A stretch of 41,915 nt of DNA, taken from contig CAYRGU010000130.1 of the NCBI GenBank assembly GCA_964423845.1, positions 1-41,915 on the forward strand. The letters are read 5' to 3'. The notes beneath the pieces were generated by a model. That model saw only the letters and a list, made by a program, of their open reading frames with translations. It had not been told where the DNA came from and ran no database searches. Positions within the stretch are counted from its first letter, which is position 1. Every line of letters begins with the position of its first letter. The translations under genes and the position numbers were made by a program. Of this stretch, positions 1 through 41,915 are shown in pieces. The stretch is from an uncultured Nitrospirota bacterium (GTDB taxonomy: Bacteria; Nitrospirota; Nitrospiria; SBBL01; SBBT01).

Positions 1-170
1 AGGCAGGCATTACCGGATGGGCCCAGATTCATGGCTGGCGAGGGGATACTTCCCTGGAGGAGCGGATTAAATGCGATCTGGAATACATTGAAAGGTGGTC
101 CATCTGGTTAGATGTCAAGATTATGTGGCTGACCCTCTGGAAAGGCTTTGTCCATAAAAATGCCTATTGA
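1..170 (+). CDS. 3' end of a bacterial sugar transferase (polyprenyl-phosphate hexose-1-phosphate transferase, WbaP/WcaJ/EpsB-like); the 5' part lies outside the window
   Basis: Frame 3 is open from the window edge to TGA at 168-170. It reads ...[54 protein letters not shown], the conserved C-terminal block of the bacterial sugar transferase family. It is absent from the ORF track because no start lies in the window. Confidence 0.75.
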
Positions 171-355
171 TACAAACGCATTAATTCGTGTGTCATCTTG
201 AAGAGCGTTTTTTGCGATGAGAGATCTTTCTTTTAGCGTTAAAAGCAAGATTCCTCGCTTCGCCCGAAACGACAATGTAACATGACCTGCTGCGTTTGCG
301 ATCGCATACGATGGATGGATCGCCCACTTTCAACGGCCTGTTAGGTTGACAAGTC

Positions 356-844
356 ATGTTTGATAAAGACTGCCCGGAAAAGGGGAAGGGGGTTGCGGAA
401 TCGGCGACCGAGATGGTCCAGATTGTCCTGCCCAATGATACCAACCTCATGGGGAATCTTCTTGGCGGAACCTTGATGCACTGGATTGATCAGGTGGGGG
501 CGGTTGTTGCCAACCGGCACAGCAGAAGGCCGATCGTGACCGCTTCGATGGAGCGGATTGATTTCCATGCGCCAGTTCATCTGGGGAGTATCGTGATCTT
601 GCAAGGAAGACTCGTCTATGTGGGAAAAAGTTCCATGGAGGTGGCCGTGACGGTCTATGCTGAAAATGGCCTGACGGGGGAGCGGCTGCATACCAGCAGC
701 GCGACATTAACCTTCGTTGCGGTGGGGGACGATGGCAAGTCGGTAGCCGTTCCGGCCTTGGTTTTAACCAATGAGGAAGAGCAACAGCGTTACCAGGATG
801 CGAGCGATCGGCATCGGATCAGAAAAAGTCATCAGGGGGTATAG
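356..844 (+). CDS. Acyl-CoA thioesterase, hotdog fold (YciA/BFIT-like)
   Basis: 162-aa ORF. VLPNDTNLMGNLLGGTLMHWIDQVGAVVANRHSRRPIVTASMERIDFHAPVHLGSIV matches the 4HBT/YciA-type thioesterase core. The stop abuts the tldD start. Confidence 0.8.
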   Translation: MFDKDCPEKGKGVAESATEMVQIVLPNDTNLMGNLLGGTLMHWIDQVGAVVANRHSRRPIVTASMERIDFHAPVHLGSIVILQGRLVYVGKSSMEVAVTVYAENGLTGERLHTSSATLTFVAVGDDGKSVAVPALVLTNEEEQQRYQDASDRHRIRKSHQGV

Positions 845-2284
845 ATGGAGCCAACTGGCGCAGATCAGTTTTTTCTCGAACGCTATGGTCTTTCCAACCC
901 GGTATTAGAGCGGGTCCTGGGGGGTGTCCTGGGAAAACAGGTTGACTATGCCGATCTCTATTTTGAATTCCGCGTCAGCGAATCACTCGGTCTTGAAGAG
1001 GGACGGGTCAACCGGGTGGCGAAGAATATCTCCCAGGGGGCGGGGGTGCGTGCGGTGGCACGGGAGAAAACAGGCTATGCCTATTCGGATGAGATTACCG
1101 TTGACGATCTGCTTTCAGCGGCGAAGACCGCGAAGTACATTGCCGGAGAAGGGGCCTCGGCCCAATCGGTTGCCCTCCGGAATACAAATCGTCCGACGCG
1201 CGATCTCTATCCGCTTGAGACCCTCCCGATGGATGTCCCCATGGAAGAGAAGCGGGCCCTTTTGGAGCGTATGGACCTCCTGGCCCGGGGATATGATCCG
1301 AGAATTACGAAGGTGATGGCCTCCTACAGCAGCGAGTACAAGGTGGTCTTCATCGTGACGTCTGAAGGCGTGTCGGTTGGAGATATCCGGCCCTTAACCC
1401 GTTTGAGTGTGACCTGTATTGCCGAAGAGGGAGGCAATCGCCAAGTGGGAACGTACGGGGGTGGGGGGCGACACGCGTTCGGGGTTTTTTTAGAGGCGGA
1501 TCGCTTTCAAACGTATGCGAAAGAGGCGGCGCGACAGGCGATTGTTAATCTCTCTGCGATAGAGACCCCTGCGGGGACCATGGAGGTGGTGTTAGGTCCT
1601 GGCTGGCCGGGGATTCTCCTGCATGAGGCGATTGGGCATGGCCTGGAGGCCGACTTTAATCGCAAGGGCACATCGGCCTTTTCCGGGAGATTGGGGGAGA
1701 AGGTGGCCTCTTCCCTTTGCACCGTGGTGGATGATGGGACGATTCCCTCTCGCCGAGGGTCGCTGAATTGCGACGATGAGGGGACGCCAACAGGCCGAAC
1801 GGTTTTGATTGAGAATGGCGTTTTAGTCGGCTATTTACAGGATCGTTTGAACGCGACCCTCATGAAGATGCCGCTCACCGGAAATGGTCGCCGCGAAAGC
1901 TACGCCCATCCCCCCATGCCCCGGATGACCAATACAATGATGCTGGCGGGGTCGTCAGCGCCGGAGGAGATCCTCCGCTCTGTGAAGCGGGGGCTGTATG
2001 CCGTTTCCTTCGGAGGGGGCCAGGTTGATATTACGTCGGGGAAGTTTGTCTTTTCTGCGACCGAGGCGTATCTCATCGAAAATGGACGGATTGGCTCCCC
2101 GGTGAAAGGGGCGACCCTCATCGGAAATGGCCCGGATGTGTTGACTCGGGTGGTGATGGTGGGGAATGACTTGTCTCTGGACCCTGGGATTGGCACCTGT
2201 GGCAAGGAGGGACAGAGCGTTCCCGTGGGAGTGGGGCTTCCCACGATCAAGGTGTCGGAGTTGACCGTCGGTGGGACGGGGTAA
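845..2284 (+). CDS. tldD: Metalloprotease TldD
   Basis: 479 aa. It has the HEAIGHGLEADF zinc-binding motif and a GxC...GQSVPV C-terminus typical of TldD. It is followed by its usual partner pmbA. Confidence 0.9.
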   Translation: MEPTGADQFFLERYGLSNPVLERVLGGVLGKQVDYADLYFEFRVSESLGLEEGRVNRVAKNISQGAGVRAVAREKTGYAYSDEITVDDLLSAAKTAKYIAGEGASAQSVALRNTNRPTRDLYPLETLPMDVPMEEKRALLERMDLLARGYDPRITKVMASYSSEYKVVFIVTSEGVSVGDIRPLTRLSVTCIAEEGGNRQVGTYGGGGRHAFGVFLEADRFQTYAKEAARQAIVNLSAIETPAGTMEVVLGPGWPGILLHEAIGHGLEADFNRKGTSAFSGRLGEKVASSLCTVVDDGTIPSRRGSLNCDDEGTPTGRTVLIENGVLVGYLQDRLNATLMKMPLTGNGRRESYAHPPMPRMTNTMMLAGSSAPEEILRSVKRGLYAVSFGGGQVDITSGKFVFSATEAYLIENGRIGSPVKGATLIGNGPDVLTRVVMVGNDLSLDPGIGTCGKEGQSVPVGVGLPTIKVSELTVGGTG

Positions 2285-2334
2285 CCCTTTTCACGGCTTG
2301 TTCGCGGCCTTAAAAAATACCAGGACGATTTGTC

Positions 2335-3681
2335 ATGCAGTTTAATGTAGACCAGGCTGTCGCGTTATTGAAAAAGGCATTGGGATCTGGTGCCACTTCC
2401 GGGGACCTCCTGTTCGTAGAGGGAGATTCTTTTTCCGCTCAAGTCCGGATGGGAGAGATAGAAAAGATTAGCAGCGCCCACGAGAAGATCCTGGGATTGA
2501 GGCTTTTTTATGGGGTGCGCTCGGCCCTGACCTCGACGTCCGACTTAAGGCCGGACTCCCTGAATCGTTTAATGGCAGAGACCCTGGCGTTGGCTAAAAT
2601 GGCCGCCGAAGACCCCTGCTCTGGCCTGCCGGAGTTTCAGCATTGCGCCACGGCGTTTCCGAAGTTGGATATTGTTGATTCGGACATCGAGGAAATTTCC
2701 ATCGCCGAAAAGATTGATTTCGCAAAACGGGCCGAAGCGGCGGCCCTTTCCTGTGATCCACGATTGACGAACTCCGACGGGGCGGACTTCGGAAACTATC
2801 GTTCGATGGTTTTATATGCCGCAAGCAACGGATTTGATGGCGGCTTCGAGGGATCTGGGGTGTCGGTTTCAGCGGTTCCCATTGCCACCTTGAATGGCCA
2901 GATGCAGCGGGATTACTGGTATTGCTCCCGGCGAAAATTCAAGGCGCTGGCGTCGCCTGCGTCCATTGGTCAAAAGGCCGCGATGCGCACCCTCCGCCGT
3001 CTGGGCGCGAAGAAAGTCGCCACCTGTCAGGTGCCGGTCATTTTTGATCCGGAGGTGGCCTCATCGCTCCTGGGGCATCTCTCTTCGGCCCTCTCTGGCT
3101 ATGCCCTGTATAAAAAGGCCTCTTATCTGGTGGATCGGATCGGAAGTCGGATTGCCCCGACGGGGGTGACGATTCTGGAGGATCCAACCCTTGTCTCGGG
3201 CCTGGGGTCAAGGCCGTTTGATGGCGAGGGGCTTCCTTCGTGTCGCAAGGTCATCGTTGAGAACGGGATATTGAAGAGCTATCTTCTGGATACTTACTCC
3301 GCTCGAAAACTGGGTCTGACCTCGACGGGGAACGCCACCCGGGGGGCGGGAGATCCCCCGTCGGTTGGAACCACCAATTTCTATATGGCCCCTGGGCCGG
3401 ATTCCCCAGAGGAAATCATTCGATCGGTCCGAACTGGATTTTATGTGACGGAGCTGATTGGTTTTGGTGTGAACACGGTCACGGGGGATTATTCGCGCGG
3501 AGCGGTCGGGTTATGGATTGAAAATGGAGAATTCACCCACCCGGTGGAGGAGGTGACCATTGCGGGGAACCTCATGGAAATGTTTTTGAACCTTGAAAAG
3601 ATTGGCAACGATCTTGATCTTCAGAAAAGAACTTCCGCGCCGACCCTCAAAATCTCACAGATGACCGTCGCTGGGAATTAA
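2335..3681 (+). CDS. pmbA: Metalloprotease PmbA/TldE
   Basis: 448 aa. It has PmbA/TldD-family C-terminal blocks (GFYVTELIGFGVNTVTGDYSRGAVGLWIENGE, APTLKISQMTVAG) and lacks the HExxH motif, as expected for the PmbA partner. Confidence 0.88.
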   Translation: MQFNVDQAVALLKKALGSGATSGDLLFVEGDSFSAQVRMGEIEKISSAHEKILGLRLFYGVRSALTSTSDLRPDSLNRLMAETLALAKMAAEDPCSGLPEFQHCATAFPKLDIVDSDIEEISIAEKIDFAKRAEAAALSCDPRLTNSDGADFGNYRSMVLYAASNGFDGGFEGSGVSVSAVPIATLNGQMQRDYWYCSRRKFKALASPASIGQKAAMRTLRRLGAKKVATCQVPVIFDPEVASSLLGHLSSALSGYALYKKASYLVDRIGSRIAPTGVTILEDPTLVSGLGSRPFDGEGLPSCRKVIVENGILKSYLLDTYSARKLGLTSTGNATRGAGDPPSVGTTNFYMAPGPDSPEEIIRSVRTGFYVTELIGFGVNTVTGDYSRGAVGLWIENGEFTHPVEEVTIAGNLMEMFLNLEKIGNDLDLQKRTSAPTLKISQMTVAGN

Positions 3682-3694
3682 GGAGCCGCGCCGA

Positions 3695-4300
3695 CTAATT
3701 TTTCTCTGTTGAAATACTAAGCTCTTTCAGCTTTTTGCGCAGGGTGTTCCGGTTGATCCCAAGCAGTTGAGCGGCCTGGATCTGATTGCCCTTGGTTTCC
3801 CGCAGGGCGAGGGTGAGAATGGGTTTTTCAAATTCCCGAATCAGCAGACTATACAGGTTGGCCACCTTGCAGTGTTTCACCTTCTGGACAAAGTCACTCA
3901 ATTTCTTTTCCACCAGGGCGGTGAGGTGCAGCTCGCTCTCCTGAAGACTTGGATTTTCAGGTGGGGCGGCTTTATGGGGGACCGCTTTGACGGGCTCTCC
4001 ATGAGGAAGGATCGACAAGGCGGCATTCCGGATCTGGGGGGCCGTCTTCTTTAACATCGCGCTTGAGGCGATGACTGCGTAAAATTCTTTCCCCTCTTGT
4101 CGCATGGTTTGAAGTTTTTGAACGGACTGCCACCAACCGTTCTCCGTGTCAATGACGAAGAAGGACCGATCCGGATAGCTGTTGCCGCGAAGATGTTTGA
4201 TCGATTTGACGGAAGTGAGCGGGGCGTCTTGCCTGAACTCTTTCTGAAAGTGAACCATCAATCCGGCGTCTTGATGAACAAGAAAAATTTCCGGGTCCAC
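3695..4300 (-). CDS. Receiver-like domain + Fis-type HTH transcriptional regulator (RegA/ActR-like architecture, no AAA+ domain)
   Basis: The C-terminus NQIQAAQLLGINRNTLRKKLKEL is a Fis-type HTH. EIFLVHQD...SFFVIDTENGWW...FYAVIASSA follows the receiver-domain beta/alpha pattern. The track ORF extends to 4381, a GTG overlapping the clpB stop. I prefer the GTG at 4300 (MDPEIFLVHQD) because GGAG (CTCC at 4308-4311 on +) sits 7 nt upstream. Confidence 0.6.
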   Translation of the reverse strand: MDPEIFLVHQDAGLMVHFQKEFRQDAPLTSVKSIKHLRGNSYPDRSFFVIDTENGWWQSVQKLQTMRQEGKEFYAVIASSAMLKKTAPQIRNAALSILPHGEPVKAVPHKAAPPENPSLQESELHLTALVEKKLSDFVQKVKHCKVANLYSLLIREFEKPILTLALRETKGNQIQAAQLLGINRNTLRKKLKELSISTEKN

Positions 4301-4377
4301 AGAAACACTCCATAGCCACGCGATGAGTAAAACGAAGGGAGGACAAACGAATGACGGTAAAAACTGGCCCGTTTCTA

Positions 4378-7005
4378 TCACACCCCTTTGGGCCTGTCAA
4401 GAAGAGGTGCCGCGTCGGAGACGGGACGAAAAACAAGATGTCCTTCGTCTACGGCAGCTTCAACGTAATCCCCTTCCTTGATGGCGCCCGAGAGGAGTTT
4501 GACCGAGAGCGGATTTAAGAGATCTCTTTGGATGACCCGTTTGAGCGGACGGGCGCCAAAGACTGGATCGTACCCTTCACGGACCAGGTGTTGGAGGGCC
4601 TCCGGTGTCAGCGCGAGCTCAATCTGTTTCTCTTTCAGGCGCTCATTGAGTTGGGCCAGTTGTATTTCAATGACTTTCTTTAAATGCGCGAGGGTGAGTG
4701 GATGGAAGATGATGATGTCATCGATACGGTTTAAAAATTCAGGGCGAAAATGACCGCGCAATGCCTGCAGAATACGATTGCGCATCTCTGTTTCATTTTC
4801 ACTCGGTTCCTGAAGCTGCTGGCTTCCGAGATTAGAGGTCATCATGAGGAGTGTGTTTTTAAAATCGACCGTGCGTCCCTTTCCGTCGGTCAGCCGCCCT
4901 TCGTCTAACACTTGTAAGAGAATGCCGAAGCAATCGGGATGGGCCTTTTCTATTTCGTCGAACAGGATGACCGCGTAGGGCCGTTTTCGAACCGCTTCCG
5001 TCAGCCACCCGCCCTCCTCATACCCCACATAGCCAGGCGGGGCGCCAATCAGACGCGCCACGGCGTGCTTTTCCATATATTCAGACATGTCGATGCGAAT
5101 CATTGACTGAACATCATCAAAGAGAAATTCGGCGAGGGCCTTCGCGGTTTCTGTCTTCCCCACGCCGCTGGGCCCCAAAAAGATGAACGACCCCAACGGT
5201 CGATGGATGTCCGAGAGGCCAGAGCGCGCGCGGCGGATGGCGTGACAGACGGAGGAAATCGCCGCGTCTTGCCCCACGACCCGCTGGTGGAGCCGATCCT
5301 CCATCTGCATTAACTTCTGGACCTCTGTCTCGACCATTCGGGAGAGGGGGATGCCGGTCCATTTTGAAACCACCTCGGCGATCTCTTCTTCGTCGATCTC
5401 TTCTTTGAGCATCTTTTGTCCGGCCTGCAACCCCTGGAGCCGAACATTCTCCTCGGTCAGTTGTTTGTTCAGTTGGATCAACCGGCCATAACGCAACTCG
5501 GCGGCCCGTCCAAGATCGCCGACCCGCTCCGCCTGCTCCGCGTTTTGCTTCGCCGTTTCAATCTCTTCTTTGACCTGCCGGATTTTTTGGATCGCCCCTT
5601 TTTCAGACAGCCACTGCGCCATCAGCAACTCGGCACCTTCTTTAAGATCGATCAGCTCTTTTTCAATGCGGGACAGCCGTCCATGAGAGATCTCGTCGGA
5701 CTCTTTTTTGACGGCTTCCCGTTCGATCTCCAACTGTCGAATCTTTCTCCGAAGTTCGTCGAGCATGGTCGGCATGGAATCCGTTTCGATGCGCAGCCGT
5801 GACGCGGCCTCGTCGATCAAGTCAATCGCCTTATCCGGGAGGAAGCGATCCGAGATATACCGATGGGACAGGGTGGCCGCAGCCACCAGTGCCGCGTCTT
5901 TGATCCGAATCCCGTGGTGCACCTCGTAACGTTCCTTCAGGCCCCTTAGGATGGAGATGGTCTGATCCACCGTCGGTTCACAGACAAGAATGGGCTGAAA
6001 TCGTCGTGCCAGGGCGGGGTCCTTTTCGATACGTTTCCGGTATTCATCGAGGGTGGTCGCGCCCACCGCGCGTAACTCCCCCCGTGCCAGTGCCGGTTTC
6101 AGAAGGTTGGAGGCGTCCATGGCCCCCTCTGCCGCGCCCGCGCCCACCAGGGTGTGCAGCTCGTCAATGAAAAGAATGACCTCTCCCTGGGCATCGACCA
6201 CCTCTTTCACGACGGCCTTCAGGCGTTCTTCAAACTCGCCACGCAGCCGGGCGCCAGCGACCAGCATCCCCATATCGAGGGCATGAACCCGTTTGTTCTT
6301 GAGACCTTCGGGAACATCCCCTGAAATAATCCGCCGCGCCAGACCTTCCGCAATGGCGGTTTTCCCCACGCCGGGCTCCCCAATCAGGACGGGATTATTT
6401 TTCGTCCGTCGGGACAGGACCTGGATGACACGTCGGATTTCTTCGTCTCGTCCGATGACCGGATCGAGTTTTCCCCGGTGGGCCAGATCCGTCAAGTTGA
6501 TGGAATAGCGCGTGAGGGCCTGGTATTTGTCTTCCGGATTGGGGTCCGTGATGCGATGGGATCCTCGAACTGCTGCCAGGGCAGACAGAACGGCCTCTCG
6601 CTCCAGGCCAGACTCTTTGAGGAGGGGGCCCATCCCGTTTTTGCACGCCACAAGGGCAAGCAGCAAATGCTCTGTACTTAGATAGTCGTCCTTGAGATAG
6701 TCGGCTTCGACCTGGGCCCGTTCCATGAGAGAGGTCACCCCCGGCGTGATGTAAACGGATCCAACGGCCCCCGGACCTGAAACCTGTGGGAGGTGTTTAA
6801 GCTGATCCAATATCTTTTCACGAAGGGGATCTGCGGAGAGGCCCATTTTCCGGAGAAGATTCAAGACGGTCCCCTCTTTCTGTTCCAGGAGAGCGAGCGC
6901 AATATGTGGGAGATCCATCTGTTGGTGGTTTAGAGCCTGGGCTTTTTTCTGGGCCTCTTGCAAGGCCTCCTGGGCTTTGAGCGTGAGGCGGTCCGGACGG
7001 ATCAT
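4378..7005 (-). CDS. clpB: Chaperone/disaggregase ClpB
   Basis: 875 aa. It has two AAA+ modules ([15 protein letters not shown] and [15 protein letters not shown] Walker A motifs), a long coiled-coil middle domain, and a Clp N-domain at the N-terminus. Confidence 0.95.
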
Positions 7006-7031
7006 GGTTCCCCCTGCGGTGCGTTGGATGA

Positions 7032-7060
7032 TATATAAAACGGATCTAAAACGAATTCAA
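7032..7060 (-). promoter_or_regulatory. Candidate sigma70-type promoter for clpB
   Basis: On the minus strand: TTGAAT (7060-7055), a 17-nt spacer, then TATATA (7037-7032), about 26 nt upstream of the clpB ATG. It overlaps a short hairpin, AGGCGG-cctct-CCGCCT at 7060-7076, that could terminate nadB. No clear sigma32 -10 (CCCCAT) was seen. Confidence 0.3.
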
Positions 7061-7128
7061 GGCGGCCTCTCCGCCTCTTCCTGGTGAATAAGGTTTGACC
7101 CCCGGATCTTTGGGAGGAGGATCGCCCT

Positions 7129-8739
7129 TTACAGGGATCGGGCCTTTTCTGCGAGGAAGTGGAAATTTTTATAGAGGTCGCTTCGATGGAGGGTCTGGTG
7201 TTCTGGAGAGGATTTGCTTTCAGGAAAATCCTTCCGAACATGGGCCCCCACGCTCTCTGGCCTTCGCAGGGCGGATTCGATGACGGCTGCGGAGACCCAG
7301 AGCATATTGCGGGTTTCCATCGCAAGTCGGCGGGGGTCATTTTTTGTAAAAACAGGGCCCCACGTCTGAATTTTCCGGATCGCTTTCTGAAGGGAGGCCC
7401 GGCTTCGGAGAATCCCGACCTCCTTCCACATGATTTCACGAAGTTCGTTCTGGATGGGGAGATAGGTTGAATCGGGGGGGCGGGTGTCCCAGGAAGAAAT
7501 CTTCACCGCTTCGTCAAATTCGACGGCGGGGGCCTGGCCGAGGGCCTCTCCTGCCCGTGCCCCGAAGACCAGGGCCTCTAAAAGAGAATTGCTGGCCAGA
7601 CGATTGGCCCCATGGGCGCCGGTGCATGCGGTTTCCCCCACGGCCCATAACCCATGAATGGCGGTCTCCCCCTGGAGATTGGTTTTCACCCCCCCCATGA
7701 GATAATGCGCACTGGGCCCCACGGGGATCCTCTCGCGCGTGATATCAATACCGTACTGAAGACAGGTGCCGTAAATCGAGGGGAAACGCTTTTTGATAAA
7801 GGCGGGCCTTAACCCGGTCATATCCAGAAAGACGTGGCTCAACTTCCCGTGCTGCATTTCCTCCCAGATGGCTTGCGTGACCAGGTCGCGGGGGGCCAGT
7901 TCTGCTTCGGGGTGGTAACGGTCCATAAACGCCTTTCCTTCCATATTTCTAAGGAGTCCCCCTTCGCCCCGCATGGCCTCCGAGAGGAGAAAGGAGGGGG
8001 CGGGAGGGGAGGCCAAGGCCGTGGGATGAAATTGAAAAAACTCCATGTCTTCCACAGGCGCGCCAGCACGAAGTGCCATGGCAATGCCATCTCCGGTGGC
8101 CACGGGAGGATTTGTGGTTCTCTGATAAATCTGTCCGGCCCCCCCTGTGGCCAGGATGACCGCCCGGGCGAAGAACGGCTTGATCTGCCCGCTCTCTTCA
8201 TCGATGACCCAGGCGCCATGACAGGTTTGTGTCTGGTCGCAAATGAGATCCATCGCAAAGTGGCTGTGCCGGATTTCAATGTTTTTCCTTTTTTTGATTT
8301 CCCGCACCAGCACGCGGATCAGTTCGCTTCCCGTTCTATCTCCCCGGGCCCTTAAGATTCGTTCCTGGTGATGTGCGCCTTCACGGGCCCAGGCAAATTG
8401 ACCGTTAATTTTATCAAACCTGGCCCCCCATGAAATCAGCGCCTCAATCTGTTGGACCCCGTCTTCCACCAAAACTTGCACGGCCTTCGGGTGGCAGAGG
8501 CCTCTTCCCGCCGCAAGGGTGTCCTGATAATGGGATCGCAGGGATTTACCTCGGCCAAGGGCCACCGCAATTCCCCCCTGCGCATATTCTGAATTGGATT
8601 CAAGCCGAGGGCCTTTATGCAGGATGAGGACCTTTCCCCATTGGCTTGCCGCGATGGCGGCCCGAAGGCCCGCGACGCCTACGCCGATGACCAAAAAGTC
8701 GGTTTTAACCGGTGTAACAAAACGGGTCCGTGATGGCAT
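7129..8739 (-). CDS. nadB: L-aspartate oxidase
   Basis: 536 aa. The N-terminal FAD fold is DFLVIGVGVAGLRAAI. SEYAQGGIAVA, HPTAL and GANRLASNSLLEALVFG are the fumarate reductase/aspartate oxidase flavoprotein signatures. The size and lack of partner subunits fit NadB. Confidence 0.93.
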   Translation of the reverse strand: MPSRTRFVTPVKTDFLVIGVGVAGLRAAIAASQWGKVLILHKGPRLESNSEYAQGGIAVALGRGKSLRSHYQDTLAAGRGLCHPKAVQVLVEDGVQQIEALISWGARFDKINGQFAWAREGAHHQERILRARGDRTGSELIRVLVREIKKRKNIEIRHSHFAMDLICDQTQTCHGAWVIDEESGQIKPFFARAVILATGGAGQIYQRTTNPPVATGDGIAMALRAGAPVEDMEFFQFHPTALASPPAPSFLLSEAMRGEGGLLRNMEGKAFMDRYHPEAELAPRDLVTQAIWEEMQHGKLSHVFLDMTGLRPAFIKKRFPSIYGTCLQYGIDITRERIPVGPSAHYLMGGVKTNLQGETAIHGLWAVGETACTGAHGANRLASNSLLEALVFGARAGEALGQAPAVEFDEAVKISSWDTRPPDSTYLPIQNELREIMWKEVGILRSRASLQKAIRKIQTWGPVFTKNDPRRLAMETRNMLWVSAAVIESALRRPESVGAHVRKDFPESKSSPEHQTLHRSDLYKNFHFLAEKARSL

Positions 8740-9015
8740 TTATGTCTCTTAAGAAGGTGAACAGGGGGCCCTTTGTAAGTCGTATCATTCCGGGTCTCTT
8801 CATGGTCTGTGGAGTATAGCATAGGATTAAAAAAAAGGGTCAAGGTGAGGCGCTTCAACCACTTGATTTTTCATGAGTAAGGTGCAGGATGAGTGGTTTG
8901 ACTTTTGGTCCTGTTCCTGTTACAAGACTTGCGTTTTATGGGTGTGCGCCAGCCCGAATCAGGGGACGGCCATGGGACGGGTTGGCTTAATTTCTTAAGG
9001 ATCCAAGGAGTCTCA

Positions 9016-9105
9016 ATGTCGCGCGTTGTTAAAAAGAGAAGAAAGAAAATGCGTAAGCATAAGTATAAAAAACTGCTCAAACGGATGAGGCATAAGAATA
9101 AGTGA
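9016..9105 (+). CDS. Small basic protein, bS22-like / AURKAIP1-COX24-domain type (29 aa)
   Basis: MSRVVKKRRKKMRKHKYKKLLKRMRHKNK resembles the about 30-aa lysine/arginine-rich ribosomal protein bS22 family (MGSVIKKRRKRM.KKKHRKLL...). AAGGAG at 9005-9010 lies 5 nt before the ATG at 9016. The track ORF (8905..9105) is an upstream extension in the same frame. Confidence 0.7.
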   Translation: MSRVVKKRRKKMRKHKYKKLLKRMRHKNK

Positions 9106-9121
9106 TCATAAGGGGAACTCC

Positions 9122-9352
9122 ATGGTGGATGTTAAACGGGTTAAAATCCAGGTCAAGACGGTGCGCTCGATTTATGAGGGATATTTAACAATCCCCCAGA
9201 TCCGAAAACGTGTGTCGGACATCCTCAATGAAGAGGAGCGGCTTTTTATCAATCTGACCGATGTTTTAGTGGATGGACAGGTGCCTTTGGTTCCGTTTGT
9301 CTCGCTTAACAAGAACATGGTTGAGTCCGTTTCTGTCATTGGCGAAGGCTAA
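9122..9352 (+). CDS. Hypothetical 76-aa protein
   Basis: Clean ORF starting 16 nt after the bS22-like gene with GGGGAA upstream. I recognise no motif. The composition is soluble and mixed-charge. Confidence 0.5.
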   Translation: MVDVKRVKIQVKTVRSIYEGYLTIPQIRKRVSDILNEEERLFINLTDVLVDGQVPLVPFVSLNKNMVESVSVIGEG

Positions 9353-9534
9353 GTGAAGTTGATGGGAAGGTCTATGGTGGGGCTCCCTCAATTTCATGTC
9401 GGTCCCAGGCAGCAGACAGAGGCCCTCTGTGGCAAGCCAGCGGTGATCCATCTCTTTCGTTCCGATGCCTGTCCAGGCCTCCCGGAGTGAGATATCTGGG
9501 GTGGGGGCCGGATGTAAATTTTAACGGTGGCAGA

Positions 9535-9581
9535 GGGTATTGACAAGGGTATTGACAAAAATATTTCATCATTAGTATGAT
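9535..9581 (+). promoter_or_regulatory. Candidate sigma70 promoter with a duplicated -35 box, upstream of the bd-like oxidase module
   Basis: GGGTATTGACAA is directly repeated (9535-9546 and 9547-9558). TTGACA at 9552-9557, an 18-nt spacer and TATGAT at 9576-9581 make a near-consensus promoter. A second TTGACA lies at 9540-9545. Confidence 0.4.
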
Positions 9582-9638
9582 GCCAAAACTGTCCGGTTTT
9601 GGACGGTCTGGTTTTGATATGGAGCGAGAGATTTCAGG

Positions 9639-9740
9639 ATGGACGATCAAAAGGGAAGGCGTTGGGGAAAATTTGTTTTTTGGATGACATTGGCTTTTTG
9701 CGTGTGGGTTATTGCCTACATCTCTACGCCCCCAAATTAG
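9639..9740 (+). CDS. Unlisted mini-ORF, 33 aa, single predicted transmembrane helix
   Basis: ATG at 9639 to TAG at 9738-9740 gives MDDQKGRRWGKFVFWMTLAFCVWVIAYISTPPN. It has a charged N-terminus followed by about 19 hydrophobic residues, and it resembles the next mini-ORF. The RBS is weak (GAGAG 8 nt upstream). It is below the 60-aa track cutoff. Confidence 0.35.
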   Translation: MDDQKGRRWGKFVFWMTLAFCVWVIAYISTPPN

Positions 9741-9814
9741 CAAGGGGTTAATGGGGGGTGCGCTATCATTCATTTGTGATTTGTGTTTTTTAAAAGATCG
9801 GGAGGGGATTAGAG

Positions 9815-9961
9815 ATGGAGAATGAAGAAGGCGAGAAATGGGGGATGGGAAAGACCGCTGTTGTGTTCACCGCCTGTCTATCTGTTTTTGTGGCCTACTA
9901 TGTCTTCCTGGATTGGGTCATGATGGTTCCTATTCAGAACCTCCCCTTCCCTTACCGTTAA
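9815..9961 (+). CDS. Unlisted mini-ORF, 48 aa, single predicted transmembrane helix
   Basis: ATG at 9815 to TAA at 9959-9961 gives MENEEGEKWGMGKTAVVFTACLSVFVAYYVFLDWVMMVPIQNLPFPYR. GGGAGGGG at 9800-9807 serves as the RBS. It ends 72 nt before the CydA-like gene. I prefer it over the overlapping track ORF 9838..10032, whose product is Cys/Arg-rich and looks non-coding. Confidence 0.45.
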   Translation: MENEEGEKWGMGKTAVVFTACLSVFVAYYVFLDWVMMVPIQNLPFPYR

Positions 9962-10033
9962 GGTGTGTTTGGCGTTGCAGGGGTCCAGCACCCCGGGTCA
10001 TTAAGAGAATACTCGAATTGAAGGAGGTTTGAA

Positions 10034-11977
10034 ATGCGCTTTTTTAGTCGACTCGGAAAAAGCAAGCTGGCCGCTGTTTCACTGTTGGGTGCCATCGCAA
10101 TACTGATCGGTCTCCCTCTTTTCTCTCAAGGGGTCCTGCCGCTCGCAGGGATTGCGCCACTCGCCGTGGGGGCAGAGGAGGTTGCCGCGCCTGAAGCGGA
10201 GGCGAAGGTTGTAAAGGGGAAGGATGTCTACTACAAGACAGAGGGCATCGTGTCGGGTCCTCCGGCGCCTAAGCTTAAATACCCTGACGACTATGGCACC
10301 TACGGTACTTTTCAGAGCCGTACGTTGGTCTGGATGGCCAATCAGCAGCACCTTTATTTTGGGAGTTTCGTTCTTGCGGTTCCCATGTTTGTTTTTGTGA
10401 TGGAATTGGTTGGGATGCTGCAGAAAGATAAAAAGATGGGCAGAAAATACGATGATCTGGCCCATGAGTTTATGAAGATCAGTCTGACCGCCTACTCCAT
10501 TACCGCGATTTTGGGAGGTCTTCTGATTTTTACCTTTCTGGCCCTTTATCCTGGTTTTTTTGGGTACCTCGCTCGTATTTTCAGGCCGATCATGCACGTT
10601 TATGCGCTTCTGTTTATTCTGGAGAGCGGAACGCTTTATGTGTACTACTATGGCTGGGATCGGATGAACGACGATGGTTTCTGGAAGTGGGTCCATCTCT
10701 CCATATCCCTCCTTTTGAACACAATTGGCTTGGCGCTGATGTTTTTTGCGAATGCCTGGGTGGCCTTTATGCAGTCGCCTGCGGGGGTGGACGAGCAGGG
10801 GCAGTTCTTGGGAAATATCTGGCGCGTTGTGCATACCCCCCTTTGGATCCCCATTGTTGTGCATCGGATTCTCGGAAATGCGGCGTTTGGGGGGGGCGTT
10901 GTAGCGGCTTACGCAGCGTATCGTCTTTTGGCGGCAAAAACTCCGGAGGAGAAGGCCCATTACGATTGGATGAGCTATACGGCGATGTTTATGGGTGTTT
11001 TAAACCTTATTCCTCTTCCGTTTGCGGGCTATTGGCTCATGCGTGAGGTCTATGCGTACCGTCAGCAGATGGGCATTACGCTGATGGGGGGCTTGCTTGC
11101 GTGGGTCTTTATTATGCAGGCCACGATGATTGCGACCCTTTTTGTAACGGTGAATTACTATCTTTGGCAGGCGATGGGCAGGATGCCGGGGGGAGAGAGA
11201 TATTATAAGTATTTCAAGTACATGCTCCTCGTATTGATTGTCTCGACCATATCCTGGCTGACACCGCATACCATCGTGATGACGCCTGCGGAGCTCAAGG
11301 CGATGGGCGGCGCGCAGCATCCTATCGTGGGAAACTATGGCGTGATGTCGGCAAAAAATACCGCCATCAACATCATGATCACCACGACGGTGCTCTGTTT
11401 CATTCTGTATCAGCGTTGTAATAAGGTTCCAACTGTAAAATGGGCGCGGGTGGGGAATCTTATTTTGGGTGCGATGTTTATTGGTGCCGCGTTTAATATT
11501 ATTTTCTTGGGGATATACGGCTATTATATCCCGGCCAATGTCCGTATTGGTCTTTCTGTCCCGCAGGTCTGTACGACCCTGACGACGCTGTTTGTGGGGG
11601 TCACCATCAACACGTTGATGTTGAAGAATGCCCGGTCTCTGGGGGAGATACGGTGGGGGACGCTTTCGACGAGGGGGGCCTATGCCCTGTTCTTGTTAGC
11701 GGTGGCGTTTACCTGGACGATGGCCGTGATGGGGTATATTCGCTCATCGGTTCGTTTGCATTGGCATATTAACGAGATTATGCGTGACAACTCCCCGTGG
11801 GCGTTCACCAATCCAATTGGCTATGCGGGCAACGTAAATTCAATGAATGTGTTGATTTTTTGGACCATGTTGTTGTTTGTATTCTGGTTGGGGGCGCTGG
11901 CTGCGAAGAAGGCCCCAGTGAAAGAGCCGGTTGGCGTCTTGCCCGGTGAAGTACCTGTGCCTGCGGATAGCCATTAA
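10034..11977 (+). CDS. CydA-like polytopic membrane protein (cytochrome bd-like oxidase subunit I homologue)
   Basis: 647 aa, with AAGGAGG 6 nt upstream. Blocks align by eye to CydA: QQHLYFGSFVLAVPMF (His19 region), FILESGTLYVYYYGWDRM (FFLES..GW region with the conserved Glu), ANAWVAFMQSPAG (ANSWMQ.PVG) and PIVVHRILGNAAFGG (His186 region). I count roughly 14 hydrophobic segments. An N-terminal signal/anchor and an Ala/Glu/Pro-rich segment precede the CydA-like core. Confidence 0.85.
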   Translation: MRFFSRLGKSKLAAVSLLGAIAILIGLPLFSQGVLPLAGIAPLAVGAEEVAAPEAEAKVVKGKDVYYKTEGIVSGPPAPKLKYPDDYGTYGTFQSRTLVWMANQQHLYFGSFVLAVPMFVFVMELVGMLQKDKKMGRKYDDLAHEFMKISLTAYSITAILGGLLIFTFLALYPGFFGYLARIFRPIMHVYALLFILESGTLYVYYYGWDRMNDDGFWKWVHLSISLLLNTIGLALMFFANAWVAFMQSPAGVDEQGQFLGNIWRVVHTPLWIPIVVHRILGNAAFGGGVVAAYAAYRLLAAKTPEEKAHYDWMSYTAMFMGVLNLIPLPFAGYWLMREVYAYRQQMGITLMGGLLAWVFIMQATMIATLFVTVNYYLWQAMGRMPGGERYYKYFKYMLLVLIVSTISWLTPHTIVMTPAELKAMGGAQHPIVGNYGVMSAKNTAINIMITTTVLCFILYQRCNKVPTVKWARVGNLILGAMFIGAAFNIIFLGIYGYYIPANVRIGLSVPQVCTTLTTLFVGVTINTLMLKNARSLGEIRWGTLSTRGAYALFLLAVAFTWTMAVMGYIRSSVRLHWHINEIMRDNSPWAFTNPIGYAGNVNSMNVLIFWTMLLFVFWLGALAAKKAPVKEPVGVLPGEVPVPADSH

Positions 11978-11984
11978 GGCTGCG

Positions 11985-12026
11985 GAGGGGTTACGTCTGG
12001 TGTCTGGACGTGACCCCTCTTTTATT
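11985..12026 (+). terminator. Intrinsic terminator/attenuator hairpin between the CydA-like gene and the cytochrome c genes
   Basis: GAGGGGTTACGTC (11985-11997) pairs with GACGTGACCCCTC (12007-12019). That is 13 bp including one G-U pair, with a 9-nt loop, followed by TTTTATT (12020-12026). It starts 8 nt after the stop codon. Confidence 0.6.
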
Positions 12027-12061
12027 GCCTTGATCATGGACGATGTGATGGGGAGAGATCG

Positions 12062-13345
12062 GTGATGGAGAATAAAGTGCAAGAAGCGGTTCCGGTGAAG
12101 GCGAAGAAAGAAAGTGGAGGCATTCTTGTTAAAATTGGCGTTTGGTATTTACTGATCTTGATTATATTCGCTGCCTACACCAACTGGCTTCCTCAAATCC
12201 GGGGAGATGCCCCTGCGGATGCCGTTGCGATCGAACTGGATTCGGCGACCCCAGAAAAGCTGGCTGAAATGGGGAAGATGATTATCTTTGGCACGGATAA
12301 TCCAGAAGGGGTGCTGGCAGGCGGCGGGAATCCGGCAGGAAAGGGTCAGTGTCCTCTCTGTCACCAGTTCTTCCTGGATCAAAAGGCGGATCGATGTCCC
12401 AACCTTGTTGCCCTTCCGTCCTCTCCTAACCCGACCCTTCGTGTCCCAGAGGAGGTTCGTTCTCATAATCGGTTCAAGGAAGACCGCTATAAGGCATTTG
12501 CAACACGATTGGTGAATGGTGAATCGAACTCGGGGATTAAACCCCATGCGCAGACGGGGGGGGAATATATCGTTGAGTCGGAATATTGTCCGAATTGTTA
12601 TGTCGTTGAGGGGTTTGCGATTAAGGGAACGAACGACTCGGAAAGCCCGATGCCGATCATCAACAAGCCCCCCATACAGCTTGTGGATACGGAGATCGTC
12701 TCGGTGATCAGCTTCTTGCAGTCCAAGGATACGCCGGGCGATTTCAGTAAGGTCACTGCCAAGGCGTCGTGGGAGTCTTACTTCGGGAAAAAGCTTCAGA
12801 GTGTTGCGTCCCCTGCGGCAGGGGCCACCCAGGTTGCGGCGGCTGGCCCTCCGATTGCTTTGGAGACGGATACGCCGGAGCAGATTGTGCAAAAAATGGG
12901 TTGTTTTGCCTGTCACAAGATTCCTGGGATTTCCATCGCAAAAATTGGGATGATTGGCCCCTTGCTCATTGAGGGGGTCAACGCGCCAAATCGTATTAAA
13001 TCTCCCGAGTACAGAAAAGCGGTAAAAGAGGGAAAGGCCAAGGCGAGAACTCCAAAAGAATATGTGATGGAGTCGATTATGACGCCGTGGGTCTTTGTTG
13101 TTCCGGGTTTTGCAGATGATATGCTCAAGGACTTTTCGCATAAGTTTACCTTTGCGGCACTTGAGAAAATGGCGGATTATCTACTACAGCAGGACGTGGC
13201 GGCGGCGCTCAAAGATGGAATGGATCGCCTGCCAAATGAAAAAGAAGGCCCCCTTAAAAAGCCTGGGACCACGGCGCGACTCAAGGGTTCCCTCTCGGAG
13301 CGTTTGGCTAGGGGCGGCGGGGCGGAGCGTGGCAGTGGCGGGTAG
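12062..13345 (+). CDS. Membrane-anchored dihaem c-type cytochrome
   Basis: 427 aa (GTG at 12062, ATG at 12065). N-terminal anchor: GILVKIGVWYLLILIIFAAYTNWL. Two CXXCH motifs: CPLCH and CFACH. A third Cys pair, CPNCY, lacks the His. Confidence 0.8.
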   Translation: MMENKVQEAVPVKAKKESGGILVKIGVWYLLILIIFAAYTNWLPQIRGDAPADAVAIELDSATPEKLAEMGKMIIFGTDNPEGVLAGGGNPAGKGQCPLCHQFFLDQKADRCPNLVALPSSPNPTLRVPEEVRSHNRFKEDRYKAFATRLVNGESNSGIKPHAQTGGEYIVESEYCPNCYVVEGFAIKGTNDSESPMPIINKPPIQLVDTEIVSVISFLQSKDTPGDFSKVTAKASWESYFGKKLQSVASPAAGATQVAAAGPPIALETDTPEQIVQKMGCFACHKIPGISIAKIGMIGPLLIEGVNAPNRIKSPEYRKAVKEGKAKARTPKEYVMESIMTPWVFVVPGFADDMLKDFSHKFTFAALEKMADYLLQQDVAAALKDGMDRLPNEKEGPLKKPGTTARLKGSLSERLARGGGAERGSGG

Positions 13346-13402
13346 TATTTTTTCTCTGGCGTTATTTTTTATAGAGGGGATGTGCAAAGAGGGAGGGGGG
13401 GT

Positions 13403-14404
13403 ATGCTAAAGCGGTTTTCGTGGGGAGTTGTCGGTCTCCTGGCTGTTTTTATGATGCCGGTGATGGCGTGGGCTGGCGGTGGCGCGACGGGATGGATTAA
13501 TGCGGGGACGTATGCCCTGGTTGTTCAGTTGGGCACATTCCTGTCGGTCATTTTCATTACCTGGGTGATCAAAGAGAAACTGGGGATTCCGGTCCCAAAG
13601 CTGATTCAAGCCCCGTTGCTATGGGCCACCTGCTATGTTGTTTTACGTGTCTTTTTACAGCCACCCATCCCTTTCACACTGCTGGCCATCTATATGGGGA
13701 TTGCGACGCTTGCGATCTTCATCTATGTGTCCATTACAGATCCCTCCTGGGACGAGTTTAAGGGGCCCATCGTGACCATGTTAGAGGCAGATCAAGGTCC
13801 CGCAAAGACGAGTCGGTATGTGACCTTCACCGTCTTGCCGCTCCTTTTAGCCTACGGGACCTACGATAAGATGGTTCCTAAGTTTGAGGAGCCGATCGAA
13901 TTGAGAACGGTCCATCCGGCGCCTCCGGCCAGTATTAACGTCCATGATAAAATTTTGACCCTTCAGACCGTGGAAAATCCTTATCGTGTGGATGATTCCG
14001 GAAAGTATCTCAAGGTGGGGGGGGAAGCCCAGTATATGGGAAAAAATCCGTTTGCGGAGAACGCGCCAAAGTTTCTTCAAAATGTTCGGGATGGCGGGAC
14101 CGTCTTTTTTGGAACGGCGGGATGTTTTCTATGTCATGGTGATAATCTGGATGGAAAGGGGCCATTTGCCTTTGCATTTAACCCGATTCCTGCGAATTTT
14201 GCAGATCCTGGGACCATTGCCCAGCTTCAGGAGACGTTTGTCTTCTGGCGTGTCGCCAAGGGGGGGCCGGGGGTTCCGCGTGAGTCATTTCCATGGGCCT
14301 CTGCGATGCCTCCTTGGGAAAAGCATCTGACCACGGATGAGATGTGGAAGGTGATTATGTTCGAGTATTGGCGTACTGGATTTTATCCAAGGTCGTGGGA
14401 CTAA
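13403..14404 (+). CDS. Polytopic membrane protein with a C-terminal monohaem cytochrome c domain
   Basis: About five hydrophobic segments are followed by GTAGCFLCHGDNLDGKG (CXXCH) and a distal ASAMPPW Met-ligand motif. The track ORF starts at GTG 13382. I prefer the ATG at 13403 (MLKRFSWGVVGLL...) behind GGGAGGGGGG. Confidence 0.8.
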   Translation: MLKRFSWGVVGLLAVFMMPVMAWAGGGATGWINAGTYALVVQLGTFLSVIFITWVIKEKLGIPVPKLIQAPLLWATCYVVLRVFLQPPIPFTLLAIYMGIATLAIFIYVSITDPSWDEFKGPIVTMLEADQGPAKTSRYVTFTVLPLLLAYGTYDKMVPKFEEPIELRTVHPAPPASINVHDKILTLQTVENPYRVDDSGKYLKVGGEAQYMGKNPFAENAPKFLQNVRDGGTVFFGTAGCFLCHGDNLDGKGPFAFAFNPIPANFADPGTIAQLQETFVFWRVAKGGPGVPRESFPWASAMPPWEKHLTTDEMWKVIMFEYWRTGFYPRSWD

Positions 14405-14452
14405 TCTGCCACGACCTATTAACAAGATGAAGACGAGGATGGAGTCAATTCG

Positions 14453-16174
14453 ATGCGTGTCATGAAAGAAAGTGGCCAAGTGGGGTGGATTGTGTCTGGC
14501 CTTGCCGTGACGATTTTGTCGGCGATGGTTTTGATGGGGGTGGGGCAGGTTCATGCCCAGGATCAGTCTAAAAGTGTGCGGCCCGTTAAAGAAAGCCCTG
14601 AAGATATTGAGGCTGGGAAAGCAATTTATTTCCAAAAGTGTGTCTGGTGCCATGGCCCCGATGGGGCGGGGGATGGCCCCTCTGCCATTCGTTTGGCCAC
14701 AAAACCAAGAAATTTCAATCAGGGGACATTCAAGATTCGTCATACGGCGAGTGGAGAGTTGCCCACCGATGAGGATTTATTTCTGACGGTCACGAATGGT
14801 CTCCCGGGTTCTGCGATGCCGCCATGGGGTGAAATTTTAACGGAGACGGAGCGTCGTCAGGTCATTGGGTTTGTGAAGAATCATTTGGTGAAGGATCGTA
14901 AGTTTGATGACCCGGACGAAACGTTCACGGTCATTGATTATGGAAAGCAGATCCCCTCCTCTGAAGACAGCATTAAAAAGGGGCGGGAGATCTTCATGAC
15001 GAAGGCCAAGTGTGTGGAGTGTCATGGGGTAGAAGGCCGGGGAAACGGTAACTTGACGCAGCGGGATGACTGGGGATTTCCAATTTTTCCAGCGGATTTG
15101 GCCAAGCCGTGGAATTTAAGGGGGAATCGGCGGGACCCGTATAATCCAAAGAATGTTTTTCGGGAGATTTCTACGGGACTCAATGGCACGCCGATGCCTT
15201 CTTTCGCGGATATGCTTTCTGTTGAAGAGCGTTGGCATGTGGCCAATTTCGTGATGTCTTTATCCCAGAAGTATCCGATGGATAAAGAGACGAATAAGCC
15301 ACAGATTGGTTTTGTCATCAAAGGGAATTTTTTGAAGGAAGGTGAAACCCCGAACGACCCTGCCGATCCGAGATGGGAAAAGTTCTCTCCACAGTATGTG
15401 GGTTTGGCCAGCCAGATTATCCAGCCGCCGCGTCATTTTCTAAGAACCGTGGATGATATTCGTGTGCGGGCGGTGTTCAACAGTAAAGAGCTGGCGATCC
15501 TCTTTGAATGGGACGACCGGACTGAAAGCCATCGGGATGAGAATAAGGAGGCTGTTTATGACGTGAAGCGGCTTTCTTCAGCGTCGTTCCCCGCGATTAA
15601 TACCGTGATGGTCACGCATGAAAATGACGAGGTGGTGGGGCCGCTCAAGGGCGTTAATCCTGACCCGGTTGGGGTTTACAACGATGGCATCGCGATTCAG
15701 TTCGCGCAGGCCTGGCAGAAGCTCCCTCATCCGGAGAAACCGTATTTTGTCCATGGGGATGCCAAGCGTGGGACCGATATCTGGAAGTGGGAGTCCGACG
15801 GTGTAGTCAAAGAAATCGAAGGACATGGGATTGATGCCCTTCAGGTACGCGACGGGAGCAAGAACGTCCGGGTCAGCCATGCCAAATGGCGTGATGGACG
15901 ATGGCAGGTGGTGATGAAGCGTCCCCTGGAAACCGGGGATAAAGAAAAAGATGCCCAACTGGAGATGGGGAAAAATATCCCGATCGTATTTTTTGCGTGG
16001 GATGGGGATGCCGGAGAGGTGGAGGGTCGGATGGCCCTTTCGACGTACTATTACCTGATGCTGGAGCCGCCGGTTCCAACCAAGGTCTACGTCGTTCCCC
16101 CGATTGTTGCGGTGGTCGTTGTCCTCATCGAGGGGTTGATCTCCTGGAAGGTTAGAAAGGAAAAGAAGGGCTGA
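14453..16174 (+). CDS. Dihaem cytochrome c fused to an EB_dh/DOMON-like haem-b domain, with a C-terminal transmembrane anchor
   Basis: 573 aa with a signal peptide ending VHAQD. Two class I cytochrome c units: KCVWCHGPDGAGDG...GSAMPPWG and KCVECHGVEGRGNG...GTPMPSF. Then VRAVFNSKELAILFEWDD...DGIAIQFAQAW...YFVHGD...DIWKWESDG...AKWRDGRWQVVMKRPL...IPIVFFAWDGDAGE, the pattern of the ethylbenzene dehydrogenase gamma / type II DMSO-reductase gamma family. The C-terminal helix is VVPPIVAVVVVLIEGLISW. Confidence 0.75.
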   Translation: MRVMKESGQVGWIVSGLAVTILSAMVLMGVGQVHAQDQSKSVRPVKESPEDIEAGKAIYFQKCVWCHGPDGAGDGPSAIRLATKPRNFNQGTFKIRHTASGELPTDEDLFLTVTNGLPGSAMPPWGEILTETERRQVIGFVKNHLVKDRKFDDPDETFTVIDYGKQIPSSEDSIKKGREIFMTKAKCVECHGVEGRGNGNLTQRDDWGFPIFPADLAKPWNLRGNRRDPYNPKNVFREISTGLNGTPMPSFADMLSVEERWHVANFVMSLSQKYPMDKETNKPQIGFVIKGNFLKEGETPNDPADPRWEKFSPQYVGLASQIIQPPRHFLRTVDDIRVRAVFNSKELAILFEWDDRTESHRDENKEAVYDVKRLSSASFPAINTVMVTHENDEVVGPLKGVNPDPVGVYNDGIAIQFAQAWQKLPHPEKPYFVHGDAKRGTDIWKWESDGVVKEIEGHGIDALQVRDGSKNVRVSHAKWRDGRWQVVMKRPLETGDKEKDAQLEMGKNIPIVFFAWDGDAGEVEGRMALSTYYYLMLEPPVPTKVYVVPPIVAVVVVLIEGLISWKVRKEKKG

Positions 16175-16207
16175 TTACGTCTCTCTGTGGGGGGTTGTTC
16201 TGGTGCG

Positions 16208-16245
16208 GGGGGTAGATACTGTAAGCGGTATCTACCCCCTTTTTT
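16208..16245 (+). terminator. Rho-independent terminator ending the respiratory module
   Basis: GGGGGTAGATAC (16208-16219) pairs perfectly with GTATCTACCCCC (16228-16239), with an 8-nt loop, followed by TTTTTT (16240-16245). Confidence 0.8.
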
Positions 16246-16380
16246 AGGAGGTCTGTTTCAGGCCTGTTTCTGTTTGTAATCCATGACGTTTTTGGTTAAG
16301 ATGGGGGCCTTCTGTTGGCTGTTTCGTGGGTGGCATGATGGAAGGAGAGTGGGGCATTCTAAAGTTTAAGGAGGTGGGGA

Positions 16381-17529
16381 ATGGGACAAGACTTTTTGTT
16401 TACGTCTGAATCGGTGACTGAAGGGCACCCGGATAAGATAGCGGATCAGATTTCAGATGCGGTTTTAGATGCCATTATTGCCAAAGATCCGCGTTGTCGT
16501 GTGGCCTGTGAGGCCATTGTGACGACCGGGATTGCGTTTGTCGCGGGGGAAATTACGACGTCATGTTATGTCGAAATTCCGGATATTGTCCGTGAAACGA
16601 TTCGGCAGGTTGGCTATACCCGTGCCAAATATGGTTTTGACTATGAAACGTGTGCGGTATTGACGGCGATCCATAGCCAGTCTCCAGATATTGCGATGGG
16701 GGTGGATACGGGGGGGGCTGGCGATCAGGGGATCATGTTTGGATATGCGACCAATGAGACCCCAGAGCTGATGCCAATGCCGATCCTTCTGGCGCATAAG
16801 ATTACAAAACGCCTGACCGATATGAGAAGGACCGAGGTCCTCCCCTATCTTCGTCCGGATGGGAAGTCCCAGGTGACGATTGAATACCGGGATGGAAAAC
16901 CGAGCCGGATTAATACGGTCGTGGTTTCAACCCAACATAGCCCGGACATTTCTTTGGAGGAGTTGCGTCAGGATGTGGTGGAAAAGGTGATTGAACCCGT
17001 TCTCCCGCCAGAGCTTCTTGGGAAAGGGAGTATTATTTATCATATCAATCCAACGGGCCGTTTTGTCGTCGGGGGACCCCAGGGAGATACCGGCTTGACT
17101 GGACGGAAGATTATTGTTGATACCTATGGCGGGGTTGGAAGCCATGGGGGGGGCGCTTTTTCTGGAAAGGACCCCTCCAAGGTAGACCGCTCTGCCTCAT
17201 ACATGGCACGCTATATTGCGAAAAATCTTGTCGCGGCAGGTCTTGCGGATCGCTGCGAGATCCAGCTTGCCTATGCCATTGGGGTGGCGGATCCCGTTTC
17301 AATTTTGGTGGATACCCGGCATACCGGAAAAGTCCCCCCGGAGAAGCTGATTAAAATTGTTCGAGACCATTTTCCGATGACCCCCAGGGGAATCATCGAT
17401 CACCTTCAACTGCTCCGGCCGATCTACAAGAAAACAGCGGCTTACGGGCACTTTGGTAGAAATGATCCCGACTTTACCTGGGAAAAAACAGATATGGTGG
17501 AGGCATTAAGGTCTGCGGCCGGGGTGTAG
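16381..17529 (+). CDS. metK: S-adenosylmethionine synthetase
   Basis: 382 aa. [32 protein letters not shown] and [17 protein letters not shown] are the MetK signatures. AAGGAGG lies upstream. Confidence 0.96.
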
Positions 17530-17594
17530 AGGAGGGCCGGACGTTGGTGGCGGGGGTATATCCTGAAACAGGGTATTGGTCTTTTATCTCTTGA

Positions 17595-18872
<1,278 letters not shown>

Positions 18873-19700
18873 ATGGGGTGGTTTAAAAAAAGCCCCGAGG
18901 GAGAGGAAAAAAAGGAAAAAAACAGGGAGGTCTTGTGGGTTAAGTGCAACAACTGCCGGGGGATTATTTATCGCAAGGAGTTAGAAAGAAACACGAAGGT
19001 TTGCCCAAAGTGTGATTACCATTTCCAGATTCCTGTCAGTGAACGCATTGCGCTGATCGCCGATGAGGGGAGTTTCTCGGAGTCGGATCGGTTGCTGACC
19101 TCCCTCGATCCCCTCGGTTTTAAGGACACTGCACGTTATAAGGACCGTCTTAAACAGAATCAGGAAAAGACGGAATCGTGTGACGCCCTGGTCATTGGTG
19201 AGGCGAAGGTCAATCACCGGCCTGTTGTCCTGGGTGTTTTTAATTTCGCGTTTATGGCCGGGAGCATGGGGTCGGTCGTTGGAGAAAAGCTGACCCGTGG
19301 CATTGAGCGAGCCCGGGAGAATAAATTTCCATTGATTCTTTTCTCTGCGTCTGGCGGCGCCCGGATGCAGGAGGGGATTCTCTCGTTGATGCAGATGGCC
19401 AAGACCAGTGCTGCGGTCGCCCGGTTGCAGGCCGACAAGGTTGCTTATATTTCGGTGCTCACCGATCCTACGTTTGGCGGGGTGACCGCAAGTTTTGCGA
19501 TGTTGGGAGATGTGATTATCGCGGAACCAAAGTCCCTGATCGGTTTTGCGGGTCCCCGCGTGATTGAAAAAACAATTAAACAACAGCTCCCGGAAGGGTT
19601 TCAGCGGGCCGAATTTCTGCTGAGTCATGGAATGATCGACATGATTGTGGAACGTAAACACCTTCGGAATACCCTCATCCGTCTCCTTTCCTTCTTATAA
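18873..19700 (+). CDS. accD: Acetyl-CoA carboxylase carboxyltransferase beta subunit
   Basis: 275 aa. It has the N-terminal zinc ribbon CNNC...CPKCDYHF, then FAFMAGSMGSVVGEK and SASGGARMQEG. The ATG directly follows the ahcY stop. Confidence 0.93.
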   Translation: MGWFKKSPEGEEKKEKNREVLWVKCNNCRGIIYRKELERNTKVCPKCDYHFQIPVSERIALIADEGSFSESDRLLTSLDPLGFKDTARYKDRLKQNQEKTESCDALVIGEAKVNHRPVVLGVFNFAFMAGSMGSVVGEKLTRGIERARENKFPLILFSASGGARMQEGILSLMQMAKTSAAVARLQADKVAYISVLTDPTFGGVTASFAMLGDVIIAEPKSLIGFAGPRVIEKTIKQQLPEGFQRAEFLLSHGMIDMIVERKHLRNTLIRLLSFL

Positions 19701-19808
19701 TTTCCCGGTTTAACGCGACGAAGCCGCACCCCCTTCCTGGCCTTCTCTTAAATTGACACAAAAAGGTCGCCATGCTACCCTTTGCCCCCTTTTTAGCAGG
19801 CTAAAAGC

Positions 19809-21422
19809 GTGATTTTCCCTTCCTATGATCTTTTTTGCAAGAAGGCTGGCGAGGGGAACCTCATCCCGGTCTATCGCGAGATGATCGCGGACACAGAGAC
19901 CCCTGTCTCCGCGTTCCTGAAAATCAGGGGCAGCGCTTATGCCTATCTTTTGGAAAGCGTAGAAGGGGGGGAGAAATGGGGCCGAAATTCTTTTCTGGGC
20001 ACGGATCCGCTCCTTGTGATCCGGGGCTATGGTCATTCCGTCGAGGTGATTAAAAATGGGACGACCTCCGTCATCCCTTCGAAGAATCCCCTGAATGTTT
20101 TGAGGGGGATCCTCTCTGAATTTAAACCGGTCCCTCTCGATGGCCTCCCTCGGTTCTTTGGCGGGGCGGTTGGCACCATGGGATATGGCGCCGCCCGCTT
20201 TTTTGAACAGGTTGAATCAAAAAGAAGTGATCCCGCCGCCTTACAGTTTATTTTCCTTCTGGCTGAAACCCTGCTTGTTTTTGATAATGTGGCGCATCGG
20301 ATAAAAATTATTTCCAATACCTTGATCCAGGATTCAAACCTCAAGCCTGATTCAGATCTTCAGGAAACTTACCTGAAGGCTGTAGAAAAAATTAATCAGG
20401 TGGTGCACCGGCTGGAGCAGCCCGATACTTCTGGGTTCAGTCAAATGTGCGATGAGTGGGAGGCGGCCCCTACGCGGGGTGCGGCCCCTACGACGGGTGC
20501 GGCCCCTGCGAGGGGTGCGGCCCTTGCGAGGGGTGCGACCCTTGCGAAGGGTGCGGCCCCTGCCACGCCTTCTGCGAAACGTGCCCCCCCCCAGTCCAAT
20601 GTCTCGCGGGAGGCGTTTAAAGAAAAGGTGCGGATTGCGCAGGACTATATCAAGGCGGGGGATATTTTCCAGGTCCAGCTTTCCCAACGTTTTTCGACCA
20701 CACTGACGTGCGATCCCTTCCTGGTCTATCGGGCCCTTCGGAGTATTAATCCGTCCCCCTACATGTACTATCTTCAATTTGAGTCGCTCCGGCTGGTGGG
20801 AACCTCTCCGGAGGTGCTGGTCCGGTTAGAGGAACGGGAGGTCACGATGCGTCCGATTGCCGGAACGCGCCGCCGTGGCGAGAGTCCAGAGGAAGATCTG
20901 AAAATGGCGTCTGATCTTTTGTCCGATCCCAAGGAGTTGGCGGAACATATCATGCTCGTGGATCTCGGACGAAACGATCTGGGTCGCGTCTGCGAGTATG
21001 GAACCGTCAAGGTCAACGCGCTGATGGTGATCGAGCGGTATTCTCACGTCATGCATATTGTTTCGAATCTGGTGGGCCGACTGCAGAACGGAAAGGATGC
21101 GTTTGATTTGCTGAAAGCCGCTTTTCCCGCTGGGACGGTCACCGGGTCTCCCAAGATTCGGGCCATGCAGATTATCGAGGAGTTGGAACCTTCCGACCGG
21201 GGATTTTATGCGGGGATGGTTGGCTATTTTAGTTTTCAGGGAAATCTGGATACCTGTATTACCATCCGGACCATTATTATTGACGGCGACTGTGCCACCA
21301 TTCAGGCGGCTGCGGGGATTGTGGCGGATTCAGACCCGGATCTGGAGTATGAAGAGACGGTGAATAAAGCCCGCGCGATGTTGATGGCAATTGAACTTGC
21401 GGAGCGGTGGACGAGACGATGA
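19809..21422 (+). CDS. trpE: Anthranilate synthase component I, carrying an in-frame repeat insertion
   Basis: 537 aa with a GTG start. [33 protein letters not shown] and [11 protein letters not shown] are typical of TrpE. Residues about 219-252, [34 protein letters not shown], are encoded by the 18-nt repeat. Confidence 0.93.
20463..20564 (+). repeat. 18-nt tandem palindromic repeat, about 5.7 copies, in frame inside trpE
   Basis: Units: GCGGCCCCTACGCGGGGT / GCGGCCCCTACGACGGGT / GCGGCCCCTGCGAGGGGT / GCGGCCCTTGCGAGGGGT / GCGACCCTTGCGAAGGGT / GCGGCCCCTGCC. In the best-conserved units CCCCT and AGGGG form an inverted repeat. Confidence 0.85.
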
Positions 21423-22012
21423 TCCTGGTGATTGATAACTACGATTCCTTTGTCTACAACCTCGTTCAATATCTGGGTGAGCTGGGGGAGAAGATCGCCG
21501 TTTATCGGAATGATAAGATAACGCTGAAGGAGATCGAAGCGTTGAACCCGGACAAAATTCTTATTTCGCCTGGCCCCTGCACCCCCAAAGAAGCCGGCAT
21601 TTCGATTGAGCTGATCCGTGAGTTTGGGGGCCGTGTCCCGATTTTGGGGGTTTGTCTTGGACATCAGGCGATTGGGGAGGCGTATGGTGGCGAGGTGGTG
21701 CGCGCGCCGCGATTGATGCATGGAAAGACCTCGATGATTATTCACGATGGGCGGACGATTTATCGGGATCTCCCCAATCCGTTTGAGGCGACCCGATATC
21801 ACTCATTGATCGTGCGGAAGGAAAGCCTTCCGGAAGCGCTTACGGTCACGGCGTGGACGAAGGAGGACGAGATCATGGGGATTCGCCATAAACATGACCC
21901 TGTTGAAGGGGTTCAGTTTCATCCGGAGTCTATTTTGACGACGGTGGGAAAAGATCTTTTACGAAATTTCCTGGCAGTGCGGCCTGGTCACAGGAAGGAA
22001 TATCATGATTAA
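21419..22012 (+). CDS. trpG: Anthranilate synthase component II (glutamine amidotransferase)
   Basis: [32 protein letters not shown] (catalytic Cys) and FHPES. The ATG at 21419 overlaps the trpE TGA (ATGA). The track ORF begins at an upstream in-frame GTG (21407). Confidence 0.93.
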
Positions 22013-23015
22013 AGAGGCGATCTCAAAATTAGTAGAGCGGATGGACTTAACGGAATCCGAGGCGGAAGGGGTGATGCGTGAGATCATGGAAGGGGCGGCG
22101 ACCTCATCGCAGATTTCCGCGTATATGACCGCCTTAAGGATGAAGGGAGAGGGGGTCCCGGAGATTACGGGTTCGGCCCGGGTGATGCGCGAAAAGGCGA
22201 TTCGCATTCGGGTGGAAGATCCGAGGGTGGTGGATACCTGCGGCACGGGCGGGGACAAACGACAGACGTTTAATATTTCAACAACGGTGGCGTTCGTGGT
22301 GGCTGGCTGCGGCGTGACGGTGGCCAAACATGGCAATCGCTCCGTCTCGAGCTCCTGTGGCAGCGCGGATGTGCTGAAGGCTTTGGGCGTAAAAATTGAT
22401 CTGGCGCCCGATCGGGTTGAGGCGTGTATTAACGACATTGGGGTTGGTTTTATTTTTGCGCCGCTCTTTCACGGTGCGATGAAACATGCGGCGATCCCGC
22501 GTCAGGAGGCCGGTATCCGGACGATTTTTAATATCCTGGGACCGCTGACCAACCCGGCCGGGGCGGCCATTCAGCTTCTGGGGGTGTTTTCGCCCGACTT
22601 AACCGATCTTTTGGCGCAGGTTTTGATGAATCTGGGGTCCACCCACTGTTTCATTGTGCATGGGATGGATGGGTTAGATGAGATTACGATTGCCGGCGCG
22701 AGCCGCATCGCCGAGGGGAAGGAGGGGCACGTCGCCTCCTATCACCTGGAGCCGAAAAACTTCGATGTCCCAGAGGGGGCCCTCTCCGATCTTTTGGGGG
22801 GGGACGCAACGATGAATGCGGGGATTTTGGCGTCTATTTTAAGGGGTGAGATGGGGCCGCGCCGAAATGTGGTCCTGATTAACGCGGCCCCCGCGCTGGT
22901 GGCGGCGGGTCGGGCCAGGACCCTTCAGGAAGGGGTTGTCCTGGCGGCGGAGTCGATTGATTCGGGCCGGGCCTTGGGACGGCTGGAGGCGCTGTGTGAT
23001 TTCACCAGTCGGTAG
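22005..23015 (+). CDS. trpD: Anthranilate phosphoribosyltransferase
   Basis: 336 aa. [28 protein letters not shown] and [10 protein letters not shown] motifs. It overlaps trpG by 8 nt. Confidence 0.94.
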
Positions 23016-23021
23016 GGGGTA

Positions 23022-23801
23022 ATGGCGCTGCTGGATGAAATTGCCCGCGTGACCCGGGAGAAGGTCGCGCAAAAAAAAGGGGCTGCGGCCCTTTCTCGTC
23101 TGCGATCTAAAATTACCGATCGGGCCCCCACACGGGGTTTTTTGGCTGCCCTCTCGTCGGAAGGGGGAGGACTCCGCCTGATTGCGGAGATTAAAAAGGC
23201 CTCTCCGTCCAAGGGGATGCTTCGGGCCTCTTTCGATCCCGTCGAGATCGCAAAAATTTATGAAAAAGGGGGGGCCTCGGCCCTTTCCGTTTTGACGGAA
23301 GAGCGGTATTTTCTGGGGGCCCTCTCCTCCCTGGACGCGGTCTCCTCGTCGGTCTCTCTGCCGATCTTACAGAAAGATTTTATCCTGGATGAATTTCAGT
23401 TGTATGAGGCGCGGGCCCTGGGGGCGGATGCGGTCCTCCTGATCGTGGCGCTTTTGGGGCTGTCCCAACTGTCCGATTATTATCATCTGGCGCGTGAGCT
23501 CTCCCTGGATGTCCTGGTGGAGGTGCACGACGAAGCTGAACTGGAGAAGGTGATTGCGTGGGCGCCACTCATCGGGGTTAACAATCGGAATCTTCGTGAT
23601 TTTTGCACAGATCTTGCCACCACGTTCCGTCTGATCAAAACCATCCCGGACGATCGGACCGTGGTCAGCGAAAGCGGTATCCATTCACGAGAACAGATGG
23701 CACAATTACAGGCCTGTGGCGTGGATGCCGTCCTGGTGGGGGAGTCGCTCATGAGATCGGAGAAGATCGAAGAGAAAATCAAAGCGCTTTTAGGAAAATG
23801 A
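23022..23801 (+). CDS. trpC: Indole-3-glycerol phosphate synthase
   Basis: 259 aa. IAEIKKASPSKG, LSVLTEERYF, LQKDFI and VGVNNRNLRDF motifs. Confidence 0.93.
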   Translation: MALLDEIARVTREKVAQKKGAAALSRLRSKITDRAPTRGFLAALSSEGGGLRLIAEIKKASPSKGMLRASFDPVEIAKIYEKGGASALSVLTEERYFLGALSSLDAVSSSVSLPILQKDFILDEFQLYEARALGADAVLLIVALLGLSQLSDYYHLARELSLDVLVEVHDEAELEKVIAWAPLIGVNNRNLRDFCTDLATTFRLIKTIPDDRTVVSESGIHSREQMAQLQACGVDAVLVGESLMRSEKIEEKIKALLGK

Positions 23802-24421
23802 AGATTAAAATTTGCGGGATGACGAATCTTGCCGATGCCTTGTCTGCCGTGGAGAGCGGCGCCGATGCCTTGGGGTTTGTTTTGGCGCCGGAGAGTCCGC
23901 GATCTGTCTCGGTGAGGACGGTTCAAAATATTATTCGTGGCGTCCCGCCCTTTGTGACGACGGTCGCGGTGGTGACGGGAGGCACGGAGAATGACTTGCG
24001 AGGGCTTGTGGAAGAGGCCGGGGTGGATCTGATTCAATTTCATTTCGCGCATGCGGGGCCCCTGATCGCAAGCCTTTCCTCCCGGGCCATTCAAGTGATT
24101 CGGGTCCGGGATGAGAAAACCTTCGAGACGGTTTCCTGGGAGCCCGCTCGCGCATACCTTCTGGACAGTTTTCATGGAGAGGTTGCCGGGGGAAGCGGCG
24201 TCCCGTTTAATTGGGGTCTGGCCCTTCGGGCGAAAACGCACGGGAGGGTGATCCTTGCTGGCGGGCTGACGCCGGAGAATGTGCAAACGGCGATTGAGAC
24301 GGTGGGTCCTTATGCCGTGGATGTCTGTAGTGGTGTGGAGGCCTCCCCTGGCAAAAAAGACCCTGTGAAACTTGCGGCCTTTATCCGTGCGGCGAAGGGG
24401 GCGGATGCGGCTTCCCGATAA
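23798..24421 (+). CDS. trpF: Phosphoribosylanthranilate isomerase
   Basis: [28 protein letters not shown]... with a C-terminal DVCSGVE. The ATG at 23798 overlaps the trpC TGA (ATGA). The track ORF 23603..24421 is an upstream extension. Confidence 0.9.
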
Positions 24422-25601
24422 GGTGGGGCGTTTTGGCCGCTATGGTGGCCGGTATGTTCCCGAGACCCTCATGCCCGCCCTCTTTGCCTTGGAGTCGGCC
24501 TATCAATCGGCGAAGCGGGAGGCCCCGTTTCGGAAACGGCTGGCTTCTGAATTGACCCAGTATGTGGGACGTCCGACGCCGCTGTATTATGCCGAGCGGT
24601 TGTCAAAGCATCTGGGCCGCGCCAAAATTTACTTAAAACGTGAAGATCTCTGTCATACTGGCGCGCATAAAATTAACAACACGATAGGGCAGGCGCTTTT
24701 GGCCCTGAAAATGGGCAAGTCGCGGGTGATTGCCGAGACGGGTGCGGGACAGCATGGCGTGGCGGTGGCCACGGTGGCGGCCCGCTTCGGCCTTTCCTGT
24801 GAGATTTACATGGGGGTGGAGGATATGCGTCGCCAGTCCCTCAACGTGGCCCGGATGGTCTTTCTGGGGGCGAAGGTCACAGGCGTGACGGCCGGAAGCC
24901 AGACCCTGAAAGATGCGATTAACGAGGCGATGCGCGACTGGACCGCCCATGTTCGTGACACGCATTACATCCTCGGCTCGGTCCTGGGGCCGCATCCCTA
25001 TCCGATGATGATTCGGGACTTTCAGTCGGTGATTGGGCGTGAGGCGAAGCGTCAGATCGTTCAGCTTGAGGGGCGGCTCCCGGATCTTCTGGTGGCCTGT
25101 GTGGGGGGGGGAAGTAACGCGATGGGGTTATTTTATCCCTTTCTCTCCTCTCCGTCGGTTCGGATGGTGGGGGTGGAAGCGGGAGGTCTGGGTGTTGAGA
25201 CCGGACGACATGCGGCCCGGTTTTCCGGGGGTTCCGTAGGGGTCCTGCATGGAACCATGACGATGTTGCTTCAGGACCCCCATGGACAGATCCAGGCGAC
25301 CCATTCCATCTCTGCGGGACTTGATTATCCGGCGGTGGGACCAGAGCATAGCTTTTATCACGATAAAAAGCGGATTGATTACGTTGCGGTGACCGATGAC
25401 GCGGCCCTTGCGGGGTTTCATCTCCTCTCAAAGTTAGAGGGGATTATCCCGGCGCTGGAGTCTGCGCATGCGATTGCTTACCTGCTAAAGTCTCCTCACC
25501 TGTTGCGGAAGGGGAGTCAAATTATTGTCAATCTCTCCGGTCGGGGAGACAAGGATCTAAATCAGCTCATGGAGATGGCAGAAGCGAGGGGTGTCATGTA
25601 G
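24405..25601 (+). CDS. trpB: Tryptophan synthase beta chain
   Basis: [17 protein letters not shown], the PLP lysine block [24 protein letters not shown] and GGGSNAMG. I prefer the ATG at 24405 ([11 protein letters not shown]). The track ORF starts at 24372. Confidence 0.95.
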
Positions 25602-25656
25602 AATGGAATCAGGATTGTTTGTGTCGCAGGCGGTATAAAATCCCAGGGAGGGGAGC

Positions 25657-26937
25657 ATGAATCGTAAGCCGAATTCTAAAGATCAATCAGCAAGTCAACC
25701 AGCAAGTCAACCAGCCCCGCCGAAGAAAATTATTTCAACGCCAGAAAAGCAGGTCAGGCTTTTAAAGTCGATGGCGGAGATCGGGACCCTTTTAAATTCA
25801 ACATTGGATGAGCAGGAGGTGAGAAAACGGGCGGTGGAGGCGGCCACTCGTTTAACCGACACGGATGTCGGTTCGCTGCTTTTAATCGATCCGAAGACAA
25901 AAGAGCTTTATTTCGAGGTGGCCCTGGGTGAAAAGGGGGCGCGTATTCGTGAGGTGCGTCTCAAGCCGGGGGAGGGGATTGCCGGGATGGTGGCGGAGAC
26001 GGGCGAGGCCCAAATTGTTCACAATGTTCAGATTCATCCCAAGTTTTTTAAGTTTGCCGATGAGCGGAGCGGGTTTGTCACGCGCAACATGATCTGCGTG
26101 CCGGTGGAATATCGGGGTAAACGGACCGGGGTGATTCAGGTAATCAATAAAAGAAAAGGGAAGTTCAGCCAGGAAGATTTAAACAGCCTGAAGATGCTTT
26201 CTGATCATGTGGCGATCGCCATTGAGAATGCCCTGCTCTATAAAGAGCTCTCGGACACCTTCTTGAGCACGGCGGCCGCGCTGGGGGATGCCATTGAGGC
26301 GAAGGATGCCTATACGGCGGGACATACACGGCGCGTGATGGAATATAGTCTGGTTGTGGGACGGCGATTGGCGGTGGATAAAAATACCTTGGAAAACCTT
26401 AAACTGGCTGCGGTTCTGCACGATATCGGAAAAATTGGGATTGAGGATCGAATCCTTCAGAAGTGTGGGCGTCTGGATCCGGACGAATCGATGGTGATGC
26501 AGGGGCACACGGTGATTGGGGCCCGAATTGTGGATCATATTCCCCCGCTGAAAGAGATTATCCCAGGGATTCGGAATCATCATGAAAAATATAATGGCAC
26601 CGGCTATCCCGACCAACTCAAGGGGAAAGGGATCCCAACGATCGCGCGGATTATCTCGGTCTGCGATACCTTTGACGCCATGACGACGGATCGGCCTTAT
26701 CGAAAGGGGTTGACTCCGGGGATCGCGTTGAAGGAATTACGGAAATGTGCGAAGACCCAGTTTGATCCCAAAGTGGTGGAGGCCTTTATCGCCGCCTTCA
26801 TTGATGGGGATATCGAGCCAATCTTCTACCGGTATAAAATTCCCGTTCCGGTTGCCGTTTCCCCTGCGACGGTTTCAGCCAGCGCCGTCGCCCCCAGAGA
26901 AGTTTCCAAAAAGGCCCGCAAGAAGGCGATGCCGTGA
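25657..26937 (+). CDS. GAF domain + HD-GYP domain protein (predicted cyclic-di-nucleotide phosphodiesterase)
   Basis: 426 aa. The GAF-like block is GSLLLIDPKTKELYFEVALG...GIAGMVAETGE...RNMICVPV. The HD-GYP block is AGHTRRV...LHDIGKIGI...HHEKYNGTGYPDQLKG...CDTFDAMTTDRPYRK. The stop overlaps the trpA GTG (GTGA at 26934-26937). Confidence 0.88.
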   Translation: MNRKPNSKDQSASQPASQPAPPKKIISTPEKQVRLLKSMAEIGTLLNSTLDEQEVRKRAVEAATRLTDTDVGSLLLIDPKTKELYFEVALGEKGARIREVRLKPGEGIAGMVAETGEAQIVHNVQIHPKFFKFADERSGFVTRNMICVPVEYRGKRTGVIQVINKRKGKFSQEDLNSLKMLSDHVAIAIENALLYKELSDTFLSTAAALGDAIEAKDAYTAGHTRRVMEYSLVVGRRLAVDKNTLENLKLAAVLHDIGKIGIEDRILQKCGRLDPDESMVMQGHTVIGARIVDHIPPLKEIIPGIRNHHEKYNGTGYPDQLKGKGIPTIARIISVCDTFDAMTTDRPYRKGLTPGIALKELRKCAKTQFDPKVVEAFIAAFIDGDIEPIFYRYKIPVPVAVSPATVSASAVAPREVSKKARKKAMP

Positions 26938-27731
26938 GCCGAATCCCGGCCGTTTTCCATCGTCTTGCGCTGCGGAAAGAAAAGGCCCTGATTGCCTATC
27001 TGATGGCGGGAGATCCGACACTCTCTCAAACCGCTGACATGGTCCTTGCGATGGAGAAGGCAGGGGCCGACTTGATTGAGCTTGGCGTTCCATTTTCCGA
27101 TCCGGTGGCGGATGGCCCGGTGATCGCGCGGGCTGCCAGCCGTGCCCTGGCGCAAGGGGTTTCTCTGCAAGATGTCCTGGGGCTTGTGGCGCGGCTGCGC
27201 CGTCAAAGCCAGATCCCGCTGATTTTGATGACCTACGTGAATCCCGTTTATGCCGTGGGCTTGGTGCCATTTTTTCGCGAGGCGCAAGCGGTGGGTGTGG
27301 ATGGGATCATCATTCCGGATCTGCCCATTGAAGAGGCGTCGGAGTTTGTCGCGCTTTCCCGATGCCACGACATTGATCTTGTCTTTCTGGTAACCCCCAC
27401 CACGGAGGCATTACGGATTCAAAAAATTGTGAAGTCGGGATCGGGCTTTATCTACTACGTCTCGCTGACCGGTATTACCGGAGCCCCATTGATCGAAAAA
27501 AAAGGACTGCGCGGCCAAATCCGTAAAATTAAGTCAAAGACCGACTTGCCGGTGGCAGTTGGATTTGGCATCGCAACGCCGGATGAGGCGCGAGAGGTTG
27601 CGCGCGACGCGGAGGGGGTCATCGTGGGCAGCGCGCTGGTGAAGATCATCGAAACGGCGCAGGAAAACCCCGCGTTTGTTGAGGCCCTTACCGCAGCCGT
27701 CTCCTCATTTAAAAAAGCAATTTCCGCATAG
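26934..27731 (+). CDS. trpA: Tryptophan synthase alpha chain
   Basis: 265 aa with a GTG start. ALIAYLMAGDP, IELGVPFSDPVADGPVI and YYVSLTGITG motifs. Confidence 0.93.
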   Translation: MSRIPAVFHRLALRKEKALIAYLMAGDPTLSQTADMVLAMEKAGADLIELGVPFSDPVADGPVIARAASRALAQGVSLQDVLGLVARLRRQSQIPLILMTYVNPVYAVGLVPFFREAQAVGVDGIIIPDLPIEEASEFVALSRCHDIDLVFLVTPTTEALRIQKIVKSGSGFIYYVSLTGITGAPLIEKKGLRGQIRKIKSKTDLPVAVGFGIATPDEAREVARDAEGVIVGSALVKIIETAQENPAFVEALTAAVSSFKKAISA

Positions 27732-27832
27732 CGGCTTCAAAAGATTCCCTGCCTTGTAAAGTTTCTTGCAAATTTTTTAATGTTGGTATAGCTTGGGACA
27801 GTTTTTCATGTCGATCCGAGAGGGAGAGTGCT

Positions 27833-28576
27833 ATGGACAGAAGCAGGATAAGGGGAATGGGGGGGCTTGTTGTACTGGTTCTTTTCTTTGGCGGGTGTGG
27901 GGACGGCAATCTTTTTAAGAGCCTCGCCGAGAACGAGTCGCCCGAGTCTCTCAAAGAGGCGGCCTCGATCGCCTTAAATAATGGGGATTATTCGTTGGCC
28001 ATTTCCACGCTTCAGGGGCTCTGTGGCACGACTGCGAGTGCGTCCACCTGTGACAGCGCCACCAGCGCCGATCTTGCCTCCGCCTACATGGGGCGGGCCG
28101 GCATCAACGCGACGCTGATCAATAAGGTGGCGGAGTCTGCGAGTTCAACGACAATCAGTAGCTTTACGTCGTTTTCCTCGATTCTTCCCGCGCCCACGGC
28201 AGCCAATCAAGCGGATCTCCATGCCGCAGTTTCTCTCTTGTCGAATATTCCGAATCCGACGCCGGATCAGAGTCTCCAATTGGCGGTGACGGCCGCTTCT
28301 GATCTCGTTGTCACGCTGGGGGTGCTGACAAGCGGTTTTAATTCGGCGGGTGTGCCCACGACGCTTCCGACGGTCGCGGCACTCGTTCCCGTTCTTGACA
28401 CGGTCGTGAATGATTTGGCCCAGATTTCCGCCGGGGTTTCCGGGTCGGGCCTGGTGAGTAGTAGTCAAGTGAACACGATCAATCAGATTAGCGCGAGTCT
28501 TAACAGCCAGAGTGGTACTACAACCGATGCGATTACCGCTTCGGATCTCCTAAGCTATTTGAACAGCATTCGATAG
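27833..28576 (+). CDS. Putative lipoprotein, Ala/Ser/Thr-rich, unknown function
   Basis: 247 aa. The signal peptide with a lipobox-like LVLFFGGC is followed by low-complexity A/S/T-rich sequence. I recognise no catalytic motif. Confidence 0.6.
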   Translation: MDRSRIRGMGGLVVLVLFFGGCGDGNLFKSLAENESPESLKEAASIALNNGDYSLAISTLQGLCGTTASASTCDSATSADLASAYMGRAGINATLINKVAESASSTTISSFTSFSSILPAPTAANQADLHAAVSLLSNIPNPTPDQSLQLAVTAASDLVVTLGVLTSGFNSAGVPTTLPTVAALVPVLDTVVNDLAQISAGVSGSGLVSSSQVNTINQISASLNSQSGTTTDAITASDLLSYLNSIR

Positions 28577-28600
28577 ATTCTCAAAATACTTTCAAAGAGG

Positions 28601-29680
28601 GTGATGATGACCAAAAAAGGATGTGTTGGATTGATGGCCGGTATTTTGTTGCTCCTGTGGGGCCCCGATTGGAGTAGGGCCGCAGAGCTGGGGACTCTTT
28701 ATCGCGGGATTCGCCCTCTTGGGATGGGGGGGGCGTTTATGACCCTGTCGGATGACGACAATGCCCTCTTTTATAACCCGGCAGGTCTAAATCGCATTGA
28801 TGGTTTTGGAGCGGTGGCCCTGGCCAATCCACTTGTGGAGGCCTCCTCAAATACCCTTTCGCTTCTTCAGGATGTGCAGGACTTAAAAGGTGAGTCTACA
28901 GCACAGATTACAAGTTTTCTGACGACGAATATCGGAAAGCTGCAACATGTCCGAGTTGCGGTTTTCCCCAGCCTGACCACGCATAATTTTGGGATTGGGG
29001 TCTTGGGACAGGGGACGGCGGATATTCTTATTGAGAATCCCGCTTTCCCCAGCGTGGCGACCGATGTCAAGCTGGACGTTGGTGGCGTGATTGGTTTTGC
29101 GCATGACTTTATGGACGAGCGGCTCCAGGTGGGTGTCACGGGCAAGTTCGTCCAGCGGAAAGGTCAGATTCGAACCTTTACTGTCGCGGATATTGCCGCA
29201 ACGACGACCGATTTCTTTAAAGATAAAACAGCGGAGGATTGGGCGCTCGATATCGGCGCGCAATGGAATTCGCACCTTTTCTTAAGCCCGACCTTTGCGG
29301 TGGTGGTTCAGAATATTACGGACCTTGATTTCAGCGCGCAGGGCCTCGGAATTCTCCCACAGCAGATCAATATCGGCGCCGCGATCAATCCAAAGTTTTG
29401 GATTTTAGAGACGACTCTGGCGATAGAAATTGATGATGTGACGAAAGAGGTGGGAACCGATTCAGACCTCTATAAACGGACCCATCTGGGGGCGGAGGTT
29501 CGTTTTCCAAAAATTTTAACCCTGCGCGCGGGGGTGAACCAAGGGTATCTCACTGCGGGGTTAGATCTTGATTTCTGGCTTTTGAAGTTTGGGTATGCCA
29601 ATTATGCCGAGGAGCTCGGCACGTTTTCCGGCCAGTTGGTTGATCGCCGCCACGTCGCGCAAATCACCATCGGTTTCTGA
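28601..29680 (+). CDS. Outer-membrane beta-barrel protein (PorV/TraF_2-like N-terminal motif)
   Basis: 359 aa with signal peptide ...WSRAAE. It has the LGMGGAFMTLSDDDNALFYNPAGL motif, alternating hydrophobic beta-strand periodicity, and a C-terminal ...AQITIGF with a terminal Phe. It starts 24 nt after the lipoprotein gene. Confidence 0.65.
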   Translation: MMMTKKGCVGLMAGILLLLWGPDWSRAAELGTLYRGIRPLGMGGAFMTLSDDDNALFYNPAGLNRIDGFGAVALANPLVEASSNTLSLLQDVQDLKGESTAQITSFLTTNIGKLQHVRVAVFPSLTTHNFGIGVLGQGTADILIENPAFPSVATDVKLDVGGVIGFAHDFMDERLQVGVTGKFVQRKGQIRTFTVADIAATTTDFFKDKTAEDWALDIGAQWNSHLFLSPTFAVVVQNITDLDFSAQGLGILPQQINIGAAINPKFWILETTLAIEIDDVTKEVGTDSDLYKRTHLGAEVRFPKILTLRAGVNQGYLTAGLDLDFWLLKFGYANYAEELGTFSGQLVDRRHVAQITIGF

Positions 29681-29733
29681 TCGGCCTGTTTTCTATTTTT
29701 GGAATAGCAACCTGCTAAAACCCCTGCCGAAAT

Positions 29734-29758
29734 CGCGGACCGTGTGGTCTTGTCCGCG
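29734..29758. terminator. Hairpin in the convergent gap between the beta-barrel gene (+) and the phosphodiesterase gene (-); possible bidirectional terminator
   Basis: CGCGGAC (29734-29740) pairs with GTCCGCG (29752-29758), with an 11-nt loop. The flanking T/A tracts are weak. Confidence 0.3.
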
Positions 29759-29768
29759 TGTTACCCTG

Positions 29769-30557
29769 TTAGAATTCAAAAGATTGGTTCCCATCTAAAA
29801 GTTTTGCCGCCTTGATCTCTTTGAGTTCATTTGCAATTTCTTGCAGATGAAAAGACTTGATGTGATAGGGATGGAAGGGGATTTCCGGATGGTTCAATTT
29901 TTTGAATTCCTGGCCGGCAAGCCGGGGTGTAAGATGGCCTGAATCACGAGCGAGTTTCTCGAGTCGGTTTGGAAACGAGGTTTCAATGAAGGCGGCTTTT
30001 AGATTGGGGTCGACTTGAGCCACCTTCCAGATTTGATCGGTCTTTCCGGTGTCGCCGCTGATGACAATAGAAGCGTGATCCTCTTTGAGAATAAAGCCGA
30101 TTGCCGGCACCGCGTGATTGACCCGAATGGCGGTGAACCTCATTTTTTCTAAAATGAACGCTTGATCCGCTTTGATGGTTTGATAACGAAAGATTCCATT
30201 CTCTTTCGTCGGCAGGCGGGTGAAATCGGGTGAGATCTGGTCGTTGAAGAAATGTTTTTTGAGCGGGTTGATAATCTCCTTGATGCTAAGAATCGTAATG
30301 GGGGAGTGAATCTTTCCAAACAGCGCCTCCGCGACGTACGGAAGGCTCTGGATATGGTCCAGATGGATATGGGTGAGCAGAATATATCGCAGTTTCATCA
30401 GGGCCGTGAGGGGGAGCGTCTCAAAGAGCGGTCCGGCATCGATGGCCACCGTCTCGTTAATCAGAAATGAGGCCCAGAGGGAGGAGAGGCTACAGGAGTG
30501 GGGGGCTTTTCCCTTTGGGTTTCCCCTGTCGGGTCCCCCCAGAACTTGAACTTTCAA
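29769..30557 (-). CDS. Metallo-beta-lactamase-fold hydrolase resembling class II 3',5'-cyclic-nucleotide phosphodiesterase
   Basis: 262 aa. LLTHIHLDHIQS matches the HxHLDH core of class II cAMP phosphodiesterases. Later VNHAVPAIG, SGDTG and SGHLTP blocks fit that family. It has a TTG start overlapping the cyclase TGA (TTGA at 30554-30557). Confidence 0.65.
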   Translation of the reverse strand: MKVQVLGGPDRGNPKGKAPHSCSLSSLWASFLINETVAIDAGPLFETLPLTALMKLRYILLTHIHLDHIQSLPYVAEALFGKIHSPITILSIKEIINPLKKHFFNDQISPDFTRLPTKENGIFRYQTIKADQAFILEKMRFTAIRVNHAVPAIGFILKEDHASIVISGDTGKTDQIWKVAQVDPNLKAAFIETSFPNRLEKLARDSGHLTPRLAGQEFKKLNHPEIPFHPYHIKSFHLQEIANELKEIKAAKLLDGNQSFEF

Positions 30558-32674
30558 GACAGATGCCCCTCCATTTTTTTAGAAACGGCGTGAACGGGAA
30601 CCATTTTATGGGCCCCGTTTGTTTTTTCTTCCTCGCGTGGAATGCTGATCACACTGTAGATGGCCACACTCTGATCCCGCCCTTTGACCTTCACCTCATC
30701 GAGTCTTTCCACGGTGACGCGGCCCAGTTTCCGTCTGTTGGGGGGCAGGAGAGGCGGGGCGCCGCCTGCGGAAGGCCCTTCGATGAGATCTTTCACCTGA
30801 TGATAGGTGTCTTCGGTAATAATCAGGGGAACCTCATATTTTCGGGTGAGTGACTCGACGCGCGCCGCCAGATTAACCGGATCGCCGATGACCGTATAGT
30901 CCATTTTCTTCCCTTCAGCGCCCATATTCCCCACGATCACCATTCCCGTGTTGATGCCCACGCCGATATCCAGGGGTTCCCGCTCTCGCGCCTTCCATTG
31001 CATCTGGAGCTCTCCCAGGCGCTTTCGCATGTCCAGGGCGCACCGGATGGCCCGCTCCGCATGGTCTTCCTGCGCCAGGGGCGCGCCCCAGAAAACCATG
31101 ATGGCATCCCCCACAAATTTGTCAAGGGTCCCCTCCCAGCGGAACACCACATGCGTCATGGTGCCAAGATACTCGTTGAGTTGTTCAACGACGACGGCCG
31201 GGGGATTCCGTTCACAAAAGGAGGTAAATCCACGGATGTCTGAAAAGAGAATCGTGACCTCTCGACGAATGCCCCCAAGCTTGGCCAACTCCGGATTTTT
31301 GATCATCTCTTCGACGATACGGGGGGAGACATAGCTTGAGAACATCGCGCGGATTTTTTTTGCCTTTTTCTCTTCGGCAAAGTATTGATAGACGCTGTAA
31401 CTCCCAAAGGTCCCGATAATGGAGAGGCCAGGGTAAAACATATAGACCCACAGCCCCATTTTAATGAAGAGAATGACCGTGAGACCGATGTGCGCCATCA
31501 ACAGGAGGGAGGCGAGCGCCATGCCACCAAACGCCTGAAGATGGGGGAGAGACCGCCATAAAATGAGGTTAAACAGGAGGATGACGGCAATGTCAATGGC
31601 TTTCATCCCCTCCGTCCGATAGAGGAACCGCTGCGAGAGGATCTGATCGATGATATTGGCATTTTTTTCCACCCCCTGCATGCTGTTGGAGAAGGGGGTA
31701 ATTTTCACGTCAGCGGTGGCCAGCGCACTCGCGCCGATTAAAACAACCTTTTCCTGAAAGAGGGTGGGGGAAATCCGTCCCTTCAGGAGATCCGTTGCAG
31801 AATAGGTGGGAAAGGTCCCCTCCCGGCCATGATAGTTGATCAACATCTGTCCCCACTCATCTGTGGGAATGAGGGTCTTTCCCAGGCGCACCCCATCCCC
31901 AAGACGGAGCTCCATTTCCATTTCATTTAACCCCAGGTAGATCCGCGCGGTTTGAATCGACATGGGGGGGTAGTAATTGTCCTGATATTTTATCCATAAA
32001 ATTTCCCGCCGGAGGACGCCGTCGCGATCGGGAAGAATGTAGACATGGCCGAGGGCCAATGCCTCTGTGGTGAACGGCTTTAAAGGGGGCAAGACGCCGA
32101 TGGCCTGGATCACGGCATCCCGCTGATTCATCCGTTTGATCCGGGCGTACGGGAAGTTATCCAGATAATCAGGCATCTCCCCGAGTAATCGCTTTATTTT
32201 TTCCTGATAACTTGCGGGGACGTCGAAGGCGACCGGAAGAACGACATTCCCCGCCTCACGAATCGCGATCTTCAGGGCCTCCTCTCCCGCTGAAATTTCT
32301 TCTGGGAGGGCTTCCTTTCCTGACGTCGTCTCTTTCTCGGAGAAGAGGATATCCATGGCAATGACCTTGGGCCGTCCGCTTGCCACCTGATTGAGAAGGC
32401 TCGCCATCTTCTCACGGGGCCAGGGCCAGCGCCCCAATTCCTGGACGCTTTTCTCGTCAATGGTGACAATGACAACCTTCCCGTCCGGCGTTGTTTGTCC
32501 CCTGACCCAGAACCGAAAATCAAGGGTTTTCTGTTCCCAGATTTCAAGAAAACCGGGGTCAATGACTGTGAGCAGGATGAAAAGCAGGGTGACGATTGGA
32601 ATTACCGCCTGGCCGACCTGTTTAATCTGCGCTTCGGACCAGCTTGTGAAGGAGGTGGGGATCAGTTTTTTCAT
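30554..32674 (-). CDS. CHASE2 sensor domain + class III adenylate/guanylate cyclase
   Basis: 706 aa. CHASE2 block: VIVTIDEKSVQELGRWPWPREKMA...AMDILFSE. Then about 3-4 TM segments. Cyclase core: VTILFSDIRGFTSF...GTLDKFVGDAIMVFWGAP...IGVGINTGMVIVGNMG...DYTVIGDPVNLAARVE. Confidence 0.9.
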   Translation of the reverse strand: MKKLIPTSFTSWSEAQIKQVGQAVIPIVTLLFILLTVIDPGFLEIWEQKTLDFRFWVRGQTTPDGKVVIVTIDEKSVQELGRWPWPREKMASLLNQVASGRPKVIAMDILFSEKETTSGKEALPEEISAGEEALKIAIREAGNVVLPVAFDVPASYQEKIKRLLGEMPDYLDNFPYARIKRMNQRDAVIQAIGVLPPLKPFTTEALALGHVYILPDRDGVLRREILWIKYQDNYYPPMSIQTARIYLGLNEMEMELRLGDGVRLGKTLIPTDEWGQMLINYHGREGTFPTYSATDLLKGRISPTLFQEKVVLIGASALATADVKITPFSNSMQGVEKNANIIDQILSQRFLYRTEGMKAIDIAVILLFNLILWRSLPHLQAFGGMALASLLLMAHIGLTVILFIKMGLWVYMFYPGLSIIGTFGSYSVYQYFAEEKKAKKIRAMFSSYVSPRIVEEMIKNPELAKLGGIRREVTILFSDIRGFTSFCERNPPAVVVEQLNEYLGTMTHVVFRWEGTLDKFVGDAIMVFWGAPLAQEDHAERAIRCALDMRKRLGELQMQWKAREREPLDIGVGINTGMVIVGNMGAEGKKMDYTVIGDPVNLAARVESLTRKYEVPLIITEDTYHQVKDLIEGPSAGGAPPLLPPNRRKLGRVTVERLDEVKVKGRDQSVAIYSVISIPREEEKTNGAHKMVPVHAVSKKMEGHLS

Positions 32675-32715
32675 CTCTGTCCGGGGATCAGGGATTGATG
32701 AAACATCGGGCCTCG

Positions 32716-33834
32716 CTATGGAATGGGAACCACAATCTGCGTGCGTGTTTTATCGGGACGCGGTTCTTGCTGGAGGGGGGGGATCACGGGAATTGCGGTC
32801 TCCATCGGAGGGAGCCCTTCCGTCTGAAACTCGCTCAACACGGGGTATTCAAGGGCCGGTGCCTGGGAGACGTTCCCACTGGTTTCTGTCCTGGCCTCAC
32901 CCGGCGCGGCAGCTTGAGATGCCGGTTCCTGGGCCTGGGAGACGTTCCCACTGGTTTCTGTCATGGCCTCGCCCGACACGGCAGATTGCGGGGCCGGTTC
33001 CTGGGAGACGTTACCACTGGTTTCTGTCCTGTCCTCGCCCGACATGGCAGCTTGCGGGGCTGGTTTACTGACCCCGCTATCAGGGGGCGCTGTTTTGGCC
33101 CCAGATTTTACCTCGGACGCCGGAGTCGGTGGCGTGTCTATCCGAGGCGTCTCGGTGGGGGTCCTCCCCGCAGAGACGGTTGTGGATTCAACACGCTCCG
33201 CCACTTCCGTGGCGGCCATCAGTTCCGCACGAAGTTCCGCTGGCGCCACTGCCGGCGGCGAAGGGGGAATCTCGCTCCCAACGAGGGTATAGGTATTCGG
33301 TGTCAGGAGGACCGATTCTCCGGGCGTTTCATGGCTGCTTTTGACTTCCACGGACCCTTCCAGGCCCAAAACACCTGTGGCGGGCACGCCATTGACCTCG
33401 GTATTCCAGACAATAAAATAGGTGCCTCGCGCTGCGGCCACTGCTGTGGGGGTGTGAATTTCAAAGCGGGAGTTGCTTCCCGTGAAAAGTTTGCCCACAA
33501 GAACGCGAACGACGCCATTGCTCATTTCAATGAGGGTGCTTCGGCGGTTATTTTCAGGGTCATAAATGCTCTCCGTGATTTTAATCCGCGACCTTTCGCC
33601 CAAGCTCAAGATACTGTCATCTTCAAAGAGAAGTTTCAGTTTGGATTGAACGCCCGTCTTATAGGTATCCAAGAATAAGACGGCGTCCCCCCCTTTTGCG
33701 GTGATTATTTCGCTCTGATTGTCGTGGATGACATGGCCTTCGCGTTGCACGGCCGCGACCGATCCAATCAGCGTTTCGCACCATCCTATCGTGGGGAGGA
33801 GAAGGGCCATCAATAAAGTTAGGGGGATTTTCAT
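32716..33834 (-). CDS. Secreted FecR-domain protein with a Pro/Thr/Ser/Glu-rich repetitive C-terminal tail
   Basis: 372 aa with signal peptide MKIPLTLLMALLLPTIGW. The FecR-like beta-rich region is GSVAAVQREGHVI...GDAVLFLDTYKTGVQSKLKLLFEDDSILSLGERSRIKI. The tail contains three 22-24-aa repeats. Confidence 0.8.
   Translation of the reverse strand: MKIPLTLLMALLLPTIGWCETLIGSVAAVQREGHVIHDNQSEIITAKGGDAVLFLDTYKTGVQSKLKLLFEDDSILSLGERSRIKITESIYDPENNRRSTLIEMSNGVVRVLVGKLFTGSNSRFEIHTPTAVAAARGTYFIVWNTEVNGVPATGVLGLEGSVEVKSSHETPGESVLLTPNTYTLVGSEIPPSPPAVAPAELRAELMAATEVAERVESTTVSAGRTPTETPRIDTPPTPASEVKSGAKTAPPDSGVSKPAPQAAMSGEDRTETSGNVSQEPAPQSAVSGEAMTETSGNVSQAQEPASQAAAPGEARTETSGNVSQAPALEYPVLSEFQTEGLPPMETAIPVIPPLQQEPRPDKTRTQIVVPIP
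32855..33065 (-). repeat. Three tandem 66-72-bp coding repeats in the FecR-domain gene
   Basis: CTGGGAGACGTT(C/A)CCACTGGTTTCTGTC recurs at 32863, 32935 and 33001 (periods of 72 and 66 nt). It encodes ...(E/A)xTETSGNVSQ(E/A)(P/Q)... three times. Confidence 0.8.
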
Positions 33835-35367
33835 TTAAAACCTCCTCGACAGGTTAACGCCATAGACGCTACGTTGATACGAATAGGGGGAGATATTGGA
33901 CGGGTTGTCCGTTCGAACCATCTGCAACGAGAGGGTCACCTCTTTAGAGTACGCATAGACCAGGTTCACCTGAACGGTCGTGGTGTCGTCACGCCGCTTC
34001 TCTTTCGGTGTGGCGGTGGAAAGCGTGCTGGGATGTCGATATCGCTTCCCTTGATAATCGGCATCCAGGTCCACTCTTATCCACGGGAGCTGATAGCCGC
34101 CGCCCACCCCAAGGCGGTGCCCCTGATAGTCTAATTGATTGTCGTTCGCGGCATCAAGATCAAAAGTATATTTGAGTCGGAGGGCCCCCTTGCGCTTTGC
34201 GAAATAAAGGCTTTTCGCCCCGCTTAAGGCCTGGTTGACGCCGTCTCGATCGGAGGTGGCCGAGGCGTTCTCCGCGAAGTCTTTCTGCTGGAATTGATAG
34301 GAAAACAGTCTTCCCATGGCAGGTTGTAAGAGGGCGATCCGAACCGTCTGGTTGTTGAGATACGCCTTGCCATCCAGGGTGATGAAGTCGAAGCGATAGT
34401 CCCCTCGCAGTTGGGTTTGGTTTTTCTCATAAACCAGGTAAAGAAAAGGTTGATGGCTGGTGGTGTTAAATCTGTCCAGCGTCTGATGCAGGCTCTGATA
34501 AAGCGTGTAGCCCCCTCCCCCTCCCCAGGGGAGCGGTTTGCGGTAGGGGATGAGGCTGTTAAAAAAGAGGACGATTCGACCATCCTGCTTCTTGCTGGGC
34601 GGCGTTGAAAGGGGAAGATCCGTAGGCTCCAGAATGACGTTGTCGTCGTATTGATAACCGATACTCAAACCCATCTGCCAGTCGGAGATGCTCTCCATCC
34701 GCGCGATCCGGGTGAGATACTCTTTTGAGGATCGTCCGATCTCTGAATCGGGGGCCTGTTCCAGGACTGCCAGAAATTCATCCTTGGCCTCCGCGATGAT
34801 TTTTTGCTGGAAAAAGGCGATCCCGGCATGATACCGCGAGACTGGAATTAAGTCGGGGTGATCCAGCGTCGCCATCGCGGCGGCTCGAAGGAAGCGGGGC
34901 GCGGCGCGCTCCGGCTGGCCCATCTCTTGATAAACCTTCCCCTGGTAGAAATAGATCAGGGGGTTCTTCGCGCCGGCGCGCTCTCCCTCGGCGAGCATGT
35001 CGAGGGCGTCCTGATATTTTTTTTGTTGATGATAGACGATACCCAGATCAAGGTATGCGTCAAGGGGGAGGGGAGAGAGCGTCAGCGCAAAGCGTAAATC
35101 CTCCTCCGCCTCCAGGAATTTCCCTTGTTTTCCCTCCACCACGCCAAGGAGATGAATGGCTCGGGCATCCTGGGGATGGGCGTTGAGGGCGGCCCGGAAT
35201 GATAATTCTGCTTCGGCATATCGCTTTTGATTTACGAGGGCGATGCCGCGGGTCATTTTAAGATCATATTCCTCGTGGTCCAGAATTTGCGCAAAGACAC
35301 AAGGCGTTTCAAACAGCATGAAAGCAAAGAGAAGCATTAAAAGGGGGAGGTGGACGGGCGGTTTCAC
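33835..35367 (-). CDS. TPR-repeat + C-terminal beta-barrel outer-membrane protein (Slam/DUF560-like or BcsC/PgaA-like architecture)
   Basis: The N-terminal half has TPR-like repeats (AEAELSFRAALNAHPQDARAIHLLGVV..., YQDALDMLAEG..., YFYQGKVYQEMGQPERA). The C-terminal about 280 aa have alternating beta-strand periodicity and end in ...YGVNLSRRF. I prefer the GTG at 35367 (VKPPVHLPLLMLLFAFMLFETPCVFAQ signal peptide), which overlaps the glk TGA as GTGA. The track ORF extends to 35460. Confidence 0.7.
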   Translation of the reverse strand: MKPPVHLPLLMLLFAFMLFETPCVFAQILDHEEYDLKMTRGIALVNQKRYAEAELSFRAALNAHPQDARAIHLLGVVEGKQGKFLEAEEDLRFALTLSPLPLDAYLDLGIVYHQQKKYQDALDMLAEGERAGAKNPLIYFYQGKVYQEMGQPERAAPRFLRAAAMATLDHPDLIPVSRYHAGIAFFQQKIIAEAKDEFLAVLEQAPDSEIGRSSKEYLTRIARMESISDWQMGLSIGYQYDDNVILEPTDLPLSTPPSKKQDGRIVLFFNSLIPYRKPLPWGGGGGYTLYQSLHQTLDRFNTTSHQPFLYLVYEKNQTQLRGDYRFDFITLDGKAYLNNQTVRIALLQPAMGRLFSYQFQQKDFAENASATSDRDGVNQALSGAKSLYFAKRKGALRLKYTFDLDAANDNQLDYQGHRLGVGGGYQLPWIRVDLDADYQGKRYRHPSTLSTATPKEKRRDDTTTVQVNLVYAYSKEVTLSLQMVRTDNPSNISPYSYQRSVYGVNLSRRF

Positions 35368-36353
35368 GCGGTCTCTACAGTATCCATGGCGTAGTGGACG
35401 GCGCCGATTAAAGGCGTCTCGGGGGCGAGAATGACGTGAACCGGAATGCGATTTAACCACTCCTGAAACCGCCCCTTGCTTAAAAAGGCGTTCATGAAAT
35501 GCCCCGCCTGTAGCACGGAGAGGATCTTGGGGGCAATCCCTCCGCCGACAAAGATCCCTCCGGTTGCCCCGACCTTGAGGGCAAAATTACCGGCCTCTGC
35601 GCCATAAATGGAAGCGAACAGCCGAATTGATTCCTGGCACAGGGGGTGGCCTTCCTCGCGCGCGACTGCGGTAATGCCCTCCGCAGGGTCGCCGAGGGCC
35701 AGACGCTCCCCCAGCCAGGGCGGCTCGTCCGCGAAACCGGTCTCTTTGAGAAACCGGTAGAGATTAACCAACCCCGCCCCGGAAAGAATCCGTTCGATGC
35801 TGACATGTCCCCACAGAGGGCTTAGAAACTGGAGTAATTTTATTTCCTGATCCGACCGGGGCGCAAAATCGGTATGTCCCCCTTCCGTGGCGATCGGGAG
35901 ATAGCGGTTTCCCGTCCAGCAGAGAAACGCTTCTCCGAGGCCGGTTCCTGCCGCAAGCGTGCCGATGGGGCCATTGGGGTCCGGGAGCCCTGAATTTAGT
36001 GTGACCCTTTGCCGACCGGTCAGAAAGCGTGTGCCATAGGCGATCGCCTGCACATCGTTGAGAAGGAGGACACGAGGAATGTGAAGCAGGGTTTCAAGAG
36101 CGGCCGCGTCAATGTCCCAGGAGAGGTTTGTCATCTGGCACCTCTGATTTTGAATGGGACCTGCGACGGCGAATACGCCGGTTGTCACAGAAGGCGCACC
36201 TTCCAGAAATTGCGTCAGAATCGCCTCGAAGTTTACGAACGATTGATTCAGGTAAACCGCCTCCTTAACCGGAGTCAGCGTTCCAGAACCCGTTTTTGAA
36301 AAAAGAGCGAGCGCGGTTTTGGTCCCGCCGATATCGCCTGTCAGGAGGATCAT
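35364..36353 (-). CDS. glk: Glucokinase
   Basis: MILLTGDIGGTKTALALF (ROK/Glk N-terminal ATP motif), GLGEAFL and GGIFVGGGIAPKIL. The ATG at 36353 overlaps the pgl TGA (ATGA). The track ORF extends to 36434. Confidence 0.88.
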   Translation of the reverse strand: MILLTGDIGGTKTALALFSKTGSGTLTPVKEAVYLNQSFVNFEAILTQFLEGAPSVTTGVFAVAGPIQNQRCQMTNLSWDIDAAALETLLHIPRVLLLNDVQAIAYGTRFLTGRQRVTLNSGLPDPNGPIGTLAAGTGLGEAFLCWTGNRYLPIATEGGHTDFAPRSDQEIKLLQFLSPLWGHVSIERILSGAGLVNLYRFLKETGFADEPPWLGERLALGDPAEGITAVAREEGHPLCQESIRLFASIYGAEAGNFALKVGATGGIFVGGGIAPKILSVLQAGHFMNAFLSKGRFQEWLNRIPVHVILAPETPLIGAVHYAMDTVETA

Positions 36354-37222
36354 CCCCGATGCCTTAAGTCGTGTGCCGCAGCTCGGTCGACAAGCCAGAG
36401 GCACTGTCCGTGTTGCGGGCGAATCTGTTGGCAAGGGAGGGCTGTGGCGGGGGGCGCGCCTTCAAAAACCTGGGACAGGGCCGGGGCCTTGTCTTGTCCG
36501 ACCACCAGGAAAATAATGAAGCGGGCCTGATTGATGATGCAGGGGGTTAGGGTCAGGCGGTTTCCATGACGGGAGGTCACCGGTACGACCCAGCGATGGG
36601 TCTCCTGCCACGTGGCCGCGCCCCCCGCAGGGGTCGCACCCCTCGTAGGGGCCGCAGCGCTCGCAGCTCCCGCTTCCGGAAAGAGCGAGGCGGTATGTCC
36701 ATCCGCCCCCATGCCAAGGAGCACCAGATCAAACGCGGGCGGGGTTGCGCCCCTGGCAGGGGTTGCGCCACCCGCCGGGGTCGCACCCCTCGTAGGGGTC
36801 GTTGGCCCCTCGACGGAAGAGGGCGTAAAATGCCGCTGAATGTCCGCTTCATAGCGGGACGCTGCGCCGTCTAAATCGGGGTCCTCCGCTTCCATCCGGT
36901 GAATGAAGTGGGCGGGGATGCCAAGCGGTGTCAGCAGGCATTCTTTTGCCATCTGGTAGTTGCTTTCCGGATGATCCGGCGGGACGGCGCGTTCGTCGCC
37001 AAAAAAGAAGTGAGTTTTCAGCCAGTATTCTTCGTTGGGATCTCTGGCCAGCAGGGAATAGAGCCCTTTTGGGGTGGCCCCGCCCGCCAGGACAAAACGG
37101 AACGTCTCCCGCTCACGAAGCGCCTCCCTCGCGATCCGCGTCATTTGTCGGGCCGCTTCCCTAAAGACCTGATCGGGATGATTTAGGATATGGGGCGGGT
37201 TGATGGTTAGAGGGCCCTCCAT
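36350..37222 (-). CDS. pgl: 6-phosphogluconolactonase, carrying two in-frame repeat insertions
   Basis: 290 aa. FRFVLAGGATPKGLY, FFGDERAVPPDHPESNY and FDLVLLGMGADGHTASLFP are Pgl/NagB-family signatures. PTRGATPAGGATPARGATPP and APTRGATPAGGAA flank the GMGADGH block. Confidence 0.85.
   Translation of the reverse strand: MEGPLTINPPHILNHPDQVFREAARQMTRIAREALRERETFRFVLAGGATPKGLYSLLARDPNEEYWLKTHFFFGDERAVPPDHPESNYQMAKECLLTPLGIPAHFIHRMEAEDPDLDGAASRYEADIQRHFTPSSVEGPTTPTRGATPAGGATPARGATPPAFDLVLLGMGADGHTASLFPEAGAASAAAPTRGATPAGGAATWQETHRWVVPVTSRHGNRLTLTPCIINQARFIIFLVVGQDKAPALSQVFEGAPPATALPCQQIRPQHGQCLWLVDRAAAHDLRHRG
36615..36655 (-). repeat. 18-nt palindromic repeat, about 2.3 copies (block A), in frame inside pgl
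   Basis: The plus strand reads ...GGGGTCGCACCCCTCGTAGGGGCCGC. The reverse complement, GCGGCCCCTACGAGGGGTGCGACCCC, is the same unit as in trpE. Confidence 0.8.
36741..36802 (-). repeat. 18-nt palindromic repeat, about 3.4 copies (block B), in frame inside pgl
   Basis: Plus-strand units: GGGGTTGCGCCCCTGGCA / GGGGTTGCGCCACCCGCC / GGGGTCGCACCCCTCGTA / GGGGTCGT. Confidence 0.8.
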
Positions 37223-38736
37223 TTACGACCCGTGGCCTCGATTAACCGATCGGCCTCAACGGGGCCTGGACTTCCCGCAGTATATTCAGGCAGCCATCGG
37301 GTTCCGTGTGTCGCCCACCCTTGCAGAATGCCGGTAATCCATTTCCATGAGGCCTCCACTTCGTCCCGGCGCATAAACAGGGTGGAATCGCCGTTCATCA
37401 CATCGAGGAGGAGTCGCTCATAGGCCTCTGGGGAGGCGGCTGTATTGCCATATTGATAGGCCATCTCCACGGGCTGCATCATCACCTTGGACCCCGTTTT
37501 CTTGGAGATCATGCTTAGAGAAAATCCTTCTTCCGGCTGGATGCGGAGTGTTAAGACGTTGGGAGATAACGGGACAGCGCGGTTGGCGTTAAAGAGGACC
37601 GACGGGACCTCCTTGAACTGGACAGAGATCTCGGTGGCCCGTTTGGAAAGTCGCTTGCCGGTGCGCAGATAAAAGGGAACGCCAGCCCATCGCCAGTTGT
37701 CGATAAAAACCTGCAAGGCGACAAAGGTTTCCGTCGTGGAGTCTGGTTTCACCCCACTTTCACGGCGATAGCCTGGCACCTCGATGCCATTGACGATTCC
37801 CGGGATGTACTGCGCCCGGACAATCGATTCGTTCGCGGCATCAAAGAGGAGGGGTCGTAGCGATTGGAGGACGGCGAGCTTGGCATCCCGTACCACATTC
37901 GGTTCGAGCGACCAGGGCGGCTCCATGGCGACCAGACAGAGCAGTTGAAGAATATGGTTCTGGACGATATCCCGCAGGGCCCCGGCCTCCTCGTAATAAC
38001 TGGACCGCGTTTCAATCCCGGCATCCTCGCTGACGGCGATTTGAACATGATCAATATATTTGTGGTTCCAGAGCGGCTCAAAAATACCATTCGCGAATCG
38101 AAGAACCAGGAGATTTTGCACCGTCTCTTTCCCCAGATAATGATCAATCCGGAATATCTGGGATTCGTCGAAGGCCTGCCCTAACAGGCGGTTGATCTCC
38201 CGCGCGGTGGCCAGATCTCTCCCAATCGGTTTTTCCACGATAATTCGCGTGAGGGGATAATCCCCCGATGGGGGATGAATCAGCCCGGCCTTCCGCAGCC
38301 CTTCGGAGACTGCGGCGATCGAGGTCGGTGGAATGGCCAGATAGAAAATGCGATGTCCGGGAAGATGCAGGTCGGCTTCTATTTTCTCAACGCGGATTTT
38401 GAGGTCTCGATAGGTTTCAGCCGAGTTGACTTCTCCTGAAAGATAGAAGAAACGGGATTGAATCTGCTCCCACTGTTTTGGATCAAGCGCCTGGCGGGAG
38501 TGGGCAACGATTCCAGCATGCGCCTGTTGACGGAATCCCTCCTCTCCGAGGGGTTTTCTTCCAATACCCACAATGGCAAAATTTTTGGCGAGGGAGTCGT
38601 CCAGGAAAAGATTATAGACTGCGGGGATTAGTTTGCGATGGGCAAGATCCCCGGATCCCCCAAAAATAATCAATGTACAGGCCGGCGGCAGGGCGGGCCT
38701 GGCCTCTCCCTCTTCGGCCTTTTTTTCTTCTGTCAT
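37207..38736 (-). CDS. zwf: Glucose-6-phosphate 1-dehydrogenase
   Basis: 509 aa. IIFGGSGDLAHRKLIPA, the RIDHYLGKE active-site signature, and IAVSEDAGIE. Confidence 0.95.
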   Translation of the reverse strand: MTEEKKAEEGEARPALPPACTLIIFGGSGDLAHRKLIPAVYNLFLDDSLAKNFAIVGIGRKPLGEEGFRQQAHAGIVAHSRQALDPKQWEQIQSRFFYLSGEVNSAETYRDLKIRVEKIEADLHLPGHRIFYLAIPPTSIAAVSEGLRKAGLIHPPSGDYPLTRIIVEKPIGRDLATAREINRLLGQAFDESQIFRIDHYLGKETVQNLLVLRFANGIFEPLWNHKYIDHVQIAVSEDAGIETRSSYYEEAGALRDIVQNHILQLLCLVAMEPPWSLEPNVVRDAKLAVLQSLRPLLFDAANESIVRAQYIPGIVNGIEVPGYRRESGVKPDSTTETFVALQVFIDNWRWAGVPFYLRTGKRLSKRATEISVQFKEVPSVLFNANRAVPLSPNVLTLRIQPEEGFSLSMISKKTGSKVMMQPVEMAYQYGNTAASPEAYERLLLDVMNGDSTLFMRRDEVEASWKWITGILQGWATHGTRWLPEYTAGSPGPVEADRLIEATGRKWRAL

Positions 38737-39635
38737 GGTTTTTCCCCGGCGGGAAGGTGTCCGCCAAAGGCGTTGCGAAGCGCGGTAAGCAGTCGTCCGG
38801 AATAGGTGTTCTGTTGGCGGGAGCGAAAACGGGCGAAGAGCGCGGCGGTCAGGGCTGGGGTGGGAATATTCTGACGCAGGGCCTCCTCAATCATCCAGCG
38901 CCCTTCCCCAGAGTCCTCCACGGTATCAGAAAGTTGGGTGAGATGGGGGGTGCGGGAAAGGACCCCGGCCGTAAGCTCCAGAAGCCATGAACGGACCACG
39001 CTCCCCTGCATCCAGAGTTTCGAGATCCGGGCCAGGTCGAGGGCATACCCGCTTTGGGCCATCAGCTCAAAGCCTTCGGCATATCCCTGCATGAGGCTGT
39101 ATTCGATGCCATTATGAACCATCTTGACGTAATGGCCGGCACCCGGGCCCCCGACGTGGGCCCATCCATTTTCCGGCGCCAGCGTGGTGAAAATGGGCGT
39201 AAGAGACGAAACGGGATCAGGGGCCCCACCCACCATCAGACAGTACCCATTTTTTAACCCCCACACCCCGCCGCTTGTGCCCACATCAATGTAATGGATT
39301 CCCTGGCCGGCGAGATGTCTGGCCCGGAGAACATCCTCTTGAAAATGGGTATTTCCCCCATCAATCAAGAGGTCTCCTGCGCCAAGCAGCGTGGCGAGTG
39401 TATCCAGGGTGGATTGTGTGGGCGCGCCCGCAGGCACCATGGTCCAGATGGCTCGCGGGGGAGCAAGCGACGCGGCCATCTCTTTTAATGAAGCGGTGCC
39501 GATCCCTCCCGACCGAGTGGCCTCTTGAATGAGGGCGCTGTTCTGATCGTATACTAAAACAGTATGTCCGCCCTGGATCAGACGTTTGACCATGTTCATT
39601 CCCATTTTGCCCAGGCCGACAAACCCGATCTTCAT
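38733..39635 (-). CDS. gnd: 6-phosphogluconate dehydrogenase, decarboxylating (short about 300-aa Gnd/YqeC-like form)
   Basis: MKIGFVGLGKMGMNMVKRL (Rossmann fold), DGGNTHF, GTSGGVWG and KMVHNGIEY. The ATG at 39635 overlaps the rpiB TGA (ATGA). The track ORF extends to 39800 with an Arg-rich improbable leader. Confidence 0.9.
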   Translation of the reverse strand: MKIGFVGLGKMGMNMVKRLIQGGHTVLVYDQNSALIQEATRSGGIGTASLKEMAASLAPPRAIWTMVPAGAPTQSTLDTLATLLGAGDLLIDGGNTHFQEDVLRARHLAGQGIHYIDVGTSGGVWGLKNGYCLMVGGAPDPVSSLTPIFTTLAPENGWAHVGGPGAGHYVKMVHNGIEYSLMQGYAEGFELMAQSGYALDLARISKLWMQGSVVRSWLLELTAGVLSRTPHLTQLSDTVEDSGEGRWMIEEALRQNIPTPALTAALFARFRSRQQNTYSGRLLTALRNAFGGHLPAGEKP

Positions 39636-40081
39636 GTGCGCGCCGCTTCGAGACGGGTGACTTTGGCCAAACGCCGCAGGTGCCTCTCTTCCGCTGTGAA
39701 TTTTGCGAGGAGGAAGGCTTTGACGATTTCCTCGGCGTGCGCCGGGCCGATCACCCGTGCGCCCAGGGCCAAAACGTTGACGTCGTCGTGCTCCACGCAT
39801 TGGTGCGCCGAGTAGATATCATGGCAGACCCCCGCACGAATCCCCTTCATCTTGTTGGCGGCCACTGCGGCCCCCACGCCGCTTCCACACAGGAGGATGG
39901 CCCGTTCTACACCCCACTTTTGAATGGCCTTGCCGGCGGCCTCTGCGTAATCCGGGTAATCAACCGGCTCGGTGGAGTGGGTGCCAAGATCGACCACTTC
40001 ATGGCCAAGCTTCTGGATGACGGCCATGACGGTTTCTTTCAGGGGATAACCGCCATGATCGGCGGCGACAGCAACTTTCAT
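39632..40081 (-). CDS. rpiB: Ribose-5-phosphate isomerase B
   Basis: MKVAVAADHGGYPLK..., LLCGSGVGAAVAANK and RAGVCHD motifs. The ATG at 40081 overlaps the pgi TGA (ATGA). An alternative ATG at 40096 adds 5 residues. Confidence 0.9.
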   Translation of the reverse strand: MKVAVAADHGGYPLKETVMAVIQKLGHEVVDLGTHSTEPVDYPDYAEAAGKAIQKWGVERAILLCGSGVGAAVAANKMKGIRAGVCHDIYSAHQCVEHDDVNVLALGARVIGPAHAEEIVKAFLLAKFTAEERHLRRLAKVTRLEAART

Positions 40082-41871
40082 TGATTTGGACGCCATGTTT
40101 TTAAGGCCTGATGCACCCTGACGAGACCCGCATGTAAATCGTGTTGAAAATCGATCCAGACGATGCGCCGGCGACGGGCACTCAAACTCTGGAAGTCGCC
40201 CAGGGCCTGCGCAGCATTCAACGTTGCGAAACTATAAGCCTCGGAAGGGATAGAGACCTCCTCCGGGAATCGGGTGGTGATCTGAATAAACAGCCCCGTA
40301 TTGCTCCCCCCCTTGTGGAACTGTCCGGTGGAGTGAAGAAATCGTGGTCCATAACCGAGGGTGGTGGCCGCGCCTGTTTTTTCTCGAATCAGGACGCGAA
40401 TGGCTTGTAGTATTTCATGGGTCTCCGGGCGCTTTTCCACATAGGCATTGAGGGCGACATAGTCTCCGTGGTGAAACGATGAAACGAATGCCGTCAGGCC
40501 CTCTTCGAGGGTTTTGAGGGGAAAAAGTAATTTTTGACTGACGTTGCCTGCGAAAATTTTCAGGTCGGTCTCGTCAAGCAGGGGGCATTCTTCGGGGAGG
40601 CGATTCTCGATGATGAACCGGTTGAGGAGGGCCTGTGAATTGGTTTTACTCTCCTTCACATTCGGCTGGTCAAAGGGATTGATTCGCATCTGTGCGCCGG
40701 CCACGGCGGTCGCCATTTCCCAGCGAAAAAATTCCCCCCCGAGATCGGTTTTTTCGGAAAAATCAAAGTGGATCAGGGGAAATCCTGCCTGAATGAGGCG
40801 GGCGGTTGTATCGTCGAGGTGGTTTGCCTCCGAGAGGACGACAAAGAAACGGTCACGATCGTAGCCCTCTTTCGGACCGATCGGCTCTTCAACCACCGGG
40901 AGAATCCCTTTCCCGTCCTTTCCCGTGCTCTCGGCGACAAGCTGCTCGATCCAGTCTGCAAAACTTGTTAGCGCTGAAGACGTGATGAAGGTCATTTTAT
41001 CCCGACCCTGCTCCGCCATTTTTGCCATGAGGGTGCCAAGATAGACCCCCGGATTGTCATGAATGGACACTTCGGCCCCACACCGCTGACGCATCAGCGC
41101 GGCACTTTCCATGAGGCGCGCCACGTCCACGCCCATGAGGGCGGCGGGGACCATGCCAAAATGAGACAACGCGGAATAACGGCCCCCCACATCCGGCATG
41201 CCGGGGAAAATGGCTCGAAATTTATCTTCACGGGCCAGCAGTTCTAATTGGGAACCCGGATCGGTAATGGCCATAAAGTTCTCCCCGGCCTGCCCGCCTT
41301 TAATCTGTCGCATTTTGTCGTAGAAGTAGCGGTAAAAAACCGTCGGTTCAATCGTCGAGCCTGATTTGCTGGCGACGATGCAGAGCGTTTTTGACAGGTC
41401 CAACTGTTTCTCAAACCGTCTGACCTGATCGGGAACCGTACTGTCCAGGACATGAAGCGTGGGATATCCCGCCACCTGTCCGAAGGTCTTTCTCATGACC
41501 TCCGGGCAGAGGCTGCTCCCGCCCATGCCGAGCAGGAGAAGATCGGTGAACCCGGCAGAGCGGATCGATTCCGCAAATTGAAGCAGGGGGGTCGTGTCGG
41601 TCTCAAAAGAAAGCCAGCCGAGGGCATTCTGGATATTTTTCTGGTGTTCCGGCTCATCCCGCCAGAGCAGGGCATCTTTGGCCCAGAGACGGCTGATAAA
41701 ACGTGTCTCGTGGAGTTGACACAACTGGGCGTCAACATTGAGGGTTTCCAGATTATACGTTTTTTGGGAAACCAAGCGACAATAACTCCCAAGCGTGACC
41801 CAATTTCTCCCAAGAGGGCAAGCGGGTCTCTTTATGGGATAAGTATTAGCGTAGTCTTGCCGGAGAGTCAA
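40078..41871 (-). CDS. pgi: Glucose-6-phosphate isomerase
   Basis: SIS/PGI motifs: LLLGMGGSSLCPEV, IVASKSGSTIEPT, GGRYSALS and ATTLGYGPRFLHSTGQ. No transaldolase domain is fused. The true start is uncertain: the first about 35 codons look non-conserved, and an internal TTG (MVSQKTYNLE...) behind GGGAG is possible. Confidence 0.88.
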   Translation of the reverse strand: MTLRQDYANTYPIKRPACPLGRNWVTLGSYCRLVSQKTYNLETLNVDAQLCQLHETRFISRLWAKDALLWRDEPEHQKNIQNALGWLSFETDTTPLLQFAESIRSAGFTDLLLLGMGGSSLCPEVMRKTFGQVAGYPTLHVLDSTVPDQVRRFEKQLDLSKTLCIVASKSGSTIEPTVFYRYFYDKMRQIKGGQAGENFMAITDPGSQLELLAREDKFRAIFPGMPDVGGRYSALSHFGMVPAALMGVDVARLMESAALMRQRCGAEVSIHDNPGVYLGTLMAKMAEQGRDKMTFITSSALTSFADWIEQLVAESTGKDGKGILPVVEEPIGPKEGYDRDRFFVVLSEANHLDDTTARLIQAGFPLIHFDFSEKTDLGGEFFRWEMATAVAGAQMRINPFDQPNVKESKTNSQALLNRFIIENRLPEECPLLDETDLKIFAGNVSQKLLFPLKTLEEGLTAFVSSFHHGDYVALNAYVEKRPETHEILQAIRVLIREKTGAATTLGYGPRFLHSTGQFHKGGSNTGLFIQITTRFPEEVSIPSEAYSFATLNAAQALGDFQSLSARRRRIVWIDFQHDLHAGLVRVHQALKTWRPNQ

Positions 41872-41915
41872 TAGATTATTGGGATAAAACAGGCGCCGAA
41901 GCGGCCACCGGCTTT

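Follow-up and report, generated by a model that had tools for sequence, protein, structure and literature searches.

Canonical cytochrome bd oxidases (E. coli bd-I and bd-II and the enzymes of Geobacillus and mycobacteria) take their electrons from quinol. Their CydA subunit (PF01654) has 9 TM helices and a Q-loop and is accompanied by CydB, by CydDC and by small single-helix proteins (CydX, CydH or CydS) encoded alongside. OR-N2 operons (Murali, Gennis & Hemp 2021) encode a CydA-like protein that lacks the quinol site and has about 14 TM helices, and Lucker et al. 2013 and Murali et al. 2021 described the same family as lacking the quinol-binding Q-loop. Genome papers since 2010–2013 contain such modules for Nitrospira, Nitrospina, anammox bacteria and, by composition, the manganese oxidiser Manganitrophus; the sequence-only reading of the DNA analyzed here was right in pointing to those on Nitrospira and Manganitrophus. 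According to the working hypothesis of the field, OR-N enzymes are cytochrome-c-oxidising O2 reductases, and papers of 2024–2025 regard their composition, function and O2 affinity as still unconfirmed. In agreement with these papers and with the sequence-only reading, we found no OR-N enzyme in the literature or the PDB that was purified, structurally solved or assayed.

The locus lies in a window of 41,915 nt (the whole stretch of DNA analyzed, 42 kb) and is a real respiratory gene cluster, comprising a cytochrome bd relative, three haem-protein partners and two mini-proteins. We rejected its classification as a new or unclassified cluster, since it represents the published OR-N2 operon type. 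As the module has been in genome papers for years, the locus adds to a known, biochemically unsolved system. It is an orthologue of Nitrospira 'bd-like_3 / alt_NxrC_2', in which the same partners stand in the same order (bd-like_3, two cytochromes c, alt_NxrC_2); identity to Nitrospira orthologues is 63–68%. Kuenenia stuttgartiensis kustd1712-1709 has the same gene order, and 'TO_1' of Ca. Manganitrophus is equivalent in composition, going by its published description. The following features were located:

9552–9581, + strand: sigma-70-type promoter-like site TTGACA-18 nt-TATGAT (11/12 matches)
9639–9740, + strand: 33-aa ORF (ORF listing)
9815–9961, + strand: 48-aa ORF (ORF listing)
10034–11977, + strand: 647-aa CydA-like ORF (ORF listing, PF01654)
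11984–12020, + strand: intra-operon GC-rich hairpin followed by TTTTATT (17 pairs, dG about -32 kcal/mol)
12062–13345, + strand: 427-aa dihaem cytochrome c ORF (ORF listing, Pfam cytochrome c domains)
13382–14404, + strand: 340-aa polytopic monohaem cytochrome c ORF (ORF listing, Pfam cytochrome c domain)
14453–16174, + strand: 573-aa dihaem cytochrome c + EB_dh ORF (ORF listing, PF09459)
16207–16246, + strand: intrinsic-terminator-like hairpin with T-run, ending the unit (15 pairs, 8 G-C)

All six + strand ORFs were found where the sequence-only reading had placed them, and so was the promoter, with a further copy of GGGTATTGACAA 12 nt upstream of it (around 9537–9548). A TTGACA-17/18-TAnnnT site with a score of at least 10/12 was present upstream of the 33-aa ORF in 11/14 relatives, and the TTGACA box was perfect in the comparable sites of 11/14, so the site is more than a chance match. 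The terminator was also present as hairpin (16207–16240) and T-run, with 15 pairs instead of the 12 originally counted; dG of the 60-nt window around it, including a second smaller hairpin, is about -35 kcal/mol. The proposal of one promoter-to-terminator unit has to be qualified by the hairpin at 11984–12020, directly 3' of the cydA-like gene and before the cytochrome genes. Almost every Nitrospirota locus has a hairpin of equal stability (-22 to -33 kcal/mol) and unrelated sequence between these two genes, and it is missing in Proteobacteria, where the genes abut (0–10 nt). It matched no Rfam family. This strong internal structure is probably an attenuator or mRNA-stabilising element, so that the operon is probably attenuated or segmentally stabilised. 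No earlier description of the structurally conserved hairpin was found in the literature on the module.

The module stands by itself, with housekeeping genes on its flanks among the scanned ORFs of the window. Downstream, metK begins at 16381, and metK-ahcY follows the module here and in 18 other Nitrospirota loci. Unlike in the OR-N2 examples, the vicinity of the module in the window contained neither nxr genes nor cupredoxins nor a multicopper oxidase. Nitrospira carries bd-like_4 about 3.6 kb from bd-like_3, whereas no second bd-like paralogue is present within our window. The order of the cydA-like, dihaem c, polytopic monohaem c and dihaem-c + EB_dh genes was expected to be kept in relatives, and it was colinear in 60/62 sufficiently long related loci of Nitrospirota, Nitrospinota and several proteobacterial classes. 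Most of the host lineages named for 80 loci belong to groups known as aerobic or microaerophilic lithotrophs, namely Manganitrophaceae, Nitrospira, Nitrospinota, Zetaproteobacteria and Beggiatoa relatives. The module is common outside nitrite oxidisers, for which no earlier description was found in the literature on it. Additional small cytochromes c and F-ATPase genes occur among the neighbours of the related loci.

The 647-aa protein has an N-terminal anchor or signal helix and about 14 TM helices and scored 65.7 bits against PF01654 Cyt_bd_oxida_I (cutoff 26.2), the match covering only profile positions 2–252 of 418. Residues were mapped by means of invariant positions and profile alignment to 6rko, 7ose, 5doq and 9r2g. 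Counterparts of E. coli H19, E107, H186 and M393 are retained as H106, E197, H277 and M438, and so is that of H126, with a question mark on its assignment. In contrast, E99 and E445 of canonical bd are replaced by Y190 and S571. Further key residues are H221, W577 and H578. H106, E197, H221, H277, M438, W577 and H578 are invariant across phyla, and the key residues hold in homologues of 26–44% identity. The alignment to solved CydA chains stops after TM5. The Q-loop with all its canonical residues is missing, and TM helices stand in its place; a CydA-like protein lacking the quinol site, as initially proposed, is also what the published accounts describe. The residues match the OR-N2 signature of Murali et al. 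2021, which by sequence assigns the protein to this subfamily of the cytochrome bd superfamily. All PDB matches by sequence or fold were canonical CydA chains. The AF2 model reached moderate confidence (pLDDT 64.6), and therefore supports no structural argument on an O2 channel or haem spacing.

Unlike canonical bd, the cluster provides three haem-protein partners with five c-haems and one b-haem. Exactly five CXXCH motifs (C97 and C281, C248, C63 and C187) were counted, as claimed before, and all are conserved in 58–69 homologues. Every motif is paired with a conserved distal Met of its own, which predicts His/Met ligation throughout. Cytochrome c domains were detected in all three proteins. 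The 427-aa protein has a membrane anchor (TM 20–38), haem 1 at C97-H101 with M197 and haem 2 at C281-H285 with M354. It matched PDB 7ZS0 (E = 1.6e-4) and is a distant homologue of the structurally solved Kuenenia Kustd1711, whose His/Met haems have potentials of +355 and +385 mV. The 340-aa protein has 4–5 TM helices. Its periplasmic motif E173-L-R-x-x-H178-P-A-P-P is conserved, and it ends in a monohaem cytochrome c (C248-H252 with M309); no relative was found in the PDB by sequence. The 573-aa protein consists of a Sec-type signal, a dihaem c module of two cytochrome c domains (C63-H67 with M122; C187-H191 with M248), an EB_dh/DOMON-like haem-b domain (PF09459, 63.7 bits, cutoff 33.3) and a TM anchor (545–563). 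Its residues 50–273, including both CXXCH, align end to end with chain B of 6H5L (E = 4.9e-52), a Kuenenia HAO-like structure. We take this chain to be kustc0457, a dihaem cytochrome c that pairs with HAO-like kustc0458. Unlike this chain, the module here is fused to EB_dh and anchor and is encoded beside a bd-like protein, not an octahaem HAO.

In our opinion the product of the locus is a haem-only respiratory complex of the OR-N2 type that acts as a cytochrome-c-fed, non-pumping terminal O2 reductase, not a quinol-fed one; we give this reading a probability of roughly 50%. A cytochrome c rather than quinol donor was already part of the sequence-only reading and of the hypothesis of the field, and it is supported by the absent Q-loop and by the partners, all three predicted to be periplasm-facing haem proteins. 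As we infer subunit composition, haem order, direction of electron flow and O2 as acceptor, electrons of a high-potential periplasmic donor, in this lineage presumably the machinery that oxidises Mn(II), with soluble cytochromes in between, would enter through the haem-b (EB_dh) / dihaem-c subunit. They would travel over the His/Met c-haems of both membrane-anchored cytochromes, first to the b558-type haem (H277/M438) of the CydA-like subunit and finally to the active-site haem, which H106 ligates. The retained E197 channel would supply cytoplasmic protons for the formation of water, and charge separation would build up proton-motive force without pumping, which is also how canonical bd oxidases work. 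As structural stand-ins for CydB and CydX, the two mini-proteins may act together with the extra helices that replace the Q-loop. A functional analogue would be the cbb3-type oxidase CcoNOP, also associated with low-O2 lithotrophs, in which membrane-anchored mono- and dihaem c feed a membrane catalytic subunit and CcoP resembles the dihaem module of the 573-aa protein. However, the haem-copper catalytic subunit of cbb3 is unrelated to the bd-type haem-only subunit, and no proton-pumping architecture is evident in the module.

The O2 reductase reading is favored by loss of the quinol site while the haem-binding and proton-delivering core of CydA is kept, and by the lifestyle of most host lineages. 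A marine genus of Manganitrophaceae lacks a canonical complex IV and kept TO_1, in some Nitrospira OR-N enzymes are the only candidate O2 reductases, and during aerobic nitrite oxidation the Nitrospira orthologues rank within the 40 genes with the highest transcription. His/Met c-haems with potentials like those of Kustd1711 would suit electron transfer from Mn(II), nitrite or Fe(II) to O2. Against this reading, E99 and E445, which are important in canonical bd, are replaced, and as proposed before, neither cydB nor cydCD was found among the scanned ORFs of the 42-kb window. In E. coli bd-I, CydB helps to form the O2 path. The O2 reductase role in Nitrospira is usually given to a paralogous module (NIDE0901-like) and not to bd-like_3. 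Moreover, strictly anaerobic Kuenenia has the same gene order inside its nxr cluster, co-regulated with NXR, and non-O2 alternatives therefore stay alive.

For bd-like_3, Mundinger et al. 2019 favored reverse electron flow. The module would then be a cytochrome c:quinone oxidoreductase with a function like alternative complex III, or, run oppositely, would pass electrons from quinol to periplasmic acceptors, e.g., to NXR working as nitrate reductase. Both Lucker et al. 2013 and Mundinger et al. 2019 put forward such a role for the orthologous cluster, and the membrane association of the Kuenenia proteins and their co-regulation with NXR fit it, as does the need of these autotrophs for reverse electron flow. 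It assumes that a new quinone site evolved in the bd-like subunit; the highly conserved, predicted cytoplasmic stretch E306-K-A-H-Y-D-W-M313 and further invariant His and Met residues of the inserted helices are indeed without assigned role. We nevertheless consider this main rival of the O2 reductase reading doubtful. No recognisable quinone-binding element is present, and c-haems at about +350 mV, as in the homologue, would be too positive for quinone reduction without energy input, which would be uphill by roughly 250–420 mV as estimated from textbook quinone potentials. No Mrp/Nuo-type pump-like subunit and no Rieske/cytochrome b module is encoded in the cluster to pay for this climb, unlike in Manganitrophus TO_2, TO_3 and TO_4 with their MrpD-, complex III- or ACIII-like parts. 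The invariant buried Glu (the E107 equivalent of the bd proton channel) suggests that the haem site consumes protons in a reaction and does not simply conduct electrons.

The EB_dh domain belongs to the fold family of the gamma subunits EbdC, NxrC, SerC, ClrC and DdhC, and the alignment spans both axial-ligand positions. Together with the annotation of the Nitrospira orthologue as alt_NxrC_2, discussed as an NXR anchor, and with the location of the genes in or near the nxr clusters of Kuenenia and Nitrospina, the homology to EbdC and NxrC would fit a docking and electron-collecting membrane platform for a soluble periplasmic NXR-like enzyme of the type II DMSO-reductase family. EB_dh would be the alternative gamma subunit ('alt_NxrC') and the bd-like protein mainly anchor and wire. 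This is very improbable in view of the genomic setting: no alpha or beta subunits are adjacent, the scanned ORFs of the 42-kb window contained no molybdoenzyme or Fe-S subunit gene, and no NxrA-sized family recurs among the neighbours in 81 loci. Many hosts are not nitrite oxidisers, and Manganitrophaceae were reported to lack nitrification genes. Unlike type II gamma subunits, the domain shares its polypeptide with a dihaem cytochrome c and a C-terminal TM anchor, and TIGR03477 scored 101 bits, which is under its cutoff. Its predicted haem-b ligands are H434 and M527, swapped to Met/His or His/His in other clades, in contrast to the conserved Met/Lys of NxrC and EbdC. We found no earlier description of the His/Met ligands and their swaps in the literature on the module.

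A reductase of a non-O2 substrate at the bd-type haem (NO, peroxide or other reactive nitrogen or oxygen species), fed by the periplasmic cytochrome c pool, would agree with the occurrence of the module in an anaerobe with NO as metabolic intermediate, and with the exchanges to Tyr and Ser at the haem pocket. Very high expression in ordinary lithotrophic growth and core-genome status argue instead for a central bioenergetic role rather than detoxification; we regard a function with an alternative substrate as unlikely.

Both mini-proteins, correctly described before as single-helix proteins, contain one TM segment. The 33-aa protein (pattern GK..F....FC.W..WY...PP) is kept in 14 Troglogloeales/Manganitrophaceae loci, and Ca. 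Nitrospira bockiana has a similar 39-aa ORF. The 48-aa protein, with a near-invariant C-terminal QNLPFPY(K/R), was found in 25 Nitrospirota loci, with a weaker 67-aa equivalent in N. bockiana, and its exact sequence is present in a public collection. Differences by codon position were 0.36/0.21/0.57 for the 33-aa and 0.40/0.34/0.61 for the 48-aa ORF, i.e., 0.57–0.61 at third positions compared to 0.21–0.40 at positions 1 and 2, and the cydA-like control behaved alike. By this substitution pattern both are conserved coding genes, a status for which no earlier description was found in the literature on the module. The two could be functional analogues of CydX-type subunits, and the 48-aa protein is a candidate for a small subunit like CydX, CydS or CydH in role, not in sequence.

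An ORF scan recovered all six plus-strand ORFs that had been claimed for positions 9535-16245 from the sequence alone. The 647-aa product was CydA-like as proposed, with a score of 65.7 bits against PF01654 (cutoff 26.2) and a match that covered only positions 2-252 of the 418 in the profile. The 573-aa product contained the expected EB_dh domain (PF09459, 63.7 bits; cutoff 33.3) together with two cytochrome c domains, and Pfam assigned cytochrome c domains also to the 427-aa and 340-aa proteins. A motif count gave exactly five CXXCH motifs in the module, in agreement with the five c-haems of the sequence-only reading. All five are predicted to have His/Met ligation, since in 58-69 homologues each motif was conserved along with a distal Met of its own (M197, M354, M309, M122 and M248). 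The claimed lack of cydB also held: no cydB, cydX or cydDC was found among the scanned ORFs of the 42-kb window. These ORFs included no molybdoenzyme, Rieske/cytochrome b or Mrp/Nuo-like gene and no nxr gene. The flanks carry housekeeping genes, encoding TldD/PmbA, ClpB, NadB, MetK, AhcY, AccD, trp and zwf-gnd-pgi functions and signalling proteins.

The exact 647-aa protein is present in NCBI. Its closest relatives are from MAGs of Ca. Troglogloeales / Ca. Manganitrophaceae (Nitrospirota), with 84-93% identity of the CydA-like protein. Clustering at 90% identity divides the family into more than 3,000 clusters; at 50% identity, 914 representatives were found with E <= 1e-3 and 180 with E <= 1e-30. 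Residues were mapped with a profile of 30 family members from several phyla, which was aligned to solved CydA chains. CydA chains were the only matches of the family profile in the PDB, and also the only matches of Foldseek at E <= 5e-3. The alignment to 6rko, 7ose, 5doq and 9r2g ended at about residue 300, after TM5. H19, E107, H186 and M393 of the E. coli protein were retained as H106, E197, H277 and M438, and the full canonical set was not present: E99 is replaced by an invariant Tyr (Y190) and E445 by Ser (S571). The Q-loop with its quinol-binding residues between TM6 and TM7 was not found, and predicted TM helices fill this region in the AF2 model. Loss of the Q-loop has likewise been described for this family (Lucker et al. 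2013; Murali et al. 2021). The AF2 secondary structure showed an N-terminal helix and 14 long helices at residues 93-623 with moderate confidence (pLDDT 64.6), a predicted number that agrees with the about 14 TM helices of OR-N2 proteins.

OR-N2 is the class of CydA-like proteins defined by Murali et al. 2021. Its published signature in the Nitrospira reference (H99/Y183/E190/H213/H269/M430/N434/S563/W569) was found in the window as H106/Y190/E197/H221/H277/M438/N442/S571/W577, at a constant offset of +7/+8. The signature residues were invariant in the 30 sequences from several phyla, also in paralogues, and H106, Y190, E197, H221, H277, M438, W577 and H578 persisted even in representatives with only 26-44% identity. 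H578 follows S571, which occupies the E445 position, at a distance of seven residues and may be a ligand of a third haem. A canonical bd quinol oxidase was ruled out by the missing Q-loop, the substitutions of E99 and E445 and the lack of cydB. OR-N1, which is set apart from OR-N2 by Gly instead of Glu at the E107 position and has petABD-like neighbours, was also rejected, as was OR-C, in which a haem c is fused to a CydA with 8 TM helices. The module encodes multiple cytochromes c and an EbdC homologue, the composition of OR-N2 operons. We concluded that the locus belongs to the OR-N2 operon type. The subfamily is named for a putative function, the reduction of O2 with electrons from cytochrome c.

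The gene order was strongly conserved. The genes for the CydA-like protein, the dihaem cytochrome c, the polytopic monohaem cytochrome c and the anchored dihaem-c protein with EB_dh domain were colinear in 60 of the 62 related loci with enough downstream DNA (exceptions, L033 and L071), while 18 further loci were cut by contig ends. The hosts belong to the Nitrospirota, Nitrospinota, "Deltaproteobacteria", Alpha-, Gamma- (including relatives of Beggiatoa) and Zetaproteobacteria and the Burkholderiales. Clusters of this kind have been described before. Lucker et al. 2013 reported a "conspicuous cytochrome bd-like oxidase" common to Nitrospina, Nitrospira and Kuenenia. This protein comprises 14 TM helices, has conserved ligands for haem b and carries three helices where the Q-loop would be; encoded next to it are an alternative NxrC and two cytochromes c, one monohaem and one dihaem. 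In N. moscoviensis, bd-like_3 is encoded with two membrane-bound cytochromes c and alt_NxrC_2, a protein of about 62 kDa with a TM helix and two haem-c motifs, and the bd-like_3/alt_NxrC_2 genes are within the 40 most transcribed genes during aerobic lithotrophy (Mundinger et al. 2019). The locus of Ca. Nitrospira bockiana (L081) has the layout of the window, with two small ORFs followed by genes for the bd-like protein (646 aa), two cytochromes c (438 and 319 aa) and a dihaem protein with EB_dh domain (579 aa). The CydA-like protein of the window has 67% identity to bd-like_3 of this locus and 52% to the adjoining bd-like_4. In Kuenenia, the annotated order is kustd1712 (cydA-like), 1711 (dihaem), 1710 (monohaem) and 1709 (dihaem), as in the window, in a comparison made by annotation and by sequence for Kustd1711 only. 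For Ca. Manganitrophus, Yu et al. 2022 described the complex TO_1, which comprises a bd-like protein and a periplasmic cytochrome b, is common to other Nitrospirota and is expressed at a level comparable to or above that of TO_2. TO_1 has no MrpD-, complex III- or ACIII-like parts and is shared by the family; its composition and distribution fit the module, as compared with the published prose description only.

Besides the lack of nxr in the window, no NxrA-like family was among the recurrent neighbours of the related loci, and Manganitrophaceae were reported to have no nitrification genes (Yu et al. 2022). The module was found here in a Mn-oxidizer lineage and is therefore not tied to nitrite oxidation. 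A role as NXR-specific accessory in this organism was rejected on the basis of the lack of nxr nearby, the lack of NxrA-like recurrence and the many hosts that do not oxidize nitrite. An "nxrC-like gene upstream" in seven proteobacterial loci turned out to be an artefact of best-hit picking, as these loci carry two tandem whole modules. Two tandem bd-like copies were seen in many alphaproteobacterial MAGs (loci L045, L046, L050, L051, L055, L056, L059, L060, L063 and L066). The one such locus that was annotated (L066) contained two complete four-gene modules, at about 400-7500 and about 7800-13000, with two extra small cytochrome c genes between them. The tandem copies are only ~40% identical, so the duplication is old.

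Among the haem subunits, the dihaem module of the 573-aa protein matched chain B of PDB 6H5L, a Kuenenia HAO-like complex, with E = 4.9e-52. Its EB_dh domain resembles that of type II DMSO-reductase gamma subunits (EbdC/NxrC) by PF09459, but the score against TIGR03477 (101.4 bits) was below the cutoff of 169.85, the score against NF042980 (31.9 bits) was below the cutoff of 400, and the Met/Lys ligand pair is missing. The axial haem-b ligands are M108/K201 in EbdC and M155/K305 in KsNxrC; these positions aligned to H434 and M527 of the 573-aa protein (codons 15752-15754 and 16031-16033). Across 58 homologues, the first ligand column contained His in 30, Met in 15 and Arg in 7 sequences and the second His in 28 and Met in 27; Lys never occurred in the second column and the pair was never Met/Lys. 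The pair is His/Met in Nitrospirota and a swapped Met/His or His/His in many Proteobacteria and Nitrospinota, and in one group position 434 is Arg, and a His located three residues before this position pairs with Met. K429 of the same protein was invariant. The pattern argues that the haem b of the EB_dh domain is probably kept with a ligation other than that of true gamma subunits, and its potential would therefore also differ. Since defining features of both were tested and are lacking, the module is neither a canonical bd quinol oxidase nor does it contain a true type II DMSO-reductase gamma subunit. It has been considered that such a module could dock to NXR; with no nxr context here and with haem-b ligands unlike those of NxrC, we regard this as most improbable.

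The 427-aa protein is distantly homologous to Kustd1711, a protein of solved structure whose haems are His/Met-ligated with potentials of +355 and +385 mV. These potentials are the only experimental number for any homologue of a module subunit. For the 340-aa protein, no PDB relative was found by sequence, and its membrane domain matched no family. Between the membrane domain and the haem domain of this protein, residues 172-182 (13895-13927) form a strongly conserved periplasmic motif, E-L-R-x-x-H-P-A-P-P, with H178 invariant, which may serve as a ligand or in docking.

The CydA core keeps the b558-type haem ligands (H277/M438), the H19-type haem ligand (H106) and, of the proton channel, one Glu (E197). 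It lacks the quinol site, its partners are all predicted to be periplasmic haem proteins with a membrane anchor, and no pump-like or quinone-reactive module is encoded. From these features we propose that the haem-b/dihaem-c subunit would take up electrons from the periplasm, which would then pass along the high-potential c-haems to the haems of the CydA-like protein, where O2 would be reduced. Protons would be taken from the cytoplasm, which would result in charge separation without pumping. We give a probability of about 0.5 to this reading of the module as a cytochrome-c-fed, non-pumping O2 reductase. Support from the literature is that a marine genus of the Manganitrophaceae has no canonical complex IV (Yu et al. 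2022), that in some Nitrospira OR-N enzymes are the only candidate O2 reductases (2024-2025 paper), and that the orthologous genes show high expression during aerobic lithotrophy (Mundinger et al. 2019). Conversion of a substrate other than O2 at the haem site is possible but unlikely.

As the main rival, the module would link cytochrome c and quinone for reverse electron flow, a role that was proposed for the orthologues of Nitrospira and anammox bacteria (Mundinger et al. 2019; Lucker et al. 2013). The presence of the module in the strict anaerobe Kuenenia speaks for such a link, but the quinone site is missing, the potentials are near +350 mV and no energy-coupling subunit is encoded, and we consider it possible but rather unlikely. 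That the OR-N2 module of aerobic lithotrophs and anammox bacteria is not an O2 reductase at all, but an energy-coupled oxidoreductase between cytochrome c and quinone (or another acceptor), appears unlikely. In this reading, the oxidoreductase would be a so far unrecognized entry point for reverse electron flow. Its CydA would be remodelled, with H412, H429, H578 and the E306-M313 motif as new sites for cofactors, and the His/Met haem-b domain would act as an antenna.

OR-N-type complexes are leading candidates for the respiration of Nitrospira, Nitrospina and Manganitrophus, which are globally important oxidizers of nitrite or manganese and of which several have no haem-copper oxidase. They may deliver electrons of very high potential to O2, or drive such electrons uphill to allow CO2 fixation. 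Should the module prove to be a cytochrome c oxidase, this enzyme would contain haem only, would derive from the bd lineage and would be unrelated to haem-copper oxidases. The PDB contained no OR-N enzyme by sequence or fold, no cryo-EM or biochemical study of bd-like/OR-N enzymes was found in the literature, and papers from 2024-2025 describe function, composition and O2 affinity of OR-N as unconfirmed. The earlier interpretation of the module, with its function left open, therefore agrees with the current state of the field. The locus is a rediscovery of a known but unsolved system that a specialist would recognize at once, and it adds no new kind of system. The haem-b ligand pattern, the long-range residue conservation, the dihaem match and the recurrent neighbours were not found in the consulted literature on these modules; the residue-level findings among them yield predictions that a first biochemical or structural study could test. 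With its six genes behind a single promoter, the locus is a clean and compact version of the module that stands alone, away from any nxr context, and a unit of such a size could suit heterologous expression and cryo-EM. Targets for mutagenesis and spectroscopy are the His/Met haem b with its clade-specific swaps, the Tyr at the E99 position, H578 and the two conserved mini-subunits.

The products of both mini-ORFs are conserved single-helix proteins. A near-invariant C-terminal QNLPFPY(K/R) was present in the 48-aa protein in 25 Nitrospirota loci, and the pattern GK..F....FC.W..WY...PP of the 33-aa protein was kept in 14 loci. Ca. Nitrospira bockiana has equivalent small ORFs at the same position. 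Differences at third codon positions of the mini-ORFs amounted to 0.57-0.61, and their codon-position substitution pattern was that of the cydA-like gene.

The proposed promoter at 9552-9581 matched the consensus in 11 of 12 positions, and in 11 of 14 close relatives the first mini-ORF is preceded by a comparable site with a perfect TTGACA box. At 9537-9560, the -35 region is duplicated in tandem, GGGTATTGACAA GGGTATTGACAA, with two TTGACA boxes 12 nt apart and a well-spaced -10 box for the second only. The terminator was found as a hairpin with T-run at 16207-16240, with 15 pairs instead of the 12 bp claimed. The sequence-only reading had overlooked an internal hairpin of 17 pairs with a T-run at 11984-12020, directly 3' of the cydA-like gene. 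Almost all Nitrospirota relatives have a hairpin of unrelated sequence and similar stability (-22 to -33 kcal/mol) in the same intergenic region; its position and stability, but not its sequence, were kept in L001-L027 and L047 (Nitrospirota and some Nitrospinaceae). In Proteobacteria the hairpin is absent, and the cydA-like gene and the next gene are tightly packed, abutting or overlapping. No Rfam family matched the hairpins at gathering score or E <= 0.1, and their membership in a known RNA family was rejected on this basis. The hairpin at 11984-12020 may act as an intra-operon attenuator or stabilizer.

Several genes recurred next to the module in other genomes. Extra small cytochromes c were found in 19-21 loci, and genes for F-ATPase a/c subunits upstream in 6-7 loci (for example 5296-6373 of L009). 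In 14 Nitrospirota loci (L004:6263-7096, L081:7392-9290 and 12 others), the upstream neighbours include FGE-sulfatase/NirV-like genes, which were absent from the window. In proteobacterial and Nitrospinota loci the module adjoins a gene for a protein of ~700 aa with Usp and four PCP_red (PF08369) domains (11 loci) or for a radical-SAM/SPASM/PCP_red protein of ~440 aa (8 loci); neither gene was present in the window. Examples of the recurrent Usp/radical-SAM/PCP_red neighbours are:

L066, 13179-16587: Usp/radical-SAM/PCP_red neighbour
L076, 1331-3535, minus strand: Usp/radical-SAM/PCP_red neighbour
L053, 8523-9845: Usp/radical-SAM/PCP_red neighbour
L081 (Ca. Nitrospira bockiana), 2779-3279: PCP_red neighbour

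Haem modification is known from radical-SAM/SPASM enzymes, for example AhbD and NirJ, and these neighbours could for this reason serve a dedicated cofactor maturation. In Ca. Nitrospira bockiana, a PCP_red protein of 166 aa is encoded beside the paralogous bd-like_4, together with DUF420 and a methyltransferase.

The metK-ahcY genes 3' of the module keep their place in 18 Nitrospirota loci, and no synteny was seen on the upstream side. A DUF6812 protein of 76 aa is encoded on the same strand just 5' of the module promoter (9122-9352, plus strand). In contrast to metK-ahcY, this gene and nadB were not syntenic with the module in relatives. A further ORF at 9016-9105 (plus strand) encodes an extremely basic product of 29 aa, MSRVVKKRRKKMRKHKYKKLLKRMRHKNK, which matched the 30S ribosomal protein bS22 (NF047430) with E = 3.8e-6 and a score of 26.9 bits that did not reach the cutoff of 34 bits. 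This ORF is probably a gene for a small ribosomal protein that is likely to be missed or mis-extended by ORF callers (mechanical ORF 8905-9105).

Follow-up and report, generated by a model that had tools for sequence, protein, structure and literature searches.

In-frame 18-nt palindromic tandem repeats in trpE and pgl of an uncultured Nitrospirota bacterium probably belong to a dispersed minisatellite family

Ogata and colleagues reportedly described, in 2000 and 2002, the palindromic elements RPE-1 to RPE-8 of Rickettsia, and very small dispersed repeats (SDR) of cyanobacteria and palindromic coding repeats (MJRE) of Methanocaldococcus jannaschii are said to have been presented by Elhai and colleagues in 2008 and by Suyama and colleagues in 2000, respectively. 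SDR and MJRE resemble the repeat described here in measuring tens of nucleotides, having hairpin potential, behaving as mobile DNA and occasionally lying in genes without disrupting them. Their sequences, sizes and hosts are different, and they are not known to have a fixed 6-3-6-3 tandem architecture (see below), six-frame usage or cross-phylum identity. Like our family, the RPEs are palindromic selfish repeats that occupy many unrelated housekeeping genes in frame, are tolerated as surface peptides and are dispersed, with intergenic copies too. They differ in being single insertions of about 100-150 bp, restricted to Rickettsia and with one main coding reading, whereas the family here has an 18-nt unit in head-to-tail arrays, is read in six frames, is polymorphic in unit number and occurs in several phyla and a phage; by size, family and host it is not an RPE.

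Tagged REPs (GTAG or CGTC) are 20-40 bp long and combine 8-9-bp stems and 4-5-nt loops with an unpaired tetranucleotide tag (Di Nocera et al. 2013, PMC3733652, where RPE-4 and RPE-6 are also mentioned). Most lie outside genes; they form head-to-head or tail-to-tail dimers and occur in association with RAYT genes (PMC3733652). REPs, BIMEs and REPINs (PMC3733652, PMC3116915) share with our family that they are short GC-rich high-copy hairpins with several families per genome and no target-site duplication, and that some copies are intragenic, for REPs notably in DNA repair genes and RNA helicases. Further likenesses are found in organelles: yeast mitochondrial GC clusters (PMC4478555) and, as summarized in PMC7218506, the double-hairpin elements of Allomyces (Paquin et al. 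2000) are very small mobile GC-rich palindromes or double hairpins, are optional between close relatives, can sit in coding or rRNA regions and have no known dedicated transposase. Unlike the arrays of a fixed 18-nt unit here, these organellar elements measure about 30-80 nt, usually occur as single copies and are not common to several bacterial phyla. Minisatellites (VNTR, e.g. MIRU-type) are also head-to-tail and change by whole units between close relatives (here by 18, 36 and 54 nt), with a homogenized interior and degenerate edges; their units are locus-specific and not palindromic, whereas ours recurs at dozens of loci and across genomes and keeps its hairpin by covariation. Searching the literature by nucleotide motif and encoded peptides, we found no prior description of the family; the element of a Geobacter paper is an unrelated GGGACCG heptamer.

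We analyzed a 41,915-nt stretch of DNA from an uncultured Nitrospirota bacterium (contig CAYRGU010000130.1; hereafter the window), in which an 18-nt palindromic unit is repeated in tandem within trpE (Table 1). TRF reported this array at 20463-20563 with a period of 18, 5.6 copies, 89% matches, a score of 146 and the consensus GCGGCCCCTGCGAGGGGT, and a looser parse by half-units stretched it to 20457-20573. The array is translated into 34 residues. TrpE is 537 aa long here compared to about 492 aa in relatives, and an alignment of 120 homologs revealed about 40 extra residues in this TrpE alone, located in a hypervariable linker about 30 residues N-terminal of a conserved 12-residue core. All residues invariant in the family are still present (invariant columns checked). 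Residues 211-263 lie opposite just 11 residues of 7bvd in a PDB alignment, and the AlphaFold model has pLDDT values below 50 solely at residues 221-251, which correspond to the insert, while the rest of the fold is predicted with confidence. On this model, the insert is a predicted disordered surface loop.

Table 1. Coordinates of host genes and repeat arrays in the window
Feature	Position	Strand	Description
Host gene trpE (anthranilate synthase component I)	19809..21422	+	537 aa; Pfam Anth_synt_I_N and Chorismate_bind
Main trpE array	20463..20564	+	five full 18-nt units and a 12-nt partial unit, in frame; residues about 219-252, AAPTRG...GAAPA; direct read and TRF
Host gene pgl (6-phosphogluconolactonase)	36350..37222	-	290 aa; Pfam Glucosamine_iso, E = 3e-61
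pgl array A	36614..36656	-	about 2.4 units; reads AAPTRGATPAGGAA, residues about 190-203; directly after the conserved LLGMGADGHTASLFP motif; TRF and sequence
pgl array B	36741..36802	-	about 3.4 degenerate units; reads TTPTRGATPAGGATPARGATP, residues about 141-161; directly before the LLGMGADGHTASLFP motif; TRF and sequence
Possible fourth array, strongly decayed	10126..10170	-	5 half-units; GVLPLAGIAPLAVG on the plus strand; close to the N-terminus of a cytochrome-bd-like ORF (10034-11977, Pfam)

A pattern scan matched the unit eight times in the window with at most three mismatches, compared to 0.08 matches expected. Within pgl, array A is matched at 36620-36637 and 36638-36655, and the pattern matches of array B carry 3-4 mismatches. 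A span of 261 Pgl residues covers 223 positions of the Glucosamine_iso profile, and both arrays are insertions relative to solved 6-phosphogluconolactonases (PDB search; for array B relative to 1y89 and 3oc6). The two share one reading frame, xxPxRG. An earlier note on this DNA had described an in-frame 18-nt palindromic tandem repeat in trpE, before the conserved core, which TRF, direct reading and the 120 homologs confirmed. It had also reported the same unit on the other strand in pgl; this holds, except that pgl contains two arrays and not one. The frame is indeed the same in both genes, as the note had stated, but the element is not tied to it, all six readings being in use elsewhere. A further site tentatively represents a fourth array of the family, with three in-phase matches spaced 9 nt apart that score 19-20 out of 27 (a Markov control gave 0.4-2.2 single matches per window). 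The copies in the window have 75-89% unit identity; they are old and decaying, not recent. The three arrays in trpE and pgl are probably members of a dispersed, non-autonomous palindromic minisatellite family, and in the best explanation they are old passengers that form disordered surface loops and have no catalytic role.

The unit in the window reads (A/G)CCCCT-(A/G)CG-AGGGGT-GCG and follows a 6-3-6-3 plan in which two complementary 6-nt stem segments are each followed by a 3-nt loop (ACCCCT-NCG-AGGGGT-GCG). It splits into two 9-nt halves (xCCCCT+NCG and AGGGGT+GCG), so two overlapping hairpin registers alternate along an array, with stems of 5-6 bp and loops of 3 nt. Outside the window the commonest loop is GCG, not ACG. 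Arrays are contiguous and strictly head-to-tail with a period of 18 nt, and a CRISPR array was rejected because no spacers separate the units. The ends of arrays are variable: an array may start or stop with either of the two halves and have an odd or even number of them, and units at the termini have more mismatches than those inside (1.5 vs 0.6). Testing 75 arrays for polarity or a distinct terminal unit, we found no motif in the flanks; an ACG loop was present in the first unit of 8 of the 75 arrays and in 13 of 290 inner units (P = 0.05), which is not convincing as polarity. Further stem families on the same contigs differ in their stems, which co-vary, but are built on the same 6-3-6-3 plan with T-GCG-A/ACG loops. 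Perfect double hairpins were formed by 12 of 24 non-family arrays with a period of 18 compared to none of 19 arrays with periods of 15, 21 or 24, and palindromic tandem arrays are essentially confined to period 18. Compensated stem changes numbered 29 with 13 expected, a statistic that is inflated by duplicated units.

Each unit equals six codons. A unit that has the common GCG loops (the TGC variant in the frame analysis) is free of stops in all frames and encodes one Pro and one Gly in each of them, so any reading gives a flexible loop. The six-frame tally was PLAGVA 13, ATPARG 9, PSQGSH 6, TPRRGR 3, DPCEGC 3 and RPLRGV 1. Host genes verified by Pfam include those for RNase R, DNA ligase, AlaRS, Asd, PurT, UvrB, a UvrD-like helicase and TamB, among others, and the arrays often lie within domain envelopes (RNB, DNA-ligase adenylation, ATP-grasp and Asd dimerization). 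Among moderate-GC loci found with the strict pattern and classified by an ORF heuristic, 35 of 61 arrays were intragenic (about 57%; 35:26 genic to intergenic). Their orientation relative to transcription was mixed (13 sense vs 22 antisense), and their positions within genes were scattered. Single-base changes in length affected just two arrays (L011 and L032), both in short-ORF and probably intergenic contexts; arrays in conserved genes were always in frame. As with the RPEs, this is a palindromic repeat in frame in coding genes and compatible with the fold, judging by the TrpE pLDDT values and the verified hosts. An ordinary Ala/Pro/Gly low-complexity linker could instead have grown in situ in trpE by local slippage, with the likeness to pgl arising by coincidence or by selection at the amino acid level. 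The naturally hypervariable site of the insert would suit such an origin, Ala/Pro-rich linkers are common, and the array of a Ciceribacter AcoC-like protein lies in a classical lipoyl-domain linker. We nevertheless consider this origin very improbable: one nucleotide unit is used in six frames in dozens of unrelated genes and also in intergenic DNA, and therefore its identity is at the DNA and not the peptide level. The excess of matches in the window and the recurrence of the unit across genomes also argue against it.

A pattern scan of reference genomes found 49 loci with the unit, where chance would give about 1-10; a single Nitrospirota MAG accounted for 28 of the 49. Related MAGs contained further unit loci, and tandem arrays occurred in Clostridia, Desulfovibrionaceae, Bacillota and one Rhizobiaceae isolate, with the proviso that MAG taxonomy labels may be wrong for some non-Nitrospirota contigs. 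Metagenome contigs with a GC content of 45-70% contributed 18 loci with the identical unit, and one phage-like contig carries an array as well, giving 49 + 18 + 1 loci spread over many genomes. Almost all of the carriers are MAGs or metagenome contigs, and a 4-unit query had no match among finished plasmids and phages (megablast; the low-complexity filter may contribute), as would be seen if GC-rich palindromes had caused an artefact of metagenome assembly or sequencing. This is scarcely credible, however, given that arrays are present in the products of independent assemblers and projects and in an isolate genome (L017), keep the frame in conserved genes, have unique k-mers in trpE owing to point substitutions that distinguish the units, include degenerate old copies and differ between orthologs by exact units in otherwise collinear alignments.

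Between relatives, the loci L068 and L064 form an exact 18-nt filled/empty pair, and L054, L064 and L065 differ by 18 and 36 nt at one site, where the alignments are otherwise collinear. Elsewhere, four units faced one (54 nt) at 89% nucleotide identity, with none in more distant relatives. The arrays of RNase R orthologs differ in both site and frame. Array sites are not conserved between orthologs, being present or absent at 87-89% identity, and degenerate old copies were also found among the relatives. Filled/empty junctions are exact multiples of 18 nt without target-site duplication; together with the variable ends, this led us to reject a MITE. A half-unit-like target, ACGCCCGCG, adjoins one clean recent filled/empty pair, the other pairs being too diverged to judge. 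The earlier note had likened the repeat to selfish palindromic elements in coding sequence, RPE-like but shorter and tandem, and dispersal, polymorphism and the predicted disordered loop support this. Beyond the window, the unit is scattered over dozens of sites, both within and between genes, in related MAGs and others, orthologs differ both in presence and in copy number, and the AlphaFold model places the TrpE insert in a surface loop, the outcomes of checks that the note had proposed; the opposite case that it had raised, a repeat confined to the two genes as ordinary linkers, is excluded by the dispersal.

The family could also be a REP-like element moved by a dedicated structure-specific enzyme, either a RAYT or Y1-HUH transposase (IS200/IS605 type) or a nickase, which would read the hairpin and the T-GCG-A loop on single-stranded DNA without duplicating the target, tandem growth being secondary. 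Consistent with such an enzyme, families on the same contigs combine one fixed 6-3-6-3 geometry with stems that co-vary and loops that are conserved, the same 18-mer recurs across phyla and in a phage, and, as with Y1 transposases, there is no target-site duplication. REPs within genes, frequently those for repair, have been documented (PMC3733652), and on the reverse strand the window variant reads CGTAGGGG, i.e. GTAG followed by a hairpin. However, the loop position is G and not A in about 90% of half-units (75 arrays), and the consensus outside the window is GCAG instead of GTAG; there is no consistent tag. The shorter stems and loops, the smaller size and the intragenic majority do not fit tagged REPs either, and head-to-tail organization is negligible among them (PMC3733652). 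The arrays also lack defined ends, given their starts and stops on either half-unit, degenerate termini and motif-free flanks. A tblastn search of the window and 68 loci with an E. coli RAYT sequence, which is a weak test, gave no RAYT match, and the sole transposase seen was a solo TnpB, 7 kb from the phage array. We therefore regard a REP-like element as rather unlikely.

At the RNA level, the trpE array folds better than shuffled sequences (-88 kcal/mol, z = -3.6), whereas its folding as DNA is no better than that of dinucleotide shuffles (z = -0.6). The arrays might thus be adaptive cis-acting structures that act in ribosome pausing, mRNA stability, transcription termination or regulator binding, their coding effect being incidental. 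The excess of compensatory stem changes would agree with this, REPs are thought to work as RNA elements (PMC3733652), and a composite element with intergenic copies after stop codons is conserved. Such a function is improbable overall, since array sites come and go between close orthologs, positions and orientations within genes are mixed, the window copies are decaying and no Rfam family matched the window or four loci with the composite intergenic element.

The best reading of the family remains a selfish, structure-dependent palindromic minisatellite. We infer that its life cycle would begin with seeding, a structure-dependent copying event that places a unit at a new site. Quite possibly, this would occur by ectopic template switching or by short-tract conversion from another array onto a chance half-unit-like site; a dedicated hairpin-specific enzyme is a less likely route. 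Gain and loss of whole units is evident from the whole-unit indels between relatives, and this growth and shrinkage in 18-nt steps may proceed by slipped-strand mispairing, aided by the two alternative hairpin registers. Selection would then act as a filter, in part already visible, with copies surviving where a flexible loop is tolerated, and point mutation would finally decay them. A specific protein would account more easily than enzyme-free template switching for the exact 6-3-6-3 geometry and for the identity of the 18-mer across phyla. Speculatively, the arrays could represent a previously unrecognized class of prokaryotic mobile DNA, made of 18-nt "dumbbell" units with a 6-bp stem, two triloops and a conserved T-GCG-A loop, in which several families share one geometry-specific mechanism. 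It would spread horizontally between phyla, possibly via phages, and be a general source of in-frame Pro/Gly disordered loops in essential enzymes, on any strand and in any frame. Candidates for its mechanism would be a dedicated hairpin nickase or HUH enzyme, or else nick/fold-back or rolling-circle copying of a mini-dumbbell.

Selfish DNA normally finds protein-coding sequence less hospitable than any other place. The element apparently solves this problem with a six-codon unit whose commonest form, stop-free in six frames and with Pro and Gly in each, yields a harmless loop in either orientation and any phase. The arrays are a natural experiment in the tolerance of enzymes to loop insertions and a possible source of new linkers. 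Their rapid length polymorphism could serve to mark strains of uncultured Nitrospirota, among them relatives of manganese oxidizers. Should a dedicated enzyme underlie the fixed geometry, it would have a DNA-hairpin-processing activity that is as yet undescribed and has potential for biotechnology. The arrays also call for caution in annotation and structure prediction of MAG proteins.

The intergenic copies after stop codons lie inside the conserved composite element. We rejected this element as a leader of one gene family, as the terminal ATG in the one copy examined, L014, opens a 3-codon ORF. CGTC was seen solely in four composite intergenic copies.

The 18-nt tandem repeat that the earlier note had read in frame within trpE, the gene for anthranilate synthase component I, was borne out by direct reading, by Tandem Repeats Finder (TRF; period 18, 5.6 copies, 89% matches, score 146) and by the open reading frame with its Pfam domains. 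Translated in frame, the array encodes 34 residues. The protein is longer than related TrpE (537 aa vs typically 492 aa), its nearest match being about 64% identical in a BLASTP local alignment and up to 69% in a MAFFT alignment. When 120 homologues were aligned, the extra segment was found in none of them (0/120), and its position coincided with a hypervariable linker ahead of a conserved 12-residue motif. Residues 211-263 correspond to 11 residues in the solved structure 7bvd, and every invariant family column is kept. An AlphaFold model based on 50 homologues was confident (pLDDT 85.4, pTM 0.86). Only at residues 221-251, which are the repeat, did pLDDT fall below 50, and residues 219-261 were modeled without secondary structure; the insert is thus predicted to be a disordered surface loop, the earlier note having asked whether it lies in a surface loop. 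RNA of the array folds far more strongly than shuffled sequences (-88 kcal/mol, z = -3.6), and folding of its DNA was no better than that of shuffles (z = -0.6).

The unit matched the window 8 times at up to 3 mismatches, compared to 0.08 expected matches; the matches outside trpE all fell within pgl. Its claimed presence in pgl (6-phosphogluconolactonase), on the minus strand and in the same frame, held true, while the single site became two. The trpE array and both pgl arrays share the reading frame x-x-P-x-R-G. Both pgl arrays fall at gaps in the alignment to solved 6-phosphogluconolactonases, on either side of a conserved LLGMGADGHTASLFP motif. We tentatively regard a further stretch as a fourth, decayed array. 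Unit identity in the window copies is 75-89%, and their readings are the two most benign; these copies seem to have survived from long ago and not to have been inserted recently. The window genes zwf, pgl and glk form one cluster on the minus strand. The listed glk ORF overlaps the pgl 3' end by 85 nt, and the real start is probably further downstream. A 66-bp tandem repeat lies C-terminal to the FecR domain of another ORF, which adjoins a TPR/SlipAM-like outer-membrane gene; this gene pair is also present in L069.

Coordinates of arrays, host genes and neighboring features (L-numbers: array-bearing or related loci fetched from reference genomes, metagenomes and IMG/VR)
Feature	Position	Strand	Description and basis
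trpE	window 19809-21422	+	537 aa, anthranilate synthase component I; Pfam Anth_synt_I_N, Chorismate_bind
trpE array	window 20463-20564	+	five full units and one partial of GCGGCCCCT(A/G)CGAGGGGT; sequence read directly
pgl	window 36350-37222	-	host of two separate arrays
pgl array	window 36614-36656	-	inside pgl; TRF and unit matches
pgl array	window 36741-36802	-	inside pgl; TRF and unit matches
Candidate decayed array	window 10126-10170		reads GVLPLAGIAPLAVG; cytochrome-bd-like ORF; tolerant scan
glk ORF, as listed	window 35364-36434	-	TTG start
66-bp tandem repeat	window 32853-33065		3.1 copies, 81% matches, TRF score 281
FecR-domain ORF	window 32716-33834	-	contains the 66-bp repeat
RNase R ORF	L061 1378-3360		four arrays
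Array in phage-like contig	L059 10611-10691		9 half-units
Other-stem array	L064 3801-3860
Other-stem array	L064 4753-4827
Other-stem array	L064 5869-5931
Other-stem array	L063 255-297
Other-stem array	L054 3921-3964
Other-stem array	L066 4717-4795
Other-stem array	L017 984-1045
Other-stem array	L069 6545-6622
19-nt-period variant array	L069 2241-2281		GGGCGAACCCCTGCACGGG, 2.2 copies
Composite copy	L014, about 168	-	intergenic
Composite copy	L031, 6342	+	intergenic
Composite copy	L032, about 3237	-	intergenic
Composite copy	L044, 2076	+	intergenic

The main-family unit consists of two 9-nt halves, (A/G)CCCCT+NCG and AGGGGT+GCG, so that CCCCT/AGGGG and GGGGT/ACCCC hairpins with 3-nt loops alternate; the array is almost self-complementary. 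When the loop is the common TGC, a stop codon occurs in 0/6 frames, and each frame contains one Pro and one Gly (ATPARG, RPLRGV, DPCEGC, TPRRGR, PLAGVA, PSQGSH). All six are in use in genes at moderate-GC loci (PLAGVA 13, ATPARG 9, PSQGSH 6, TPRRGR 3, DPCEGC 3, RPLRGV 1), the strongly basic and Cys-rich readings being rarer.

A scan of one reference genome per GTDB species with the exact pattern CCCCTRCGAGGGGTGCGRCCC yielded 49 loci (about 1-10 by our own chance estimate). The Nitrospirota MAG CAZQIT01 held 28/49, SBBA01 and JACPZM01, both Ca. Troglogloeales MAGs, had 4 each, and four further Nitrospirota MAGs also carried main-family loci. A Ciceribacter isolate carried multi-unit arrays, as did MAGs labeled Clostridiales, Clostridia, Desulfovibrionaceae, Deltaproteobacteria and Bacillota. 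With a stricter pattern of 32 nt, 18 metagenome loci with an identical unit were recovered on contigs of 45-70% GC. One IMG/VR contig (UViG_3300027891_000005, 89,989 bp; L050/L059) is phage-like, encoding a major head protein, capsid and virion protein, and carries its array within a gene of 508 aa that weakly resembles a tail sheath gene. A solo TnpB (OrfB_IS605/Cas12f-like TNB) lies 7 kb from this array, and L060 shares a 5,859-bp stretch with L059 at 100% identity, array included. No array was present in about 86 kb of sequence surrounding the orthologues of trpE and rnr in the nearest relatives of the window; the main family is therefore patchy.

According to Pfam, the long ORFs across arrays are real genes, and the arrays often lie within domain envelopes. 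Hosts include RNase R (RNB domain), ATP-dependent DNA ligase (adenylation domain), AlaRS, Asd (dimerisation domain), PurT (ATP-grasp), UvrB, a UvrD-like helicase, TamB, a DEAD-box helicase, a type I restriction R subunit, an MqnA-like protein, a Peripla_BP_2 lipoprotein and an AcoC-like lipoyl protein. At moderate-GC loci, 35 arrays were clearly intragenic and 26 at gene edges or in short ORFs. The pattern scans found the unit dispersed beyond the window at both kinds of site and in all frames. Single-base changes of array length occurred only in L011 and L032, both short-ORF contexts.

Presence/absence and copy-number polymorphism among relatives, which the earlier note had suggested looking for in trpE, was found outside that gene. 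L054, L064 and L065 have flanks about 93% identical and arrays differing by exactly 18 and 36 nt. In L068 exactly one unit, ACCCCTGCGAGGGGTGCG, occupies a site that is empty in L064; this unit adjoins a pre-existing half-unit-like ACGCCCGCG, and the filled/empty site shows no target duplication. The RNase R orthologues of L061 (54-nt array) and L005 (72-nt array) differ in array position and frame, each site being empty in the other. The four L061 arrays, of different ages and frames, include a fresh one (TPARGA x3) and two degenerate older ones (PARDPVPPARGSTPAG, RALRGTQPLQG), which suggests that the same gene was colonised repeatedly. A relative at 89% DNA identity (L069/P0121) has one degenerate unit vs four in L005, a 54-nt indel, and additionally a separate decayed 45-nt array. 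Arrays were found in 0/118 more distant RNase R proteins.

Period 18 dominated tandem repeats over all loci (TRF), and other families followed the same plan with unrelated stems: AGCAGA-ACG-TCTGCT-GCG, AGGGCA-ACG-TGCCCT-GCG, ACAGCC-ACG-GGCTGT-GCG (Ciceribacter isolate), ACCGCT-CCC-AGCGGT-GGG and GTCGG-AACG-CCGAC-TGCG; ACTCCT/AGGAGT is a main-family variant. These other-stem arrays mostly have ACG/GCG loops and share contigs with the main family, and in some of them L064 and L068 differ by indels. Of the non-family arrays with period 18, 12/24 formed perfect double hairpins, vs 0/19 for periods 15, 21 and 24 and 0/8 for periods 14-17; the only others to do so were a main-family variant of 19 nt and a single array of period 23. 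A 19-nt-period variant in L069 directly follows the apparent 3' end of a tRNA gene. Within the main family, compensated stem changes were in excess (29 vs 13.0 expected; 0/1000 shuffles reached the observed value), a statistic inflated by the non-independence of duplicated units. Variation was lowest in the CCCC and GGGG cores.

The arrays are dispersed, insert into real genes in all frames, gain and lose whole units and decay, and the TrpE insert is disordered in the model; these results agree with a palindromic minisatellite that is selfish and depends on structure. The way in which new sites are seeded we can only infer. The fixed geometry, the conserved loops and a unit identical across phyla would suit a dedicated hairpin-specific enzyme, which we consider the less likely but still a serious alternative; about as likely is that the element is a class apart and has machinery of its own. 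Arrays may start or end at either half-unit, degeneracy is greater in terminal than in internal units (1.5 vs 0.6 mismatches), and flanking sequences share no motif. Because ends vary and termini are degenerate, because one empty site is half-unit-like and because neither a target motif nor a target duplication is present, we favor ectopic template switching or short-tract conversion, to which we give a little less than an even chance.

The proposed likeness to Rickettsia palindromic elements was upheld by in-frame insertion in real genes and by dispersal; the element works in a like manner to these and to intragenic REPs (Di Nocera et al., PMC3733652). It differs from tagged REPs in size, stem length, loop length, tag and dimer organisation (PMC3733652), and lacks the defining features of a MITE or a CRISPR array. 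Its dynamics resemble those of minisatellites, although it is not locus-specific. In structure, the element comes closest to the GC clusters and double-hairpin elements of organelles (PMC4478555, PMC7218506). Within the literature that was accessible, searches by sequence, peptide and concept found no published description of the 18-nt element, which does not prove that none exists.

Additionally, a composite roughly 110 nt long, without an Rfam match, is common to four intergenic copies in CAZQIT01. Its terminal ATG was ruled out as a gene start in L014, the one copy checked. The composite runs from AGGGGCTTGCGTCGCCCCTGCGAGGGGTGCGACCCCCTC through an internal hairpin to ...CCCCTCAACGCCGCTTTGCGGC.GGTTAAAACCATG, and the hairpin's stems vary among copies by compensatory changes.

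Follow-up and report, generated by a model that had tools for sequence, protein, structure and literature searches.

A Nitrospirota gene cluster of two separable modules, a TPR-barrel and FecR-domain pair and a CHASE2 cyclase and phosphodiesterase pair, possibly linking the cell envelope to cAMP

Background

A gene cluster composed of a CHASE2 adenylate cyclase, a phosphodiesterase (PDE), a FecR-domain protein and a TPR protein has been described in Campylobacterota, and its authors proposed a shared signalling pathway and a horizontal spread to other phyla (PMC9239204, mBio 2022). In S. meliloti, activation of the CHASE2 cyclases in the inner membrane depends on NsrA, an outer-membrane barrel (PMC13001267, PMC7529298), and the pathway, NsrA-CyaD1/CyaD2/CyaK-Clr, also comprises a FecR protein (SMc02177) and a TPR protein (SMb20495), which are outputs of cAMP-Clr dispensable for signal perception (PMC5498481). 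An operon of Burkholderiales and P. aeruginosa associates a secreted LysM-FecR protein with a CHASE2 histidine kinase (PMC5192318). The Slam or type 11 secretion systems (T11SS; DUF560, now SlipAM) are formed by an outer-membrane protein with periplasmic TPRs and a 14-strand C-terminal barrel, encoded next to its partner (PMC8406197, PMC12282271); T11SS cargo is defined by a C-terminal TbpB_B_D barrel (PMC12282271), and neither FecR nor CHASE2 is mentioned within the T11SS literature searched. TPRs followed by a C-terminal barrel are also the architecture of the exporters BcsC, PelB and PgaA. In the FecA-FecR-FecI type of cell-surface signalling, information passes from an outer-membrane protein through a FecR-domain protein to the inner membrane. 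CHASE2 itself is a widespread bacterial sensor domain for which, to our knowledge, no ligand has been established since the domain was defined.

The window analysed here is a contig of 41,915 nucleotides from an uncultured Nitrospirota bacterium. It contains the same four components as the Campylobacterota cluster, encoded co-directionally, and is thus not a new kind of cluster but a Nitrospirota member of the kind already described (PMC9239204). It differs from the Campylobacterota cluster in its host, its gene order and its FecR partner, which carries a disordered repeat tail instead of Big_9 and TbpB_B_D domains; moreover, the TPR protein was not recognised as a Slam-like barrel in the earlier study. 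A sequence-only reading of the window had seen the four genes as one module and proposed a trans-envelope relay, in which the FecR protein, presented or exported by the barrel, contacts the CHASE2 domain and the cyclase responds.

Results and discussion

Gene organization and locus context

The four consecutive ORFs are all on the minus strand, and encode the barrel protein (33835-35367, 510 aa), the FecR-domain protein (32716-33834, 372 aa), the CHASE2 cyclase (30554-32674, 706 aa) and the PDE (29769-30557, 262 aa), with successive gaps of 0, 41 and -4 nt, the start of the PDE gene overlapping the stop of the cyclase gene by 4 nt. These identities and spacings, already given by the sequence-only reading, are borne out by the ORFs, the Pfam matches and the AF2 model. 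The barrel gene begins with a GTG at 35367, sharing GTGA with the stop of glk, and this start agrees with the N-termini of its homologues. Upstream, the metabolic genes gnd-zwf-pgl-glk are packed as tightly as the cluster, and tight spacing alone is therefore little proof of a common function. The scan for promoters and terminators revealed no signal above the shuffled expectation that would delimit an operon.

Features of the barrel and FecR-domain proteins

The barrel protein (33835-35367, minus strand) is a predicted outer-membrane protein with a signal peptide, about six TPRs at residues ~22-225 (matched by many TPR families in Pfam, at 55-60 bits) and a 14-strand beta-barrel at residues ~231-510, ending in RRF and thus in a C-terminal Phe. 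Its AF2 model (mean pLDDT 88) displays 12 helices, within residues 22-225, followed by 14 strands. The barrel domain alone (residues 226-510; 33838-34692, minus strand), delineated from alignments A2 and A5 and from Pfam, has the conserved motifs YDDNV, RxD and SNI..Y.Y.R. It matches SlipAM marginally, at 23.8 bits for a gathering cut-off of 22, and BBP2_2 at the same level (23.8 bits, cut-off 23.7); the full protein falls under the SlipAM cut-off (19.2 bits), as it does for TPR_Slam (16.9 bits, cut-off 35.2). The family to which it belongs comprises 702 representative clusters (E<=1e-3), and among 80 of its members 29 match SlipAM (E<0.01), 26 BBP2_2 and 45 TPR_Slam. No PDB sequence was matched by the barrel profile. 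The window barrel would accordingly be described as a distant, marginal relative of the Slam/type-11 secretins, with which it shares the periplasmic TPRs, the 14-strand C-terminal barrel and the adjacent partner gene.

That partner (32716-33834, minus strand) is predicted to be a secreted soluble protein, from its FecR domain (residues 56-162; Pfam FecR, 1.4e-14), alignment A7 and the composition of its tail. In A7, its signal peptide falls opposite the AFA-type cleavage sites seen in homologues. A lipoprotein nature was considered and rejected, the IGW that precedes Cys19 not being a lipobox and aligning with these signal-peptidase-I sites. The tail is disordered over 187 residues, rich in P, A, E, S and T, and includes a 66-nt tandem repeat (22 aa, TETSGNVSQ...; 32853-33065, minus strand) present in 3.1 copies (Tandem Repeats Finder, 81% matches, score 281). 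It closes in the strand motif TRTQIVVPIP (32719-32748, minus strand), whose counterparts in A7 are TTLTVEVQFP (L090), TKVNIGVKF (L005), TKVDIGVKF (L010), GGNVVVEF (L001) and GQLGIVFDR (L003); the pattern T-x-x-[IVL]-x-V-x-[FI]-(P) is common to the window protein and to barrel-linked FecR proteins of other phyla. We infer a role for this extreme C-terminal strand in the mechanism proposed below.

Only the FecR domain and the disordered tail were found in the window FecR protein, Pfam detecting neither TbpB_B_D nor Big_9; it thus differs from Slam/T11SS partners in having no 8-strand cargo barrel (TbpB_B_D or lipoprotein C). Conversely, TbpB_B_D is found at the end of the FecR partners of Campylobacterota relatives (32.1 bits in L019 and 27.5 bits in L052, cut-off 26), which also have Ig/cadherin-like stalks. 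Weak NCBIfam matches relate the window FecR protein to the Leptospira adhesins/lipoproteins Lsa33 and LipL45. The logic proposed for the window is the same as that of FecA-FecR-FecI signalling, but the window protein has neither the anti-sigma N-terminal domain nor the transmembrane segment, only a cleavable signal peptide, and no TonB-dependent transducer or ECF sigma factor was found in the cluster, its flanks (25.6-39.8 kb) or the other large ORFs scanned in the window.

Features of the cyclase and the phosphodiesterase

Class III cyclases of subclass IIIb rely on two metal-binding Asp, a Lys/Thr pair for the substrate, and an Asn and an Arg for the transition state. The CHASE2 receptor adenylate cyclase of the window (30554-32674, minus strand; Pfam CHASE2, 3.7e-62, 210.6 bits; Guanylate_cyc, 5.7e-25, 88.4 bits) is composed of a transmembrane segment (~17-47), a periplasmic CHASE2 domain (~48-357), a transmembrane bundle (~358-415) and a class IIIb catalytic domain, of which the best solved relatives are Cya2 (2w01, 6fht) and CyaB (3r5g). 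Its catalytic residues D479, K519, D523, T594, N601 and R605 are invariant in 13 homologues, and their roles were assigned from general knowledge of class III enzymes and by aligning the domain with Cya2 and its Lys variant. Judging from the pair K519/T594, the probable substrate is ATP.

The PDE (29769-30557, minus strand) is a predicted cytoplasmic cyclic-nucleotide phosphodiesterase of the class-II-like, MBL-fold type, as suggested by the Pfam matches to PDEase_II (1.8e-13, 50.8 bits, cut-off 23.7) and Lactamase_B_2 and by the HIHLDH motif starting at H63 (HxHLDH type). Its best solved relative is the yeast Pde1 (4ojv), and no hydrophobic segment was found at its N-terminus.

Genomic association of the four genes

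Gene neighborhoods were compared for the 80 best-scoring CHASE2 cyclase loci of at least 597 matches, with one genome per species, using HMMs home-made from the same loci. The control consisted of 0.63 Mb of unrelated loci, namely 74 background loci from a scan of metagenomes with patterns of the TPR part (alignment A6), a scan which otherwise retrieved true barrel relatives at two of 76 loci (L090 and L091). Many contigs are incomplete and all fractions are lower bounds: near the CHASE2 cyclases, FecR genes were found at 30 of the 80 loci, PDE genes at 13 and barrel genes at 9, for 1, 0 and 0, respectively, in the control. The FecR gene lies at most 3.5 kb from the cyclase in these 30 loci and within 300 nt in 15 of them, which agrees with the statement, in the sequence-only reading, that FecR and CHASE2 genes are often neighbors. 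PDE orthologues directly follow the cyclase in 10/80 loci, as well as in L087-L089. At 15 of the 17 barrel loci the barrel gene directly adjoins a FecR gene, and 12 of these 15 pairs are on the same strand, separated by 52 nt at most and ordered as barrel then FecR, in hosts as diverse as Nitrospirota, Geobacterales, Syntrophorhabdus, Gammaproteobacteria, Campylobacterota and others. All four genes occur together in L006, L009 and L022, and the order barrel-FecR-cyclase of the window is retrieved in L005 and L010. The four-gene cluster is therefore real, and the co-localisation of its genes across phyla beyond chance is confirmed.

The cluster is nevertheless not one fixed unit, and the single module first proposed, although found beyond this genome, is not conserved as such: it is made of two separable modules, the barrel and FecR genes on one side and the cyclase and PDE genes on the other. 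Neither a barrel nor a FecR gene is found close to the nearest relatives of the window cyclase, which are 62-65% identical to it. L088, L089 and L008 have glk-cyclase-PDE, without the barrel-FecR pair, at the corresponding place in the chromosome, and the short contig of L087 has only cyclase-PDE, with no glk called. The cyclase therefore does not need the adjacent pair. Reciprocally, barrel-FecR pairs whose flanks contain no cyclase are found in L001, L003, L084, L090 and L091.

Proposed mechanism

FecR genes are paired with CHASE2 histidine kinases (PMC5192318) as well as with cyclases, so that the element shared by these associations is the sensor domain and not the output domain. The kinase operon has a two-component output, a LysM domain, no TPR-barrel gene and no PDE, unlike the window. 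When this operon is taken together with the FecR genes found beside 30/80 CHASE2 cyclases, the strongest candidate for a general partner of CHASE2 is the FecR protein.

Starting from the gene order, domain identities, catalytic residues and statistical co-localisation established above, and from the barrel fold as modelled by AF2, we propose an envelope-to-cAMP signalling cluster of two modules that would meet through FecR and CHASE2, a reading to which we give an even chance. In the first module, a Sec-exported TPR-barrel protein of the outer membrane would have a dedicated soluble partner, the FecR protein, also exported by Sec, and the barrel would export, or anchor at the outer membrane, the C-terminal end of this partner, a disordered linker of ~185 residues closing in the short conserved beta-strand. 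In the second module, the CHASE2 receptor of the inner membrane would make cAMP and the cytoplasmic PDE would degrade it. The FecR domain would act as the extracytoplasmic partner of CHASE2, either as a co-sensor or as a ligand; cAMP synthesis would thus report on conditions at the outer membrane or outside it, and the PDE would reset the cAMP level, making the response transient. We infer the physical contacts, whether the FecR domain resides in the periplasm or at the surface, which way information flows, and the signal; a FecR domain exported to the surface could not reach the periplasmic CHASE2 domain. In a single-chain model of the barrel fused to the FecR protein, the whole FecR part has a pLDDT <50, too low to read a contact either way.

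The first step, presentation or export of the FecR protein by the barrel, had been put forward from the sequence and receives comparative support from the adjacency of the two genes, the marginal Slam/SlipAM similarity and the TbpB_B_D domains of the Campylobacterota partners. The relay as a whole is partly supported: in NsrA, experiments have provided a precedent for a barrel of the outer membrane that acts ahead of CHASE2 cyclases (PMC13001267, PMC7529298), even if it is far larger than the window barrel, its barrel portion alone extending over residues 600-1200 (PMC7529298), but the FecR protein SMc02177 is a cAMP-Clr target dispensable for perception (PMC5498481). A more specific version, speculative and rather improbable in our opinion, is that the Slam/T11SS-like barrel holds or threads the FecR C-terminus while the linker lets the FecR domain reach CHASE2, so that a tether between the outer and inner membranes would gate cAMP synthesis, with a logic comparable to that of an RcsF-like envelope sensor.

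Alternative explanations

The best surviving alternative, that we consider possible but doubtful, is that the barrel and FecR proteins form a T11SS-like secretin and its cargo, the latter being an effector or an adhesin, secreted or displayed at the surface, that would be controlled by cAMP or belong to the same physiological theme instead of feeding the sensor. This would fit with the S. meliloti FecR and TPR proteins, which are induced by cAMP-Clr and needed for the downstream phenotype but not for perceiving the signal (PMC5498481). The barrel-FecR pairs devoid of cyclases, the resemblance of the Campylobacterota partners, with their stalks, to ordinary T11SS cargo, and the weak similarity to Leptospira surface adhesins are likewise in its favor. 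On the other hand, FecR genes are also neighbors of CHASE2 histidine kinases, whose output involves no cAMP, and this suggests that the partner is the sensor domain (PMC5192318). In addition, in L014 and L016 the cyclase gene is directly preceded by one encoding a FecR+TPR fusion, with stop and start overlapping, and in the window the pair itself lies upstream of the cyclase in the same direction, the gaps being 0 and 41 nt.

A fortuitous association, resulting from the insertion of a mobile barrel-FecR pair between glk and an unrelated cyclase-PDE pair, with no functional coupling, appears unlikely. The syntenic relatives do have the barrel-FecR pair missing at exactly the position that it occupies in the window, and the neighboring metabolic genes are as tightly packed with the cluster; but the combination recurs in unrelated phyla under varied gene orders (L005, L006, L009, L010, L019, L022, L050 and L065), as also reported previously (PMC9239204). 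One of these loci, L019 from an Arcobacteraceae, has the cyclase, a TPR-barrel matching the home-made family HMM and FecR in a row. Moreover, a FecR gene is present at all nine barrel genes found near cyclases and such genes are nearly absent from the control loci.

Finally, it is very unlikely that the barrel acts as a generic porin, or exports exopolysaccharides for another locus in the manner of BcsC/PelB/PgaA/EpsL: BcsC and PelBC are its best Foldseek matches, with the 14-strand OmpG and CymA, and weak matches to NCBIfam EpsL (27 bits, cut-off 275) and BBP2_2 point in the same direction, but the TM-scores of the BcsC/PelB/PgaA type are low (0.34-0.49) at 9-10% identity, the barrel has 14 strands, the window contains no polysaccharide synthase or export genes, and the barrel family nearly always adjoins a FecR-domain gene (15/17).

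Significance and neighboring genes

The value of the window itself is modest, as it extends a described cluster to Nitrospirota and shows its modularity. Seeing the TPR protein of this cluster as a putative Slam-like, FecR-dedicated barrel turns a vague association into testable steps. If the tether between the two membranes proved true, it would represent the first general protein partner for CHASE2 and a signalling role for type-11-like secretins.

Two other parts of the window were considered in relation to the cluster. A PorV/PorQ-like outer-membrane protein and a lipoprotein encoded downstream (27833-29680) were rejected as parts of the system, being kept only in the close relatives L088 and L089 and not near other cyclases. 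Further downstream, a gene on the plus strand (25657-26937) encodes a protein with GAF and HD-GYP domains (HD_5 in Pfam), a possible accessory of the system. The syntenic relative L088 has no GAF-HD_5 gene between its trpB and trpA; such genes recurrently adjoin CHASE2 cyclases, at about 8 of the 80 loci, and the window protein is a possible reader of the cyclic nucleotide.

Organization of the cluster

Four genes lie on the minus strand of the window: the TPR-barrel gene (33835-35367; 510 aa, counted from a GTG at 35367), the FecR-domain gene (32716-33834; 372 aa), the CHASE2 cyclase gene (30554-32674; 706 aa) and the class-II-like phosphodiesterase (PDE) gene (29769-30557; 262 aa). Their open reading frames and domains confirm the co-directional cluster described in the sequence-only reading, with its spacing of 0, 41 and -4 nt. 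The trans-envelope relay proposed there is partly supported; the domain identities, the fold and the co-localisation of the genes are established, and the arrangement is modular. The GTG start of the barrel gene shares a GTGA with the stop codon of the glucokinase gene that precedes it, and the N-terminus read from it, MKPPVHLPLLMLLFAFMLFETPCVFA/Q, lines up with the signal peptides of homologues. As the spacing of the upstream gnd-zwf-pgl-glk genes, also on the minus strand, is just as tight, the eight genes may be carried by one transcript; promoter and terminator scans gave no signal above shuffled expectation that would delimit the operon.

A cluster of CHASE2-cyclase, PDE, FecR and TPR genes was previously reported in Campylobacterota by authors who suggested that its genes act in one pathway and have spread horizontally to further phyla (PMC9239204). 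The cluster of the window is therefore a Nitrospirota member of a known, mechanistically unsolved cluster. In the searchable literature, we found no report of its “TPR protein” as a Slam-like 14-strand barrel, of such a barrel being tied to FecR and not to the cyclase, of a T11SS cargo domain on some FecR partners, or of a C-terminal strand motif common to other FecR partners. These four points are incremental and computational; the cluster offers a testable route towards the long-missing partner of CHASE2.

A modular composition

Conservation was assessed in 80 CHASE2-cyclase loci (1.25 Mb, many phyla, one genome per species; the best 80 of at least 597 matches, fractions being lower bounds), annotated with HMMs that were built iteratively, starting from the proteins of the window, and in 74 unrelated control loci (0.63 Mb). 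A FecR gene is present within 3.5 kb of the cyclase in 30 of the 80 loci (15 within 300 nt) and in one control. The class-II-like PDE was found anywhere in the cyclase flanks of 13/80 loci (11 within 3.5 kb, 10 within 300 nt) and a barrel-family gene near the cyclase in 9/80, all nine also having FecR, with no control locus showing either gene. All four genes occur in L006, L009 and L022 (L-numbers designate comparison loci from other genomes); the order barrel-FecR-cyclase is found in L005 (Geobacteraceae) and, as in the window, in L010 (Pelobacteraceae), there followed by a longer MBL protein.

The FecR-domain gene directly adjoins the barrel gene in 15 of the 17 barrel loci, 12 of these pairs being on one strand, barrel before FecR, and separated by no more than 52 nt. 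Of the remaining two loci, L085 has a 1365-aa beta-helix protein in place of FecR, and in L086 the contig stops 390 nt past the barrel. Such pairs also occur without a cyclase in their flanks (L001, L003, L084, L090, L091). In L088 and L089 (62% identity to the window cyclase), gnd-zwf-pgl-deoC-glk is followed by cyclase and PDE, then by convergent PorV-like and lipoprotein genes and trpA-trpB as in the window, so that their neighbourhood is that of the window minus barrel and FecR. L008 has the same glk-cyclase-PDE order, and in L087 (Manganitrophaceae, cyclase 65% identity) a cNMP-binding protein precedes cyclase and PDE. The cluster is modular: two pairs, barrel-FecR and cyclase-PDE, are joined via the frequent FecR/CHASE2 association.

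The four proteins

In the cyclase, Pfam matches CHASE2 (210 bits), and the catalytic domain is of class III; D479, K519, D523, T594, N601 and R605 are all present and invariant in 13 homologues. The Lys/Thr pair is a mark of class IIIb adenylate cyclases; Cya2 and P. aeruginosa CyaB are the nearest solved structures. The PDE matches PDEase_II (50.8 bits) and Lactamase_B_2, carries the motif HIHLDH, shows no signal peptide in its sequence and has yeast Pde1 as closest solved relative.

The barrel protein matches many TPR families, BBP2_2 and SlipAM (the Slam/DUF560 model) remaining below cut-offs when the full protein is scanned. Its AlphaFold2 model, built with ten homologues as input (mean pLDDT 88), comprises 12 helices (about six TPRs, residues 22-225), then 14 beta-strands and a final Phe. 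Its top Foldseek match in the PDB is BcsC (E 4e-13), followed by PelBC and the 14-strand barrels OmpG and CymA; a sequence profile of the barrel had no match in the PDB. An exhaustive phmmer search delineated a family of 702 representative clusters (E<=1e-3), most members among the matches listed having 420-540 aa and a C-terminal barrel. Pfam matches in this family (SlipAM 29/80, BBP2_2 26/80, TPR_Slam 45/80), the scores of the isolated window barrel domain (23.8 bits for SlipAM, cut-off 22; 23.8 for BBP2_2, cut-off 23.7) and the common TPR-barrel architecture show the protein to be marginally related to Slam/type-11 secretins.

The FecR protein carries a signal peptide that lacks a lipobox, a FecR domain (residues 56-162) and a 187-residue tail rich in P/A/E/S/T, which contains 3.1 copies of a 66-nt repeat. 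Its C-terminal end, TRTQIVVPIP, aligns with those of barrel-linked FecR proteins of other phyla (TTLTVEVQFP, TKVNIGVKF, TKVDIGVKF, GGNVVVEF, GQLGIVFDR), the preceding linkers not being conserved. Two Campylobacterota partners carry TbpB_B_D: L019 (FecR + Big_9 + TbpB_B_D, 32.1 bits, cut-off 26) and L052 (FecR + TbpB_B_D, 27.5 bits). This C-terminal 8-strand barrel is the feature by which Slam/T11SS cargo is defined (PMC12282271). In L019 the cargo-like FecR gene starts where the TPR-barrel gene ends, which supports a handling of the FecR protein by the barrel protein. FecR-TPR fusions directly upstream of the cyclase in L014 and L016 give a Rosetta-stone hint that both modules act together.

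Proposed input or output role of the FecR protein

In the most likely mechanism, of which we infer the contacts, topology, signal and direction, the barrel protein would act on the C-terminus of the FecR protein, either exporting this end or anchoring it at the outer membrane, the FecR domain would be the extracytoplasmic partner of CHASE2, and the cyclase would produce cAMP, reset by the cytoplasmic PDE. CHASE2 histidine kinases of Burkholderiales and P. aeruginosa are also accompanied by FecR proteins (PMC5192318); the constant partner of FecR is therefore the CHASE2 sensor and not the output domain, an argument for an input role. Experiments in S. meliloti showed that the response of its CHASE2 cyclases CyaD1/D2/K to a plant protein signal depends on NsrA, a barrel protein of the outer membrane (PMC13001267, PMC7529298). 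It counts against such a role that a FecR domain located wholly at the surface would be out of reach of CHASE2 in the periplasm. An AlphaFold2 model of a fused barrel-FecR chain left the FecR part at low confidence (pLDDT <50) and speaks neither for nor against contact.

Barrel and FecR could otherwise form a secretion pair that is controlled by cAMP or merely shares a theme with it: in S. meliloti, cAMP-Clr induces the FecR-domain protein SMc02177 and the TPR protein SMb20495, both dispensable for perception (PMC5498481), which counts against the input role. A coincidental insertion of the barrel-FecR pair between glk and cyclase would fit the L088/L089 neighbourhood, set against the recurrence of FecR beside CHASE2 cyclases. 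A generic porin or polysaccharide exporter, suggested by BcsC and PelBC as top structural matches, is the least likely reading for a barrel so regularly adjoined by FecR.

Other features of the neighbourhoods

Some barrel-family genes are paired with genes for very large secreted proteins. Two of these proteins (L050 5628-9869; L065 3203-7588) have 1413 and 1461 aa and carry FecR at the N-terminus; the third, in L085 (3792-7889), is the beta-helix/NosD-like protein, with CsgG-like genes alongside. The range of large partners served by the family may therefore be broad. Beta-propeller genes flank cyclase-less pairs in L001 (2-1069, lactonase/YncE-like) and L090 (2853-3405, delta-60-repeat-like lipoprotein), the equivalent upstream position in L003 (1-1041) being occupied by an incomplete 346-aa gene.

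In seven Bacteroidota/Ignavibacteriota loci (L031, L035, L039, L044, L047, L051, L069), a short FecR protein with a conserved C-terminal hairpin-like motif (...L.I.F.D..G..K...I.Y), an ~813-aa protein without Pfam match and the CHASE2 cyclase follow in that order (e.g. L035 6695-12094); the ~813-aa product is a candidate for an analogous partner in the outer membrane. Other recurrent neighbours in the cyclase-anchored set (L004-L083) include Peptidase_M48 just downstream (18 loci) and, in 10 loci, MscS channels that contain a cNMP-binding domain. Comamonadaceae-type loci display FHA and PP2C genes and, upstream, another large protein that is matched by the HMM of the full-length CHASE2 cyclase.

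In the window, gnd-zwf-pgl-glk (35364-39800, minus strand) runs into the cluster through overlapping stops and starts, and the glk-cyclase-PDE order is kept in three relatives (e.g. L088 2743-10908; L008 5809-9800), suggesting a lineage-specific tie of the cAMP system to sugar or glycogen catabolism. Within the 6-phosphogluconolactonase gene (290 aa, vs 260 aa in L088), four copies of a GC-rich unit (36618-36672 and 36747-36801), each with the short palindrome CCCCTCGTAGGGG and translated in frame as a PTRGATPAGGATP-type peptide, resemble the insertion of a small palindromic repeat element into coding sequence. Two plus-strand ORFs at 27833-29680 are convergent to the PDE gene. One is lipoprotein-like (247 aa, without Pfam match); the other, of 359 aa, encodes an outer-membrane protein of PorV/PorQ type (42 bits for NCBIfam PorV_fam, under cut-off). 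Both are kept at the equivalent place in L088/L089 and not near other CHASE2 cyclases. A GAF + HD-GYP (HD_5) gene (25657-26937, plus strand) separates trpB (24372-25601) from trpA (26934-27731), which overlap with no gene in between in the syntenic L088. GAF-HD_5 genes adjoin CHASE2 cyclases in about 8/80 loci (e.g. directly after the cyclase in L072), and the protein may be a cyclic-nucleotide reader tying cAMP to c-di-GMP turnover.

Follow-up and report, generated by a model that had tools for sequence, protein, structure and literature searches.

What is one and the same 18-nt repeat doing twice inside a single gene, on both sides of the most conserved segment of the encoded enzyme, and in the reading frame in which it also interrupts trpE? 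The first-pass annotation of the window (the whole stretch of 41,915 nucleotides of an uncultured Nitrospirota bacterium analysed here) raised this question for pgl; it took the common frame as a sign either of frame-selective insertion or of strong selection on which frame survives, and it doubted that the 6-phosphogluconolactonase (Pgl) still works. The interesting part is the dispersed repeat family to which these copies belong, rather than the common reading frame. The arrays probably represent a dispersed, slippage-prone family of "coding palindromes", like the palindromic elements of Rickettsia and much smaller. The relevant features are collected in Table 1.

Table 1. Repeat copies in the window, the gene carrying two of them, and the conserved block these enclose.
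Feature	Positions	Strand	Description
Upstream pgl array (coding sense)	36743-36805	minus	3 full 18-nt units and a degenerate half-unit upstream
Conserved block FDLVLLGMGADGHTASLFP	36677-36733	minus	residues 164-182, between the two pgl arrays
Downstream pgl array	36614-36667	minus	three 18-nt units, the first degenerate; 54 nt
pgl	36350-37222	minus	6-phosphogluconolactonase, 290 aa; host of both arrays
trpE array	20463-20563	plus	about 5.6 units, 89% matches (TRF); gene trpE at 19809-21422(+)
Decayed copy	10127-10166	minus	read as GVLPLAGIAPLAVG (GVLPLAG type), frame class R1

Insertions around the conserved block of Pgl

Both repeat blocks in pgl were recovered by Tandem Repeats Finder (TRF) at period 18 (36614-36656, 2.4 copies; 36741-36799, 3.3 copies; spacing 84 nt) and contain the exact 18-mer CCTACGAGGGGTGCGACC, which has two minus-strand sites (36632-36649 and 36779-36796); the arrays are thereby confirmed, and the translation across them (...TTPTRGATPAGGATPARGATPPAFDLVLLGMGADGHTASLFPEAGAASAAAPTRGATPAGGAATWQ...) is as it had been given. 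With up to two mismatches allowed, four further sites of the 18-mer appear, in trpE, and the resulting six matches in the window compare with 0.07 expected; six were reached in none of 100 shuffles. An identical 22-nt string is common to both pgl arrays, which at 75-80% matches (TRF) are the most decayed copies seen.

The upstream array encodes PTRGAT-PAGGAT-PARGAT (residues 143-160), within an insertion of 21 residues between a helix (117-132) and a strand (166-171); the downstream array, whose degenerate leading unit is GCT GCG AGC GCT GCG GCC, encodes AASAAA-PTRGAT-PAGGAA (residues 186-203), an insertion of 18 residues after SLFP. That the two are true insertions bracketing the most conserved Pgl segment is borne out by the homologue alignment, where a 21-column gap (in 19 aligned homologues) and an 18-column gap stand opposite them. 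About 100 Pgl homologues have neither insertion around the invariant GMGADGHTASLFP block: from GDER to GxGxDGH the window Pgl has 91 residues where 97 of 108 homologues have 69-70, and from DGHTAS to RLTLT it has 42 where 103 of the 108 have 26. By these spacings, homologues generally lack loops of that length at the two sites; unrelated loops of similar length would have left the nucleotide identity to trpE as the only oddity.

The enzyme is probably functional despite its inserts, as far as sequence conservation and modelling can tell. The open reading frame matches PF01182 over residues 16-276 (E=3e-61; 207.6 bits against a Pfam cut-off of 27) and is part of an overlapping zwf-pgl-glk operon, in which the pgl start overlaps the zwf end by 16 nt and the pgl stop shares bases with the glk ATG (ATGA). 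All 48 of 48 invariant columns of the alignment with 19 homologues are retained; residues that are invariant in homologues and present here include D76, E77, R78, G170, G172, D174 and H176, and the block between the arrays keeps every one of its invariant positions (D165, L168, G170, G172, D174, H176, T177, A178, S179, L180, F181 and P182). An AlphaFold2 model of the insert-bearing protein (pLDDT 83) has an intact fold, its best PDB matches being 6PGL structures with target-normalised TM-scores of 0.80-0.88, and both inserts are modelled as low-confidence disordered coils (upstream, coil with pLDDT 51-66; downstream, residues 184-204 with pLDDT below 50). Invariant residues, modelled fold and operon context together argue against the doubt cast on Pgl. 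The downstream insert is located at what we take to be the position of the active-site lid in relatives of the NagB superfamily, and by this analogy it may affect catalysis.

A nine-nucleotide module in unrelated genes

The 18-nt unit, CCT-ACG-AGG-GGT-GCG-ACC, is read as PTRGAT in both pgl arrays and in trpE. It consists of two nested palindromes, the 9-nt half-units ACCCCTGCG and AGGGGTGCG, which alternate, so that an array would form a chain of stacked 6-bp hairpins on either strand; a consensus array of three units has a folding energy of -36.9 kcal/mol as RNA and -19.9 kcal/mol as DNA (z about -5, both strands). The module is the half-unit of 9 nt, since arrays comprise 3-11 half-units in odd and even counts, and either half-unit type stands at the start or end about equally often (17/15/13/12). 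Array lengths range from 27 to 108 nt and are all multiples of three, and the repeat with GCG loops has a stop codon in none of its six frames.

Within the window there are only four copies. The one in trpE sits in the interdomain linker, between Pfam domains at 28-166 and 267-520; TrpE homologues measure 491-497 aa, none has an array at this site, and M. tuberculosis TrpE is about 41 residues shorter there. The decayed copy, for which a repeat profile gave E=0.0054 in the window (nhmmer) and which agrees with the consensus in about 28 of 36 nt, runs opposite to its host gene, an open reading frame for a bd-like oxidase subunit (10034-11977, plus strand) that matches Cyt_bd_oxida_I.

Other genomes carry the same DNA. 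A genome scan found at least 16 loci, among the 105 stretches listed, in the Nitrospirota MAG CAZQIT01, and at least three further Nitrospirota/Troglogloeales MAGs are among the matches listed; a search with a 26-nt pattern returned 41 metagenome loci. The repeat is also present in MAGs labelled, as deposited, Clostridia and Desulfovibrionaceae, and a phage contig with genes for a capsid protein and a TnpB contains one array. The unit is thus common to more than 50 loci in unrelated genes, with host sequences of 43 to 70% GC. As this census covers relatives and, of the source genome, the 42-kb window, the statement that many genes are affected holds for the relatives, beyond the four copies of the window. 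Most arrays on long loci are intragenic and in Pfam-verified genes, and Pfam domain alignments span arrays in PolA, AlaRS, RNase R, DNA ligase, a PBP, adenylosuccinate lyase and ComEC, among others.

Comparison of orthologues points to change in place. Three of them (L113, L133 and L135) have 9, 7 and 5 half-units, the alignment gaps being exactly 18 nt and 36 nt, so that the copy-number comparison proposed at the outset reveals differences in 18-nt steps. Two RNase R orthologues with 65% amino acid identity (L016 and L130) differ cleanly in the presence or absence of arrays of 54 nt and 72 nt at different sites, and of two decayed ones. Another pair, L012 and L114, was considered as orthologues with a common insert and rejected; the genes differ (PolA and Asd) and the array variant is the same.

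These data bear on the alternative that the blocks are ordinary lineage-specific low-complexity loops, generated in place by codon slippage, whose likeness to trpE is convergent through GC-rich Pro, Ala, Gly and Arg codons. The upstream Pgl site does tolerate differences in length (homologue P0045 has an unrelated insert of 17 residues there), and the TrpE site is a variable linker; however, the 22-nt identity between the pgl arrays and the excess of 18-mer matches in the window, the rarity of the array codons in window genes (AGG 8% of Arg, CCT 16% of Pro, GGT 13% of Gly) and the fact that dozens of unrelated genes contain the same nucleotides, in both orientations, in other frames and over this range of GC content, make it exceedingly improbable, the dispersal data already contradicting it.

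Use of the six reading frames

The distances from the gene starts to the arrays (37222-36796 and 37222-36649 in pgl, 20469-19809 in trpE) are each divisible by 3, which puts CCT in frame as a codon in trpE and in the two pgl arrays; this arithmetic and the 18-mer matches uphold the common frame. Of the two other peptides that had been quoted for alternative frames, RGRTPRRG and PLRGVRPL, the former belongs to a frame of the antisense strand, not of the sense strand.

In relatives, at least five of the six frames are used within Pfam domains: the GVAPLA frame in PolA, GSHPSQ in AlaRS and RNase R, GRTPRR in an ATP-dependent DNA ligase, CEGCD in a semialdehyde dehydrogenase, and PARGAT in a PBP and RNase R. 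Frames were counted solely in open reading frames with Pfam support, because a heuristic based on ORF length is unreliable in loci above 64% GC (L133 and L145, for example). The 31 arrays so supported are distributed as F0 (PARGAT) 11, R1 (GVAPLA) 9, R2 (GSHPSQ) 6, F2 2, R0 2 and F1 1, a skew (chi-square about 16.8, p about 0.005) in favour of neutral frames with small residues. A synthetic six-frame peptide query of a protein database, suppressed by the composition correction of HMMER, gave 16 weak matches; proteins from gene callers have arrays in all six frames.

Frame-selective insertion in the strict form is refuted by these observations, all six frames occurring and an R1 copy lying in the window itself, while the milder alternative, selection on which frame survives, gains support from the skew, which fits a survival bias. 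Given biased use of six frames, the agreement between pgl and trpE is unremarkable (about 5-8%). Mismatches to the consensus fall on codon positions 1, 2 and 3 in numbers of 52, 43 and 45 (p=0.62), without an excess at third positions, and thus give no direct indication that the peptide is under selection; a hand count for pgl alone (7/1/9) is only marginal.

The possibility that arrays are kept for a function, be it as flexible linkers or lid extensions, as structured mRNA or DNA tuning translation or folding, or as protein-binding sites, has to be weighed here. Some arrays do lie in natural linkers, such as the TrpE interdomain region and, in L140, the stretch between the E3-binding and catalytic domains of an E2 acyltransferase, and Gly, Pro and Ala abound in the array peptides. 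In L133 and L145, the sole orthologue pair so compared, the arrays are nearly identical although the flanks are 79% identical, which may point to selection acting at the level of DNA or RNA, or to gene conversion, instead of passenger status. Maintenance for a function is nevertheless decidedly unlikely: the same DNA yields unrelated peptides, being used in six frames; close orthologues vary in copy number; presence or absence differs between sister lineages; the host genes are unrelated in function; the pgl copies are decayed; and a codon-position signature of peptide selection is absent.

Spread of the repeat and its relation to known systems

Repeats that colonise the interiors of essential genes are, to our knowledge, rare in bacteria. 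The textbook case is that of the Rickettsia palindromic elements (RPEs), single elements of about 100-150 bp restricted to Rickettsia, which Ogata et al. are said to have described in 2000; we know of no enzyme that mobilises them and of no account of their mode of spread. RPEs are mentioned in PMC1779305. Like them, the present repeat is dispersed palindromic DNA, in frame inside unrelated housekeeping genes, without a known mobilising enzyme and tolerated because the added peptide lies at the protein surface; the host fold is intact, to judge from the Pfam spans and the 6PGL fold of the Pgl model. The present arrays differ in that they are built head-to-tail from 9-nt modules (18-nt unit) to 27-108 nt, vary by slippage, can use all six frames, and reside in Nitrospirota, a few other lineages and one phage.

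Other systems are similar in part. Coding minisatellites (VNTRs) with units that are a multiple of three, too, change copy number in frame through slippage, in the manner of L113, L133 and L135, but a VNTR unit is specific to its locus, whereas the present unit recurs in dozens of unrelated loci of different genomes. DNA uptake sequences (USS/DUS) and cyanobacterial HIP1 are likewise short, over-represented intragenic motifs with a frame bias towards benign peptides; they accumulate by substitution in existing sequence, with no added length and no tandem hairpin arrays. PARCEL, whose amphipathic units of 25 residues (75 nt) make up ORFs without known function (PMC2996958), resembles the present repeat as a tandem coding repeat with dyad symmetry in the DNA and a patchy distribution suggestive of horizontal transfer. 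Its units constitute surface proteins or entire ORFs of unknown function, whereas the unit described here has 6 residues (18 nt), is rich in Gly, Pro and Ala, and forms small inserts within conserved enzymes.

CRISPR arrays, finally, have repeats of 28-37 nt and, between them, unique spacers of similar length, whereas the present units are contiguous. A connection has been considered all the same, in which the unit derives from, or interacts with, the hairpin of a type I-C CRISPR repeat and the arrays either arise as a by-product of CRISPR adaptation or act as Cas5d decoys. Back-translation of a spurious ORF, P0133, leads uniquely to an I-C-type repeat (ATTTCAATCCACGCACCCCGCGAGGGGTGCGAC), whose hairpin part ACCCCGCGAGGGGTGCGAC is one 1-nt indel away from the array string ACCCCTGCGAGGGGTGCGAC. 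P0133, however, came from a search that used array peptides, a selection bias, and GC-rich palindromes are low in information content; the arrays have neither spacers nor the 3′ handle (GTGGATTGAAA), an I-C repeat with this handle occurs in 0 of the 147 loci examined, and no Rfam CRISPR-DR family matched. The connection is thus very unlikely, and the resemblance is a probable coincidence.

A further comparison is with REP/BIME elements and their RAYT transposases (PMC2817692). In both cases short GC-rich hairpins occur in many copies, neighbouring units alternate in polarity, and target-site duplications are lacking; REPs, however, are extragenic, 20-40 nt long, preceded by 5′ GTAG/GTGG and separated by linkers (PMC2817692), whereas the present copies are mostly intragenic, contiguous and peptide-encoding. 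The hairpin here measures 15 nt, with GTAG in the window's ACG-loop variant only and GCAG in the common variant. In the 57 arrays no target-site duplication was found, except for a 19-nt flanking direct repeat in L119, and the flanks contain no target motif, their composition being that of a fading repeat only. Neither a transposase nor a RAYT nor a reverse transcriptase is encoded in the window; no Rfam family reached its gathering score there, the array itself giving matches at chance level only. A literature search returned no description of the repeat, although an earlier one may exist.

Are the arrays, then, non-autonomous mobile elements moved by a hairpin-recognising single-strand transposase (of the REP/RAYT or IS200/IS605 TnpA type) encoded elsewhere? 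Y1 transposases leave no target-site duplication, as observed here. The folding into GC-rich hairpins, the occurrence of the same DNA in phage and in genomes of widely differing GC, and the REP-like reverse strand of the ACG-loop variant, in which the palindrome follows GTAG, would also fit. Yet the copies are intragenic, head-to-tail and of variable module number instead of discrete extragenic units of REP size, the commoner variant has GCAG in place of GTAG, both orientations are present within 42 kb, and no Y1 transposase is found in the window or beside arrays, the TnpB of the phage contig being the sole transposon-like gene seen. Such an origin is therefore unlikely.

For the slippage-prone family favoured here, the following course is proposed. 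New sites would acquire copies of the repeat DNA, and arrays would then lengthen or shorten in 18-nt steps by replication slippage; copies would survive where the Gly/Pro/Ala-rich peptide falls in a tolerant loop or linker and the frame is benign. The pgl arrays sit in the two loops that flank the catalytic strand and loop, and the inserts may most simply be regarded as passengers. For the step to a new site we would tentatively favour copy-choice or template switching, at stalled forks, into another array, or else repair using microhomology; a hairpin-specific single-strand transposase would be the alternative.

A bolder idea, tentative and rather unlikely, is that an active process with sequence specificity inserts the 9-nt hairpin module into DNA and has left the arrays as its footprint. 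The agent may be a single-strand transposase directed by hairpins, a polymerase or reverse transcriptase that synthesises repeats which breaks then capture, or an offshoot of type I-C CRISPR repeats. If so, the process would reach phage DNA as well as chromosomes and would have spread across phylum boundaries; no smaller mobile coding module would be known, and bacterial enzymes would have in it a general source of new disordered loops.

With the dispersed family as the probable reading, a module far smaller than RPEs would colonise gene interiors in free-living Nitrospirota and beyond. Its measurable insertion polymorphism and copy-number change would make the family a tractable system for how such DNA spreads; it would also show, as an experiment of nature, in which loops conserved enzymes can accommodate 6-36 additional residues and which of the peptide frames persist. 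For work on these lineages the arrays have practical consequences: gene callers will go wrong at them, marker genes will look more divergent than they are, and short-read assemblies will break.

The repeat in pgl and trpE

The first-pass annotation had described two blocks of an 18-nt repeat in pgl, read in the same frame as in trpE, and this description is accurate as judged from the arrays delineated by Tandem Repeats Finder (see table below), exact 18-mers, the translation and the frame offsets. The 18-mer CCTACGAGGGGTGCGACC occurs exactly at two sites only, both on the minus strand (36632-36649 and 36779-36796), and four tandem matches to it with ≤2 mismatches lie in trpE (20469-20540); the six matches found at this threshold compare with 0.07 expected in the window, and no shuffle reached six. 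The Pgl protein includes TTPTRGATPAGGATPARGATPP-AFDLVLLGMGADGHTASLFP-EAGAASAAAPTRGATPAGGAAT. Since the offsets from the start codons (426, 573, and 660) are divisible by three, CCT is read as a codon in all three arrays.

Features carrying or hosting the repeat, and gene overlaps at pgl
Feature	Position	Strand or host	Basis or remark
Decayed fourth copy	10127-10166	opposite orientation, in ORF 10034-11977(+)	nhmmer profile search, E=0.0054
TrpE ORF	19809-21422		host of the longer array
Longer period-18 tandem array	20463-20563	in trpE	Tandem Repeats Finder
pgl (6-phosphogluconolactonase)	36350-37222	minus	PF01182, E=3e-61
Overlap of pgl stop with glk start	36350-36354		ATGA
Period-18 tandem array	36614-36656	in pgl (minus strand)	Tandem Repeats Finder
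Period-18 tandem array	36741-36799	in pgl (minus strand)	Tandem Repeats Finder
Overlap of pgl start with zwf	37207-37222		final 16 nt of zwf
4-unit array, read GVAPLAG	L125, ORF 9616-11142	508 aa, without Pfam match	IMG/VR phage contig

The ORFs hosting the arrays are adjoined by glk, zwf, and gnd; zwf-pgl-glk appears to form, together with gnd upstream of it, a single translationally coupled operon. The window also holds an unrelated 66-nt tandem repeat (32853-33065, 3.1 copies, 81% matches) in ORF 32716-33834(-). This ORF encodes a FecR-domain protein, whose C-terminal half contains the corresponding 22-aa repeats (PAPQxAxSGExxTETSGNVSQ); the repeat has the look of an ordinary coding minisatellite specific to its locus.

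The repeat is a self-complementary dispersed module with a length always divisible by three. Its unit has the coding-strand sequence ACCCCT-ACG/GCG-AGGGGT-GCG, that is, two mutually reverse-complementary 6-nt arms with 3-nt loops between them; in a tandem array each arm can pair with its neighbor on either side. A better description of the unit is in terms of two 9-nt half-units that alternate, ACCCCTGCG and AGGGGTGCG. The strands of an array are distinguished by the loops alone (GCG vs CGC). A three-unit consensus array is predicted to fold with -36.9 kcal/mol as RNA and -19.9 kcal/mol as DNA (z ~ -5 on both strands), the decayed pgl arrays with z = -1.7 to -2.6. Because arrays hold 3-11 good half-units, in odd as well as even numbers, and start or end with either type at near-equal frequency (17/15/13/12), the working module measures 9 nt, equal to three codons, and the frame survives whenever modules are gained or lost. 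A likeness to the type I-C CRISPR repeat hairpin is probably coincidental; it comes from the database protein P0133 (253 aa, 3.76-Mb ENA contig), a spurious ORF over a type I-C-like CRISPR array (ISIHAPREGCD / FQSTHPARGAT / FNPRTPRGVR), whose repeat hairpin, back-translated, is ACCCCGCGAGGGGTGCGAC, with one inserted T relative to the array string.

Insertions in Pgl and TrpE

Aligned with 19 homologues (45-54% identity), the window Pgl shows insertions of 21 columns ahead of PPAFD and of 18 columns behind SLFP, and keeps 48 of 48 invariant columns, GDER and GMGADGHTASLFP included. The anchor motifs are present in 108 of the 120 best homologues. Of these 108, 97 have a spacing of 69-70 residues from GDER to GxGxDGH, against 91 in the window, and 103 have a spacing of 26 from DGHTAS to RLTLT, against 42 in the window. 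Pgl homologues generally lack loops this long, which disposes of the possibility, raised earlier, that orthologues commonly carry unrelated loops of similar length here. Another Pgl homologue, the NC10-like P0063, has a 51-aa in-frame insert (…YPAASRGVSS…LDTESS…WIPASAGMT…) at a third site (columns ~249-299 of the Pgl alignment A1); it looks like a translated REP-like palindromic element of another kind and suggests that Pgl loops are struck repeatedly by REP-like DNA.

The nearest relatives of the window TrpE are Nitrospirota proteins; its homologues have 491-497 aa (best 64% identity, from Nitrospirota MAGs), and none of those compared has an array at the site in question, where the Mycobacterium tuberculosis protein has ~41 residues fewer. 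The homologue P0168 carries a 12-aa insert, GVATGVRPLRPG, at another TrpE site (alignment columns ~60-72), which resembles a decayed array in the LRGVRP frame.

As to whether Pgl still functions, an AlphaFold2 model (mean pLDDT 83, pTM 0.84) predicts a normal 6-phosphogluconolactonase fold with a confident core, low-confidence coil being limited to residues 133-165 and 184-204, the two inserts; its best PDB matches are 6-phosphogluconolactonases (target-normalised TM-scores 0.80-0.88). The residues of the catalytic block are preserved and the frame stays open; the overlaps with zwf and glk are typical of a translated operon. The predicted structure, the residues, and the apparent operon fall short of proving activity. 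The downstream insert would fall in a segment that serves as an active-site lid in related NagB enzymes. The arrays in pgl, with 75-80% matches (Tandem Repeats Finder), show more decay than any others of the family, which suggests that they have been long tolerated.

Reading frames of the arrays

The frame spectrum of the repeat is biased yet covers all six frames, and the GCG-loop unit is free of stop codons in each of them. The census relied on Pfam domain alignments running across the array within one ORF; the tally of 31 non-window arrays also includes those that lie beyond the matched domain in an ORF supported by Pfam.

Peptides (GCG loops), tallied arrays, and genes whose Pfam alignment spans the array
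Frame	Peptide	Arrays	Genes
F0	PARGAT	11	DUF7948; GHL10 hydrolase; RNase R; PBP transpeptidase; alpha/beta hydrolase; adenylosuccinate lyase
F1	LRGVRP	1	
F2	CEGCDP	2	semialdehyde dehydrogenase
R0	GRTPRR	2	ATP-dependent DNA ligase
R1	VAPLAG	9	DNA polymerase I; AMP-binding enzyme; SMC_N/RecN-like protein
R2	SHPSQG	6	AlaRS; DUF1839; RNase R; ComEC

Two explanations had been offered for the frame common to pgl and trpE. Frame-selective insertion in its strict form is refuted, because Pfam-verified arrays occupy many frames and the window itself holds a copy in opposite orientation, read as GVLPLAGIAPLAVG and situated in the N-terminal part of a bd-like oxidase subunit, just past the predicted signal/TM segment; among independently called proteins from public gene-calling pipelines, too, all six frames are used. 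Selection on the surviving frame fares better in part: use is not uniform (chi-square ~16.8, p ~0.005, n=31), and the skew towards the three frames that are free of cysteine and carry ≤1 net charge per unit is in line with a survival bias, although all six still occur. From the tallied frequencies, the probability of three arrays all in F0 is ~0.045, and of three sharing any one frame ~0.08. One NACHT/HEAT gene (locus L106) has two lone units, oppositely oriented and separated by 73 nt (1432-1449 and 1522-1539), read LRGVR and VAPLV.

Dispersal and origin

The repeat is present in very different genomes and one phage. In a scan of one genome per species, the pattern CCCCTRCGAGGGGTGCG matched at least 16 loci in the Nitrospirota MAG CAZQIT01, which has 67% nucleotide identity to the window across 2.7 kb; among the matches listed were also at least two Candidatus Troglogloeales MAGs, at least one further Nitrospirota MAG, and tandem arrays in MAGs labelled Clostridiales, Clostridia, and Desulfovibrionaceae. 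A 26-nt pattern matched 41 metagenome loci. The array-bearing loci outside the window, all from genomes other than its own, range from 43 to 70% GC. Two scans matched a single IMG/VR contig, IMGVR_UViG_3300027891_000005 (89,989 nt; loci L125, L128, and L147), which encodes a phage capsid (PF25209) and TnpB. One array variant, …ACCCCTGCG GGGGGTGCG ACCCC…, read as GVAPPAGVAPLAG, is found in two genes of two genomes, PolA (L012, 1246-1281) and aspartate-semialdehyde dehydrogenase (L114, 750-785); GGGGGTGCG turns up again as a variant close to the ends of arrays at several further loci and in pgl, which hints at subfamilies or at multi-unit blocks moving together.

Insertions are clean, and copy number changes by 18-nt steps: the orthologues L113, L133, and L135 have 9, 7, and 5 half-units, with gaps of exactly 18 and 36 nt. 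The RNase R genes of L016 (3-2087) and L130 (1378-3360), 65% identical in protein, each carry one clean array, of 54 nt and frame F0 in one gene and of 72 nt and frame R2 in the other, at sites 550 nt apart. Besides its fresh array, the L130 gene has two additional, decayed inserts, QRATCPARDPVPPARGSTPAGSPTS and QRALRGTQPL; RNase R was therefore hit repeatedly and independently in sister lineages. F0 codons are minor in the window genes (AGG 8% of Arg, CCT 16% of Pro, GGT 13% of Gly), which argues for arrival of the arrays in the form of DNA and against their evolution in situ as peptide.

Our preferred guess is that a copy would reach a new site through a template switch to another array or through repair that copies from it, in keeping with arrays that vary in phase and length, the lack of duplications, and flanks fading into partial units. 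The main rival is a hairpin-specific Y1 transposase moving the arrays; no Y1 transposase gene was seen within the window or beside arrays. No flank motif was found at array junctions, and across 57 arrays no target-site duplication, with L119 the sole exception: its 2-unit array (806-885) lies between perfect 19-nt direct repeats, GCCGGAGCGTCCGATGCGA, which may go back to a local tandem duplication of 54 nt and not to target-site duplication. A functional role of the arrays is a minority view, supported mainly by their near identity between two orthologous loci with aligned flanks that are 79% identical.

The nearest known systems are Rickettsia palindromic elements, REP/BIME elements, PARCELs (PMC2996958), and coding VNTRs. 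Like the Rickettsia elements, the repeat is palindromic DNA in frame within housekeeping genes, but it fails their definition by size, architecture, and host, that of REPs by location, and that of VNTRs by locus specificity. A description of it was not found in the literature searched, an absence that is no proof of novelty. The arrays would be passengers, persisting in permissive loops and benign frames; the frame common to pgl and trpE is of low significance, and the real interest is the repeat family behind it.
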